Assembly: GCA_950097015.1 (NCBI GenBank) | Contig: CATNEN010000003.1 | Span: 8,618,001 to 8,682,000, forward strand | Source of the DNA: Macrostomum hystrix | Lineage: Eukaryota > Animalia > Platyhelminthes | Length of the DNA stretch: 64,000 bases | Reading direction: 5' to 3' | Shown: positions 1 to 64,000 of the stretch, one piece after another | Position numbering within the stretch: the stretch's first letter is position 1 | How the letters are laid out: every line of letters starts with the position of its first letter | Notes under the pieces: generated by a model | What the model saw: the letters and a program-made list of their open reading frames with translations, nothing else | What the model was told of the DNA's origin: nothing | The model's database searches: none | Position numbers and translations under genes: made by a program

Positions 1-579
1 GGGATCAAATTCTCAGATCACCTAATTCTATAGACTAATATAACTGCTAAAATGTCTTCTAAAAGAAATTCTTAGACAGACGGCCAGTGGGCGGGGATGA
101 ATCTCGGGGAGGGTTTGAGTCGTGTCTCCTGAAGCAGGTGTGCTCAAACTATTATAGCAGCTCAAAATCCTCCAACCCACCCCAGATCAAAGCCCGCAGC
201 AATGCCCACAGGCATATAAATTGAGTTTATTCTCACTGATATGAATGGACACCGGTTGATCCTCTAGTTTGATATCGCAATCTTCCTCAAAACTCTCTCC
301 CTGTCTCCCTGTCTGTCTTCACTTTCCGATTCCCTTTTCAGCCCCGTGAGGATACGCAGTCGGATGTCCAGTAATTATATCCCAATTTTGTAGCAGAAAG
401 GGAGAATAATGGCAATAAAATAGCTGGGAATCGGGTCATCAGATCAAACACGCAGGTCGCATGAAATCCCAGTTACAAATAAATCTACTGTGGAAAATAC
501 TCTGCTCGTCGATTTTTGAATTAGTCAGAAAAAAATGAAAATAATTGCAGGAGGGCTGCGGGCAATGGCACATCATTTG

Positions 580-895
580 GTGACACTAGACCTGCAGCCA
601 GCGAGGAGGCAATTCTGCCCATTCCGCTGACTCCTGAGCACACACGCACACAGATACTGTACGCAGGCACACGCTCACACAGGTGTGTACATCTGCCCTG
701 ACTTTCTCATCGTCAGGCATTGAACACCCTCACTGTGCCTTGGAGGTTGGTCCTCAGTAGCGTAAATTGCACGACAAGCCCCCAAAGCCTTCTCTACGCG
801 GCTGCGCCCCAAATTAATGTGGCCTCGCCGCGGAATCGAGCTCAGGGACCTTGGCGCGAGAGGCAAAAGCGCCAACCGATCTGCCACCGACCCCC
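580..895 (-). mobile_element. tRNA-derived SINE, family A
   Basis: Minus strand reads ggggtcggTGGCAGATCGG..GCTCGATTCC (A/B-box-like), followed by a body (ggcgaggccaca..gcagccgcg.agagaaggctt..ccaacctccaaggcacagtgag..gagaaagtcagggcagatgtac) shared with copies at ~21565, ~40809 and a fragment at 20738. Confidence 0.75.
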
Positions 896-1459
896 TACTC
901 AGTCAGTAAAAGAAAGCCAAAACTTCAGGTTAAACTTGCTTCGACTCAAAGGCAAAAATTATTTCTAGTGTGATTGGCTTTTTCCATTTGTTGAAGCAGA
1001 AGACGCCAGGTGCAGCAGCCAGATGCCCTTCATTCCGCCTCCGGGTTTGGGGCGGAAATCTTCTCAACTGCGCAGGAGTCGGCCCAGTTTCATTTCGTCC
1101 CCATCGCAGTTCCATCAATACACGCACAGAATGCACACTTCACTGAGCACAGGAGAATTGACAAAAAACTCTGACACCGAAATAAGCAGCACTGGAGCCA
1201 ATAATTTGATGGCAAACAAAGGCATAAAGATCTGAGTTCCCCTATATGCGAAATATCCATCACTTTCTTCAACAAAAAGTGTCAACTCATGATTAGAGTG
1301 TAGCAGACAGTGATCTAAAATAATTACAGAATTTTCTTAATCAAAATTAAACGGCATTGTTTTATCGGATAGCAGAATCCCCCGTCAGGCTGAAAAGCAA
1401 AGGGCTGTAAAAACTGCTAAGTATCTGGACCCTGACCCCTTCCAACACTTGCTATCGTT

Positions 1460-2405
1460 CGTCTCATCTCTCCCTTGTCTCATCTCTCCCTTGTCTCACC
1501 TCTCCCGAGTCTCATCTCTCCCGAGTCTCATCTCTCCCGTGTCTTATCTCTCCCATGTCTCATCTCTCCCTTATCTCATCTCTCCCTTATCTCATCTCTC
1601 CCGTGTCTCATCTCTCCCTGTTTCATCTCTCCCTTGTCTCACCTCTCCCGAGTCTCATCTCTCCCGTGTCTTATCTCTCCCGTGTCTCAGCACTCCCGTG
1701 TCTCATCTCTCCCGAGTCTCATCTCTCCCGAGTCTCATCTCTCCCGTGTCTCATCTCTCCCTGTTTCATCTCTCCCTTGTCTCACCTCTCCCGAGTCTCA
1801 TCTCTCCCGTGTCTTATCTCTCCCGTGTCTCATCTCTCCCTGTCTCATCTCTCCCTGTCTCATCCCTCTCCTGTCTCATCCATCCCTTGTCTCATCTCTC
1901 CCGTGTCTCATCTCTCCCTGTTTCATCTCTCCCTGTCTCAACTCTCTCATGTGCCATCTCTCCCCTGTCTCACCTCTCCCCTGTCTCATCTCTCCCCTGT
2001 CTCATCTCTCCCTTGTCTCACCTCTCCCGAGTCTCATCTCTCCCGTGTCTTATCTCTCCCGTGTCTCATCTCTCCCCTGTCTCACCTCTCCCCTGTCTCA
2101 TGTCTCCCTGTCTCATCTCTCCCTGTCTCAACTCTCCCCTGTCTTATCTCTCCCATGACTTATCTCTCCCCTGTCTCATCTCTCTCCTGTCTCATCTCTC
2201 CCATGTCTCATCTCTCTCCTGTCTCATCTCTCCCATGTCTCATCTCTCCCCAGTATCATCTCTCCCTGTCTCATCTCTCCCTGTCTCAACTCTCCCCTGT
2301 CTTATCTCTCCCATGACTTATCTCTCCCTGTCTCATCTTGATCTTTCTCATCTCTCCACAGTCTCATCTCTCCCCTGTCTCATCTCTCCCCAGTATCATC
2401 TCTCG
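1460..2405. repeat. 16-nt minisatellite (GTCTCATCTCTCCCGT)n, family S16
   Basis: Direct tandem repetition with variants; explains spurious ORFs 1449/1475/1555. Confidence 0.95.
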
Positions 2406-2894
2406 CGTTTATATCCCGTGCAAAGCTTAAATCTCCAGTTTTTCTGCCCGAATGGAAACACATGCATTAAAATTTGTAGTAAAAATCTAGATCTTTACAA
2501 ACAAAGAATATTCGGCAAAGTGAGCAAGATTTTAAATTGAGCAACTCATAGCAACTCACAAGCGCGTGCTCATTCACCTGCCCAACTCTTAACCACAGAA
2601 AAAAAACTAAACAAAAAAATAAGTTCTCAACAAAGCCGCCGACGATGCCTTGACACCTCGCCCTGACACCTAGGTGAGCAGCTGTTACTGCTCAGAGCCA
2701 CACTTTCACCCCTAACATCTCAACAATGAGCCTCCCTAATATTGATAGAACAGTTTAGTGCTGACAAATAGCTTATGCCTGGAGGGTTTATTGAAATGTT
2801 GACACCTTCGCTTAACTGCCGTCTTACAGTCACTTTCAGATTGATAAAAAGTTGATAAGTTTAAAACATGCTAAACAATCAATAAGAGAAAACA

Positions 2895-3290
2895 ACAGGA
2901 TAAGACAGAGGAGAGAGGAGACACGGCAGAGATGAGACAGGGGAGATATGAGACACGGAAGAGATGATATACGGAAGAGATGAGACACGGGAGGAATGGG
3001 ACAGGGAGAGATAAAACATGGGAGAGATGAGACAGGGAGAGATAAGACATGGGAGAGATAAGACAGGGAGAATTAATACTGTGTAGAGATTAGACAGAGG
3101 AGAGATGGGACAAGGGAGAGATGAGACTGTGGAGAGATGAGACATGGGAGAGATGAGATAGGGAGAGATAAGATATGGGAGAGATGAGACAGGGAGAATT
3201 AATACTGTGTAGAGATTAGACAGAGGAGAGATGGGACAAGGGAGAGATGAGACTGTGGAGAGATGGGACAAGGGAGAGATGAGACAGGAC
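2895..3290. repeat. S16 minisatellite in opposite orientation (GAGACAGGGAGAGAT-like)
   Basis: Reverse complement of the 1460-2405 unit, more degenerate. Confidence 0.9.
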
Positions 3291-3805
3291 AGTGTTTGGA
3301 AGGGCCCAGTTATTTACAAGCATTGTGGACAGAAGTGTGGGAACCCCAGTAAAATAAAACACGGAACGACTGCTGCACCTATAATTATAGTAAAGCACCT
3401 GAGATAGAATTCAATGATGAACAGTGCCTGGGATTTCATCAATCTATCTGACAGCTATCTGAAGATGATGCGGAAAATTTTTCAGCTCAATTAGACTCGG
3501 TGCTTCTAGGAAATCTGACACTCACAAGATCATCCCACACCAGTTTATAATAAGAGGCTGCAGCGAAGGAAATGAGGCACACGCGATTATATAATTATGA
3601 AGGACAATAATTCTGAGCATTTGATGCGGTCTCAAATTATGCTCATCACACTTTGAAATTCTACTTGAGACTCTATTTATATGCATATATTAAACAGACA
3701 CAAACACAGCTATAATGATAATGACGCAACAGCTATTTGCACACACAAACAGCACAGCCTCTTGTAGAATTGGCTAACAGACTACTTTTAGGGTGGGCCT
3801 GATAA

Positions 3806-4692
3806 GGGTGGGTGATAGAACGCGGGTTAGGTGGGTGATAGAACACGGATTTGGTGGGTGATAGAACACGGATTTGGTGGGTGATAGAACACGGATTTGG
3901 TGGGTGATAGAACACGGATTTGGTGGGTGATAGAACACGGATTTGGTGGGTGATAGAACAAGGATTTGGTGGGTGATAGAACACGGATTTGGTGGGTGAT
4001 AGAACACGCATTTGGTGGGTGATAGAACACGCATTTGGTGGGTGATAGAACACGCATTTGGTGGGTGATAGAACACGGATTTGGTGGGTGATAGAACACG
4101 GATTTGGTGGGTGATAGAACACGCATTTGGTGGGTGATAGAACACGGAATTGGTGGGTGATAGAACACGGATTTGGTGGGTGATAGAACACGGATTTGGT
4201 GGGTGATAGAACACGGATTTGGTGGGTGATAGAACAAGGATTTGGTGGGTGATAGAACACGCATTTGGTGGGTGATAGAACACGCATTTGGTGGGTGATA
4301 GAACACGCATTTGGTGGGTGATAGAACACGCATTTGGTGGGTGATAGAACACGGATTTGGTGGGTGATAGAACACGCATTTGGTGGGTGATAGAACACGG
4401 AATTGGTGGGTGATAGAACACGGAATTGGTGGGTGATAGAACACGGATTTGGTGGGTGATAGAACACGGATTTGGTGGGTGATAGCACACGGATTTGGTG
4501 GGTGATAGAACACGGATTTGGTGGGTGATAGAACACGCATTTGGTGGGTGATAGAACGCGGGTTAGGTGGGTGATAGAACACGCATTTGGTGGGTGATAG
4601 AACACGCATTTGGTGGGTGATAGAACACCCATTTGGTGGGTGATAGAACACCCATTTGGTGGGTGATAGAACACCCATTTGGTGGGTGATAG
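3806..4692. repeat. 23-nt minisatellite (GGTGGGTGATAGAACACGGATTT)n
   Basis: About 38 tandem units seen directly. Confidence 0.97.
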
Positions 4693-4799
4693 TACACAGA
4701 TTACAGGGTGCTAATACACTATTATAGAGCAAGTATAGTTAGGCCAGATGAATATGAACAGTGATGCAATGGTGTTTGTTACATGGTGTTTCCAATTGC

Positions 4800-5005
4800 T
4801 GTGTACAGTCCATGGACTTGTAAGGCTGCTGCAGCGCCATTCAAAATCCTACCACATGCTTGTATCCATTGTAGAGCTGTGTAAACTCAAGCGATTCGCT
4901 TTGTTTAGCGTCTTGCTCAAGGACGCTACATTGGTGTATTTAGGCGGAGATTCGAACTCCGGACCTGTCATATAAGATTTCGAAGCTCTTTGACTAATAG
5001 GCTAC
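4800..5005 (-). mobile_element. degenerate tRNA-derived SINE (family B-like)
   Basis: Minus-strand B box GAGTTCGAATCTCC near 4945-4960, and the terminal cagtccatggact motif shared with the 5110 and 20728 copies. Confidence 0.5.
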
Positions 5006-5109
5006 AAAGGATTTGTATTGTACCATTTTTGTGTTCACGGCTGCAAAATCACATAGTTTTTATCTAAATCTCAGCACTGCAGCACAGATCTGAATGCTGA
5101 GTACGACTG

Positions 5110-5274
5110 TTCAGTCCATGGACTGGAGGGATGCCACACCATCCCTCAATTCCAACAGCTAATTAAAGTGCCTTAGACCACAAGGATGTATATTGTACCT
5201 TGGAAGTCGGGAATCGAACTCGCGACCTTGAAGTCGCGATCGTCTGACGTCCTAACCACAAGACTATAGCTCCC
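5110..5274 (-). mobile_element. tRNA-derived SINE, family B
   Basis: Minus strand: gggagctatagtcttgtggttaggacgtcagac..GAGTTCGATTCCC..aaggcactttaatt..cagtccatggactg; similar to ~48775-48935 and ~20560-20740. Confidence 0.65.
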
Positions 5275-8258
5275 ATTCTACTTGTTATTAGCTAGAACAT
5301 ACAGATTTGAAAATAATTTAAATTTATGATTTATGATTTATAAATTCGAAATTTATGAATATACAGAAAGGTCCACATACAGTTTACAACCCACTGTGTG
5401 ATGTTTATTGTAAGAACTGTGTTGACTTTCACTGTAGAGGCCATGATCTTACAGCAATCTGATCAAGCCGCCATCAAACCTTTTATGATCAGCGAAACGA
5501 AAGTTTTAAATTAATCGAGTATTTTCATTTGAATGTGAGCCAGTGGCGAGCATATTTTATACAGATATTAATTGGGTTGAAATTGAGGAATTAAATAGCG
5601 AAAAAAATTGCACGCCTCATTGAAATCTTTAGGGGAATATTTCAAGTTTAAATATCCTTATGCTGCAATAGACAAAGTCTAACATGCAGAAATCTATATT
5701 TATTCCTAGTTGCGATGGCGGTAGCAACTGTGTCTATAACCATCGATAGGGATAAGTGTGTGCAACGGTTCATAGTCTGTTAACTCCTTGAACTCTCACA
5801 ATCTCTCTTCATCTCTTGGACAAAGACAACAGCAGAGAGTTGAGAATTAGCCTCGTTTAGGCCGGACTAAGACCTGATAGCTTTGAAGACTTGAGTAGGG
5901 AAAATGAGCAACAAAGACTTGCTCAGAGAATTAAGCGGATCGTCTGTGAAACACCCGTGGGTGTGGCATCCGCCTATACCGCTCGCTAGGACCCCCTGCA
6001 GCAATGTCCGCGGCCACGCAATCACAGATCAGATCAGACAGATTTCGCTTGATTAGATTCCGCGAATCATGTGTCTCAGAGAATCATTATCAATATCCCC
6101 GTCTTAGCTTAGAACAATAATTATCTAATGATTATGAGCATTTGTAGCGGTTCCAGAGTGTTTCTAAAAATCTTCAAAATTTTCAAATGCTAGAGAACCG
6201 TCTGCTTGAGTCTCACGGTTTCACATTGATCAGGACCAACGAATTTTTTCTCACAGTTTTCAATCAAGGAACAAAATTCTGTTCGGAACACTCTGGAATC
6301 AAGAGTTTTCTATCGACTGCTTCTATACCTAGACAGATAAAAAACTATATCAATTCAAATCAGATTTAGCTATTCAGTCCGTGGACTGGGTATAGGCCGC
6401 CGTACAGCTGGTAAACTGCTTAAGACATTCGAATCGCTTTTCACAGCAGTTAACAAAAGTTTAAGCATAATTTTAGGTTTTAGAAAACAATTAGCAAAGT
6501 AAAACGCATGAAAAGTAAGGTTTTGTAATCAATGAGCAATAAAAAATGTTAAATCGATTGATCATAAAAAAATTTCATGTCGCAGACAAAAATATTTGGT
6601 TATGCAAAAAACTAACGATTGCCAAAAAGCAATTGAAATAAGTTTCTCACAAAAAATTCATTTCAATTGTTAGAAACAAGCTAAATGATCTTCTTGATAT
6701 AAATCTGCATACAGATTGATAATAATAAAAAGACAAGGCAAAATTGTTACAACAACCTAACCTACTCGTAGTAGTATTATAAAAATATGCAAAGCCAAAA
6801 GCTTAAAATTAAAAGTAAAAATGTTAAAATGAAAAAGCACGGCAATAACTTCTGTATTTTATGAGCTGAAGCAAGCAAATCAGTTTTTCAAAATTGCATC
6901 CATATAGTCTAAAAGTCTCGAACATATTTTCTGGAGCGCTAGTACATGAGCGCAAAATTCTAGCTATTGATTGGTTATAGTGAAATTTGAATTATTTGAA
7001 CGCAAAGTGAGCTCGCAAGTAGGCCTACAGAAAACTTGTGCGTTTGAAAAAACAGAATTCTAATATATTACGTTGCTGCGTTCTGTATTTATAAGTTTTT
7101 ATTTAAAAGTTAAAACAGCACGACATTATCATTGCCATTGCCATTGCCATTGGATCTCACAGACGGGTGCAGAGATTGCCGAGAAGTGAGAGGAGTAGGA
7201 GGTGCCTTACAGTAAATGCACACGTACTGTTTCAGACCTAGATTCTAATGTTAGGCCTACTATGGCTCATGTTAATTTCATTTGTGTCATGCTATTTATT
7301 TATGCTTCCTGGCTATTTATTGAATAGGGCCTATTGATGAGCATTGATTATGTGATATCAGTTAGCACTGTTTATGACTAGGCCTATGTTCAAGTTTAAA
7401 ATATTTGTAAATTAGGCCTAGTCTAGTTTTACTCTCACCAATGTTGAGCTAGACCTATGCCTAGGCCTATTATTGAATACTTAGGGCCTAAGGAAAAGAA
7501 GTCTCATCAGATTCCCAACTCTCTAACAACAGCCTTGTTGGCCAATTGATAGGCCTACAACCTTTAATTTTCATAGGCTAGGCCTACTCAGAACCCATTC
7601 CTTAAAATAGAAAAAGTAACTATTTGGATTTTTTCTTAAGTATATTTTCTAATATTTCTATAAAGAAAGAATTTGTAGTTGCCCACTAAGAGAAATCCTG
7701 AGTCTGAGAACCTAAGTCTAAGAAACAATTTTGTAGCTTTGTTGCTGCTCTAGTAGAGTAAGAGTCTAGACCCCGGCCACCAATCTCATGTCTACCTACC
7801 CAAGCTAGCTATCCTAGGCACTAGCACTATCCTATAGAAGACCATCAGTTAGGGCCTACTCCCTACTGAACCCTTGCCTTATCCCACCCTGGCTTTAGCA
7901 GTTTTGGTCCTTTGACCTATACCTCTATGGTAATAGCTAGGCCAATGCTAAACTTAGGCTAGGGGCATGGTTTCCATGCCCATAAGCTACAAAATTTTAG
8001 ACAAGGCAGCTATGTATTATTGCTGTGTATTGCTCATGTTTATTATATATTATTAATTATGAAATAAATTCATTTTATTAAGGAACATAGGTAAAACCAA
8101 GTTTTGGTCTATAAAACATGTTCTAAAATAAAAAAGTTGATTGTGTTATTTCATTCTACTATATTCAACTGCTAAACTCTAATCTTTGGAAATTATTTGT
8201 ATAGAAACCTAACAAAAATGTCATAATAATAGTCTAATTGTGATCTATTCAATCTATC

Positions 8259-8813
8259 CCATAGTCCGGATCATGTTGTTTACGCCGGAGATCTCCAGCG
8301 TAAATCTGGTTTGGGATCGGAGGCTGGCGTAAGTGCTTGGCGTAAGTATAGGCCAAAATGTGCTTTGGCGTAAGTGCTTGGCGTAAGTACATGGCATAAA
8401 TCAAGTGGTGTAAATGTTAGCACAAATGAGATCATTCACGATCAAATGTATCACTATAGAACATAACACATTTGCGTTAATTATGATGTTAAGGAGCAGC
8501 ATTAAAACAAAGTTCATTAAAATATTGCAGTTCGTATAAATGAGATAGCAGAATATCTATTGTAGGATAGCAAAAGTTTTTTAGCTTTAAGATGCTTACT
8601 TTGATACTTGATTCAGAATTTGCAACTTGTGAGATTTTTAAACAGTTGCAACTTCTGAATTTAATTAATCACCGATTAACAAGAATTGTGAAGGACCTTT
8701 TTTGGGTGGCGTAAGTCAGAGGGACCTTTTTTTGGTTGGCGTAAGTCTGGCATAAGTGCCAAAAAATGTTGGATTTTTCCTCCGGCGTAAGTCCAGCATG
8801 ATCCGGACTATGG
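8259..8813. mobile_element. non-autonomous TIR DNA transposon (MITE) with 8-bp TSD (hAT/P-like)
   Basis: TIR CCATAGTCCGGATCATG..TTACGCCGGAG / CTCCGGCGTAA..CATGATCCGGACTATGG; perfect TSD AATCTATC at 8251-8258 and 8814-8821; subterminal GGCGTAAGT repeats. Confidence 0.9.
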
Positions 8814-9967
8814 AATCTATCATGATCTATCATCCCAAATCATAGCAGCTCTCATTTGTAACATTAGTTTCACAAATTTAATGTTACTTAAATTACCAAT
8901 TGTTATAACATAACAGCTTAGCAACAATCATATAGAGCATATGATCTGCTTTGTGAAAGTTGCATAGTTGGTAGTATAGAATGCTCTTTCATGACAGTCC
9001 ATAGGTGTACAGAGTTCATATTGTAACAATGAGATTAGTGCTCTTTTGGTAATCTTTTGATTTAGAATCTTCAGAATGGGATTCCTTAGATTAGTATTCT
9101 TGAGATTAGGATTATATGTATTAGGATTATTTTATTTAGAACCATTTTTTACCTTTCTTTACTTTCTTGAGTGCACAGACTATTTTTCTGCAGCTTATAT
9201 AAAATTCAATGTTGATCGGCTCAGCTCTATCAAGTTAAATCCATTCAATAGAAGCTGGGCACTGACAAGGCCCCGGGGCTGTGTTTTTTGTATGCTATTT
9301 ACATTACTTTATATTTACACTATACTAAAAAGACTGAAATTAATTTTCATTAAGAAGCATCTATTTTTGTTGTCCTTTTCTATTTTCTGCTACATTATAA
9401 AGGTAAGAAATTTTTGTAAGGCATGCTATCTGCTGCTATTTTCAAAGGTTAGGCCTGATGCTATTTGCTTTTTAAGTTTCAATTTCATGGGTCACATCCA
9501 TGATGAATGAGAGCTTACTTATCACTGTAGATAGATCACTGTAGAATGTATTGAAGCTAGCTGATATTTTGTGTCTGCATGGCGAGGGGAGTTTATTGAC
9601 TGGCAAGGTGGCATTGCAGGACAATAGGACTTGCAAGGGGGTATTTAAGAGGCTAGCAATGGGGTTACTGCTCAGGTAGCCTGATGTAAGAATTTTATTT
9701 GTCCGCTAGGGGGTGTACAAAGGGGCTTTGGTTCTTAGTATGCAAGCATCAATTGGCTCTCTACTTTTCAGCTACAGGTGGCTTTGATGCACTAAATGGA
9801 GGGCAAAGTCGGATAAGCTTGTCATTGTTTTGCCGCTAAATGGGTTGTCTGCTGGAGAAGATTTGCTTTTATCCCATTTGAGAACTATGTTTGGGCCACC
9901 CGCAATGGGGCTAAATAGCTAGTCCATCCACCTATACTAAATATTTTTTGCTCGTGTATACTTGCAG

Positions 9968-12900
9968 GATAGCTTGCTTAAGCCACACTTTTGTAACAAG
10001 GAAGCTATTGCTGACAATCAGCCGGACACTAAAGATTTAAAAGATAAAGAAGAAGAAGAGAATGAAGAAGAGGAGTTAGAAGAAGATGCTGACGAAGAAG
10101 AAGATGATAACGACGACGACAAGCCGCCATCTGAGCTGCTGCCAGAGCTGTCCGCTTGGCAGGCTTCAGTCACTGAAGCATTTGACAGCCGTCACCTACC
10201 AGGTAGTGTCTGGCCAGCATTTTTAGCTGGCAAATTGGCTAGCCTAGTTAAGAAGCTGCCGCATTATGTGGCCGGGCACTACGCCAGACGAGCGAAGACT
10301 CTGTTGGCAACAAGTGAAGAAGACCCAGCCTCACATTTAGTCTATCTAATACTAGCCGAATTGCGAATGTATAACATGCTGGAAAGCAATGATTGCTACC
10401 TGCTGTCTGCCGAGGTTTGTACTTTTACTCAACTCAATTTTTGCTATTGTTAAACTGTTAAAATAATAGGATTTTGCGGTTCTTATCTACTCATAAGTTT
10501 AATCAGTAGATAACACAATTCCCATCTGAATGGGATCAGTAGATGACACAGTTCCTATCTGAATGGGATCCGTAGATGACAGTTCCTATCTGAATGGGAT
10601 CCGTAGATGACAGTTCCTATCTGAATGGGATCCGTAGATGACACAGTTCCTATCTGAATGGGATCAGTAGATGACACAGTTCCTATCTGAATGAGATCCG
10701 TAGATGACAGTTCCTATCTGAATGGGATCCGTAGATGACAGTTCCTATCTGAATGGGATCCGTAGATGACACAGTTCCTATCTGAATGGGATCAGTAGAT
10801 GACACAGTTCCTATCTGAATGAGATCCGTAGATGACAGTTCCTATCTGAATGGGATCAGTAGATGACACAGTTCCTATCTGAATGGGATCAGTAGATGAC
10901 ACAGTTCCTATCTGAATGGGATCAGTAGATGACACAGTTCCCATCTGAATGGGATCCGTAGATGACAGTTCCTATCTGAATGGGATCAGTAGATGACACA
11001 GTTCCTATCTGATTGGGATCAGTAGATGACACAGTTCCTATCTGAATGGGATCAGTAGATGACACAGTTCCTATCTGATTGGGATCAGTAGATGACACAG
11101 TTCCTATCTGAATGGGATCCGTAGATGACAGTTCCTATCTGAATGGGATCCGTAGATGACACAGTTCCTATCTGAATGGGATCAGTAGATGACACAGTTC
11201 CTATCTGAATGGGATCAGTAGATGACACAGTTCCTATCTGAATGGGATCAGTAGATGACACAGTTCCCATCTGAATGGGATCCGTAGATGACAGTTCCTA
11301 TCTGAATGGGATCAGTAGATGACACAGTTCCTATCTGATTGGGATCAGTAGATGACACAGTTCCTATCTGAATGGGATCAGTAGATGACACAGTTCCTAT
11401 CTGATTGGGATCAGTAGATGACACAGTTCCTATCTGAATGGGATCCGTAGATGACAGTTCCTATCTGAATGGGATCCGTAGATGACACAGTTCCTATCTG
11501 AATGGGATCAGTAGATGACACAGTTCCTATCTGAATGGGATCAGTAGATGACACAGTTCCTATCTGAATGGGATCAGTAGATGACACAGTTCCTATCTGA
11601 ATGGGATCAGTAGATGACACAATTCCTATCTGAATGGGATCAGTAGATGACACAGTTCCTATCTGAATGGGATCAGTAGATGACACAGTTCCTATCTGAA
11701 TGGGATCAGTAGATGACACAGTTCCTATCTGAATGGGATCCGTAGATGACACAGTTCCTATCTGAATGGGATCAGTAGATGACACAGTTCCTATCTGAAT
11801 GGGATCAGTAGATGACACAGTTCCTATCTGAATGGGATCAGTAGATGACACAGTTCCTATCTGAATGGGATCCGTAGATGACAGTTCCTATCTGAATGGG
11901 ATCAGTAGATGACACAGTTCCTATCTGATTGGGATCAGTAGATGACACAGTTCCTATCTGAATGGGATCAGTAGATGACACAGTTCCTATCTGAATGGGA
12001 TCAGTAGATGACACAGTTCCTATCTGATTGGGATCAGTAGATGACACAGTTCCTATCTGAATGGGATCAGTAGATGACACAGTTCCTATCTGAATGGGAT
12101 CCGTAGATGACAGTTCCTATCTGAATGGGATCCGTAGATGACACAGTTCCTATCTGAATGGGATCAGTAGATGACACAGTTCCTATCTGAATGGGATCAG
12201 TAGATGACACAGTTCCTATCTGAATGGGATCCGTAGATGACAGTTCCTATCTGAATGGGATCAGTAGATGACACAGTTCCTATCTGATTGGGATCAGTAG
12301 ATGACACAGTTCCTATCTGAATGGGATCAGTAGATGACACAGTTCCTATCTGAATGGGATCAGTAGATGACGCAGTTCCTATCTGATTGGGATCAGTAGA
12401 TGACACAGTTCCTATCTGATTGGGATCAGTAGATGACACAGTTCCTATCTGAATGGGATCAGTAGATGACACAGTTCCTATCTGAATGGGATCAGTAGAA
12501 CACAGAAAAAATCTGAATGGCATCAGCAGATTCTGAAAGCTCCCAATCTTTCTATCTCCACCCAGGTGACGTCAGTGACGCATGCGCAGACTCATGCGTT
12601 GGCTCTGTGTCTCAGTGTGTGCGCCCTGCTCCGCGGCAGCTACCTGTTGAAGGACAACGGTCAGAGGCGATTCCGTCCAGATCCTAACATGATTGTCAAA
12701 AGGCTAGAGAAAGTGTTAGAATTGGCTTTAGTTTTGCCTGGTTCAGTCTCTGTCGCCTTAGCGGACGCTTTGAATCATTTGAACGCCTCTTCGAAGCCTG
12801 GCTTGTCATTTGGTCCGGCTGGTCCTTTGGATGCTCTGCGCTGCTTGGAATCCGACTGTTTGCCCGCATTACGCCTGGCCGCTCTCCGCCAGATCTGCCC

Positions 12901-15132
12901 GCCTGAGCTAGTTGGTGACGAGGTTATCAACTGCGACACGGTTGCCGGGTCAAGCTTGCTGCAGCCGTCAGAAGCAGCGGCGGTAGCGGCAGTCAATGGC
13001 ACTTCTAAAATCACAGCCAAACTTGCTGACAAAGCGTGCGGTGTTAAGAATGCCAATAATCCGGGCGGCAGTGACTCCTTCAATCAGATTATCTGCGTTG
13101 GCGATTATCGGTTAAGAGTTATACGCGAATTAGGCCGCGGCGGATTTGGCACCGTCAGTCTAGTTGCTAGCGAACGTGGCGACCTGTTCGCATTGAAGGA
13201 TATCAGATTTAAGATTGACGGAAATGACAGCTCCGATAATGGCACCCAGCGAGAGCTGCAGCTACTGCAACAGTTGAAGGACACTGGCAAGGTAGATTCT
13301 AGCAGGCATTTTGTTTTTAAATTACACAATTTTAAATTCCTAAACTTTTCAGCAAACAGGTTTGTGAATAATTAGAATTTTTGGGATATTTTGCTATCGT
13401 ATTTAAGGCACGGCAATGAGTTTTCGTAGAAAATATGCAATCTGTTTATGGGGATGATTCACCATGGATTTCAGGGAATAATTAAGAATCAATTTCAGAG
13501 GATTGTTATCATTCGATATCAGAGGTTAATTACTCGTACAAATCAGTTTCCACTTTAGTTATTGACTAAATGTCAATGTTTAGAGCAGGGGTAGGCAAAC
13601 TTATTTGCTGGCGGGCCAAAGGGAGAACCTAAAAGACGACAGCGGGCCGCATTGACTGTATAAATATGAGATAGGGGAGAGATGAGACACGGGAGAGATG
13701 AGACACGGGAGAGATGAGACACGGGAGAGATAAGACACGGGAGAGATAAGACACGGGAGAGATAAGAGACGGGAGAGATGAGACACGGGAGAGATAAGAC
13801 ACGGGAGAGATGAGACACGGGAGAGATGAGACAGGGGAGATTAGACACGGGAGAAATGAGACACGGGAGAGATGAGACACGGGAGAGATAAGACACGGGA
13901 GAGATGAGACACGGGAGAGATGAAACAGGACACTGTAGATGTCAGAACGGGCAACGGGCCGGATTTGGGAGCTTGGATGGCCGCATCTGGCCCGCGGGCC
14001 GGAGTTTGCCGACCCCTGGTTTAGAGGATAATTACTAATCAATTTCAGAGGATAATGTCAAATCAATTTCCGAGGATACTCGTAATTCCGTTTCTGTTTA
14101 TAAGGATAATTACTGATTAATTTTAGAGGATAGTTACTAATCTATTTCGAGGATAATTACTAATTAATTTTAGAGGATAATTACTTATCTATTTTAGATG
14201 ATACGCTCGTAATTAAGATGGTTTTTGATAATTGGCAATCAATTTCAGGGATCTTAAGAGTAGGTTCCAGAGAACAATTTAATTGGCAATCGTTTTTTGA
14301 GATAATTGGCAAACGGTTTGGAGGAAAACCGTTTCCCCAGTTTTGGTTTTTAGGAATTATATCAATTGTCTTGTGGATCATTTGCAAGGGAAATAAAGTT
14401 CTTTTCTGTTCTGCTTTAAAGATTTTTTTCTAGAATTCATCTTCTTTACCCTGCTCACTGTAATTGATTTTCTCATTCCAGGTGGTGAAGCTGATTGCTC
14501 ACGAGATTCGCAACAACAGCCTCCTGCTGCTAATGGAGAATGGAGAATGCGATTTCGCCAGTTTCCTAGAATCCGATCGCGAGCTGTCACTCAGCTGCAT
14601 TGTGTACTATTGGGAACAGATGCTGCTATGCGTAGAAGCTCTTCACTCTGTGGATTGTGTTCACATGGATTTGAAGCCAGCTAATTTTGTCATTTGCCGT
14701 GGCAAACTAAAACTAATAGATTTAGGCGCCGCGCACGTGCTGGATCAATCTGTCACCAGCGATATGCTGCAGGAGGTGCACGCCACTATTGGCTTTATGG
14801 CGCCTGAAAATATTGTCCTTAGCGACAAGGACCGACCAATATTTTCTAGGAAATCAGACACCTGGTCACTAGGCTGCATTCTGTACCTGATGCTGTGGGC
14901 TCGCACACCGTTTGCTCATCTGAAAGATTTGCCTAGCCTGGCCTATCAGTTGCATCACGGCATCGACCCAGTGCCGCTGCCTGATTGGCTGCCTAGGCAT
15001 CAGATCGATGCCTGCCTGGCCTCTGTTAAACTGCCGGCTTTGAAGGCCTGCCTAAATGCCTGCCTAGTTCGGAATAGAAAGGCCAGATTCAATGTTGGAC
15101 AATTGCTTGTTGAATTGCGTAGGAAGAGGTAA
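9968..15132 (+). CDS. Mps1/TTK-like protein kinase, divergent; 5' end unresolved
   Basis: Exons 9968-10414, 12566-13291, 14482-15132, all phase 0 GT-AG. Motifs: LGRGGFGTV, FALK, YYWEQML, HMDLKPANF, LKLIDLG, FMAPE, KSDTWSLGCILYLM..TPF, resembling Mps1 (HSDLKPANF, KSDVWSLGCILY). N-terminal acidic tract. Confidence 0.8.
10503..12530. repeat. 33/31-nt minisatellite (GATCAGTAGATGACACAGTTCCTATCTGAATGG)n filling kinase intron
   Basis: About 60 near-identical units between the donor at 10415 and the acceptor at 12565. Confidence 0.97.
13586..14018. mobile_element. hAT (Charlie-like) MITE containing an internal S16 minisatellite
   Basis: TIR CAGGGGTAGGCAAACT / AGTTTGCCGACCCCTG; TSD GTTTAGAG at 13578-13585 and 14019-14026; subterminal GGCCCGCGGGCC; S16 array at ~13665-13925. 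Confidence 0.9.
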
Positions 15133-15359
15133 AACCATGCGGGACTAGGTTTTTCTGTTCAAATGTTTTTATTGAAAAATATAAAAATCCAAAAAATACA
15201 TATTGAATTTACTGAAACTGAATATGCCCTTGCTACCGAAAATTAGGCCATAGTTAGGAAAATTAACTAATTGTCCCAATTCGATCCAATGTACATTAAG
15301 AAGTACAAGGTAACTGAAAATTTACATAGCTTCTTATATTAAATTAAATTTAAATAGAT

Positions 15360-16550
15360 ACGAAAGAGATGTGACACTCGAGAGATAAGACACGGGAGAG
15401 ATGTGACACTCGAGAGATAAGACACGGGAGAGATGTGACACTCGAGAGATAAGACACGGGAGAGATGTGACACTCGAAAGATATGAGACAAGGGATGGAT
15501 GAGACAAGGGATGGATGAGACACGGGAGAGATGAGACACTGGAGAGATGAGACACTGGAGAGATGAGACACTGGAGAGATGAGACACTGGGGAGATAAGA
15601 CACGGGAGAGATGAGACACGGGGGAGATGAGACAAGGGAGAGATAAGACACGGGAGAGATTAGAAATATGAGAGATGAGACACAGGAGAGATGAGACACG
15701 GGAGAGATAAGACACTGGGGAGATTAGAAACATGAGAGATGAGACACGGGAGAGATAAGACACGGGAGAGATAAGACGCGGGAGAGATGAGGCACGGGAG
15801 AGATGAGACACTGAAGAGATGAGACACTGGGGAGATAAGACACGGGAGAGATAAGCCACGGGAGAGATAAGACACATGAGAGATGAGACACGGGAGAGAT
15901 AAGACACTGGGGAGATGAGACACTGGAGAGATTAGAAACATGAGAGATGAGACACGGGAGAGATGAGACACTGGAGAGATGAGACACTGGGGAGATAAGA
16001 CACGGGAGAGATGAGACACGGGAGAGATGAGACAAGGGAGAGATGAGACAAGGGAGAGATGAGACAAGGGAGAGATGAGACACGGGAGAGATGAGACACG
16101 GGAGAGATGAGACACGGGAGAGATGAGACACGGGAGAGATGAGACACTGGAGAGATGAGACACTGGGGAGATAAGACACGGGAGAGATAAGACACGGGAG
16201 AGATTAGACACATGAGAGATGAGACACGGGAGAGATAAGACACTGGGGAGATGAGACACTGGAGAGATTAGAAACATGAGAGATGAGACACGGGAGAGAT
16301 GAGACACGGGAGAGATGAGACACTGGAGAGATGAGACACTGGGGAGATAAGACGGGAGAGATGAGACACGGGAGAGATGAGACACGGGAGAGATGAGACA
16401 CGGGAGAGATGAGACACGGGAGAGATGAGACAAGGGAGAGATGAGACAAGGGAGAGATGAGACAAGGGAGAGATGAGACACGGGAGAGATAAGACACGGG
16501 AGAGATGAGACACGGGAGAGATAAGACACTGGAGAGATGAGACACGGGAC
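15360..16550. repeat. S16 minisatellite (GATGAGACACGGGAGA)n
   Basis: Tandem 16-nt units downstream of the kinase gene. Confidence 0.97.
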
Positions 16551-17584
16551 AGGTTAGCCGGGAGTGATTCGACAAGAAAGAGAGCTTTGATGAGAGAAAG
16601 TGGTGGGGCTGGCTAGTAATTCAGGGTTGCTTTGTGGGCTTGATTTTGCTGAGGAGTTAGTAACTCCATAACTCCATGTTGAGGAGTTAGATTTTTAGTT
16701 AATTTATACATTTCCATCACATCTTCATTTTTTATGTATAAAAACTACTTGAAAACTCTAATCTCTTCTAAGAGTATTTTCTTTGTCAAGTGTGCATTTG
16801 TTACGAGTTTTATATATTTTTTTCAATCCGTTTTAAAATAATTGCATTTGTCGCTTATCTTTTTCAATAGCCGGTGTTCTATATAGTTGAAGACAAATAA
16901 ATATGGCCAAAGTTTGTTTTCCAAACATTTACCTAATGTGCTACTTATTAGACTACTGATAGTCCTGCTAAATTTGATAAAAAATGTCTGTCCTTATTAA
17001 GTTAATAAATAGGCTTATACTGTACCTTTTTTGCTCGCCTTGATTTTCTATTGCTCTTTTAAATTTTCCTTTTGCTTAAAATTCTGCCTGCATTGATATT
17101 TTTTATATGGTCTACTGTTGAAAGTTTGTCTATTTAAATAGTTTATTTTATTTCACAAACTAGTCTCTGCTTTGTTAGGGGGTTATAAACTGCATGCTTT
17201 AAGTGTTATAAAAGCGAATAAGAAAACACGTCATTATGCACTCCTCAGTGCAAAGTTCATATTTTCGCTGCTTTATTTAGAACCATCAATTTTATATCGT
17301 TGACGTTTCAGTGAACTTAAATTAATTTGGGATTGGTTTGTTAAAATAAAATCTAGATTAGCTGCAGTAGGCAGTAGTAGAAAGGAAAACAATAAGAAAA
17401 AAGATTTTTACGGATTCTTAACGCTGCAATTTTATCACGTAAAATTTCAGCATTCAAACCGCACATTTGTAAGCTATTTCAAAGCAAGTTGTCTAAATAA
17501 ATGCACTACTGTTTGGCTGGCGGCTTTAGTAGTAGTATTGCGGCATCTACAAATACAATAATTGTCGCCTGTCAGAGGGCGCTG

Positions 17585-20500
17585 ATGATACGTCAAAGTA
17601 AGATGAACGATTTTTTCCTTTTGTTTCAAAGCTGAATATTTTTATTTTTTTGACTCGTGAGTCAATTAATCCATCTTAAAGGGTACGAGCTAGTTTGATT
17701 GATAACTTGAGTTCACATGGATGCATTTTGATTGATTGATTTGAACTCAAGTGGAAAGATTTAAATAATTAAGCTTAAATGGTAGCATTTGATTATTCAA
17801 GCTCAATTGGTAGCTTTTGAATGATCCAGCTCAATTGGTAGCTTTTGATTGATCAAGCTCAATTGGTAGCTTTTGATTGATCAAGCTCAATTGGTAGCTT
17901 TTGAATGATCCAGCTCAATTGGTAGCTTTTGAATGATCCAGCTCAATTGGTAGCTTTTGATTGATCAAGCTCAATTGGTAGCTTTTGAATGATCCAGCTC
18001 AATTGGTAGCTTTTGAATGATCAAGCTCAATTGGTAGCTTTTGAATGATCAAGCTCAATTGGTAGCTTTTGATTGATCAAGCTCAATTGGTAGCTTTTGA
18101 ATGATCCAGCTCAATTGGTAGCTTTTGATTGATCAAGCTCAATTGGTAGCTTTTGAATGATCCAGCTCAATTGGTAGCTTTTGAATGATCCAGCTCAATT
18201 GGTAGCTTTTGATTGATCAAGCTCAATTGGTAGCTTTTGAATGATCAAGCTTAACTAGTAGCTTTTGATTGATCAAGTTCAATTAGTAGCTTTTGATTAA
18301 TCAAGCTCATTGGTAGCTTTTGATTGATCAAGCTCAATTGGTAGCTTTTGAATGATCCAGCTCAATTGGTAGCTTTTGAATGATCAAGCTCAATTGGTAG
18401 CTTTTGAATGATCAAGCTCAATTGGTAGCTTTTGATTGATCAAGCTCAATTGGTAGCTTTTGAATGATCCAGCTCAATTGGTAGCTTTTGATTGATCAAG
18501 CTCAATTGGTAGCTTTTGAATGATCCAGCTCAATTGGTAGCTTTTGAATGATCCAGCTCAATTGGTAGCTTTTGATTGATCAAGCTCAATTGGTAGCTTT
18601 TGAATGATCAAGCTTAACTAGTAGCTTTTGATTGATCAAGTTCAATTAGTAGCTTTTGATTAATCAAGCTCATTGGTAGCTTTTGATTGATCAAGCTCAA
18701 TTGGTAGCTTTTGAATGATCAAGCTCAATTGGTAGCTTTTGAATGATCAAGCTCAATTGGTAGCTTTTGAATGATCAAGCTCAATTGGTAGCTTTTGAAT
18801 GATCCAGCTCAATTGGTAGCTTTTGATTGATCAAGCTCAATTGGTAGCTTTTGATTGATCAAGCTCAATTGGTAGCTTTTGAATGATCCAGCTCAATTGG
18901 TAGCTTTTGAATGATCCAGCTCAATTGGTAGCTTTTGATTGATCAAGCTCAATTGGTAGCTTTTGAATGATCAAGCTTAACTAGTAGCTTTTGATTGATC
19001 AAGTTCAATTAGTAGCTTTTGATTAATCAAGCTCATTGGTAGCTTTTGATTGATCAAGCTCAATTAGTAGCTTTTGATTGATCAAGCTCATTGGTTAGCT
19101 TTTGATTGATCAAGCTTAATTAGTAGCTTTTGATTGATCAAGCTCATTGGTAGCTTTTGATTGATCCGTCCTTATTTTTGATTTATCAAGCTTAATTAGT
19201 AGCTCTTGGTTGATCAATTGCTCATTGGTTAGCTTTTGATTGATCAAGCTTAATTAGTAGCTCTTGGTTGATCAAGCTCATTGGTTAGCTTTTGATTGAT
19301 CAAGCTTAATTAGTAGCTTTTGGTTGATCAAGCTCATTGGTTAGCTTTTGATTGATCAAGCTTAATTAGTAGCTTTTGATTGATCAAGCTCATTGGTAGC
19401 TTTTGATTGATCAAGCTTAATTAGTAGCTTTTGGTTGATCAAGCTCATTGGTTAGCTTTTGATTGATCAAGCTTAATTAGTAGCTTTTGATTGATCAAGC
19501 TCATTGGTAGCTTTTGATTGATCCGTTCTTATTTTTGATTTATCAAGCTTAATTAGTAGCTCTTGGTTGATCAAGCTCATTGGTTAGCTTTTGATTGATC
19601 AAGCTTAATTAGTAGCTCTTGGTTGATCAAGCTCATTGGTTAGCTTTTGATTGATCAAGCTTAATTAGTAGCTCTTGGTTGATCAAGCTCATTGGTTAGC
19701 TTTTGATTGATCAAGTTTAAAGAATTGTCTTTAATTGATTAAATTTAAAAAGCAATTTTAGTTTCCATGATGACCTTAAGCGGTAATTCATATTGACTGT
19801 ACTTAACGATTAATGCCTTGTTATAAAGTACAAACGATACACATAGTCAATCCAATAAGCTAAAATTGTAGCCCTAGTGATGAAAAGTACGAATTGATTG
19901 ATAAATTGATTGATTTCTAATTCTGACAGTGTCCAACTATCGGTCTCACAATCGTGGAGGCTACCGCGGCGGCAGAGGCAGCGGTAGAGGCGGTCGAGGC
20001 AGCAACAGAAACACGAACTGCGACAATTACGCAAGCGCGCAGCAATGGGACAATGGTCAACGGCAGCAATATCGATTAGCACCGCACCCCTGCCATCTGA
20101 GAGGTAGGGCTGTTGGTATGCACTACGCAAAGTTTAGTCGTCAGAGACAGCGAGCGAGGGAAGCAGTGCAGGCGCCCGAGTTGCTGCAGTTGGCCGACTC
20201 AACCATGCTGCGCCTGCAACAGTTGCTAGACGTTGCCATGGACGCATCCGATTCAAATTTTCCAATTGCCGAACGCCCCGATAGCGACTCATCGACGACT
20301 CGTCGAAGCAGAGATTTGTCTTTGAAGCGAGACGCTCAGCTTGATGCCGAATTATTGGCCGACTTTCTTAGCAGACAGTCGGCGATAATGCCTGACAGGA
20401 AACTATTGCCAGTGTGGCTGGCCAAGCAGCGACTGCTGGCAGCCGTTGAACAATGTCAACAGGTTGGACGCTTGTTTACTGCTTCTGCGGTTTGAATTAT

Positions 20501-23500
20501 TCGATTTCATTTCATTATGTTCTACTATAAGTAGAGCGTAAAAAACATGAGCATCAGAACTTTTAACTTTGTGGTATTTTGTTGCAGCTCAGTAGATTCC
20601 TAGAGGTCCTGAGTTCGAATCTCAGTCTAGATGAACAAATTTGTGTTCTTTAGGCATTTGCGCTTCCGTCGCTTCAGTTTAACCATAGATGTATAAAGGG
20701 TTAAAAATCTATTGGGTGTTGCATACCCAGTCCATGGACTGCCTGACGACGAGAAAGTCAGGGCAGATGTACACACATGTGTCAGCCAACAGATAATGCG
20801 TACAGTATCTGTGTGCGTGTGTGGTCAGGTGTCAACGAAGCGGCAGAGTTATTTATAATATATTGTTATCTATGAGCATTTTGGTTTTAAAACGGCCCAA
20901 ACAAGGTCCACCACAAAAAACTGCTCATTTCACACCAGGTGCTGGTGCTGTCCGGTCCAACTGGCTGCGGCAAGTCCACCCAGATGCCGCAGCTGCTGCT
21001 GGATTCCGCCATCGCCGCCGGCGCAGGCTCCCTAGCCCGCATCGTTGTGACGCAGCCAAGGCGGTTGGCAGCTACTGCGCTAGCCGAACGAGTTGCTGAG
21101 GAACGCGGCGAACCGCTGGGACACTCCGTGGGATATCAGGTTTGTGTGAATGTTTGAATCCTCTGCATGTGTAGAAATCCTAATCCTGAATTACGAGTAA
21201 CAATAGCTCGTTCTAGATCATCAGATCTAGAACATCGAAACGCTTTAAAAAAATTTGGAAACGCTACCGAACCATTTTGCCGCCCGTTTTTGTACAAATG
21301 GGGTAAACCCCCAGACAATTATTTTTGCTGCACCCGAACAGAGCAGTGCAAGCAAACAAAACTCAGGAACGCGGGCCAACTTTTTGTTACGCATCTTCTG
21401 AAACAAGAATCAAGTTGCCAAACTATCAGACCGTCGAGATATTCAACAATTCTGGCCCAAAGTCTGATTTCTCCCATATGATCTAGTGTATTTCATACAC
21501 CCCTATGCACAAATTTTCACTGCGCCTCAGTTTCACAGCACTGCAACTTTGGTGGTAGCGAAGGTGTTCAATGGCAGAGCGGTTAATGCGTTAGCCTCTC
21601 GCACCACGGTCCTTAAGTTCGATTCCACGGCGAGGCCACATTTATTTGGGGCGCAGCCGCGGAGAGAAGGCTTGGGGCCATGTTGTGCAATTTACGTCCT
21701 TGAGGGCCAACCTCCAAGGCACAGTGAGATTGTATCCTACCTGAGGACGAGAAAGTCAGGGCAGATGTACATATCGTCAGCGAAATGGTAGATTATGGTA
21801 CGTAGTAGGTACGAAATGGTAGGTACAGGTAGATTCATATCTATTCATATTTCATATTTTATAATAATACATAATACGTATTAGTATTGTATAAAAATAG
21901 AAGCATTTTACTTTAGAAGGTGTTATTCGCCATAGTTTCCCAGATCCCACAATTCCGCATTCCAAATCGCCAATCCCACCGCCGCAGGTGAGACTGGACC
22001 GCGTGCTGCCCAATCGTCAAGCCGGTTCCATTGTCTACTGCACAGTTGGGGTCCTTCTCCGCTGGCTTGAAAGCGATCCAACACTGGCCACTGTTAGCCA
22101 TCTGGTTGTTGACGAGGTGAGTCGCTAGCTAATTACAATACCAAACTGTACTAAAGAGCTGTTTAATTTCTATTCCTCACTCGCGCTTGCAACAGGTTCA
22201 CGAGCGCAGCGCCGATACAGACCTACTCCTAGCCGAACTGAAGCGAACCATTCTACCTAGTCGACCAGATCTCAAACTGCTACTTATGTCGGCCACAATG
22301 GACGCCGAACAATTGTGCAATTATTTCGGGCCCAATAGTTGCAGAGTATCTGTTGAAGGCCGCCTGTTCCCTGTTCGGGTGAACTCGCTGGAAGATTGTC
22401 TCCGTTTGCTGCTGTCAGACAACAACCTACCCGCATTTGATGTGACTTCGATTAGTAAGAAAAATCGACAATCCATGCATAATCGACTTCGATCTGATCT
22501 GGTTGGCGGGCGAGACGCAAAGTCAAGACTGGCCCAGCGGGAGCGCGACCAGCGTTCGTCAGCCAATAAGGCGGCTAGGCAGCACGGCCTAACTCCTGAG
22601 GCTGCCAACCTGCTGGCTGCTATTGGCTGCGAGGAACCCCCAATTGAACTGGTGGCGCATTTCATTGGTTGGCTGCATCGGACACAGCCGCCCGGCTCTG
22701 TTCTGGTATTTGTGCCCGGAATGCGACAGATAAAAGATTTGATGACACTATTGGTGAGTACGAGATTTTTGCGGGATACTGTCAGTAGGGTGTATAGAAC
22801 TCGTAGTAAAACATCTTTAATAGCTAGTGACCCTTTAAAGGGCCGTTTTTTCATTTTTGGTTTGTCAATACTGTCAATAGCGTGCTTAGAAAATTGGTGA
22901 TTAAAGCAGACAGTTATGGACCTAAAAAGGGCCGTTTTAGCCTTTTTTCTACTGCTTTGCGTACTCCTGCTTATTATCAATGAAATAATAAACTAAAGAA
23001 CATTTTGATCTGTGCTGTAAATAATTTACTTAGAGTTAATGGTTGCTATTAAGTAAATCCTATAAAGTGATAGGATTAAAATAATCTAAGCGAACAATTT
23101 ATTCTCTTGTTTAAAGAGCTCCGACCCAGCCTGCTCAACCAGTTGCCACCTTCTACCGCTGCACAGTCGACTGCCCAGCTCTGCTCAGCGCCTCGTATTC
23201 CTACCGCCGCCGATTGGCAAACGAAAAATTGTCTTAGCAACTAACATTGCGGAGACTTCGATTACAATAGACGACGTTGTGTACGTGATTGACACGGGTT
23301 TCGCTAAGCTATCCGGCTATCATCATCTGGCCATGTCTGATAGTCTGGCCGCCAGCTCCATTAGCAGGGACAATGCGCGTCAACGCGAAGGTCGAGCAGG
23401 TCGGGTGCAAGCTGGATTCTGCTATCGACTATACTCCCGATTCGCTGAGTCTAGAATGCCCGATCGACTGCCGCCGGAAGTACTGCGGCTCAGATTGGAG

Positions 23501-25987
23501 GACTTTCTGTTGCAGGTTGCTTTCAGTCTATGAGTTTTATGAGTAGATGAGTCGGTTTGAGAAGTCGATTTCTTGGTTTTCAAAGTAGATTGGTAGGTTT
23601 GAGAAATAAATTTGTAGATTTGAGAAGTAGATTAGTAGGTTTGAGAAGTTTATTGGTAGGTTTGAGAAGTAGATTAGTAGGTTTGAGTAGTTTATTGGTA
23701 GGTTTGAGAAGCTTATTGTTAGGTTTGAGAAGTAGATTGGTAGGTTTTGAGAAGTAAATTTTAGGTTTGAGAATTTGATTTGTAAGTTGGAGAAGTAGAT
23801 AGGTAGGTTTGAAAAGTAGATTGGTAAGTTTGAGAAGTAAATTGGTAGGTTTGAGAAGTAGATGAGTCCGTTTTGTCATAGTGAGTAAATAATACCGAGG
23901 ACGTCAATTATAGTATGCATCATATTGAGTAAATCATATTGAGTACATCATATTGAGTAAATCATATTGAGTACATCATATTGAGTACATCATATTGAGT
24001 ACACCATATTGAGTACATCATATTGAGTACATCGCTCGACAACGTGCAGGTGAAGCTGCTCCACCCGGACATTCCGGTTGCCGAGTTCCTGGCCGGGATG
24101 CCCGACCCGCCGCCAGCGGCTCACGTCCTGCAAGCTCGCCAGCTGCTGCTTGAGTTGGGCGCTTTGACCATAGACGAAGATCTCACTCCGTTGGGCAGGC
24201 ACGTGGCTCGCCTGCCGCTGCCCTGCCAGCTGGCCAAGATGGTTCTCCTTGGCGCCTGCTTCTCCTGCCTCGACCCGGTGCTGACCATCGCCGCAGCCCT
24301 GTCGCATCGCAGCCCATTCGAGCAGCCTCTCGGAGCCGAAGCCGACGTTCAGCAGTGCAAGATTCGATTAGCCAACGACTGCCAGTCTGATCACCTGCTG
24401 CTGTGGCTGGCCTACGATGCCTGCTGGCGCGGGTTGGCCGACGGTCGCAGTCGTTCTAAAAATGCCAGTCGAGATACTTTCGACAAAAAATTCGCCACAA
24501 GAAACTATCTGTCGCCTGCTGTTCTGCAAACCATCGCTGAGTTGAAGGCGCAACTGGCTGAACAACTGGCCGAGTACATGACGACAGAAGATGTGTCTGA
24601 CGGCATGTCTGACCAACAATCAACCGTCAGGATGTCTGACCAACAATCAACCGTCAGGATGTCTGACCAACAATCAACCGTCAGGATGTCTGACCAACAA
24701 TCTGTCAGGATGTCTGACCAATCCAGCCGAAAGTCTAAACAGGCTTCCATGCCTCCAACAGCGTCAGCGATTCGTCTGACGGCCGATCATCCGTCCCTGA
24801 ACCGTAACAGCCATCGTCTGGAACTAATCAGAGCCGTTGTCACAGCAGGCCTCTATCCCAACATTGTGCGCTGCAAGTCCCGGTCCCAGGCCACTGGCCG
24901 ACCAGGCGAACCTCCCTACGAGTTGCCAATTGGCAGCGTGGTCAATCCGGCCTCTTTATTTGGACGCCGCGGTCGCGAAAATAACGGCGAGCTCGCCTGG
25001 CTGGCCTATTTCGACAAGTGTCTGCTGGACGACCGGCGTAAAGTGTCTCTATTTGACGCCACTCTGACCAGACCGCTGCATCTGCTTTTTTGCTGTTCCG
25101 AGGCGCGACATTGCAACGAATACGGAGCCGAGTTGGCTGTGCTGGACAACTGGATCAAACTGGCAGCTACTCCCGAGGTGTTCTCCACCGTGATGGTCAG
25201 TTTATACGGGCTGGGAATGGGTTTTGGTAGGTTGGGAATGGTATTGGGTAGGTTGGGAATGGGTTTTGGTAGGTTGGGAATGGTATTGGGTAGGTTGGGA
25301 ATGGTATTGGGTAGGTTGGGAATGGTATTGGGTAGGTTGGGAATGGTATTGGGTAGGTTGGGAACGGTATTGGGTAGGTTGGGAATGGTATTGGGTAGGT
25401 TGGGAATGGTATTGGGTAGGTTGGGAATGGGATTACGTAGGTTGGGAATGGGATTACGTAGGTTGGGAATGGGATTACGTAGGTTGGGAATGGGATTACG
25501 TAGGTTGGGAATGGGATTACGTAGGTTGGGAATGGTATTGAGTAGGTCGGGAATGGGATTACGTAGGTTGGGAATGGTATTGGGTAGGTTGGGAATGGTA
25601 TTGGGTAGGTTGGGAATGGTATTGGGTAGGTTGGGAATGGTATTGGGTAGGTTGGGAATGGTATTGGGTAGGTTGGGATGTCGATGTTTAGCTTTCGAAA
25701 GTGCTTTGTTGGGCAGCCATTGCGTATTCTGCCTTTGTGAAATGAGTTGCTTCGTGGAGGGTGGCGTTGCTCTCAGTTTATCGCCCGCCTTACCTTCCTC
25801 GTCTTGACCGCAGGCTCTCCGTCAATGGCTCGACCATCTGCTGGCCAACCTGATTGAGCAGCCCGGCCTGTGCATGCGCATCTGGTCGTCTGACGCCTCT
25901 GGAGATGCCGCTCTTGATGCCAGCTTATTAAACGCCATCGCCGACTTGCTAGCCGATGACAGACAAGAAGGCTGTTATTTCCAATAG
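17585..25987 (+). CDS. DHX36: ATP-dependent DEAH-box G-quadruplex helicase DHX36/RHAU
   Basis: Exons: putative 17585-17597, then 19930-20462, 20939-21139, 21988-22116, 22196-22753, 23117-23515, 24050-25195, 25814-25987, all in frame. RGG N-terminus; DHX36-specific motif HPCHLRGRAVGMHYAK; GPTGCGKST, TQPRR, DE|VH, SAT, VFVPG, TNIAETSITIDDV, QREGRAGR; HA2 and OB-fold regions (AGLYPN). Confidence 0.92.
17790..19715. repeat. 28-nt quasi-palindromic minisatellite (GATCAAGCTCAATTGGTAGCTTTTGATT)n with 363-bp higher-order repeat
   Basis: Tandem units; a diagnostic variant block recurs at 18241, 18604 and 18967. Confidence 0.95.
20560..20822 (+). mobile_element. SINE family B copy joined to a 3' fragment of SINE family A, in a DHX36 intron
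   Basis: GAGTTCGAATCTC B box at ~20611 and cagtccatggactg at ~20728, immediately followed by cctgacgacgagaaagtcagggcagatgtacac. Confidence 0.6.
21565..21775 (+). mobile_element. tRNA-derived SINE, family A
   Basis: TGGCAGAGCGG A box, GTTCGATTCC B box, body shared with the 580-895 copy. Confidence 0.8.
23555..23865. repeat. 21-nt minisatellite (GGTTTGAGAAGTAGATTGGTA)n
   Basis: Degenerate tandem units in a DHX36 intron. Confidence 0.9.
23920..24032. repeat. 14-nt minisatellite (CATATTGAGTACAT)n
   Basis: About 8 units ending just before the acceptor at 24049. Confidence 0.9.
24605..24725 (+). repeat. 27-nt coding tandem repeat (MSDQQSTVR)n inside a DHX36 exon
   Basis: atgtctgaccaacaatcaaccgtcagg x3 plus two variant copies; reading frame preserved. 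Confidence 0.9.
25210..25680 (+). repeat. 21-nt G-rich minisatellite (GGGTAGGTTGGGAATGGTATT)n in the last DHX36 intron
   Basis: About 22 units between the donor at 25196 and the acceptor at 25813. Confidence 0.95.
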
Positions 25988-26015
25988 ACCATTATTTTAG
26001 TTCAAATTGCTTAGC

Positions 26016-26436
26016 AGTAGAAATGCCACGGGGAATTTCAAATACCCACTGCCTGCTTCACAATAGCTCCTAAACCGAATGACCGATATGGTGAAAATCC
26101 ACCATACAGATCAAAATCTTCCGCCATACTAACTAACCTTCAAAGCCGAAGTCAGCATCGTCGAAATACTCAGCCGTTCTTGTCGAAGACCATGGTGACA
26201 AGGACAACTGTATAAGGGCTCTGTATAAACCTCACCATGGATATGCTTTTATTATTGGTTTTTGCCTCCAGACGTCCCGACGAGAAACGTTGAATGTCTC
26301 GACGATGCCGATGTTTCGTCATTCTTGGAGTCGTTTCAACGGATAGAGTGTTTTGGATTTCACCGGCGATTGGTTCAATATTTTCGAGATACAGAAAACA
26401 GAAAAATGTGGTTATTTGAAAATGTGGTGTTTCTAC
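26016..26436. repeat. degenerate ~420-bp inverted repeat (foldback) just 3' of the DHX36 stop
   Basis: Nested complementary pairs: gtagaaatgccac/gtggtgtttctac, ggtgaaaatcca/tggatttcacc, gcatcgtcga/tcgacgatgc, ccatggtga/tcaccatgg. Confidence 0.7.
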
Positions 26437-26759
26437 CGTCAATCCGGATCTTACTGTTTAATTTCTAAGAGCTCTACTAACAGTAGACTATAAAGGATCT
26501 TTCAAAATAGGGAAATTATTTGTGACTTATTATTTCGTTCGTTTTATATTATCTTGTTATATGTTTCTCTCAGCAATTTAAAAAAATATATAAATGTCTT
26601 ATCTAGTTTTTGGTTACTTGAATTTTGTCATTGAAAATATTGTTGCATTTCTCTTTTGTGTGAATTATAAAATTTTTTTTTGTCGAATAATAAATTCCTT
26701 TAAAAAATCTTTCAGAGACGAATTGCATAGCTGTACCTTGGAAAAAATCTAATTTTGGA

Positions 26760-29700
26760 ATGTCCAAATCGCCAAGCAAAGGTCGCCATGATGGTGCACC
26801 TAAAAGTGACGGAGTAAATAATGCTAACAACTCTCTGCTGGCTACTATTAGTAAGCTATTGAAGAGTTATGACCGATTGTTGAACGAGCGACCGATGCTA
26901 ACAAAAGCTGTTACAAGGTTTGCAAATGCGATGGGTTTTGTTTATTGATTTTGCTGTATGACCGCCTGAACTATTTAAGACTGTGTCTACGTACCCCTGA
27001 ACTATTTGTGACTGTCTAGCTATCCCTGAAGTAGTTGAGGCTGTGTCTAGCAATCCCTGAAGTAGTTGAGGCTGTGTCTAGCTCTCCCTGAAGTAGTTGA
27101 GGCTGTGTCTATCTGCTATCCCTGAAGTACTTGAGGCTGTGTCTATCTGCTATCCCTGAAGTACTTGAGGCTGTATCTATCTGCTATCCCTGAAGTAGTT
27201 GAGGCTGTGTCTAGCTCTCCCTGAAGTAGTTGAGGCTGTGTCTAGCTATCCCTGAAGTAGTTGAGGCTGTGTCTAGCTATCCCTGAAGTACTTGAGGCTG
27301 TGTCTAGCTATCCCTGAAGTAGTTGAGGCTGTGTCTAGCTATCCCTGAAGTAGTTGAGGCTGTGTCTAGCTATCCCTGAAGTACTTGAGGCTGTGTCTAG
27401 CTATCCCTGAAGTAGTTGAGGCTGTGTCTAGCTCTCCCTGAAGTAGTTGAGGCTGTGTCTATCTGCTATCCCTGAAGTAGTTGAGGCTGTGTCTAGCTCT
27501 CCCTGAAGTAGTTGAGGCTGTGTCTAGCTCTCCCTGAAGTAGTTGAGGCTGTGTCTAGCTATCCCTGAAGTAGTTGAGGCTGTGTCTAGCTATCCCTGAA
27601 GTACTTGAGGCTGTGTCTAGCTATCCCTGAAGTAGTTGAGGCTGTGTCTAGCTCTCCCTGAAGTAGTTGAGGCTGTGTCTAGCTCTCGCTGAAGTAGTTG
27701 AGGCTGTGTCTAGCTGTCCCTGAAGTAGTTGAGGCTGTGTCTAGCTATCCCTGAAGTAGTTGAGGCTGTCTATCTGCTATCCCTGAAGTACTTGAGGCTG
27801 TGTCTATCTGCTATCCCTGAAGTACTTGAGGCTGTGTCTATCTGCTATCCCTGAAGTACTTGAGGCTGTGTCTATCTGCTATCCCTGAAGTACTTGAGGC
27901 TGTGTCTATCTGCTATCCCTGAAGTACTTGAGGCTGTATCTATCTGCTATCCCTGAAGTAGTTGAGGCTGTGTCTAGCTCTCCCTGAAGTAGTTGAGGCT
28001 GTGTCTAGCTCTCCCTGAAGTAGTTGAGGCTGTGTCTAGCTCTCCCTGAAGTAGTTGAGGCTGTGTCTAGCTCTCCCTGAAGTAGTTGAGGCTGTGTCTA
28101 TCTGCTATCCCTGAAGTAGTTGAGGCTGTGTCTAGCTCTCCCTGAAGTAGTTGAGGCTGTGTCTAGCTCTCCCTGAAGTAGTTGAGGCTGTGTCTAGCTC
28201 TCCCTGAAGTAGTTGAGGCTGTGTCTAGCTGTCCCTGAAGTACTTGAGGCTGTGTCTATCTGCTATCCCTGAAGTACTTGAGGCTGTGTCTAGCTCTCCC
28301 TGAAGTAGTTGAGGCTGTGTCTAGCTGTCCCTGAAGTACTTGAGGCTGTGTCTATCTGCTATCCCTGAAGTACTTGAGGCTGTGTCTAGCTCTCCCTGAA
28401 GTAGTTGAGGCTGTGTCTAGCTATCCCTGAAGTAGTTGAGGCTGTGTCTAGCTATCCCTGAAGTACTTGAGGCTGTGTCTAGCTATCCTTGAAGTACTTA
28501 AGGCTGTGTCTAGCTATCCCTGAAGTAGTTGAGGCTGTGTCTAGCTCTCCCTGAAGTAGTTGAGGCTGTGTCTAGCTCTCCCTGAAGTAGTTGAGGCTGT
28601 GTCTAGCTGTCCCTGAAGTAGTTGAGGCTGTGTCTATCTGCTATACCTGAAGTATTTCGCTGTCAGTCCCCCCTGAAGTAGAAGTATTTAATTGTTGGGC
28701 GCTATTCTCAAGCAGTCGCAGTTTCTAACCCACACTCGCGCCGACCCAGCGGCGTCATATTCGGCCTTGGCGACCTCCTGTCGCAGCTGATCGCTCCGAA
28801 GCCGGGCACAAATGGCCAGCTGAGTCTACGCAGCACGGGCGCCTACGCCGCATTCGGCCTGTTCATCTCAGGCCCTCTGATACACGCCTTCTACAGCCAA
28901 TTGGACCGGGCCCTGCCCAAAGACGGTCGCGATAAATTTGTGGCGGTGAAGCGCACCTTGGTTGATAGGCTGCTGCTGGCGCCGCCCTACCTACTGCTTT
29001 TGTACTATTCTGTGCCGCTGTTTGAGGTGAGGCTGCCTGCTAGAGTCGGGGTCACTTGACCCCCCTGGCTGCTACTTATTGAAGCTGAATGACCCCCACT
29101 AGCTATTACTAGAAATCGGGGGTCAGATGACCTCTATAGCTACTAGGAAATGTAAGGTCACATAACCTCTTATAGCTACCAGAAATCGGGGTCAGATGAC
29201 CTCTATAGCTACTAGGAAAAGGGAGTCAGATGACCTCTATAGCTACTAGGAAATGTAAGGTCACATAACCTCTTATAGCTACCAGAAATCGGGGGTCAGA
29301 TGACCTCTATAGCTACTAGGAAATGTAAGGTCACATAACCTCTTATAGCTACCAGAAATCGGGGGTCAGATGACCTCTATAGCTACTAGGAAATGTAAGG
29401 TCACATAACCTCTTATAGCTACCAGAAATCGGGGGTCAGATGACCTCTATAGCTACTAGGAAATAAAAGGTCACAACCTCTTATTGCTACCAGAAATCGG
29501 GGTCAGATGACCTCTATAGCTACCAGAAATCGGGGGTCAGATGACCTCTATAGCTACTAGGAAATGTAAGGTCACATAGCCTCTTATAGCTACCAGAAAT
29601 CGGGGTCAGATGACCTCTATAGCTACTAGAAATCGGGGTCAGATAACCTCATATAGCTAAATAGAAAATTGGGGTTAGTCTGAATTAGATCTTTTTGTTC

Positions 29701-30052
29701 GTGCCCAATATCAGTTGATAATAGAATAGAGTTTACTGACAAGCCTATTTGTAACAATTTTAAAATGGCCAATTTTTTAGGGTCATTCATTGTCGTTCGC
29801 TCACGCCAAAGTTAAAGAGAGCTTCCTCACCGTGCTAAAGATGAACGTGCAAATTTGGACATTGTTCCAGTATATCAACATCAACTATGTGCCTCAGAAG
29901 GTAAGTTTTTTACCTTTCTTATACCCATAAAACATTGACTTATTATTTTTAAGAAATGTATCAATCTACCATTGATTTGCCAGTATCGCGTCCTGTTCAT
30001 GTGTGCCCTTTCTCTGTTGTGGAACATCTACGTGGCCATCAAGCGTCGTTAA
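26760..30052 (+). CDS. PXMP2: Mpv17/PMP22-family peroxisomal membrane protein 2-like
   Basis: Exons 26760-26917, 28750-29026, 29781-29900, 29984-30052, in frame. RPMLTKAVTSGVIFGLGDLLSQ, GPLIHAFY, KRTLVDRLLLAPP, MNVQIWTLFQYININYVPQKYRVLF..WNIYVA. Confidence 0.88.
26965..28660. repeat. 31/35-nt minisatellite (CCCTGAAGTAGTTGAGGCTGTGTCTAGCTAT)n in PXMP2 intron 1
   Basis: About 52 tandem units. Confidence 0.97.
29050..29680. repeat. dimeric ~70-nt minisatellite (two related ~35-nt subunits) in PXMP2 intron 2
   Basis: agaaatcgggggtcagatgacctctatagctact alternates with aggaaatgtaaggtcacataacctcttatagctacc. Confidence 0.93.
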
Positions 30053-31342
30053 ATGAAAACTATATACTACTGGAAGTATTGTTTTTGACGTTTAGTATTT
30101 TTACAAAATGAACATTATCAACTAGTTTTGAAATCGGATTATTTTTTGTAGCGCAATTCTATTTCTGCCAGAAATTTTTTTAATTTGCGAAACATTTACG
30201 CCCCCCGACCTGTGCAATGTGTTTACCGATATAATTTCTCATTCTAATCACAAAATAAATTGTGCTGATCACATTGACAACAATAAGTAACTTTCTAATA
30301 CAAATGGTAAAATTATTTTGCTAAATAAACGCTGTCTTCCACTTGTCAAAATTAGTCATTTTTTAGAAACACAAAAATGACGAGTGACAACCTAAAGGTA
30401 ACTAAAAATAATGCATAAAAATTAGTATTGTACTCGTAACTTGTAAATATGCTTTCATGGCCAATTTATCATCGAATGCTGCTCTTCGAAAGTGGCAGGT
30501 CCCGATGGTTTGTCGATACTATCGACAAATTTTCCAGCTATTGTTGTGGCAGCTAAAGAGACGAATAATGCAACATTTAGTTTAGTTTAGTTTAACCCTG
30601 TTTACCCTGTTAACCCTAGTTTAAACTAACATTTAGTTTAACCCTGTAATAGGATGTAGAAAAAACAAAAGCAAAAACAAAAGTTATTTATAGGCGATGC
30701 GACAGTGCCACGACACTTCTGTGCACATTTCAATAGTTATTAAGGTTCATTGCGAGCGACTTGCGACCTGCCCGTGTCTGCGCTGGACAATATATTTAGC
30801 TAGAGAAAAATACAAAATTAAACACCAAGCATCAGCTAACAGGACTGACAAAAGCTGCTCTTAACAAATTATCCATTTTGTGATTGATTTATTTAGCGCA
30901 CGCAATGCATCAGTACAGACTGTTCCACCGGAAATATGCAAAACAGCGCGTAAAAGAAATAGACAGGGAGCCGAGAGAAGAGAAACAAAACTATGAAAAT
31001 TGTACGTGACAACGGTAACAACACAAGCGTTAGAACAGGCGACAACTGAAGGTCAGATAACTTATTCAATAGATTAGCTGGTACAAAAGAGAGAAAGTGA
31101 CACATTTTACTGTGCAACCCACCTAAAGCTCTCTTATTCGATTTTGAATGCAAAAAAATGACAAAAACTTAAAATTGCTTATAAAAGCAAGCAAGATTTT
31201 TATTAATAAAAAAGAAACATTAACGCAACAGTCAAGATCCAGTAACTTGTCAACTAATAGGCTGTTTTTCATATGCACGAGTCGCTTAGACAGCAACTGC
31301 GCACTATTTGGACAACTTTCGTTCATATTTCATCCGCCAACC

Positions 31343-32442
31343 TCAGTAGCCGCCACGGCCGCCTGCAAAGTCGTCAACACGGGGGAACAAAGCCCAAATA
31401 AGCTGCGCGTCTATATAAATAAATTCAAGAACAGTTCTCAATCAAGATGCGGTTGCTTACCACGGCCACCTCGGAAGCCGCCACCGACGCCGCCGGCACC
31501 ACCGCGTCCGCGACCTCGGCCGCCGGAGCCGTATGGCTGGAATCGCTGCGGTCCACCACCGAAGCCACCCATCGGCTTGGCCGGGCCTCCTGAGTAACCC
31601 TGGCTGCCGTATGAGCCAAAGCCGCCGCCATTGTCGTAGGCACCTTCGCCGCCCTCGCTGTAGCCGCCAGCCTCGTAGGCTGCGCTGTCGCCATAGGCAC
31701 CACCATAGCCGCCTCCGTAGCCACCATCGCCGTAGCCACCGCCATAACCGCCACCGTATCCGCCACTGCCATAGCCTCCACCATAGCCACCGCCGTAGCC
31801 TCCAGCATATCCACCGCGACCGCCGCCGAAGCCGCCCCGCGCACTGTAGCCAGACTGCTGACGGGCCTTCACTTCGGCCATCTGCTCCTTTGACAGCGCC
31901 TTCTTGCAGTCTACTCGCTGGCTGCTGCCGATGTTGTGCGGCTTGTACAGAATCGCCTTGTCCACAGGGTCGTAGTCCTTGAACGTCACGAAGCCGAAGC
32001 CACGCGGCTTGCCAGTCTCTCGCATCACGGCGATCTCTGTTGACACAACTTCGCCATAGGAGCTGAAGTACTCGCGTAGCTCTTCCTCTGTTGTCTCTGG
32101 CTTCAGTCCGCCAACAAACAGCTTCTCGACACGAACGTGGCTCTCGTCCTTTGCTGACTCGCCGCGTGGCATGGCCCGCTTCGTGTCCACCTCCTTGTTG
32201 TCCAGGATATGAGGCCGGTTGCTCTGGGCGTCATCGACACCAGAGTCCTCCTTGTAGGTCACGAAGCCGAAGCCACGAGACCGGCCAGACACCTTGTCCT
32301 TCATGACCACCACATCAACAAGCTCGCCCCACTGGCCAAAGTGCTGCTTTAAGTCGTCCTCAGTCACATTGGGAGTCAGTCCGCCAATAAACAGCTTCCT
32401 GAGCTGCTCTCCCTCCTTGTCGCCTCGGTGTCCAGTCATCAT
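31343..32442 (-). CDS. hnRNP A1/A2-like (2 RRMs + Gly/Tyr-rich tail), paralog 1
   Basis: LFIGGL/RGFGFVTY and LFVGGL/RGFGFVTF RNP motifs; PY-NLS-like RFQPY. Predicted exons 32442-31461 and 31362-31343 (GTAAGC..TTTGCAG intron) give the C-terminus RGGRGGRGGY*. Confidence 0.92.
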
Positions 32443-34327
32443 CTTGTAGTCGTTGCTCTGAAAATGTCTTTAGCGATTAAATTAAATGTTTCTAGGCATT
32501 CTTGAGCTTGGCTTTATTCCAGCACACAGCACTCTTAGGAACTATCAGGCAAATGCATCAGTCAACAAAAGGCACCAACACACGGCTATCAACATTTCTT
32601 AGTTTCTGGCGTACGCTTAGGAAATTTGCACAAGTCAAATTTTCACAGTTCAACTATCACTGTTTACTAAACAATTATTGCTCAAACGTCACTAAAAAGA
32701 AGCCAGTAAGTCAGAGAAGAGATCTTGTACACTACATCTCACACTTAAAATGAGCTTGAACGACACAAACAGTAGGAATTAATAAACTATCCTATGCTGC
32801 TAGAGTCTCATCCGTGAATTCTTATAAACGTACCGCTAGAATAGTCTGGATATTTTAATTTTTACGAGCACATTAAATCTAGGAAAGCGAACTTAAATAA
32901 GGCTAGAAAAGTACACCAGAAAACTAGCTGATTGCTGCTTGAGCACTAGCTAGGGCAGCCTATAAAAAGCATCACTTTTAAGCCTGTCACTGAGCTGTCG
33001 CTTTATTTAAAGCCTCCAACTAAATAAGAGACGTTACATTACTTACCTTTGGTGGTTATTACTGTTAATTACATAATTATAACAACGATTAACTAGGCTT
33101 TTATTGCCTGTATGGACACAAAACTACCACTAAAAACTCTTGGACTAACAATTTACAGGGAGTTTACACAGCTGAATAGTTAAAATAATCCCGTATAAAA
33201 ATACGTTAATGCTAAAGGCTAGAGCAATAACCCCCATACTAATATTGCTTGATATTGACAAAATAGGCAGCGAAAATGGATGACTTGTCACTGTCTGTCA
33301 ATCATAATTAAACGCTCTTATTCACTGACAACAATCATGTACACAGAGAAATGTAAGCATTTGACAATCGCCAATGTAAATAATAAATTGATGATACAAA
33401 TTTCAAGCTATGAAGAGATAAAGACATAAAGTTAAAAATTATGCACACTATGTCAGCTTTGATACATTAAAACATTTAGCTAGTACTCCGCTTTGACCCA
33501 AACTGATGCCTAGTGTAAATGCCAAGTCTAATAAGTTGTCAATCTGAGTAGATGGAACTACAGCTTTTATTGTCAATATTTATATTCAGAAAATTATGTA
33601 CTTAATATTACTTAAGCAGTGCTGGTTGGCTGCAAGCCTTATAATTCGAAGTTGCAGTACTAGATACTTGCAAATAGAGAGTAAAAATACTGTTAACTAT
33701 GCGTCATTATTACATAACTGTTGCGAGCGTAAACAAATAGCTAGGACCTTGCTGCCTTGGCTCATGATTCACAATTGGGTGTTCCGTCTGGCTTCGGGAT
33801 CGGATCGACCTGGTCTGTGAGCTGCTGCACCTTAGAGCTGATCATTAGGTAGTTGGGCTACTAAAAGCCTGCTTAGAATTCGGCGAGACCGGGCCTAACT
33901 TACTTACGCTATCGGTCTCTTTTTTCTAACAAGAATCCAATGGCTGCTTAACAACCCGATAGGCCCTTAGCGTGACTTTGACTTTGCTCACCTGAAATAG
34001 TTAAATAATTTTTTGAAATTGCATATTTAAAAACTAAGTTTATAATATAGATCTTACGCAATTAGTTTCTAGAAATATATTTCTAAAACATCATTTCAAT
34101 ATAGCACACATAAACACTCGCACAAGAACCACAAGTGGAATTAAGTTATATAACAAAAATCTGTCAAAAAAGTCTTACCACAATTAGCAATCTTGACTAG
34201 AAATTTTTGAAGGACGTAAAAACCCAATGGACTAGGACACTTAAGGCATCAGATGAGCGACAAATCGAGGTGACGGCTAACGTAGATTTAAAAAAGCGCA
34301 AGCAGACAATTTTTTGTGTGCTTAAGT

Positions 34328-35412
34328 TTAGTAGCCGCCTAGATATAATAAATAAAGTAAGATTATATTTATTATATTTTTTTATATTTACTGACGGTAT
34401 CTAAATAAAGAAATACAAAAGCTAATCAGAATTAAAACCTACCGCGACCTCCTCGAAAGCCACCAGTGACACCGCCGCGACTGTGACCTCTGGCACCAGC
34501 TGCGGAGCCGTATGGCTGGAAGCGCTGTGGTCCGCCACCGAACCCGCCCATCGGCTTTGCAGGGCCTCCTGAGTAGCCTTGTCCGCCATAAGAGCCGAAA
34601 CTGCCTGCACCGTTATAAGAGCTTTCCGCGCCCTCACCGTAGCCAGATATTTCAGCGCCACCAGCATAGCCGCCGGCATAAGGAGCAGATTCGCCATAGC
34701 CGCCTCCGTAGCCACCATCGCTATAACCACCACCATAACTGCCGTTAGCGTAGCCGCTTCCGTTGCTATAGCCTCCAGCATATCCACCGCGACCGCCGCC
34801 GAAGCCGCCTCGCGCACTGTAGCCAGACTGCTGACGGGCCTTCACTTCGGCCATCTGCTCCTTTGACAGCGCCTTCTTGCAGTCTACTCGCTGGCTGCTG
34901 CCGATGTTGTGCGGCTTGTACAGAATCGCCTTGTCCACAGGGTCGTAGTCCTTGAACGTCACGAAGCCGAAGCCACGCGGCTTGCCAGTCTCTCGCATCA
35001 CGGCGATCTCTGTTGACACAACTTCGCCATAGGAGCTGAAGTACTCGCGTAGCTCTTCCTCTGTTGTCTCTGGCTTCAGTCCGCCAACAAACAGCTTCTC
35101 GACACGAACGTGGCTCTCGTCCTTTGCTGACTCGCCGCGTGGCATGGCCCGCTTCGTGTCCACCTCCTTGTTGTCCAGGATATGAGGCCGGTTGCTCTGG
35201 GCGTCATCGACACCAGAGTCCTCCTTGTAGGTCACGAAGCCGAAGCCGCGAGACCGGCCAGACACCTTGTCCTTCATGACCACCACATCAATAAGCTCGC
35301 CCCACTGGCCAAAGTGCTGCTTTAAGTCGTCCTCAGTCACATTGGGAGTCAGTCCGCCAATAAACAGCTTCCTGAGCTGCTCTCCTTCTCTATCTCCACG
35401 GTAGCCAGCCAT
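34328..35412 (-). CDS. hnRNP A1/A2-like, paralog 2
   Basis: Start MAGYRGDREGEQL at 35412, preceded by an acceptor at 35424-35425. RRMs almost identical to paralog 1. Predicted exons 35412-34443 and 34338-34328 give RGGRGGY*. Confidence 0.92.
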
Positions 35413-37389
35413 TGCAAAAAAATCTGTAAGAAATAAAAATGATGTTGAAGAAATGATTTTTGGCTGTGCAAAGTTTAGTTTGCAAGTACTAGAAGCTTGT
35501 AAACACAATAACAGTGCATACACTGTTTTTTACAGTTTTATATGAATAGATAGTATTTTCATTTAAGTATCATAGTTTTTTAATATATTCTAGATAAAAT
35601 ACTACAGTATTAACTATTTACTCTATTTGATCTGGCTTACAGTGATTGTTAGAAAAGGAATGTAACCTTTGGACAAGATAATCAGGCTCACAATTTGGTT
35701 CTATAAGCACTTCAGGTTTTTGCCCTTGATAAAATATAAAAGGGTATAGTGCATATAAGACACAATCACAGCACACACTGGAATATAGGGCACAGGGCAC
35801 TATAGTCAGAAATAGTCTTGATACTGGAGTTGTGTTAATTATTTAAATGACTATTCAATTTTTTAAATTGTTTTTTTGCAAGCTTAAATAGTTAAAAATT
35901 ACAATGCTTATAGTAATCTAAGATAGATATTCTTAGTGAGAAATATAAATATTTATGAAATCTAAAGCTATATTTTTAACATTTAACAATTGTAATGTTG
36001 TAAGAAATTCTTATGAATTTGTAATTTTGACTTTTTGAGAACAAATATTATTAGAAAAAATGAAAATGATTCAAGATTTTAAGATAATAGACAGCAGAAC
36101 AATACAACATTCACTTTGTTAATTTTTTCTTTGTTTTTTGTGAACACTGAAGTTTATTTCCTTTGGCATCAACAACACCAACAATTTGTCTATAAAATAT
36201 CCTATGAGAATTATATTATAGATTAGATTATAATGCTTGAGCTAAAATAAATACAGTTAAATATATATAACCTTAAAGCTATTAACTTAGTCTAGCCAGA
36301 CAGAAAAATATTGGAACTTTTATATTATTGAACAGGGCAACATAATGACTTTTTGCATGCAAATAATTTTACATATTAACATAATTTGCATATATTAATT
36401 CCTGACTGTAACTTCTTTAATTTTCCATAAATAATTGACAATTAGCCAAAAGTGGCAAAATTCAGAAAATTTCTAGGAAAACCAATGTACTGCTTAATCA
36501 ACAGTCACATATCAATTAGCATTGCTGTGAAAACTAAAAGTTAAAACTGTCACTGTCAGTGTTATTGAATTTAACAGTTGGGCCTAGGGGCCTAGCCCAA
36601 TTCAAGTATAGAGATAAAGAAAACTGAAGCAACAGAATTTTTTTCAAAAAATAGAAAACAGTAAGTTTATGAACTGGGTCAAAAAGGCATAGCTATGTTT
36701 TAAATAACTTGACGACTATGGGAAACTTGGAAGAACGCAATACTGCGCTCGAAGAATAAAATTTGTTTTGTCCTTTAAAAGGTAAATTGCAGATTGCTCA
36801 AACATTTTTATTTTTGGCTATAACAAAACCTGTCATAATTGTAACGAGGCAACTTATTATTTTAAGTGGACCCTATCTTTTTGACTTAAAAACAAATACT
36901 AAAGAATTCTAGGCTGTATGTTTTTATCTTAAAATTTTTATAAGAATGAAGGGTTTTGTGTTCATTTAAAACTTCAATTATGATGCTAATCTCGTCTTTA
37001 TTTGTGATGTTGCACTTGTCTTCTCCATGTAAATTTATCACCTTGATTATAATTGTCTATTACCTTTCGCCGTGTAATTTTTTCTATCACTGTACCCTAA
37101 AGCTTAAGACATTATTAGTTTAGTCTCTTTCCTCTAGTATATAATACAGAAAAACATTTGTAAGATTTATATCCATTATTGATTTATTGTCTAGGTCTAA
37201 ACCTAGTAGTCTTACTAAAAATGTTCTTTGGTTTAATCTCGGCTTTTTGGTTACCAAATATTTATGAAACAACACACTTTCTTTACAATGACAAACCTTT
37301 TTGGCCCTGTGGTTACCTAGATGTATTACATCAGTAATTTTGGTAATTTCTTTTCATTGTTTTGGTAAACACTGACTAGGCTTCTAGTG

Positions 37390-37872
37390 GGCAATATTCT
37401 ACTTCTGTTCGTTGTATTATTTTTTCGTTTGAATTTGTGCCACACGTGCATTCTGAGTTTGAAAAGTTGTGCTGATGTGGCTTAGTCGTGACTTGACACT
37501 TGGATCTATGTCTATGGCAAAATCTGGCAAATATGGGGGAACAGGAAGCTAAGGCACAGAAATTCTGCAGCTGAAGATTTTGCAAAGGCCAAGCTGCGTC
37601 AAATGCATGGCATGAGTGCTGCTCTATTTGAAAGCTACCTCGAAGAATTCTTATGGCGCTGTCTATACCCCAAGAATAGCTTCGGTGGCAATCGGTGCCC
37701 TCCTCTACTGGATTAGGCACTTACCCGGTTTGAAAGAAGAAAGACTGACCAAGACTTTTCAGAACTGTGTGACCAAACTACTGACTTTTTGTTACCATTA
37801 AACTTGTTTTTTGTCATTATCTGTCATTTGCAAACAAAAAAATAATATAACAAATGGAAGTAGAACATTGCC
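37390..37872 (+). mobile_element. internally deleted Merlin (IS1595/ISXO2-like) DNA transposon
   Basis: ~40-bp imperfect TIR GGCAATATTCTACTTC.. / ..GAAGTAGAACATTGCC; 8-bp TSD TTCTAGTG at 37382-37389 and 37873-37880; internal frame ~37582-37690 encodes AKAKLRQMHGMSAALFESYLEEFLWR, like the ISXO2 transposase C-terminal HG..YL.EF.WR motif. Confidence 0.85.
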
Positions 37873-40808
37873 TTCTAGTGATTCTATACTACATAGGTCT
37901 AATCCCTAATCTTATGTCAGAACTTCTGCCTTAGGGCAGCTTATATCGATCCAACCTAGACCTATAGTCAGGAAGTTGCTTAGAGTGAGCTAGAAAAAAT
38001 AGCCACCAAAAATGTGTAGGGGGCCTAGCTATGGCCAACACAAAACCCTTTTTAAAGCAAGACACTGTTTTAACTGTTTGTACACTGTGCCCCAACACAA
38101 AACCACTTTGTGTGCCAAAGAACAAAAGGCCTTCTCTAACAAACCCAATTAACCAAAAATTAAATTAATTTAGGCCTACTAATAAAGAACTGACAATCTA
38201 GATAATTATAATATTTTCATTATAATATTAGGGCCTAATTTAGATTTTACCATATGTATTGCAATAGTTTTTTTATTTACAAGAAAAAAACTTATATTTT
38301 ATCAAACCCAAAGTAGTGCAAGTAAAAAATTTTCCATTTAATTTAACTTTCTTTTGTTAATCAAATAAGAATGTCAAAGGCTTGATTTCAATTTTTGTCT
38401 ACCATACCAAGTAGTAAAGGATAAATTAAAATCCCATGTAGCAGTTTGATCAATTGTGTAGGAATGTTCACATGCTTACAACTTGTGTGAACCAGTGCTA
38501 TGCTGTGGGCCCATTGGGCCATTGTGCAGTGATGTACCACCACTACATGCCAAGAGAATGGCCAGTGTGCATTGGTATGTGCCACTATATTCCAAGAAAA
38601 TTGCCAGTGTGCGCTGTACACACAGTATCAATTTTTTACGGTCACCTTTCTGACTATGGAGTATTAGACTAGCTGACAATCTAACATTCATTGATTATGG
38701 TAACAATGACAACTAAGACTAAGAGCTAATTGAGCTAAAATAATTATTTTTTGTTAAAGGGAAAGTTTTTAAGCAGAGAAGTTGTATTTTCTAGAATCCT
38801 ACACTTTTTTAAGTCAGTTTTCAGTGTACACTGTCTGTTGCATTTGTTTATGTACTTAACTAACAGAACTATCTTGAAAGTACTTTTTACAAGTTAAATA
38901 GGAGGTAGTCAGAAGCCACATTAAATGTATTAATCATGAATCTAGTATAGCATATTTCATTAAAGCCTGATTGCCATTCTAATGTGGAGAGATATCTGAC
39001 TGAGCTCTCAAATTAGGTGTCTGATTTTGGATAATCACCCTGATTGGATGTACTTCTAGGGCTATATCATAAAAAGGATAGCAAAAAAATAATAATTCAA
39101 AGTTCAAATAATTGTTTCTTAAATAAATGAAATAAATGAAATATTCAATAATAATAAAGCATTATTTGTTAAATTTTTATTTCAAATATCAATCATGAAA
39201 TAGCTAAAAAACCACAACTCACTTGATAACTTAATTTTTTCCTTAGCTATGCTTTTTTGATTAAAGAACATTCAAAATAGCAGCCTTTGCTAGCTATTTT
39301 AACAACTTATCTAGTCACTCACTTTTAAATATGAATTATTGGCTTTATCAAGCTATTGAATTAGCTATGTTTAAAATCTAAACCATTACTCTAAATGTTT
39401 TTAAATAGTATTTTTCTTGCTTTTTATATTGTATTAAGGTTTAAGGATATGCCTAAGAAATATAAATGGTGAGATAAAGCTTGGCAGATAAGTTATAAGC
39501 ATGTCAATGTAGTAATGGACTGTACTGGAAACACTTGATTAATCTAGGAAATTATATTATACTATATTGTTATAAATTGTCTACTTATATTGTTAATATT
39601 TATATATAATTTTCTTTAAAACTAAGTGTTAAGTTTTTATTTGTTTATTTTTTATAAAAGTATTTCATTTGTTCACTAGGCCCCAGGGTCATATAGGTTG
39701 CAGCTTACAGATCAAGTATTTTGCATCTGTTTCTATTTTGAATTGGATTTTATCTTTCAATATAACTCATTTAATCTGTGTTATAGAATGGAATCCATTA
39801 TAGAATTCTACTAGGCTATTGTAGTCCTTTTGGTATTTTAATTAGCCCCGGAAAGTGTTCCTTAGTCTAGCTTATCGATAAACTCAGCAATTTTTTATTT
39901 CAGAGTATTTCATAGATTTAATTAGTAGAAGGCACTAATTAGGACCATGTATAGGAACACTAGGTGAGACTGCATGGTTGCTTGTCATATCTACTAATCT
40001 ACAGAAGCATAGACAATCTTTTTCTGTAGCATTTTTAGCACTAGATGCTAGAAGATCAAGTATTTAACATTTTCTCACACAGATCTACATTTGACTCATG
40101 TTCAGTAAGATAGTTTAGTATTCAGCATGCCCTGAATTGGCTAGGTGAAATCCCTACACTGCTCCACAACATGCACAAGGCATAAAAATATCCACCTGCC
40201 TAAGACCCCAACACCATGCCATGGAATTTAAAGTTTCTATCATGGACTGTCTGTGATCTCACTGATTGGTTGACGGACTAGGGAAGAGTGTCCTACTGTT
40301 GAGCTTTACACAATATTGAGTGAAGCTGGATAAGCTAAATAAGAAAAATTGGCATCAGGGTGTCCAAAGTTGGCAGATGCCATTTGTTAAAGGTCCAGCA
40401 GCTCTGTCTTACATGAAGGTTTGTGACCACCAAAGATGGAGACCTTTGCAGTTAACCCAAAAATTTGTCTGGGATAAGTTAAATACATTTTTGTGCCTAC
40501 AAAAACATTTTTCCATTTTTTAGATTAGCAATTTTTAGCTATTCAATGGACTTAGTAGGCTAATAAACTGCTTTAACTCTTGGTTTTCTGGTCCATTGGT
40601 GTATGGTCACCTGGGCACATGGTCCATGTATGTTTTGGTCATTTGGTTTGGGCCGCTGCAGCCACCAAAATTTCTAAACCCACAGCTAGTGGAATCAGTT
40701 GTCGTGCTCAACGACGCGAGCTGTTTTTATCTGCGCTAAGATTCGAACTCCTGACTTCCGAATTCGCATAATTTTTCCCCAGGCACCAATGAGTAGATAA
40801 GTGAATGA

Positions 40809-41100
40809 GGGGTCAGTGACAGAGCAGATCTAACGCGTTTGCCTCTCGCACCAAGGTCTCTGTGCCTGATTCCACGGCGAGGCCATATTCATTTGGAGTG
40901 CAGCCGCGGAGAGAAGGCTTGGTGGCTTGTCATGCAATTTACGCACTTAAGGGCCAACCTCCAATGCACAGTGAAAGTGTGCGCTGCCTAACGATGAGAA
41001 AGTCTTGGAAGATGTGTTAACTTGTGCCTGTCTATGTTATGTGTGCATGTGTGTTCAGAGTTCAGCGATATGGGCAGAGCTGCGGGTCTAGTGTCACCAA
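40809..41100 (+). mobile_element. tRNA-derived SINE, family A
   Basis: Collinear with the reverse complement of 580-895, including the tail ggtctagtgtcaccaaa. Confidence 0.8.
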
Positions 41101-43689
41101 ATTATTTGCTTTTGTCCGCAGACCTGCATCAATTCTTGTTAATTTATTTTTTTTCTTTAGGTTTTATATAAGAGTATTGTCACCCATCCAAGTTTTTTGA
41201 TCTTTTGGTGCGGTTTTGAATCCCTTGCGGGTTGTGGAACTTGGGAAGTATCGAAAGGATAGTAAATTTAGCTATCGCAGCTGTCTATTCAGCAGCCTCT
41301 CTCCGTGAGATTGTCTCTATCATATCCAACCAATCGGCGCCAGTCTAGTCATTTATTTCCTTCTTATTTCACTCTCTCATGCCTCCCCTTTCAAATGGTG
41401 GACACTAGACAACTAGTTTGTTAAGGTGGGGGGTGAATAGTCACGTGTATGAATCACTTCGCAGTTATTGCAGTTTTTTCTTTGTATTTTGTACTAGAAA
41501 TTTAAAGGTTATCTATCGACTGTTAGGATTGTTAGGTGGAATTTGCGCATCTATCTTGCTGTGTCGTGTTAAATGTAACCGAATAAAAATATGCGGCTAG
41601 GAGATTTTCATCGGTCTCGCTCTCTCCATACATAATCCCTCAGAGTTTGCGCCAAGAAAGAGAGATCCTCTACTATGTTTCCTTGCCCATCAGCCAAAAG
41701 CGGAGGGTGGTAGTGCTGGCAATTCCGTTTCTCTTCTCTCCCCTCCTTCCTCGCGGCCTTTCAAACCAATATATATATATATATATATGTGCACAACCTA
41801 TGCGCCTTTTGCTTGGCTTGTGTGTTAGTCTGTTCAGTCAGGTTTTTTAGATTATATTAGCATATAGTCTAGAAGAAGATTTTTCCGTGGTAGGATAGAA
41901 ATCCAAGGCTAAGCTGAGAGGGATTTTCTAATCAGTCGATTGCGAATGGCTTAGCTTATCTATCCCTTCTAGATTACTCTGCTATTCGTTGAGTTGCAGT
42001 GTTTACTAGCATTGTACATTGTTATCCGAAATTTATTTATTTTGAGTTTTATGAAGAGAATTAGCTAATACCGCTACTGGCGCTTAAACTTAGAAGCAAC
42101 TTCCTTCCTTCCTGTTATATTTTGTGTATGCAAGGCCGATGCAAGTGAATTAACCTCTAGTATTGGAAGAGAATGAATGAGCCCTATGAGCCGTATTTTG
42201 CTTTTGTTAGGACAGGATTGCGGTGAGTGCGTGTGTGCGTGTTGGGATTTTTTAGGAATCGCAAATGATGGTTTTGGTGAGGAGTTCTAAGAGTTTGCTT
42301 TAAGAGGAGAGACTGGAAGAAGCGGGGCCTGGTTTTTTTAGACTAGTGCCGATATTGTGTGTGAGAGAGAGAAGAGAGTTAGCGGGACAGAAAATGGCTG
42401 AGAGAGTCGACAAGCGATGAGATTTTTGGGATGGGTAAAGGGTGGAATTTTTTTTTGAAGGGGGGAGAGAGTAAGCAAGAAATTGTCTGCAGTATGGAGA
42501 TGAGGGAGGTATGATGAGGCGGTGTTGAATTCGACACAAACTGACAGGGAAAATAAGGGATAGAGATTTAGACTCGGGAGGGATGGGAAGGAACTGTGGT
42601 CAAGAGGGGACCTGTTTAAGGGGGCTATGCAATGGCGAAGAAAATATTAGAGTTATTGGTGGATGCCTCAGAGAGTTAGTTACTCATAAACAGGCTCTAT
42701 AGTCATACTATTTTATTGATCTGGGCCGGCTAAGGCTATGATTTCTCTCCAGTTTTTTCCCAGCCTTCCATCCTCTCCTTCTCCCTTGGGGCCCGTATGT
42801 TCTCTCTCGCGGCATTTTTCCTATCCTTGAATAGGAAATTTCTGTCTCTAATCTGAGTCTGATTATTATTCTCTGTAGCGCCCCGTGCCAAATTTGCTTC
42901 AGCTTGCTTAGTTGCTTGCTTGCCGTTTCTCTTCCCCCCCTGTCACTCATCTAATAATCTAGTAAAATAGCCAGTGGTCATTGCTTAGGACAGCTACAGC
43001 TCTCTCTCAATCTCTCTGCCTCTTTGTGTCTTCTGTGCACTCAAATTAGCTCTCTTTAACTGCCTTCAGAATGTTAATTCGTCTTTTTCTTCCTTTGCTT
43101 TCGTTCTTTCTTTCTGCCTGACCCAAATTCGTCACTTTCACCCCGAACAATAACTTAATATTAAATATATTAACAGAATAGAGAACGAGCATTGAAGATC
43201 TATATTATACATAAAATTCAACAATTCAAAACTGGTGCACAAAACTTTTGTCTTTCTCTAGTTGGGTACGTTGTTAAACACATTGGCGCGAGTACAGTGT
43301 GCTTTTCCAGCAACAGACAGTCCTTCACCTACTTGTGAAACCCTCTGAAACTCAAAAGCTGATATAACACATTCACACTAGAATTCATTTATTTTTATTT
43401 GTGTGTGTGTTTGAGTACAATGCTTCAGAAATTGACCACAGAGGTTGGTTATAAAGAGAGAAGGAAAGTTATGTACACATTCAGCAGGTTTTTCTCTCTC
43501 TCCAATTTCTGCGCCTGTCAAATCTTTCATTGTGCCACTCTTCCCATCCTTTCCGACTTAGTCGCTCGCAATTTACAGCCTTGACTGCCGAAATATCATT
43601 TCTACTAGCAGTTTTTTTAGCTCTTCTACAATCAACTCTGACTTCATAGAGTTCACAGAAGTACAATTAATTGACTCGTTCACAGAACT

Positions 43690-43950
43690 CATTACCCTGT
43701 ACAGTACCCTGACTCACTAATTGACTCAATCACAGTACCTGACTTACTAATTGACTCAATCACAGTACCCTGACTTACTAATTGACTCAATCACAGTACC
43801 CTGACTCACTAATTGACTCAAGCACAGTACCCTGACTCACTAATTGACTCAAGCACAGTACCCTGACTCACTAATTGACTCAAGCACAGTACCCTGACTC
43901 ACTAATTGACTCAATCACAGAACCCTGACTCATTAATTTACTCAATGACA
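43690..43950. repeat. 31-nt minisatellite (CAGTACCCTGACTCACTAATTGACTCAATCA)n
   Basis: About 8 tandem units. Confidence 0.93.
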
Positions 43951-45029
43951 GAACTCACTAACAAATTGACTCATTCAGTCGTTCACGCGAGTCTATGGGT
44001 GCAGTTCTTTTAAGATATTATAACTTATAAGATAGAATTAATAAATAACACAAAAGTAACACAGACGTATTTTCACGGTTCTGTCTGTCGTATCCCAACC
44101 CTCCTCTTGTCCCCAAACCTCTCTCGGCTCCAGCCAGATGTGCCAAGCCTGCATTGGGACACGTGTTTGCGCACCGCTAAATGGATAGAGCCGCATTAGA
44201 CTAGAGGGAGATGGAGAGAGTGTAGGATGCCAGAGTGCTAGAAAAATCCATCCCCACCCATTTTTCTGTCTAAGCATTGCCAAATTGAAATTTCCCTTTT
44301 CTCCGCATCAAGCTGTACAGTTATCTGCGTGCATGTGTGTGTGTGTATTAACCACATTTTCTTCTCTAGCCTTTGCCTTGCTTTTGAAAGCTTAGGGACT
44401 TTGCATTCCAATTTCTTAGATACTATCCACTGTACTTGATATTTTAAAGCTACAACTAAACGTATAAACTGTTACACATACTAAATGTTTGGAACTAGAA
44501 AATTATTCATATGCGATTATATACTTGCACCCTGGCCCTCTCTATTAGCTTGCTTCTATGTGTTGTTTCTTTCACTATTTCTGTGCAGTTCTATTCATTT
44601 TCTCTTTTAGAATTGTCGATTTTATTGTAGCCTGTGAGGCTGCTAAATGTCGGGTGATATTTGGTGTAACTATTTTTAGAATTAACACTGCTAATACATG
44701 AACACATCTTTTTGTGTTTGCAAGAAAATTATTACTTTAAGTAATAAGGATACTTTATAATGATGATTTATAATATTCTTCGAGTTTTTTATTATTAACT
44801 ATATTCACAATTTTTGGCAAGCAAATTATTTTAAAACTTCAGTCTAGCATGCACGTTTTTTATTATATTTTACTCTCTATCGAATGTACCTTTACCTACC
44901 AAGTCAGTTTTATTTGCCATAAACCTAACTATATCTACCATCAAATCTATTATTTCTGCCACAAAAACTTTCTCATCTACGATAAAATATACTTTATGTT
45001 ACCATTAACTTACTGTATCCACCATTGAA

Positions 45030-46340
45030 TCTACTTTATCTACCATGAACTGACTTTAGCTACCATCAACTACAATTTCTTGCATAAAATCTTCCTTATC
45101 TACTCTAAACTCTACTTTATCTACCATGAAATCTACTTTATCTACCATGAACTGACTTTAGCTACCATCAAATCTACAATTTCTTGCATAAAATCTTCCT
45201 TATCTACTCTAAAATCTACTTTATCTATCATGAAATCTACTTTATCTACAATTTCTTTCATAAAATCTTCCTTATCTACTCTAAAATCTACTTTATCTAC
45301 CATGAAATCTACTTTATCTACCATAAACCGACTTTAACTACCATTATATCTACAATTTCTTGCATAAAATCTTCCTTATCTGCTCTAAAATCTACTTTAT
45401 CTACCATGAAATCTACTTTATCTACCATAAACCGACTTTAACTACCATTATATCTACAATTTCTTGCATAAAATCTTCCTTATCTGCTCTAAAATCTACT
45501 TTATCTACCATGAAATCTACTTTATCTACCATAAACCGACTTTAACTACCATTATATCTACAATTTCTTGCATAAAATCTTCCTTATCTGCTCTAAAATC
45601 TACTTTATCTACCATGAAATCTACTTTATCTACCATAAACCGACTTTAACTACCATTATATCTACAATTTCTTGCATAAAATCTTCCTTATCTACTCTAA
45701 AATCTACTTTATCTACCATGAAATCTACTTTATCTACCATAAACCGACTTTAACTACCATTATATCTACAATTTCTTGCATAAAATCTTCCTTATCTACT
45801 CTAAAATCTACTTGATGTACCATGATATCTACTTTATGTTCCATAAACCTACTTTATCTACCATGAAATCTACTTTATCTACCATAAACCGACTTTAACT
45901 ACCATTATATCTACAATTTCTTGCATAAAATCTTCCTTATCTGCTCTAAAATCTACTTTATCTACCATGAAATCTACTTTATCTACCATAAACCGACTTT
46001 AACTACCATTATATCTACAATTTCTTGCATAAAATCTTCCTTATCTGCTCTAAAATCTACTTTATCTACCATGAAATCTACTTTATCTACCATAAACCGA
46101 CTTTAACTACCATTATATCTACAATTTCTTGCATAAAATCTTCCTTATCTACTCTAAAATCTACTTTATCTACCATGAAATCTACTTTATCTACCATAAA
46201 CCGACTTTAACTACCATTATATCTACAATTTCTTGCATAAAATCTTCCTTATCTACTCTAAAATCTACTTGATGTACCATGATATCTACTTTATGTTCCA
46301 TAAACCTACTTTATCTACCTTAGAATCTACTTTATCTACC
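45030..46340. repeat. 104-nt tandem repeat built from ~21-nt subunits (AAATCTACTTTATCTACCATG-like)
   Basis: Near-identical pseudo-ORFs recur at 45360, 45464 and 45568 (period 104). Confidence 0.95.
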
Positions 46341-46544
46341 ATACACCTACTTTAAGTAGCATTAAATGTGCTAAGAAATCTACTTAATTTGACAATATAT
46401 GCCTTAAAATCTACCTAATTAACTTTTTTAAGTTATTTGTTCAGGATCTTCTACTGTCAAACGGTGAGTAAAAGCCATAGCAACTGGTTCGCATTGCAGT
46501 GAGTCGCCAATTAAGCGCAGCCAGCAGCAGCCATCCATAGCCTG

Positions 46545-49500
46545 ATGGAGCACGCCAGCGGCGGACCCTTATCGAACGGTCCGCTATCCAATGGCCCAAT
46601 GTCTAATGGGCCAATGTCGAATTTATCGACGCATCACTCCGAGAACGGCTTTAATCAGAGGCGCCGACTAGAAGAATGGCAATTGCCAACTATTTTATAT
46701 TTTCTTGCGTTTCACAAGAAGCGATTCAAATTTCCGCGCATTCGCCTGACCGATCTGGATCGGGTGTTGGATAGTCCCGACACCAGCGTCCTGCGAGACA
46801 TTCTAGCCAGAATGCTGCGCGTGATGCGAGGCGGAGATCCCAATGTTACTATGCTCAATGCTGAGCAGCAGATGGCTATGTACTTTCAGGTGAGAATGGC
46901 TTTCATGAAAAATGAAATTGAGGGTATTTTAAATCCTTCGTCGTCTTTCTACTGAAAATTCCAACGGTGACATGTTGATTTATATGGGAATCAGTGAACT
47001 GACAATTGTTTGTTTTTAATTCTCTTCTAGGAGAAGCGGCCCCAGATTGCCAAGCAGTTATCTACTAGTCGCCTAGACGACCTGGGCTTCGAAGCCAAAA
47101 CTCGCCTATTAAAGAAAGTCATCGACTATTTAAACGACGATCTAATCCCAAATTGGGAGATGGAATCAATGCGCTACGACTCGCAACAGCAGGATGACTG
47201 CGGTGCTATCAATTGCGGCGCCGATAGGCGAAATCGGCGACACTTCTACTTGGACGATCATCGGCTCTATCGGCAGCGATTAGACGACGACACCTGCGGC
47301 AATGGCGCCATCGGACCTTGCGGCAGTGTTGGCAGTGTCGGCAGCGTTGGCAGCGGCGGCGGCAGCCCGCCGGCCTCACAACAGGCCTACGAAATGGTTG
47401 TCGGACCGTGCGCCGAAGACTGGGAGAAATTCATCAGCGACATGCTGGCTTCTAGAAATGCCAACGAGCGGGATTTAGGAGAATTTCTACAGGTTTGAGT
47501 TGTTTATAATATCCCTGTCATTACTTCATGTTATTCAATATGACATTTTCCGATCCTCCATGACCAATTTTCATTACTTATGACCTACTGTCCTACCTCC
47601 ATGACCTACTTAGCTACACCCATGACCTACTTAGCTACACCCATGACCTACTTAGCTACACCCATGACCTACTTAGCTACACCCATGACCTACTGTCCTA
47701 CCTCCATGACCTACTTAGCTACACCCATGACCTACTTAGCTACACCCATAACCTACTGTCCTACCTCCATGACCTACTTAGCTACACCCATGACATTCTA
47801 AGCTACACCCATGACCTACTTAGCTACACCCATGACCTACTTAGCTACACCCATGACCTACTTAGCTACACCCATGACCTACTTACCTACACCCATGACC
47901 TACTAACCTACGTCCATGACCAACTAATCTACATCTCAATCCGACCTTGCCCAAACAGGGCTTCCTATTGGACATTGTTGTGCCTGAGCTTCGTCAGGGC
48001 GGCCACATGCTTGGCAACGAGGAGCTGCAGCCCGACTGCCTGCTGCGGATGGAGCGGCTGCACTGTCGCGAACTTCGTCAGGCTCGCAATGAGCCAATTC
48101 CGCCAGAGGAGGAAGCCGAAGCTCACGCGGCAGCCGTTGCCGCAGCCGTTCTAGAATCGACAGCGAATGATCAGCAGCCGCCGCAGCTGCAGCATCACAG
48201 TCAGCAGCAGGAGCAGCCGCACAGCTGTCCGCCTGTACAGCAGCAGCACTCGTACCCTGGCATGGGTCCGGCAATATCCAGCTCCGCCAGCATCAACGGA
48301 CCGAGAAGTGTCGGCCATCAGCCGGCTTCAACGCCGCACACACCGTCAGCTCTGGTGCCGCCGCATACGCCGAACTCCTCGTCGGCAATGAATCCGCCGT
48401 CAGTGTCAACTGGTCAGCAGCCGATAGCGTCGTCTTCTACTTTATCGACGTCAATGTCGGCTTCTTTAGCTACGCCGAGCTCTGTTAGTCAGGCCTCTTA
48501 TCAGCAGCAGCAGCAGCAGCAGCAGCAGCAATCGGTGGCGACTGCGGCCGTTGCTAGCAGTCCTGCTGTCGCGCAATTAAATTCAGTTTATCCTCCTAGT
48601 AGCAACAGCAGCGGATTTCAGTCGAATGCACCGATTTCTCAACCACAGCAACAGATGCGAGATGTCAAGGTAAGCCTGCTAGTCTTTAAAAATATTCGTA
48701 GTGTTGCTTTCATTGAAATTGTAGTTTTTTTCTGGATATTTTACTATTTGCTAGTTTGGATTTTACTGTTGGTATGGAATTTTAAGAGCGTCAGACTCAC
48801 AACTTGAAGGTCGGGGGTTCGATTACCGACTCCACCTGGAACAATTTGTGTCCTTAGACACAGTGCTTTAATTTATCCCAGCTGTCAAATGGGTACCAGC
48901 ATCAGCTGGATTAATTGAGGGTGGATGTGGCAGCTGCGGCTGTTGCTGTGCTGTCGGCTGCACATCTGTCCCAATTGGAGCAGGTGTATTCAATTATAAA
49001 TGTAATTATTATTATAGGATTTTGCTGTATGCTATTGGGATCTTCACTCTAGCATTGGGATTTTCACTGTTGCTATGGGATTTTTATTGTTGCTATGGGA
49101 TTTTCACTGTTGCAATGGAATCTTGCTGTGGCTATTGAATTTTACTTACGTTTTGCAGATATGAGATTTTAAGCTTTAAGCATGAATATTCTCACACGCT
49201 TAAATAACTATACAAAACAGGGCTAAGTATTGCTTGAGCACAATTGCATATCTATCAAATAGTTTTTTAAACTTGTATTTCACACCACAGCGCCAGATGT
49301 CGCCAATGTTCGACTATAATCAATCGCAGTCTCAGCAGCCGCCATACAGCCAGCATCAACAGCAGCAGCAGTATCCGGATTATTATCATCAACAGCAACC
49401 AGTTAGCGGTTATCAGCCGACATTATCAGCTGATCCTGCAGCGGATTTGCAGTTCGGACAATCCGATTGTGTAAGCTTTCTGCTTGCATTTGTCAGTTAT

Positions 49501-51833
49501 ATCATTTTGCACTAAGACAAGGGTCGCTAACCTTATATTTCTATTTATTAAAACAGAGAAGAAATTAGACCGCATCAGACTTAGGGCCCGAAGATTGCCT
49601 ACCTTGCATGTGATTCTCCCATTCATTGATTTCCTTCTAGTTCCCATCGTCTGTCTCTCCGCCATGGAGCAGTGGCGCTAGCGGCGGCAGCATAGCTTCT
49701 CATCCTCACTCGGGGCGTCACTACTCAGCAGCCTCTCAGCATCAGCAGCAGCAGCCGATGGGAAGCTACTCATCCAGCTATCCCCATCAGCCTCCAATGC
49801 AGCAGCAGCAGGCTGGTCATCAGTCAGTGTACTATCCCGGCAATGTCCCGCAGTACACTGGCCGGCAGCCTATTCGGGTATTCACCAGTCATATGGCCAA
49901 CGACTGCGCCAAGCAGTGCCTCTCTGTGCCAGGCTTGAAGCCGGAGCGCTGGCATCAGGCCTGCCTCGATCGCATGGCTCAGCCGCAGCCGCCTCCACCG
50001 CCAGCGTCAGCTCAGCCAGCCGCTGCCCCAGCAGTCACTCCCGAGCAGCTGAGAAAACGAGACGAAAAGCTGCAGCGCATCAAGCAGATTGGCCAGACTG
50101 TCGGCTTGTCAGCTTCAGCTCAGTCTCAGCCGCAGCCTCCGTCAGCTTCGCTGCCAATCGACACTCCTTTAAGTACGCCAGCGTCCGCATCAGCATCGGC
50201 AGCTGCTGCTGCTGCCGCAGCTGCTGTAGCGGCTGCTGGGCTTCCGCCGCCGCACAGCGCGGACCAGGCCAGGGCACAGCAGCAGTGGAAGGACATGGTT
50301 AGGCAGCACTACATGGACAATCCCTACGCGGCCGCTCCTTATCATCAGCACGGCGGAGTGCCGGCCCATCCCGCTCAGTTTGTTCAGCACCAGATGATGC
50401 AGCAACAGCAGCAGCCGCCTCCTTCACCCTACGCTCAGCATCCCAATGCTGCCGCTGCTGCTGCTGCCGCCGCCGCTGCCGCAGCCGCCGCGGCCACCGC
50501 CAACTCGCCGCATCCGGTTGGCGGAAAGCGGCCCTACAATCATCCAGCTGGCGGCCCGATGATGCCGCCGCAGCCGCAGATGCCGATGCACCATCATCCT
50601 CATCAGTATCAGCCGCCTCCGCATCATCAGCAGCCGAGAATGGCACCTCCGTTCGATGATCCAATGATGATGTATCCGCAGCCGCCACTTCAGCAGCAAC
50701 AGCAGCCGCCGGTGCCGCAGCCGCCTCCGCCGCCGCCGCCGCCACCGCCAGCAGCACCTCCCAAGGCAACGAAACGACGCAAGAAGGAGCCCGTGGAGCC
50801 GCAACCGCCGCCTCCGCCGCCGCCAGTGTCCGAACCGCTGATGAATAAGCTGCCGATGGACTCAATGTCACCCTATGATCATCATCATCAGCAGCAGCAG
50901 CAGGTTCTGGCACCGCAACATCAGCCGCTGCTGCCGCCTTCTCCGCATTCGTCATCAAATTCTTCGCGATCATCCGGCCTTGGCAACATCACGTCCGCTA
51001 GTCTGGCCAGCCTAGCCAAACTCAGCAAGGATGTACCAATGGGTGGCGGCCCGTTTCAGTCTATTAGCATGGCCCAGCCTGTAGCTCAGCATCAGCCGCA
51101 GACTCAACCGCAGCAGCAGCAGCAGCAGCTACAACAACCGCCGCACCAGCCCGTGGTCGTTAATAATACATTTGTCAATGCGCAATTAAATGTACAGCAG
51201 ATGAACTATCAGACTGTGAACGGTATGGGCGCCCAGGCTCATATGCAGGTTCAGCAACAACAGCAGCAGCCGCAGCCGATGTCTCACCATCCGGCATCGT
51301 CGACCACGGCTGGCGGTGTACAGATTTCGGCTCGCAGCGCGAACACAATCCAATACATGCCCACAGCGTCGCCAGTAGCGCCAGCCGCTGGCTCCAATGC
51401 GGCGGCCGGAGCTGCCGCTGTCGTCGGCTCCTCAGCTCCTGGATCGTCGTCAGCAGCGTCATCGGCTATGGCTGCCGCTGCGGCGGCGTCGGCGGCTGCG
51501 GCGGCTGCGACTTCTTCTTTAACAGCTACAAGCTATCATCACACCCAGCCTCATCAACCTCATCAGCAGCAGCAGCACTACCCTATGTATCCACATCAGC
51601 AGCAGCAGCAGCAGCAGCAGCAGCACACTTACTACCAGCAGCAGCAATATCAGCAGTACCAGCAGCAGCACATGATGTCTCAACGCCAGCACATGATGTC
51701 ATCGTCTGCGGATTACACCCCGGACTATGCTCGACAGTACCCGGAATATTTGCAGTATCCTACTCAGCATCATCACCATCAGCAGCAGCAGCAGCAGCCT
51801 CCGCCGCCATCCTACCCGCATCATGCTATGTAG
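46545..51833 (+). CDS. BCL9: BCL9/Legless-like beta-catenin co-activator with an N-terminal CECR2/RSF1-like DDT-WHIM module (~1296 aa)
   Basis: Exons 46545-46889, 47031-47492, 47959-48669, 49291-49470, 49641-51833, all phase 0 GT-AG and in frame. HD1-like IRVFTSHMANDCAKQC..WH; HD2-like VTPEQLRKRDEKLQRIKQIGQT; HD3-like AQQQWKDMVRQHY; NLS-like KRRKK; Q/P/A-rich. N-terminus: WQLPTILYFL..FKFPRIRLTDLD..LDDLGFEAKTRLLKKVIDY..GADRRNRRHFYLDDHRLY..CAEDWEKF..NERDLGEFL. Confidence 0.78.
47575..47925. repeat. 21-nt minisatellite (CCATGACCTACTTAGCTACAC)n
   Basis: Tandem units within intron 47493-47958. Confidence 0.95.
48775..48935 (+). mobile_element. tRNA-derived SINE, family B, with a conserved-core-like block
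   Basis: GGGTTCGATTACC B box followed by gtcctt..cccagctgtcaaatgggtacc, resembling the central cores of widespread metazoan SINE superfamilies. Confidence 0.65.
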
Positions 51834-52954
51834 GTTCGCATAGAGTTTTACTTTGGCGCTACAGTGGAAAGTTGACTGATCAAACTTAAGCAATTGTTTT
51901 AAATTGGTGCCATAATTCTAGTTTGGGGTTGGTTGAAATTTGCTTCGATATTTGCCGGCAAAGAAAAACTTGTCCATTTTTTCTACCAGTTTTTCATACA
52001 ATTGATGAGTAAACTGCAGCTGCTGAAATTATTTATTTAACTTGACAGTTAGTTCATTTTTATATACTTTTTTTGATGTACTGATAGTGTAGCTATTTTT
52101 TCTTATCCGATCCATCCATTTAGGTTTTCTCGTTAGTTTTTTTTGCATGGCAACTAAAAAGAAAAAATAATTATATTCGAACAAATCAAAACTTACTGTG
52201 TTTTTCTGTTCTTTTTTTAATTCGTATTATTATTTTTCTTAGAATAAAAGCCATTTGCTTGTTGGTGTCTTTTCGATTCAGTTTCACAGCCTGGTCGATC
52301 AGTTTTTTTCTTGCTTCGCAGTTTTTTTTAGCTTTTTTTTATTCGCATTGTACTTAAAAACATAAGATGAAATACAGTTTTTACATCTACTCATATAAGT
52401 AGTGCGTGGGACATTTTTCATTAAAACAGTGTATGTGGCGTCAGTTGATTTTAATCTTTTATAACCATAATTTATCTGCTGTAGTAGCCACTGCTGTTTC
52501 AATTTTTACTGATGATGAAACTGTTTTAAAGATTAATTTTTATGTGTTCTATATAGCAATCTAACTTATTTGTAAAAGATGTCCATTTTGTAATAAGTGT
52601 GTCCATGTACATTGCCCATTGTCCAGTAGGGCTGAAACTTGCACAGATGTTTAATTTTTTAAGCCGTTCTTTTTACTTATGTTACAATTAGTAGTTTGTT
52701 ATTGCTATTTGTATTATCGAATTCGCAAAAACATGCAAACACAACAAACTCGCTTGTTTGTTTTATAACTTGTAATTTAGAATGTAAAAAAATATATTTA
52801 TTTATATAATTTATACAAACTTTTGTTCATAGCCGTAAAAATTATATAAGGTTTCAACTGACAGCATTTTAGCTTTTGTTATTTGTATTTCTGTGCAGTA
52901 AAATTTTAGACCAAGGGCTAGTAAATAATTATTTGCTGTAATAAGTCGATTATA

Positions 52955-54075
52955 ACAGTTACTGTAGCACACACTACAGACATTTACTGTAGCACACACA
53001 CTACAGACAGTTACTGTAGCACACACTACAGACATTTACTGTAGCACACACTACAGACAGTTACTGTAGCACACACACTACAGACAGTTACTGTAGCACA
53101 CACACTACAGACAGTTACTGTAGCACACACACTACAGACAGTTACTGTAGCACACACACTACAGACAGTTACTGTAGCACACACACTACAGACAGTTACT
53201 GTAGCACACACACTACAGAGAGTTACTGTAGCACACACATTACAGACAGTTACTGTAGCACACACACTACAGACAGTTACTGTAGCACACACACTACAGA
53301 CAGTTACTGTAGCACACACTACAGACAGTTACTGTAGCACACACACTACAGACAGTTACTGTAGCACACACACTACAGACAGTTACTGTAGCACACACAC
53401 TACAGACAGTTACTGTAGCACACACATTACAGACAGTTACTGTAGCACACACACTACAGACAGTTACTGTAGCACACACTACAGACAGTTACTGTAGCAC
53501 ACACACTACAGACAGTTACTGTAGCACACACACTACAGACAGTTACTGTAGCACACACACTACAGACAGTTACTGTAGCACACACACTACAGACAGTTAC
53601 TGTAGCACACACATTACAGACAGTTACTGTAGCACACACACTACAGACAGTTACTGTAGCACACACTACAGACAGTTACTGTAGCACACACACTACAGAC
53701 AGTTACTGTAGCACAAACATTACAGACAGTTACTGTAGCACACACATTACAGACAGTTACTGTAGCACACACACTACAGACAGTTACTGTAGCACACACA
53801 CTACAGACAGTTACTGTAGCACACACACTACAGACAGTTACTGTAGCACACACACTACAGACAGTTACTGTAGCACACACACTACAGACAGTTACTGTAG
53901 CACACACTACAGACAGTTACTGTAGCACACACATTACAGACAGTTACTGTAGCACACACACTACAGACAGTTACTGTAGCACACACACTACAGACAGTTA
54001 CTGTAGCACACACATTACAGACAGTTACTGTAGCACAAACATTACAGACAGTTACTGTAGCACACACATTACAGA
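52955..54075. repeat. 27/25-nt minisatellite (CAGTTACTGTAGCACACACACTACAGA)n
   Basis: About 42 units; each contains a CTGTAG-(CA)n-CTACAG hairpin. Confidence 0.97.
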
Positions 54076-54649
54076 CTGGTACACCGCCAACAAGGTCAGC
54101 TCATATCCATGCAGTATATAATCTGCTAAATACTGTGAATAGCAGCTTTGTATAATAGTTCGGCTATCGCTTAATTCCTTTCTCTGGGTTTCATATTCAC
54201 CAAGCGTGTTGCATTCTATTTAGTTCGGTTGCTCAAATTAAGAGTAGAAGTTTTTAAGCTTTCGTCACTTTTTCAACCAGCAGAGCCAGATGTTGCTATC
54301 AATTCCCTTATCTTTCTCACTGAAAAGCTTAGTCATAGTTGGATCTGAACCCCTAATAACCGATCGGTTTTGGTAATGGCCGCGTCACCAGCTGAGCAGC
54401 TGCAAAATCTAACTTGCACAGAAACAGAAGGATTGAATCAACTTGCTCAAGCAATGCCATGTCTTTAAGTATGCGTTCATACTGGGCTGATTCTAGACCA
54501 GCCACTGCCTGCTCAATGAGTGTGGCGTGTTATGGGGGCTTCACGTGCATCAATAAACTGCGCCGAACAATGAACGAATGAATGGGTAGTCTTTGCTGCA
54601 AGTCCCGCGGTGGGCGGAGGGTGGGTTGTTGGTCGATGAACAGAGCCGG

Positions 54650-54668
54650 CCAATGAGCGACAGCCAAG
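54650..54668 (+). promoter_or_regulatory. ERSE-like element CCAAT-N9-CCAAG
   Basis: Exact 9-nt spacing, one mismatch to the CCAAT-N9-CCACG consensus, ~290 nt upstream of the PDI ATG. Confidence 0.55.
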
Positions 54669-54851
54669 TGTCTCAATTAGCCTACGCAACAAACGGGCGT
54701 TTTGAGTTTTTCTGCTTGCAAAGTCGGATGATTTCGCTTTGTCAATTGTTGTTCGTGTCTAGAAATGAGGACTGTGCTCAAATGCTTTACTACTGAAGTT
54801 TGTGGGTGGTTGGGAGGGAGGGAGGTTGTTGACGAGCTGGCTGACATAAGA

Positions 54852-54859
54852 CCACGTCA
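54852..54859 (-). promoter_or_regulatory. UPRE (TGACGTGG; XBP1/ATF6-type site)
   Basis: CCACGTCA on the plus strand, ~100 nt upstream of the PDI ATG. Confidence 0.6.
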
Positions 54860-54957
54860 CCCAGAGCCTCACGAGTCACTCACTGACTCCTTGAGCACAA
54901 CGGATTTTTCTGCTTGTTTCTCTTGTTTTCTTTTTCGGTCCCAATAATCAGAGCAAC

Positions 54958-57900
54958 ATGCTGAGACTGCTTCTATTGCAAATTGTCATGGTTGCGACTT
55001 CTGTCAATGCCGACTCCATCGACCTCGATGCTGCCACATTTCACAAGACAATCGACACGAACGACGCCTCCCTGGTGATGTTCTACGCGCCCTGGTGCCC
55101 GCACTGTCAGGAGGCGAAACCGAAATTTGCCAGCGCTGCGAAAGAGGTGGCTAAGGAGCCCAGCAAAGTGTTGGGCATGATCAACTGCGACGAGAAGAAA
55201 AACCAAGGTTGGTTGCCATGGCAACAGATTTATCATTGTCTACTGTATCTGCTGTTCTATTCTACTCTACTATTCACAATACTATCAAATCTACGGTCTA
55301 CTCTACTTTCTACTCAAATATCTACTCTACAATAGACTTTAAATTATGAATCCCTGTCTAACAGTTAGAAATCCCTGTCTAACACTTAGAAATCCCTGTC
55401 TAACAATTAGAAATACATGTCTTAAAATTAGAAATCCCTGTCTAACAATTAGAAATCCCTGTCTCACAGTCAGAAATCTCTGTCTAACAGTTAGAAATCC
55501 CTGTCTCACAGTTAGAAATCCCTGTCTAACAATTAGAAATCCCTGTCTAACAGTTAGAAATCCCTGTCTAACAGTTAGAAATCCCTGTCTCACAGTTAGA
55601 AATCCCTGTCTAACAGTTAGAAATCCCTGTCTAACAGTTAGAAATCCCTGTCTAACAATTAGAAATCCCCGTCTAACAATTAGAAATCCCCGTCTAACAG
55701 TTAGAAATCCCTGTCTTAAAATTAGAAATCCCTGTCTAACAATTAGAAATCCCTGTCTAACACTTAGAAATCCCTGTCTAACACTTAGAAATCCCTGTCT
55801 AACAATAGGAAATCCCTGTCTAACACTTAGAAATCCCTGTCTAACACTTAGAAATCCCTGTCTAACAATTGGAAATCCCTGTCTATCACTTAGAAATCCC
55901 TGTCTAACGATTAGAAATCCCCGTCTAACAATTAGAAATCCCTGTCTTAAAATTAGAAATCCCTGTCTAACACTTAGAAATCCCTGTCTAACACTTAGAA
56001 ATCCCTGTCTAACAATTGGAAATCCCTGTCTAACACTTAGAAATCCCTGTCTAACAATTGGAAATCCCTGTCTAACAATTGGAAATCCCTGTCTAACAAT
56101 TGGAAATCCCTGTTTAACAATTGAAAATCCCTGTCTAACAATTGGAAATCCCTGTACATCTTTCTACTCTACTCAATTTTTTTTCGCGAATATCTACTTT
56201 ACTTTATAATTTAATATATATTATCTATTACTATCTGCTCTTTAATCTCGTTTTCAAACTATCTATATACCACCAAGTGCATTTGGTAATCTCAAATTCT
56301 CTATTAATTGTCTATCCCTAATTTTGTGCCCCAAAAGATCTGTGCGCAAAAGAGAAAATTGAGGGCTACCCTACCATCAAGTTCTACAGCAAGGGAAAGC
56401 TCATTCAAGACTACGAAGACGACAACACCGAGAAAGCTTTTATCGACTTCATGAAGAACCCGCCTAAGGAGGGCGAGAAGCGACAACCGTCCGCCACATC
56501 AGAGAAGGACGATCAGGATAGCGAACCCGACACCTTGTGAGTGTAAACAGCTTATACACCTGTTCAATAGTGTTAGACAGCTTATACACCTGTTCATTAG
56601 TGTTAGACAGCTTATACACCTGTTCATTAGTGTTAGACAGCTTATACACCTGTTCAATAGTGTTAGACAGCTTATACACCTGTTCAATAGTGTTAGACAG
56701 CTTATACACCTGTTCAATAGTGTTAGACAGCTTATACACCTGTTCAATAGTGTTAGACAGCTTATACACCTGTTCAATAATAGTGTTAGACAGCTTATAC
56801 ACCTGTTCAATAATAGTGTTAGACAGCTTATACACCTGTTCATTAGTGTTAGACAGCTTATACACCTGTTCATTAGTGTTAGACAGCTTATACACCTGTT
56901 CATTAGTGTTAGACAGCTTATACACCTGTTCAATAGTGTTAGACAGCTTATACACCTGTTCATTAGTGTTAGACAGCTTATACACCTGTTCATTAGTGTT
57001 AGACAGCTTATACACCTGTTCAATAGTGTTAGACAGCTTATACACCTGTTCATTAGTGTTAGACAGCTTATACACCTGTTCATTAGTGTTAGACAGCTTA
57101 TACACCTGTTCAATAGTGTTAGACAGCTTATACACCTGTTCAATAATAGTGTTAGACAGCTTATACACCTGTTCAATAATAGTGTTAGACAGCTTATACA
57201 CCTGTTCATTAGTGTTAGACAGCTTATACACCTGTTCATTAGTTAGACAACTCATATGCCCGTTTATTGATAATCTAAAAAGTTTGAAAAGTGACCTAGA
57301 ATTTCAATGTTTGATAGAGGAACTACTGGAAAATTATCCTGCAGTCGTCCAAAGCAATTAATGTCAAGGTACCTGTAATTACGCGAATGAAAAATTACAA
57401 ATTTACTAATATTCTTACCTTATTTAGCGATATTCAGATAAGAAATAAAAAATCGATAACACAGGTACTGTAATTGGTGTAAAGTATTATTAAAATCTAT
57501 TAAGATCATGTACTTATAAAAATTTCCTTTATGCCATTAAAATGAGAAAAATGAATTTTAGTATTTTATAAAAGCAAAATTCGTTTATGCACATGGAGCT
57601 AGGTGCAGGAGATGACATATTCAGAGGGGTCAAACCCTTTCTAAAAGTTTAAAACATCCCTGTCTAACAATTACAAATCCCCGTCTAACAATTAGAAATC
57701 CCTGTCTAACAGGTAGAAATCCCGGTCTAACAATTAGAAATCCCCGTCTAACAATTACAAATCCCCGTCTAACAATTAGAAATCCCTGTCTAACAATTAG
57801 AAATCCCCGTCTAACAATTAGAAATCCCCGTCTAACAATTAGAAATCCCCGTCTAACAATTAGAAATCCCCGTCTAACAATTAGAAATCCCCGTCTAACT

Positions 57901-59972
57901 ATTAGAAATCCACGTCTAACTATTAGAAATCCCTGTTTAACAATTAGAAATCCCCGTCTAACAATTAGAAATCCCCGTCTAACAATTAGAAATCCCCGTC
58001 TAACAATTAGAAATCCCCGTCTAACTATTAGAAATCCACGTCTAACTATTAGAAATCCCTGTTTAACAATTAGAAATCCCCGTCTAACAATTAGAAATCC
58101 TCGTCGCTGTTGAGGCAATTATAAAAGTGTATATCACAAGTCTATATTGCTACTGTCAGTAGACAGAAGCGAAACTGATAAATTTAAGAATTAAACCTGT
58201 TCGTTCATCAAAACCTCGCAGTATGACAGGCGTCACCTACCTTGGCGCTGGCAACTACACGCAGGTGCTAGACAATAACGAATTCGTTCTAGTGTTCTAC
58301 TATGCTCCCTGGTGTCCTCACTGCAAGGAGAGCAAGCCTAAGTTTGAGCAGGCGGCCAAGGATCTACTCGCCAAACCAGTGGCTGGCAATATCATGGCCG
58401 CCATCAACTGCGATCAGAAGGACAATCAGAGTGAGTAGATTTGGGAATTCGGATTGAAGATTAGACACGTGAGACTGTTAAGTAGACACTTGAGATTTGT
58501 GAGTAGACACGTGAGATTTGTGAATAGACACGTGAGATTTGTAAATAGATACGTGAGATTTGTGACGTAGACTCGTGAGATTTGTGAATAAACACGTGAG
58601 ATTTGTGAATAAACACGTGAGATTTGTGAATAGACACGTGAGATTTGTGAATAAACACGTGAGATTTGTGAATAGACACGTGAGATTTGTGAATAGACAC
58701 GTGAGATTTGTGAATAAACACGTGAGATTTGTGAGTAGAAAGGTGAGATTTGTGAGTAGACATGTGAGACTTGAAAAAAGACACATGAGGTTGTTGGCTA
58801 AGCGCAATACTAGTTGAATAAAAGCGATTTGTTCTAATTCCAGAGCTATGCGAAGACGAGAAAGTGGAAGGCTACCCGACCATCCGTCTGATGAAGAAGC
58901 GCGAGATGTGGGCCGAATTTGAAGACGAGATCGAGGCCAAGCCACTGCTGGACTTCATCAGCAGTCCGCCAAAGGAGAAGGTGCCACCGACGCCTGTTGA
59001 AGAGGAGAAGAAGCCGGGCGAGACTGGCAAAGACGAGACCGCGGCAGCTGGCAGCGCCGAGAAGCCAGAGGACAAGATGCAGCACGTCACCTACCTGGAG
59101 GGCGCCGAGCAATTCAACGAGGCCATCAAGGCCAACAAGCACGTGCTGGCTATGTTCTACGCGCCGTGGTGTCCGCACTGTCAGCAGGCCAAGCCGGCCT
59201 TCGACAAGGCGGCTGAGGCTTTGACTGGCGCCCAGGGCAAAGCACTGGCCGCTGTAAACTGCGATGTCAAGGCTAACGAGAGTGAGTAGGACTGGGGATG
59301 CGACTGGGGATGAGACTATGGATGAGACTGGGGATGAGACTTGGGATGAGACTGGGGATGAGACTTGGGATGAGACTGGGGATGAGACTGGGAATGAGAC
59401 TGGGGATGAGACTTGGGATGAGACTGGGGATGAGATGGGGATGAGACTGGGGATGAGACTGGGAATGAGACTGGGGATGAGACTGGGAATGAGACTGGGG
59501 ATGAGATGGGGATGAGATGGGGATGAGACTTGAGATTGGACTGTGGATGAGAAAGTTAAAAATGAGAGAGACAGGGAAAGATACGACAGGGGAGAGATGA
59601 CGCAGGGAGAGATAAGACAGGGAAGAGACGAAACAGCCAAGGGATTGAAAAATAAGAAGAGAGATAAGACTCGGTAGAAATGCGAGCGGTCAGTCAGCCG
59701 GATTTGTTCGAAAGCCTGTGGGCAAGACCATGCTCTACTAAGTAGTAGCATGCGACTATTGCTCTAAAATATCTTTTAACTCATTGATATGTTCGATTAT
59801 ATTCGCAGAGCTGTGCGAAGATCAGCGCGTCGAGGGCTTCCCAACCTTCATGCTGTTCAGCGACGGCAAGAAGAGTCAGGACTACGCGGAGTCGCCCATT
59901 ACTGAAGCCGGCGTTAAGGATTTCATGGAAAAGCTGCCAGCTGACGCGACCACCAAGAAGGACGAGCTGTAA
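54958..59972 (+). CDS. ER protein disulfide isomerase, PDIA5/PDIR-like, with three WCPHC thioredoxin domains and KDEL
   Basis: Exons 54958-55207, 56338-56536, 58222-58430, 58844-59281, 59809-59972, in frame. Signal peptide MLRLLLLQIVMVATSVNA; three YAPWCPHC..NCD..N(Q/E).LC..EG(Y/F)PT domains; C-terminal KKDEL. Confidence 0.9.
55345..56155. repeat. 21-nt minisatellite (AGAAATCCCTGTCTAACAATT)n, PDI intron 1
   Basis: Tandem units; same family as 57655-58100. Confidence 0.97.
56545..57245. repeat. 30/33-nt minisatellite (GACAGCTTATACACCTGTTCAATAGTGTTA)n, PDI intron 2
   Basis: Starts immediately after the donor at 56537. Confidence 0.97.
57655..58100. repeat. 21-nt minisatellite (AGAAATCCCCGTCTAACAATT)n, PDI intron 2
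   Basis: Variant of the intron-1 unit. Confidence 0.95.
58460..58770. repeat. 21-nt minisatellite (CACGTGAGATTTGTGAATAGA)n, PDI intron 3
   Basis: Tandem units. Confidence 0.93.
59290..59535. repeat. 12-nt minisatellite (GAGACTGGGGAT)n, PDI intron 4
   Basis: Tandem units starting right after the donor at 59282. Confidence 0.93.
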
Positions 59973-60701
59973 CTGGCTCCGGATTTTTCTTTTGACTGCG
60001 TTAAAAACTTTTTTCTTGCATTAAAATTCCTCCTAACCAATCAGATCAAAGATTGGGGACAGAGGGTGAAATTTTAATGTCTTCGGAGTGGGGTGGCTGT
60101 CGGAGAGGGCTTGGTGAGTGGCAGTAAGATTAAGTGTACAAAAGTACACTTAACTTTATAGCCCTCTTTTCCAACTAGACTATTGAAATCTATTTATAGT
60201 AACATTTTCAAACTGATCCCGATTCAATTTTTCAAAATCTAATCGCAATAGAAATCTAATTTATTGCCCTTGTCATTTTACTTTTACCGTCACTCTGTCA
60301 TCCCCTACTCATAAAAACATTATAGCAAAAAGTTGTTACACTTTTCTTTTTCTTGCTTTTGAAATGCGATCGAGCAACAAAATACACGGCAATAATTGTG
60401 TGACGATGATTGCGTCGAATGTGAACAAAATATCATTAAATCTAATAAGTGCGACAAGCTCAAATCTTTTTTTTAGTCGAGAACAATTTTTTAAATCAAT
60501 CAGTTTAATTTAGAGTATAGATAAGTTATGCTATTGATAGTGCAAATTTATTAAGCTCAAAGTGCGACCTTCAGGGGTCAAGCATCAGCATCAGCATCAG
60601 CATCAGCACCTGACTGCTGCTGCAATTGTGCAGGCTTTATTGTAAGCTCGAAAAAAACTAGGCCAGTAACTAGCCTCCCTAGGCCAGTAGACAGGTGACT
60701 C

Positions 60702-63659
60702 TTAATTGTCATCGATAAGTGGCTCCGTCTCCGAGGTCTCCCGCGGCGCCTCCTCCTTACGGCCCGCGCCGCTGTACAACAGGAGGCCAAGCCGATTGGC
60801 CGAGTTGGCGCCAACGCCGCAGCCGCTGCAGTCCACAATCCTGTCCGGCTTGCACATCCGGTACAGACGGTGCAGCACCTGGGATTCGGCTAGCCGCAGG
60901 TCCGACTCGCTCAGCTTCTCCCGCATCAGCAGGACGGCCAGTGACCTGCGGCGCATGAACAGCGACTCGCTGCTCCACTGGGCGCTGTACATGTTGAGCC
61001 TGTTCTCCAGGAAGCCCCTGCTCAGCACCAGCACCGCGTGCCTGCTCTTGTCTATGGCCGAGGCCGCCTCGTCCAGGATGTTGGCGCCGACGGGCGCGTC
61101 TCGCTCCGCTTCGTACAGGCGGAGCTGCAGGTCCGACTCGAGCTTGAGAACCAGGGCCTGCACCCACTCCGTCACCGCGTTGTCCGACTCGTCGTAGATG
61201 AAGCAGGCGCTGCGGGATTTTAGTGCATATGACGGGGAATAAAATTACTCAGACGAATATCCTATCTTTGGAACGGTGGGAGTTCAGGCGGGATTGCCTT
61301 CTCGCTGCCTCGATTCGACTTGTTGTCTAAATGATGTGTCAGTGCTCAAATTCATTGCTATGTCCTATCGAGAGCCCAATTAATCCAAGCAATTCCGTAC
61401 AGGAAAATTGAGATGTACTCACTCATAGACCCATTCAGTGGGCACTTTGCGTATTAACAGACCATACCGAATGCAGAAGGCAAGCAGTGTGTACCTCAGC
61501 TTCCATCGGTAGCGCACAATCAGACTAATGAGGCTGAACAACACAATCAGGCATCCTATAGAAGAGGACAGAAGTACAATGAGCCGCCTGTTGTAGCAGT
61601 CCCACCAGGATAGGCGGAAGTCTATCACCCGGATGCTTGTATTGTAACAGTTGGCATCCAGGAGCCAGTCAGCTTTGCTCTCCAACTTGTACAGGGGCCA
61701 TTGCTGCCTAATCCAGTTTGCGAATGGTAGCAGCTCGCAGTTGCAGGCAAACTGGTTGCGGCCCAGCCTGATGCGGATATTTGCAATGCGGCTGAATGTC
61801 AGTGGGTCAACGCTTGCTAGTGGCACCTGCATTAAGCGCAGCTCTTGAAGCCTTGGCGTCTGAGACACTAGCAGATTCACTGGAATGCTAGAAAATTTGT
61901 TACCCTGGACATCAAGAAAATTTAGGCTTGGAAATTTTCTGCTCAAAAAGAATTCGATTCGAGTCATGGCATTATTGGCAAGATGCAACATTGTCAGAGT
62001 CGGTAGCTTGGCTAATAAAGCCTTAACCATTCCGTCTGACTGCGAACCAAAGTTACACCCGGTGAGGTCCAGCTCTTGAATGCCAGTAAGCGGATCAAAG
62101 AACTGATGCCCGTGGCATTCTTTTTTATTTAAAAAATTATTGTGAGACAGACTGAGCACTCTTAGCTTTGAGCAGTTGCGAAACCATGTTCGACCAATCG
62201 GACAAGGAGTCTTGAGTTTTTGCACGTCAACCAGATTATTGAGGTACAAAGCCGTCAGATTCGGTTGGTCGACAAACGCGTTGACAAGAGGTTCATAGTA
62301 CCAGATATTTATCAGTTTCAAGGTTTCGAGGCCAGGCAAAATGCCTCTCAGATCTGTTGCCCCCAGCCTTATGGGGTTATAACTAAGGTCCAGGTAGGTG
62401 ATTTGACTCTGATTAATGAGCAGTTCCTTTGGGAATTCGCTTAGCGTGTTATGGATCAGCCGAAGATTGCTCAACTGCGTTAGGCGGCTGAACGCATGCG
62501 GTGGCAGATCTTCGTTGCTCAGTTTGCAGTTGGTCATCGACAGCAGGAACAGCTGGGGACAATCAAAGTACCTGTCGGCATCCGAGAAACTGATTCGCGA
62601 GTGACTCAGCGATAAGCGTCTAAGCAGAGGCAGCGATCTGCATAGTGCGTTGAACTCCTCAAATGGAAAGCCTTGCTTCTTATAGTTGAACTCTAGTGCG
62701 AGGGTTCTCATTTGAAGAGGTTCTCTAACGTGAGAGATGGCACTGAGCAGTTTTGGCAGCAGTTTTTCATCGAGTCCCGCTCCAGTCACGGAGACGTCTT
62801 TCAGCGTCAAGTTTTGAAATGGCGTCGGTCCAATACTAACTAACCGGGTGCTATGAAATTGCAATTTGTATAGGTCGAAGCCTTTTAATCGTGCCGGACC
62901 ATCTAAGCTGAATTTTTGTGTGCCACTGTCGGAAAACAATAACTCCAGCGCGCTCTTGGTTCCGAGATTGTTGAAGGACAAGCTCGAGAAGTTGCCGTTG
63001 ACCTTCGGCAGGCTGCCGTGCCAACGAAAGGCAAATGATAGCGAGCTCGTGTTCAGCACTAGGTCGATTCGATCAAACAGCTTTGGAGAAAAAACTACAG
63101 TGAACAGTTTCAATGCCGTCAATCTCAGTAGCGATCTAGGTCCGAAGCGTCGTTCCTTGACTTCGGCGGCCATGCCTTGGATAAGAATTTCTGTCAACCC
63201 TACCGGACAGCAGAAAATGTCTGAGAATTGTTCCAGGTCCATTGACATGTTACTGGATCGCAGCGCAAAGGCAGAAAGCTTTGGCAGTTTTGAAAAAACA
63301 CGAACCTGGTTAAACACGAAGCTGCAGAATGGGCCGATGCTTAGCTCCTTGATGCGACGCCACTGCTCATGGCGGAACAGGTCCGAAGTGAACTCAATGA
63401 TTGGATGTATCGAGCTACGTTGATTGCAGCTCAAGACTACTTTTCTCAGCGGACAGCTGTTCGGGTCGATTGAAGCGCCGATAGCGTCCATGCCTGCTTG
63501 GCTGAAGCAGTTCTGCATTGCTAAGCAAGTGAGAACTGTTTCGTCGTCTCTAAGGCTGCAGTCGCATTGCTCGGGGAACCTGCAAGGCACAGGTGAATCG
63601 GAGGCTTCACTGCCGGCGAATAGGTACAGTACGAGCAGGACTCTCAGACCAGTACTCAT
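60702..63659 (-). CDS. Toll-like receptor (signal peptide, LRRs, single LRRCT, TM, TIR)
   Basis: Exons 63659-61423 and 61209-60702 (phase 2, GTGAGT..CCCGCAG). Splicing rebuilds TIR box 1 VYDACFIYDE; box 2 LYEAERDAPVG; SAIDKSRHAVLVLSRGFL. Ectodomain has LxxLxLxxN repeats and NQFACNC..C..C; TM LIVLLSSSIGCLIVLFSLISLIV followed by RYRW. Confidence 0.9.
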
Positions 63660-64000
63660 TGCCTTGTATCCAGATCAGTTGCGAAATTCTAGCCTCAGTT
63701 AATGAAATTCGATCGCTAAAGCGAGCGACAGCGATAAGGTAGAACGCAGTTAGCGTTTTAGTAGAAACGTTTGTCCTATGTATAAGTTATCAAAATAACA
63801 AACTCTGTGCCACTGATTTTGTGATGCGAAATAAATTAAGACCCAGGCACTCGCGCCTGATGTGTAGAACTGTAATCTACTGGACCATCTTCATATACGA
63901 GTACGTAGATGCCAAATTTTCATGCGATTCGCCTTTGACCTACATATAGAATCAAACGATATTTTAACTGGCACTGAACAGTTAATGTAATCGGGAAATT

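What the first reader, a model, noticed from the sequence alone, without database searches (positions are those of the whole stretch)
46545..51833. Apparent fusion of an ISWI-binding DDT-WHIM module (CECR2/RSF1 type) to BCL9/Legless HD1-HD2-HD3
Seen: five exons join in one frame through canonical phase-0 splice sites into a ~1296-aa protein. Established: BCL9/Legless HD1 binds Pygopus and HD2 binds beta-catenin, and the vertebrate and fly proteins I know have no chromatin-remodeller domain; DDT plus WHIM motifs are the ISWI-binding and nucleosome-spacing modules of CECR2/RSF1/BAZ/BPTF. By eye, the first ~280 aa match the CECR2 N-terminus in order (W.LP.I..F..F; L.L..K..LL....DY; G.D.....+YL...RLY; C.EDW; ER.L...L), and the last exon carries HD1-3 in the correct order. 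No bromodomain or PHD is visible. Inference: one polypeptide may hard-wire the Wnt enhanceosome to an ISWI remodeller. I know of no described BCL9 with this architecture.
Basis: partly seen in the sequence, partly recalled or inferred. Interest (0 to 1): 0.88.

Follow-up and report, generated by a model that had tools for sequence, protein, structure and literature searches.

The report
Flatworm BCL9-like gene with extra front domain
A macrostomid flatworm makes one messenger RNA for a BCL9/Legless-like Wnt co-activator that starts with a conserved 300-residue helical module absent from fly and human BCL9; the module may be a very diverged ISWI-partner (DDT-WHIM) domain, but no test here confirmed that.

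Summary
The gene model is real. Five phase-0 GT..AG exons (46545-51833, 1296 codons) are carried, already spliced, by intron-free contigs of three public runs. The exon 3-4-5 joints link the front module to the HD exon. A paralogue on another contig and Macrostomum lignano models show the same build.

The back half looks like BCL9/Legless:
- HD1, HD2 and HD3 lie in the right order and keep published contact residues.
- HD2 matches the published BCL9 peptide (3 of 2000 shuffles reach its score).
- HD1 docks on this genome's own Pygopus PHD finger (ipSAE 0.46, best control 0.01: weak support).
- Three C-terminal motifs recur in Schistosoma.
- Pfam BCL9 does not fire.

The front half is conserved (dN/dS about 0.1), but its DDT-WHIM identity is unproven:
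- Against: no Pfam DDT, WHIM1 or WSD hit; no similarity to this genome's own DDT-WHIM genes; both AlphaFold models poor (pLDDT 35-40); fold searches empty.
- For: DDT/WHIM/WSD language-model neighbours (0.87), sub-threshold KIAA2026_hel hits, and a conserved GxD motif.

ISWI binding was not tested. The scan had already flagged the same idea on the paralogue (s1-402489).

Verdict: a new variant of a known kind, of moderate interest.

The parts
46500..46544 (+). 5' UTR part of exon 1. An AG acceptor sits at 46498-46499 and an in-frame TAA at 46512-46514.
   Evidence: Contigs begin to match at 46499, with about 24 unmatched letters before it. Those letters could be an upstream exon or a spliced leader; this was not resolved. 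Sequence read.
46545..46889 (+). Exon 1 (115 codons): start codon, SNGP repeats, then the first helices of the N-terminal module.
   Evidence: It is 71% identical to the paralogue.
46677..46826 (+). DDT-like helix-loop-helix-helix stretch (WQLPTILYFLAF...LTDLDRVL...LRDILARMLRVM).
   Evidence: Sub-threshold PF23450 KIAA2026_hel match, aa 47-91, E 0.029. The same match appears in P0002 at E 0.0084. AlphaFold predicts helices here at low confidence. There is no Pfam DDT hit.
47031..47492 (+). Exon 2 (154 codons): the middle of the N-terminal module.
   Evidence: An exhaustive phmmer search found only three clusters, all macrostomid-like fragments. dN/dS against the paralogue is about 0.1.
47073..47141 (+). 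WHIM1-like helix (LDDLGFEAKTRLLKKVIDYLNDD).
   Evidence: Assigned by eye. In the paralogue this stretch matches PF23450 positions 110-136 below threshold. The six-frame PF23450 hit spans window 46683-47129.
47205..47282 (+). WSD-like part 1: GxD motif (G-A-D, 47217-47225) and a predicted beta-hairpin (RHFYLDDHRLYRQ).
   Evidence: GxD is kept in the window gene, the paralogue and the M. lignano proteins. Strands are predicted here. There is no Pfam WSD hit, and pairwise scores against canonical WSD exons are at chance.
47283..47381 (+). Variable Gly/Ser-rich insert inside the module.
   Evidence: Alignment A4. Tandem repeat rows at 47320-47360.
47385..47492 (+). WSD-like part 2: a strand (YEMVV) and a long helix (CAEDWEKF...NANERDLGEFLQ).
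   Evidence: Conserved in all copies. Secondary structure.
47493..47958 (+). Intron 2, which holds a 21-bp x 17 minisatellite (47580-47933).
   Evidence: Contig depth is zero here.
47959..48669 (+). Exon 3 (237 codons). The first ~52 codons (47959-48114) are the last conserved helices of the module. The rest is a Q/S/P-rich linker with (CAG)n at 48502-48530.
   Evidence: In the paralogue, exons 2 and 3 are contiguous in one open frame.
48670..49290 (+). Intron 3, which holds a repeat with a tRNA-like 3' arm (about 48780-48830) and a 20-bp repeat (49013-49143).
   Evidence: The joint 48667>49289 (GT..AG, cut +2) is seen in three runs. Contigs pile up very deep on 48692-49073, which indicates a dispersed repeat. 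ARAGORN finds no tRNA.
49291..49470 (+). Exon 4 (60 codons): Q/Y-rich linker.
49641..51833 (+). Exon 5 (730 codons plus TAG): the BCL9/Legless-like part.
   Evidence: The joint 49470>49641 (GT..AG) is seen in three runs.
49866..49976 (+). HD1-like element (QPIRVFTSHMANDCAKQCL...WHQACLDRM).
   Evidence: S, A, N, A stand at the published contact positions T182, A185, N186, A189 (PMC2726290). It is conserved in the paralogue, P0001 and P0005. The predicted complex with the genome's own Pygo PHD scores ipSAE 0.46 against a best control of 0.01, which the tool rates as weak support.
50031..50111 (+). HD2-like helix (VTPEQLRKRDEKLQRIKQIGQTVGL).
   Evidence: The local alignment to the published BCL9 peptide scores 36. 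That score is reached by 3 of 2000 shuffles and 0 of 186 background frames. dN/dS is 0.11.
50268..50321 (+). HD3-like helix (ARAQQQWKDMVRQHYMDN).
   Evidence: It has a tryptophan with His-Tyr at +7/+8. The published definition is an invariant W plus an F/Y doublet (PMC5352222). The paralogue has W with Y at +7.
50772..50786 (+). KRRKK, a likely nuclear localisation signal.
   Evidence: Kept in the paralogue, P0004 and P0005. The function is inferred.
50985..51065 (+). C-terminal motif 1 (NITSASLASLAKLSKDVP..GPFQSI).
   Evidence: Kept in the paralogue and in Schistosoma P0007-P0009 as LTSASLASLARLSQ.
51153..51224 (+). C-terminal motif 2 (VVVNNTFVNAQLNVQQMNYQTVNG).
   Evidence: Kept in the paralogue. 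In Schistosoma it reads QVNNTFFNAQLNVQQMNYQ, with E 3e-3 against 5.8 billion proteins.
51315..51362 (+). C-terminal motif 3 (GVQISARSANTIQYMP).
   Evidence: Kept in the paralogue (GVQISAKSANTIQYKP) and in Schistosoma (IQITPRTPHTIQYLP).
51834..52100 (+). 3' UTR, at least to 52100.
   Evidence: Contigs run colinear with the genome from 51634 to 52100.

Best explanation
This is one of two paralogous BCL9/Legless-family genes of a Macrostomum-like flatworm.

Shown: a single spliced mRNA encodes 1296 aa.

Back half, inferred from motifs and one weak docking result: it works as the usual Wnt enhanceosome adaptor. HD1 would hold the Pygopus PHD finger, HD2 would capture beta-catenin and HD3 would touch the Chip/LDB-SSDP core. 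Three further C-terminal motifs shared with schistosomes would serve other enhanceosome contacts.

Front half: ahead of this adaptor, joined by a Q/S/P-rich disordered linker, sits a ~310-residue module (six helices, a beta-hairpin carrying a GxD motif, a Gly/Ser insert, a strand and long helices). It is under strong purifying selection and is not described in fly or vertebrate BCL9. Its most likely identity is a very diverged member of the DDT-WHIM / KIAA2026-type helical modules, so the protein would tether the enhanceosome to chromatin (linker DNA or an ISWI-type remodeller). That last step is inference and is no better than even odds.
For: One mRNA:
- Spliced, intron-free contigs in three runs cover E1-E2-E3 and E3-E4-E5 at equal depth.
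- An in-frame stop lies upstream of the ATG, and the 3' UTR is colinear with the genome.

Architecture conserved:
- The paralogue on contig C25 has E1-E3 in one open frame, plus downstream exons with HD1, HD2, HD3 and the C-terminal motifs.
- M. lignano proteins P0001 and P0005 join both parts.

Constraint: dN is about 0.2 with dS saturated, so dN/dS is about 0.1 for the module, and dN is about 0.16-0.19 for HD2 (dN/dS 0.11) and the C-terminal motifs.

BCL9 side:
- HD2 aligns to the published peptide with p about 0.0015.
- HD1 and HD3 keep published key residues.
- A Pygo orthologue exists in the genome, and its PHD finger docks HD1 at 0.46 against 0.01.
- Two BCL9 clusters rank 2nd and 3rd among named language-model neighbours at 0.78, which is a lead only.
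- The Pfam BCL9 scan found no other locus in the genome.

Module side:
- The nearest named language-model clusters are WHIM1/DDT at 0.87 with 174 shared features, WSD at 0.84 and RSF1-like at 0.84.
- PF23450 matches at E 0.008-0.05 on two colinear stretches.
- GxD is conserved.
- There is a precedent: Paramecium WSD proteins visible only to HHpred do bind ISWI (PMC11789628).
Against: - No curated profile supports either module: Pfam BCL9, DDT, WHIM1 and WSD are all blank.
- PDB sequence searches never return BCL9 or a DDT-WHIM protein.
- This genome's own BPTF-like and Acf1-like genes do hit Pfam DDT and WSD. The module shows no similarity to them by hmmsearch, hhalign or shuffled pairwise scores.
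- The AlphaFold models have pLDDT 35 and 40. Foldseek and VIA-align give only generic helical matches with Z up to 6.5.
- The docking pass lies in the weak band, and may reflect memory of the solved Pygo-BCL9 complex.
- HD1 lacks a clear counterpart of I200. In the paralogue, A189 is Ser.
- The module is detectable only in macrostomids among 1.84 billion representatives.
Confidence: 0.55

Rival explanations
1. The gene is a BCL9/Legless orthologue, but its N-terminal module is a lineage-specific helical domain unrelated to DDT-WHIM. It could be a self-association or DNA/partner-binding domain, possibly akin to the KIAA2026 helical domain. It has no link to ISWI.
For: - Every direct test for DDT, WHIM1 and WSD failed.
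- No fold could be obtained.
- The module is found only in macrostomids.
- The best Pfam model is KIAA2026_hel, not DDT, and even that is below threshold.
Against: - Nine of the ten best named language-model neighbours are in the DDT/WHIM/WSD family set.
- The order of motifs (DDT-like helices, WHIM1-like helix, GxD hairpin, strand plus helix with an NER..L...L ending) follows the canonical order.
- Even this genome's canonical Acf1-like DDT and WHIM1 only reach E 0.12 and 0.007 in Pfam, so a more diverged copy would be expected to be missed.
Confidence: 0.33
2. The protein is not a BCL9 relative at all. It is a flatworm Q/P-rich nuclear co-factor whose short HD-like strings resemble BCL9 by chance or convergence.
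For: - Pfam BCL9 and all PDB sequence searches are blank.
- The language-model score for BCL9 clusters is only 0.78, and a QLQ cluster ranks first.
- The docking score is in the weak band.
Against: - Three short elements lie in the canonical order and keep residues that published structures and mutants single out.
- HD2 has p about 0.0015.
- These elements are islands of conservation in otherwise fast-evolving sequence.
- Docking is specific to the Pygo PHD against three controls at 0.01 or less.
- Pygo is present in the genome, and the Pfam BCL9 scan found no other locus.
Confidence: 0.1
3. Two separate genes (a module-only gene and a BCL9-like gene) have been joined wrongly across the CAG repeat in exon 3.
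For: No single contig spans 48492-48538. The runs are not on record as RNA.
Against: - The gap is a 47-nt CAG repeat inside one continuous open exon.
- Depth is equal on both sides.
- The 3' part of exon 3 is spliced to exons 4 and 5.
- P0005 runs from the module through the linker to HD1 and HD2 in one model.
- The paralogue has the same layout.
Confidence: 0.02

Closest known systems
BCL9 / B9L / Drosophila Legless (Wnt enhanceosome adaptors)
   Same: It is a long, mostly disordered nuclear protein. It has an HD1-like Pygo-binding strand-helix, an HD2-like amphipathic helix and an HD3-like helix with W plus an aromatic residue, all in the same order, followed by a basic NLS-like patch and further short C-terminal conserved blocks.
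   Different: - It has a ~310-residue conserved helical module at the N-terminus that is not described for fly or vertebrate proteins.
- HD1-HD2 spacing is much shorter (about 20 residues).
- Pfam BCL9 (PF11502) does not recognise it.
- The counterpart of HD1 I200 is unclear.
- Two paralogues exist in this flatworm.
DDT-WHIM accessory subunits of ISWI remodellers (CECR2, RSF1, BAZ1A/Acf1, BPTF, yeast Ioc3)
   Same: By eye it has the same order of elements: DDT-like three helices, a WHIM1-like helix, a GxD-bearing hairpin, then a helix ending in an (N/R)E..L...L pattern. Language-model neighbours are DDT/WHIM1/WSD clusters.
   Different: - No Pfam DDT, WHIM1 or WSD hit.
- No measurable similarity to the same genome's BPTF-like and Acf1-like genes.
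- No confident fold.
- No bromodomain, PHD or WAC domain.
- A Gly/Ser insert splits the WSD-like part.
- ISWI binding is untested.
KIAA2026 (BRD10) helical domain, Pfam PF23450
   Same: It is the only Pfam model that touches the module. It does so on two colinear stretches, profile positions 2-47 and 110-136.
   Different: Scores are 14-17 bits against a cut-off of 27.8. The genome has its own true KIAA2026-like gene on contig C5 scoring 40.8 bits, and that gene shows no significant pairwise similarity to the module.
Paramecium ICOPa/b (divergent WSD-motif partners of ISWI1)
   Same: They are a precedent for an ISWI partner whose WSD motif is invisible to ordinary profile searches and was found only by HHpred, yet binds ISWI (PMC11789628).
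   Different: They are unrelated in the rest of the protein, come from a ciliate, and have no Wnt link. Their homology was actually shown by HHpred (91.7%), which I could not run here.

Membership tests
BCL9/Legless | HD1: a Pygo-PHD-binding element with invariant T182, A185, N186, A189 and I200 (Fiedler 2008, PMC2726290). | tested here: inconclusive
   The window has F-T-S-H-M-A-N-D-C-A, so S, A, N, A stand at four of the positions. The I200 counterpart is unclear. In the paralogue A189 is Ser. Docking on the genome's own Pygo PHD scores 0.46 against a best control of 0.01, which is weak support.
BCL9/Legless | HD2: an amphipathic helix that binds beta-catenin (published peptide SQEQLEHRERSLQTLRDIQRMLF). 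| tested here: met
   The local alignment EQLRKRDEKLQRIKQI scores 36, reached by 3 of 2000 shuffles and 0 of 186 background frames. Arg and the Leu/Ile heptad positions are kept. Binding itself was not tested.
BCL9/Legless | HD3: a helix with an invariant Trp and a downstream F/Y doublet (van Tienen 2017, PMC5352222). | tested here: met
   In W-KDMVRQ-HY, Trp is followed by His-Tyr at +7/+8. The paralogue has Tyr at +7. The element lies downstream of HD2, as in BCL9. Only one of the two doublet positions is aromatic F/Y.
BCL9/Legless | A match to Pfam BCL9 (PF11502). | tested here: not met
   hmmscan of exon 5, the paralogue exon, P0001 and P0005 gives no hit at E up to 10. The six-frame search of the whole genome finds no candidate.
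DDT-WHIM ISWI accessory subunits | DDT domain (Pfam PF02791). | tested here: not met
   No hit on exon 1, P0001, P0002 or the paralogue frame. The genome scan returns only other loci. Pairwise and HMM comparisons with the genome's own DDT exons are at chance.
DDT-WHIM ISWI accessory subunits | WHIM1 motif (PF15612). | tested here: not met
   No hit. Canonical flatworm copies themselves only reach E 0.007-0.05.
DDT-WHIM ISWI accessory subunits | WSD / WHIM2-3 motif with the GxD signature (PF15613; Aravind and Iyer 2012, as quoted in PMC11789628). | tested here: inconclusive
   There is no Pfam hit. G-x-D followed by a basic run and a predicted hairpin is conserved in all macrostomid copies. Language-model neighbours include WSD clusters at 0.84.
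DDT-WHIM ISWI accessory subunits | A fold like Ioc3 / DDT-WHIM. | tested here: inconclusive
   The AlphaFold models have pLDDT 35.3 and 40.4. Foldseek finds nothing at E 0.001 or better. The VIA-align best match has Z 6.5 on single helices.
DDT-WHIM ISWI accessory subunits | Binds an ISWI ATPase. | not testable with these tools
   The genome's ISWI HAND-SANT-SLIDE region is split over at least three exons, and exons were not to be joined.
KIAA2026 helical domain (PF23450) | A score over the curated cut-off of 27.8 bits. | tested here: not met
   Scores are 14.4-17.1 bits, E 0.008-0.05 per protein.

The most novel reading that the evidence does not exclude
The N-terminal module is a true, extremely diverged DDT-WHIM domain that binds the flatworm ISWI ATPase. 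In macrostomids the Wnt enhanceosome adaptor BCL9 would then carry its own nucleosome-spacing remodeller to TCF enhancers. In flies and mammals that link is made only through separate factors.
Probability: 0.22. Interest if true: 0.75.

Novelty: new variant of a known kind. Interest (0 to 1): 0.5.

Why it matters
BCL9/Legless is regarded as a string of short docking motifs with no folded domain. A copy that carries a conserved 300-residue module would show that the adaptor can gain a chromatin-facing function.

If the module proves to be a DDT-WHIM domain, it gives a direct, testable link between beta-catenin recruitment and ISWI-type nucleosome remodelling. Macrostomum lignano is a regenerating model animal with RNAi and transgenesis, and Wnt signalling sets the body axis in flatworms.

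If the module is instead a lineage-specific domain, the finding is still useful. It annotates the so far unnamed flatworm BCL9 genes: the public models are called 'histone acetyltransferase', 'osa' and 'BHLH', or are unnamed. It also defines three C-terminal motifs shared with schistosomes.

Tried and rejected
Profile and sequence searches that came back blank:
- Pfam on every exon, on P0001, P0002, P0003 and P0005, and on the paralogue frames gave nothing above threshold.
- PDB sequence searches never returned BCL9 or a DDT-WHIM protein. I tried exon 5, the HD1-HD2 piece, HD1 alone, HD2 alone, P0001 and a three-sequence profile.
- Exhaustive phmmer with exon 2 found only macrostomid-like fragments.
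- Word-index searches with the HD1-3 region and with the module found only M. lignano proteins.

Comparisons with this genome's own DDT-WHIM genes (all at chance):
- hmmsearch of a module profile against open frames of the BPTF-like, Acf1-like and KIAA2026-like loci.
- hhalign against each of them.
- Shuffle-calibrated pairwise scores.

Structure:
- AlphaFold of P0001 and of the paralogue's module both gave low confidence. The paralogue reference carries an in-frame 87-nt intron, which I left unaltered.
- Foldseek and VIA-align on the second model returned generic helices only.
- I therefore could not reproduce the earlier agent's statement that the front end folds like a DDT latch.

Other:
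- An ISWI docking test was dropped because the HSS region is split over exons.
- The Pygo-HD1 docking gave weak support only.
- Rfam and ARAGORN on the locus found nothing real.
- Papers: no hit for BCL9 with 'DDT domain' or with Macrostomum. The BCL9+ISWI co-mentions listed look like reviews or unrelated studies by title; only one was opened.

All work was exon by exon, or on database proteins and the paralogue's open frame.

Full report
**The gene model**

The region reads as five exons in one frame:
- E1 46545-46889
- E2 47031-47492
- E3 47959-48669
- E4 49291-49470
- E5 49641-51833

Every intron is GT..AG in phase 0, and the exons total 1296 codons. A TAA at 46512-46514, in frame and in the same exon, fixes the ATG at 46545 as the start.

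**Transcript evidence**

Four runs hold the stretch, with shares of 0.67-0.72; I laid three of them, X2-X4. Exons make up 0.68 of the stretch I searched.

When laid on the window, contigs of X2, X3 and X4 are intron-free and spliced. These runs come from one study and one organism, with about 48 Mb of contigs each.
- One contig of about 1445 nt lies on 46499-46887 | 47029-47488 | 47955-48491.
- Another of about 1188 nt lies on 48539-48667 | 49289-49470 | 49641-50439.
- Further contigs cover 50762-51585 and 51634-52100.

The joints 48667>49289 (GT..AG, cut +2) and 49470>49641 (GT..AG) are listed for all three runs. Introns 2 and 3b have zero depth.

The only breaks are at trinucleotide repeats inside exons, where short-word contigs always break. 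Depth is the same on both sides (14.4 against 13.9; 16.6 against 16.9). So the front module and the HD exon are on one mRNA.

The runs are not on record as RNA. I call them RNA because their contigs lack the introns.

About 24 letters at the 5' end of the first contig do not match upstream of the AG at 46498-46499. They could be an upstream exon or a spliced leader; I did not resolve this.

**Organism and relatives**

The only database relatives are Macrostomum lignano proteins, at 83-87% identity in the module. The genome has 220 Mb in 42 contigs. The window therefore comes from a macrostomid flatworm.
- P0001 (UniRef A0A1I8J858, named 'histone acetyltransferase' by its source) runs from the module straight into exon-4-like and exon-5-like sequence with HD1 and HD2. 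It skips exon 3.
- P0005 (A0A1I8GXQ9, named 'osa') runs from the module through the linker to HD1, HD2 and the KRRKK patch.

The genome holds a paralogue on contig C25.
- One open frame of 515 aa (L004:469-2016, minus strand) carries exons 1-3 contiguously. It is interrupted only by an in-frame 87-nt GT..AG intron inside LLKK|VIDYL.
- Downstream exons carry HD1, HD2, HD3, KRRKK and the three C-terminal motifs.
- Between the two paralogues dS is saturated and dN is about 0.2, so dN/dS is about 0.1 for the module (about 0.2 for its last, exon-3-encoded helices), and dN is 0.16-0.19 for HD2 (dN/dS 0.11) and the C-terminal motifs. The linkers barely align.

The architecture is therefore old, duplicated and maintained.

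**The BCL9 side**

No curated profile recognises it. Pfam BCL9 is silent on every copy and in a six-frame scan of the genome. PDB sequence searches never list BCL9.

What does support it:
- **HD1.** The window reads IRVFTSHMANDCAKQCL. Fiedler et al. (PMC2726290) name T182, A185, N186, A189 and I200 as the invariant Pygo contacts of HD1. The window has S, A, N, A at the first four, and the fifth is unclear.
- **HD2.** EQLRKRDEKLQRIKQI aligns to the published beta-catenin-binding peptide of BCL9 (bioRxiv 10.1101/2024.03.17.584721) with score 36. That score is reached by 3 of 2000 shuffles of exon 5 and by none of 186 background frames.
- **HD3.** QQQWKDMVRQHY has the invariant Trp with an aromatic residue at +8. 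This fits the W plus F/Y-doublet definition of van Tienen et al. (PMC5352222).
- **Order.** The three elements lie in the canonical order.
- **Pygopus.** I found a Pygopus orthologue in the genome (L078:467-1099, minus strand). Its C-terminal PHD finger reads CGACRMQIGD...WYHRACTELSSDAWRML...WLCDDC and ends 14 residues before the stop.
- **Docking.** ESMFold2 docks exon-5 residues 64-116 on that finger at ipSAE 0.46 in three runs, against 0.00-0.01 for three controls. The runs agree in at least 85% of contacts, and the partner's pLDDT is at least 54. The tool rates this as weak support. At 0.60 or under, only 5 of 78 solved complexes pass, as did all 4 mismatches that passed. The pass may come from memory of the solved Pygo-BCL9 complex, which for my purpose (likeness) is still informative.
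- **Language-model neighbours.** For residues 62-240 the neighbours put two 'protein BCL9 homolog' clusters at ranks 2 and 3 with score 0.78. This is a lead only.
- **Schistosoma.** Three C-terminal motifs recur in Schistosoma japonicum and S. bovis models with E 3e-3 to 1e-2 against 5.8 billion proteins. The gene family is therefore flatworm-wide. Those models start downstream of where HD1-3 would be.

I put BCL9-family membership at about 0.8.

**The front module**

It runs from about residue 44 of exon 1 to about residue 52 of exon 3.

Evidence for DDT-WHIM:
- By eye, the motif order fits: ILYFLAF..F.....LTDLDRVL......LRDILARML, then FEAKTRLLKKVIDYL, then CGADRRNRRHFYLDDHRLY, then W.KF...ML.S.N.NER.L..FL.
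- The GxD triplet is kept in all copies.
- The nearest named language-model clusters are WHIM1/DDT (0.87, 174 shared features), WSD (0.84) and RSF1-like WHIM1/WSD (0.84). Nine of the ten best named hits fall in one family set.
- Sub-threshold hits to PF23450 KIAA2026_hel recur on two colinear stretches at E 0.008-0.05.

Evidence against:
- Pfam DDT, WHIM1 and WSD never fire. They do fire on the genome's own BPTF-like gene (DDT 1e-13, WSD 7e-14). On the Acf1-like gene WSD also fires (about 5e-7 on each half), while DDT and WHIM1 only reach E 0.12 and 0.007.
- A profile of the module finds nothing in those genes.
- hhalign gives probabilities near 1%.
- Shuffle-calibrated pairwise scores are at chance, with best z 2.3 in 24 comparisons.

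Structure gave no answer. Two AlphaFold runs with the few sequences available gave pLDDT 35.3 and 40.4. Only the secondary structure is usable: six helices, a hairpin, a strand and long helices. Foldseek and VIA-align returned only generic helical matches.

An earlier agent of this scan, working on the paralogue (s1-402489), wrote that the front end folds like the ISWI latch. I could not reproduce that, and I do not count it as evidence.

The Paramecium ICOP proteins show that ISWI partners can be this hard to see (PMC11789628). I put DDT-WHIM-superfamily membership at about 0.5 and ISWI binding at about 0.2-0.25.

An ISWI docking test was not possible. The HAND-SANT-SLIDE region of the genome's ISWI gene is split over at least three exons, and joining exons was outside my brief.

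**Novelty**

Full-text searches found no paper that pairs BCL9 with a DDT domain or with Macrostomum. The one BCL9+ISWI co-mention I opened is a review, which says that beta-catenin's C-terminus recruits BRG1 and ISWI as separate factors.

The architecture is not annotated. The public M. lignano models are fragments with unrelated names. It is, however, detectable only in macrostomids, and the scan had already noted it on the paralogue.

I file it as a new variant of a known kind: a BCL9/Legless-family gene with an added conserved N-terminal module of uncertain, possibly DDT-WHIM, type.

**Limits**

The joined 1296-aa protein was never built, searched or folded. All searches were exon by exon, by reference, or on database proteins and the paralogue's open frame.

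Noticed in passing
G000:C25:6080272-6086359 (L004:469-2016:-, L009:8030-9532:-, L009:6272-6967:-): A paralogue of the window gene with the same build. Exons 1-3 are fused into one open frame with a single in-frame 87-nt intron at a different place (inside LLKK|VIDYL). The same idea was flagged earlier in the scan as s1-402489.
   Followed up: yes
L078:467-1099:- (G000:C7, about 791.7 kb): A Pygopus orthologue. It has a Q/P-rich tail and a C-terminal PHD finger, with QIGD in place of the EVND loop and S/A/L at the HD1-contact positions. The finger ends 14 residues before the stop.
   Followed up: partly
P0007, P0008, P0009 (Schistosoma japonicum, S. bovis): Unnamed schistosome proteins share the three C-terminal motifs (TSASLASLARLS, VNNTFFNAQLNVQQMNYQ, TIQYLP). 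They are probably 5'-truncated models of the schistosome BCL9 orthologue.
   Followed up: partly
window 48692-49073 (intron 3): A repeat with a tRNA-like T-arm (ggttcgattaccgac, about 48800-48830) that gathers 500-1000x contig depth in the RNA-like runs. It looks like a transcribed dispersed element (SINE-like). ARAGORN calls no tRNA.
   Followed up: partly
window 44909-46364, 47580-47933, 49013-49143: Minisatellites of 104/21 bp, 21 bp and 20 bp lie just upstream of the gene and inside introns 2 and 3. Similar arrays fill much of the window (for example 1449-2540, 3733-4732, 55346-58118).
   Followed up: no
window 31438-32442 (-) and 34432-35523 (-): Two tandem, intronless-looking copies of an hnRNP A/B-type protein, each with two RRMs and a Gly/Tyr-rich tail.
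   Followed up: no
window 60702-63659 (-): A Toll-like receptor gene. A long LRR ectodomain with a transmembrane stretch lies in the 61419-63659 frame, and a TIR-like frame lies at 60702-61175.
   Followed up: no
window 19929-25807 (+): A DEAH/RHA-type helicase gene in several exons. Its last large frame runs into a GRLGMVL minisatellite.
   Followed up: no
L001:1129-1700:+ (G000:C5, about 1.072 Mb): The genome's own KIAA2026/BRD10-like helical domain (PF23450, 40.8 bits). The same frame then runs into a tandem repeat.
   Followed up: no
window 46475-46499: Contigs carry about 24 unmatched letters before the AG at 46498-46499. They could be a short upstream exon or a trans-spliced leader.
   Followed up: no
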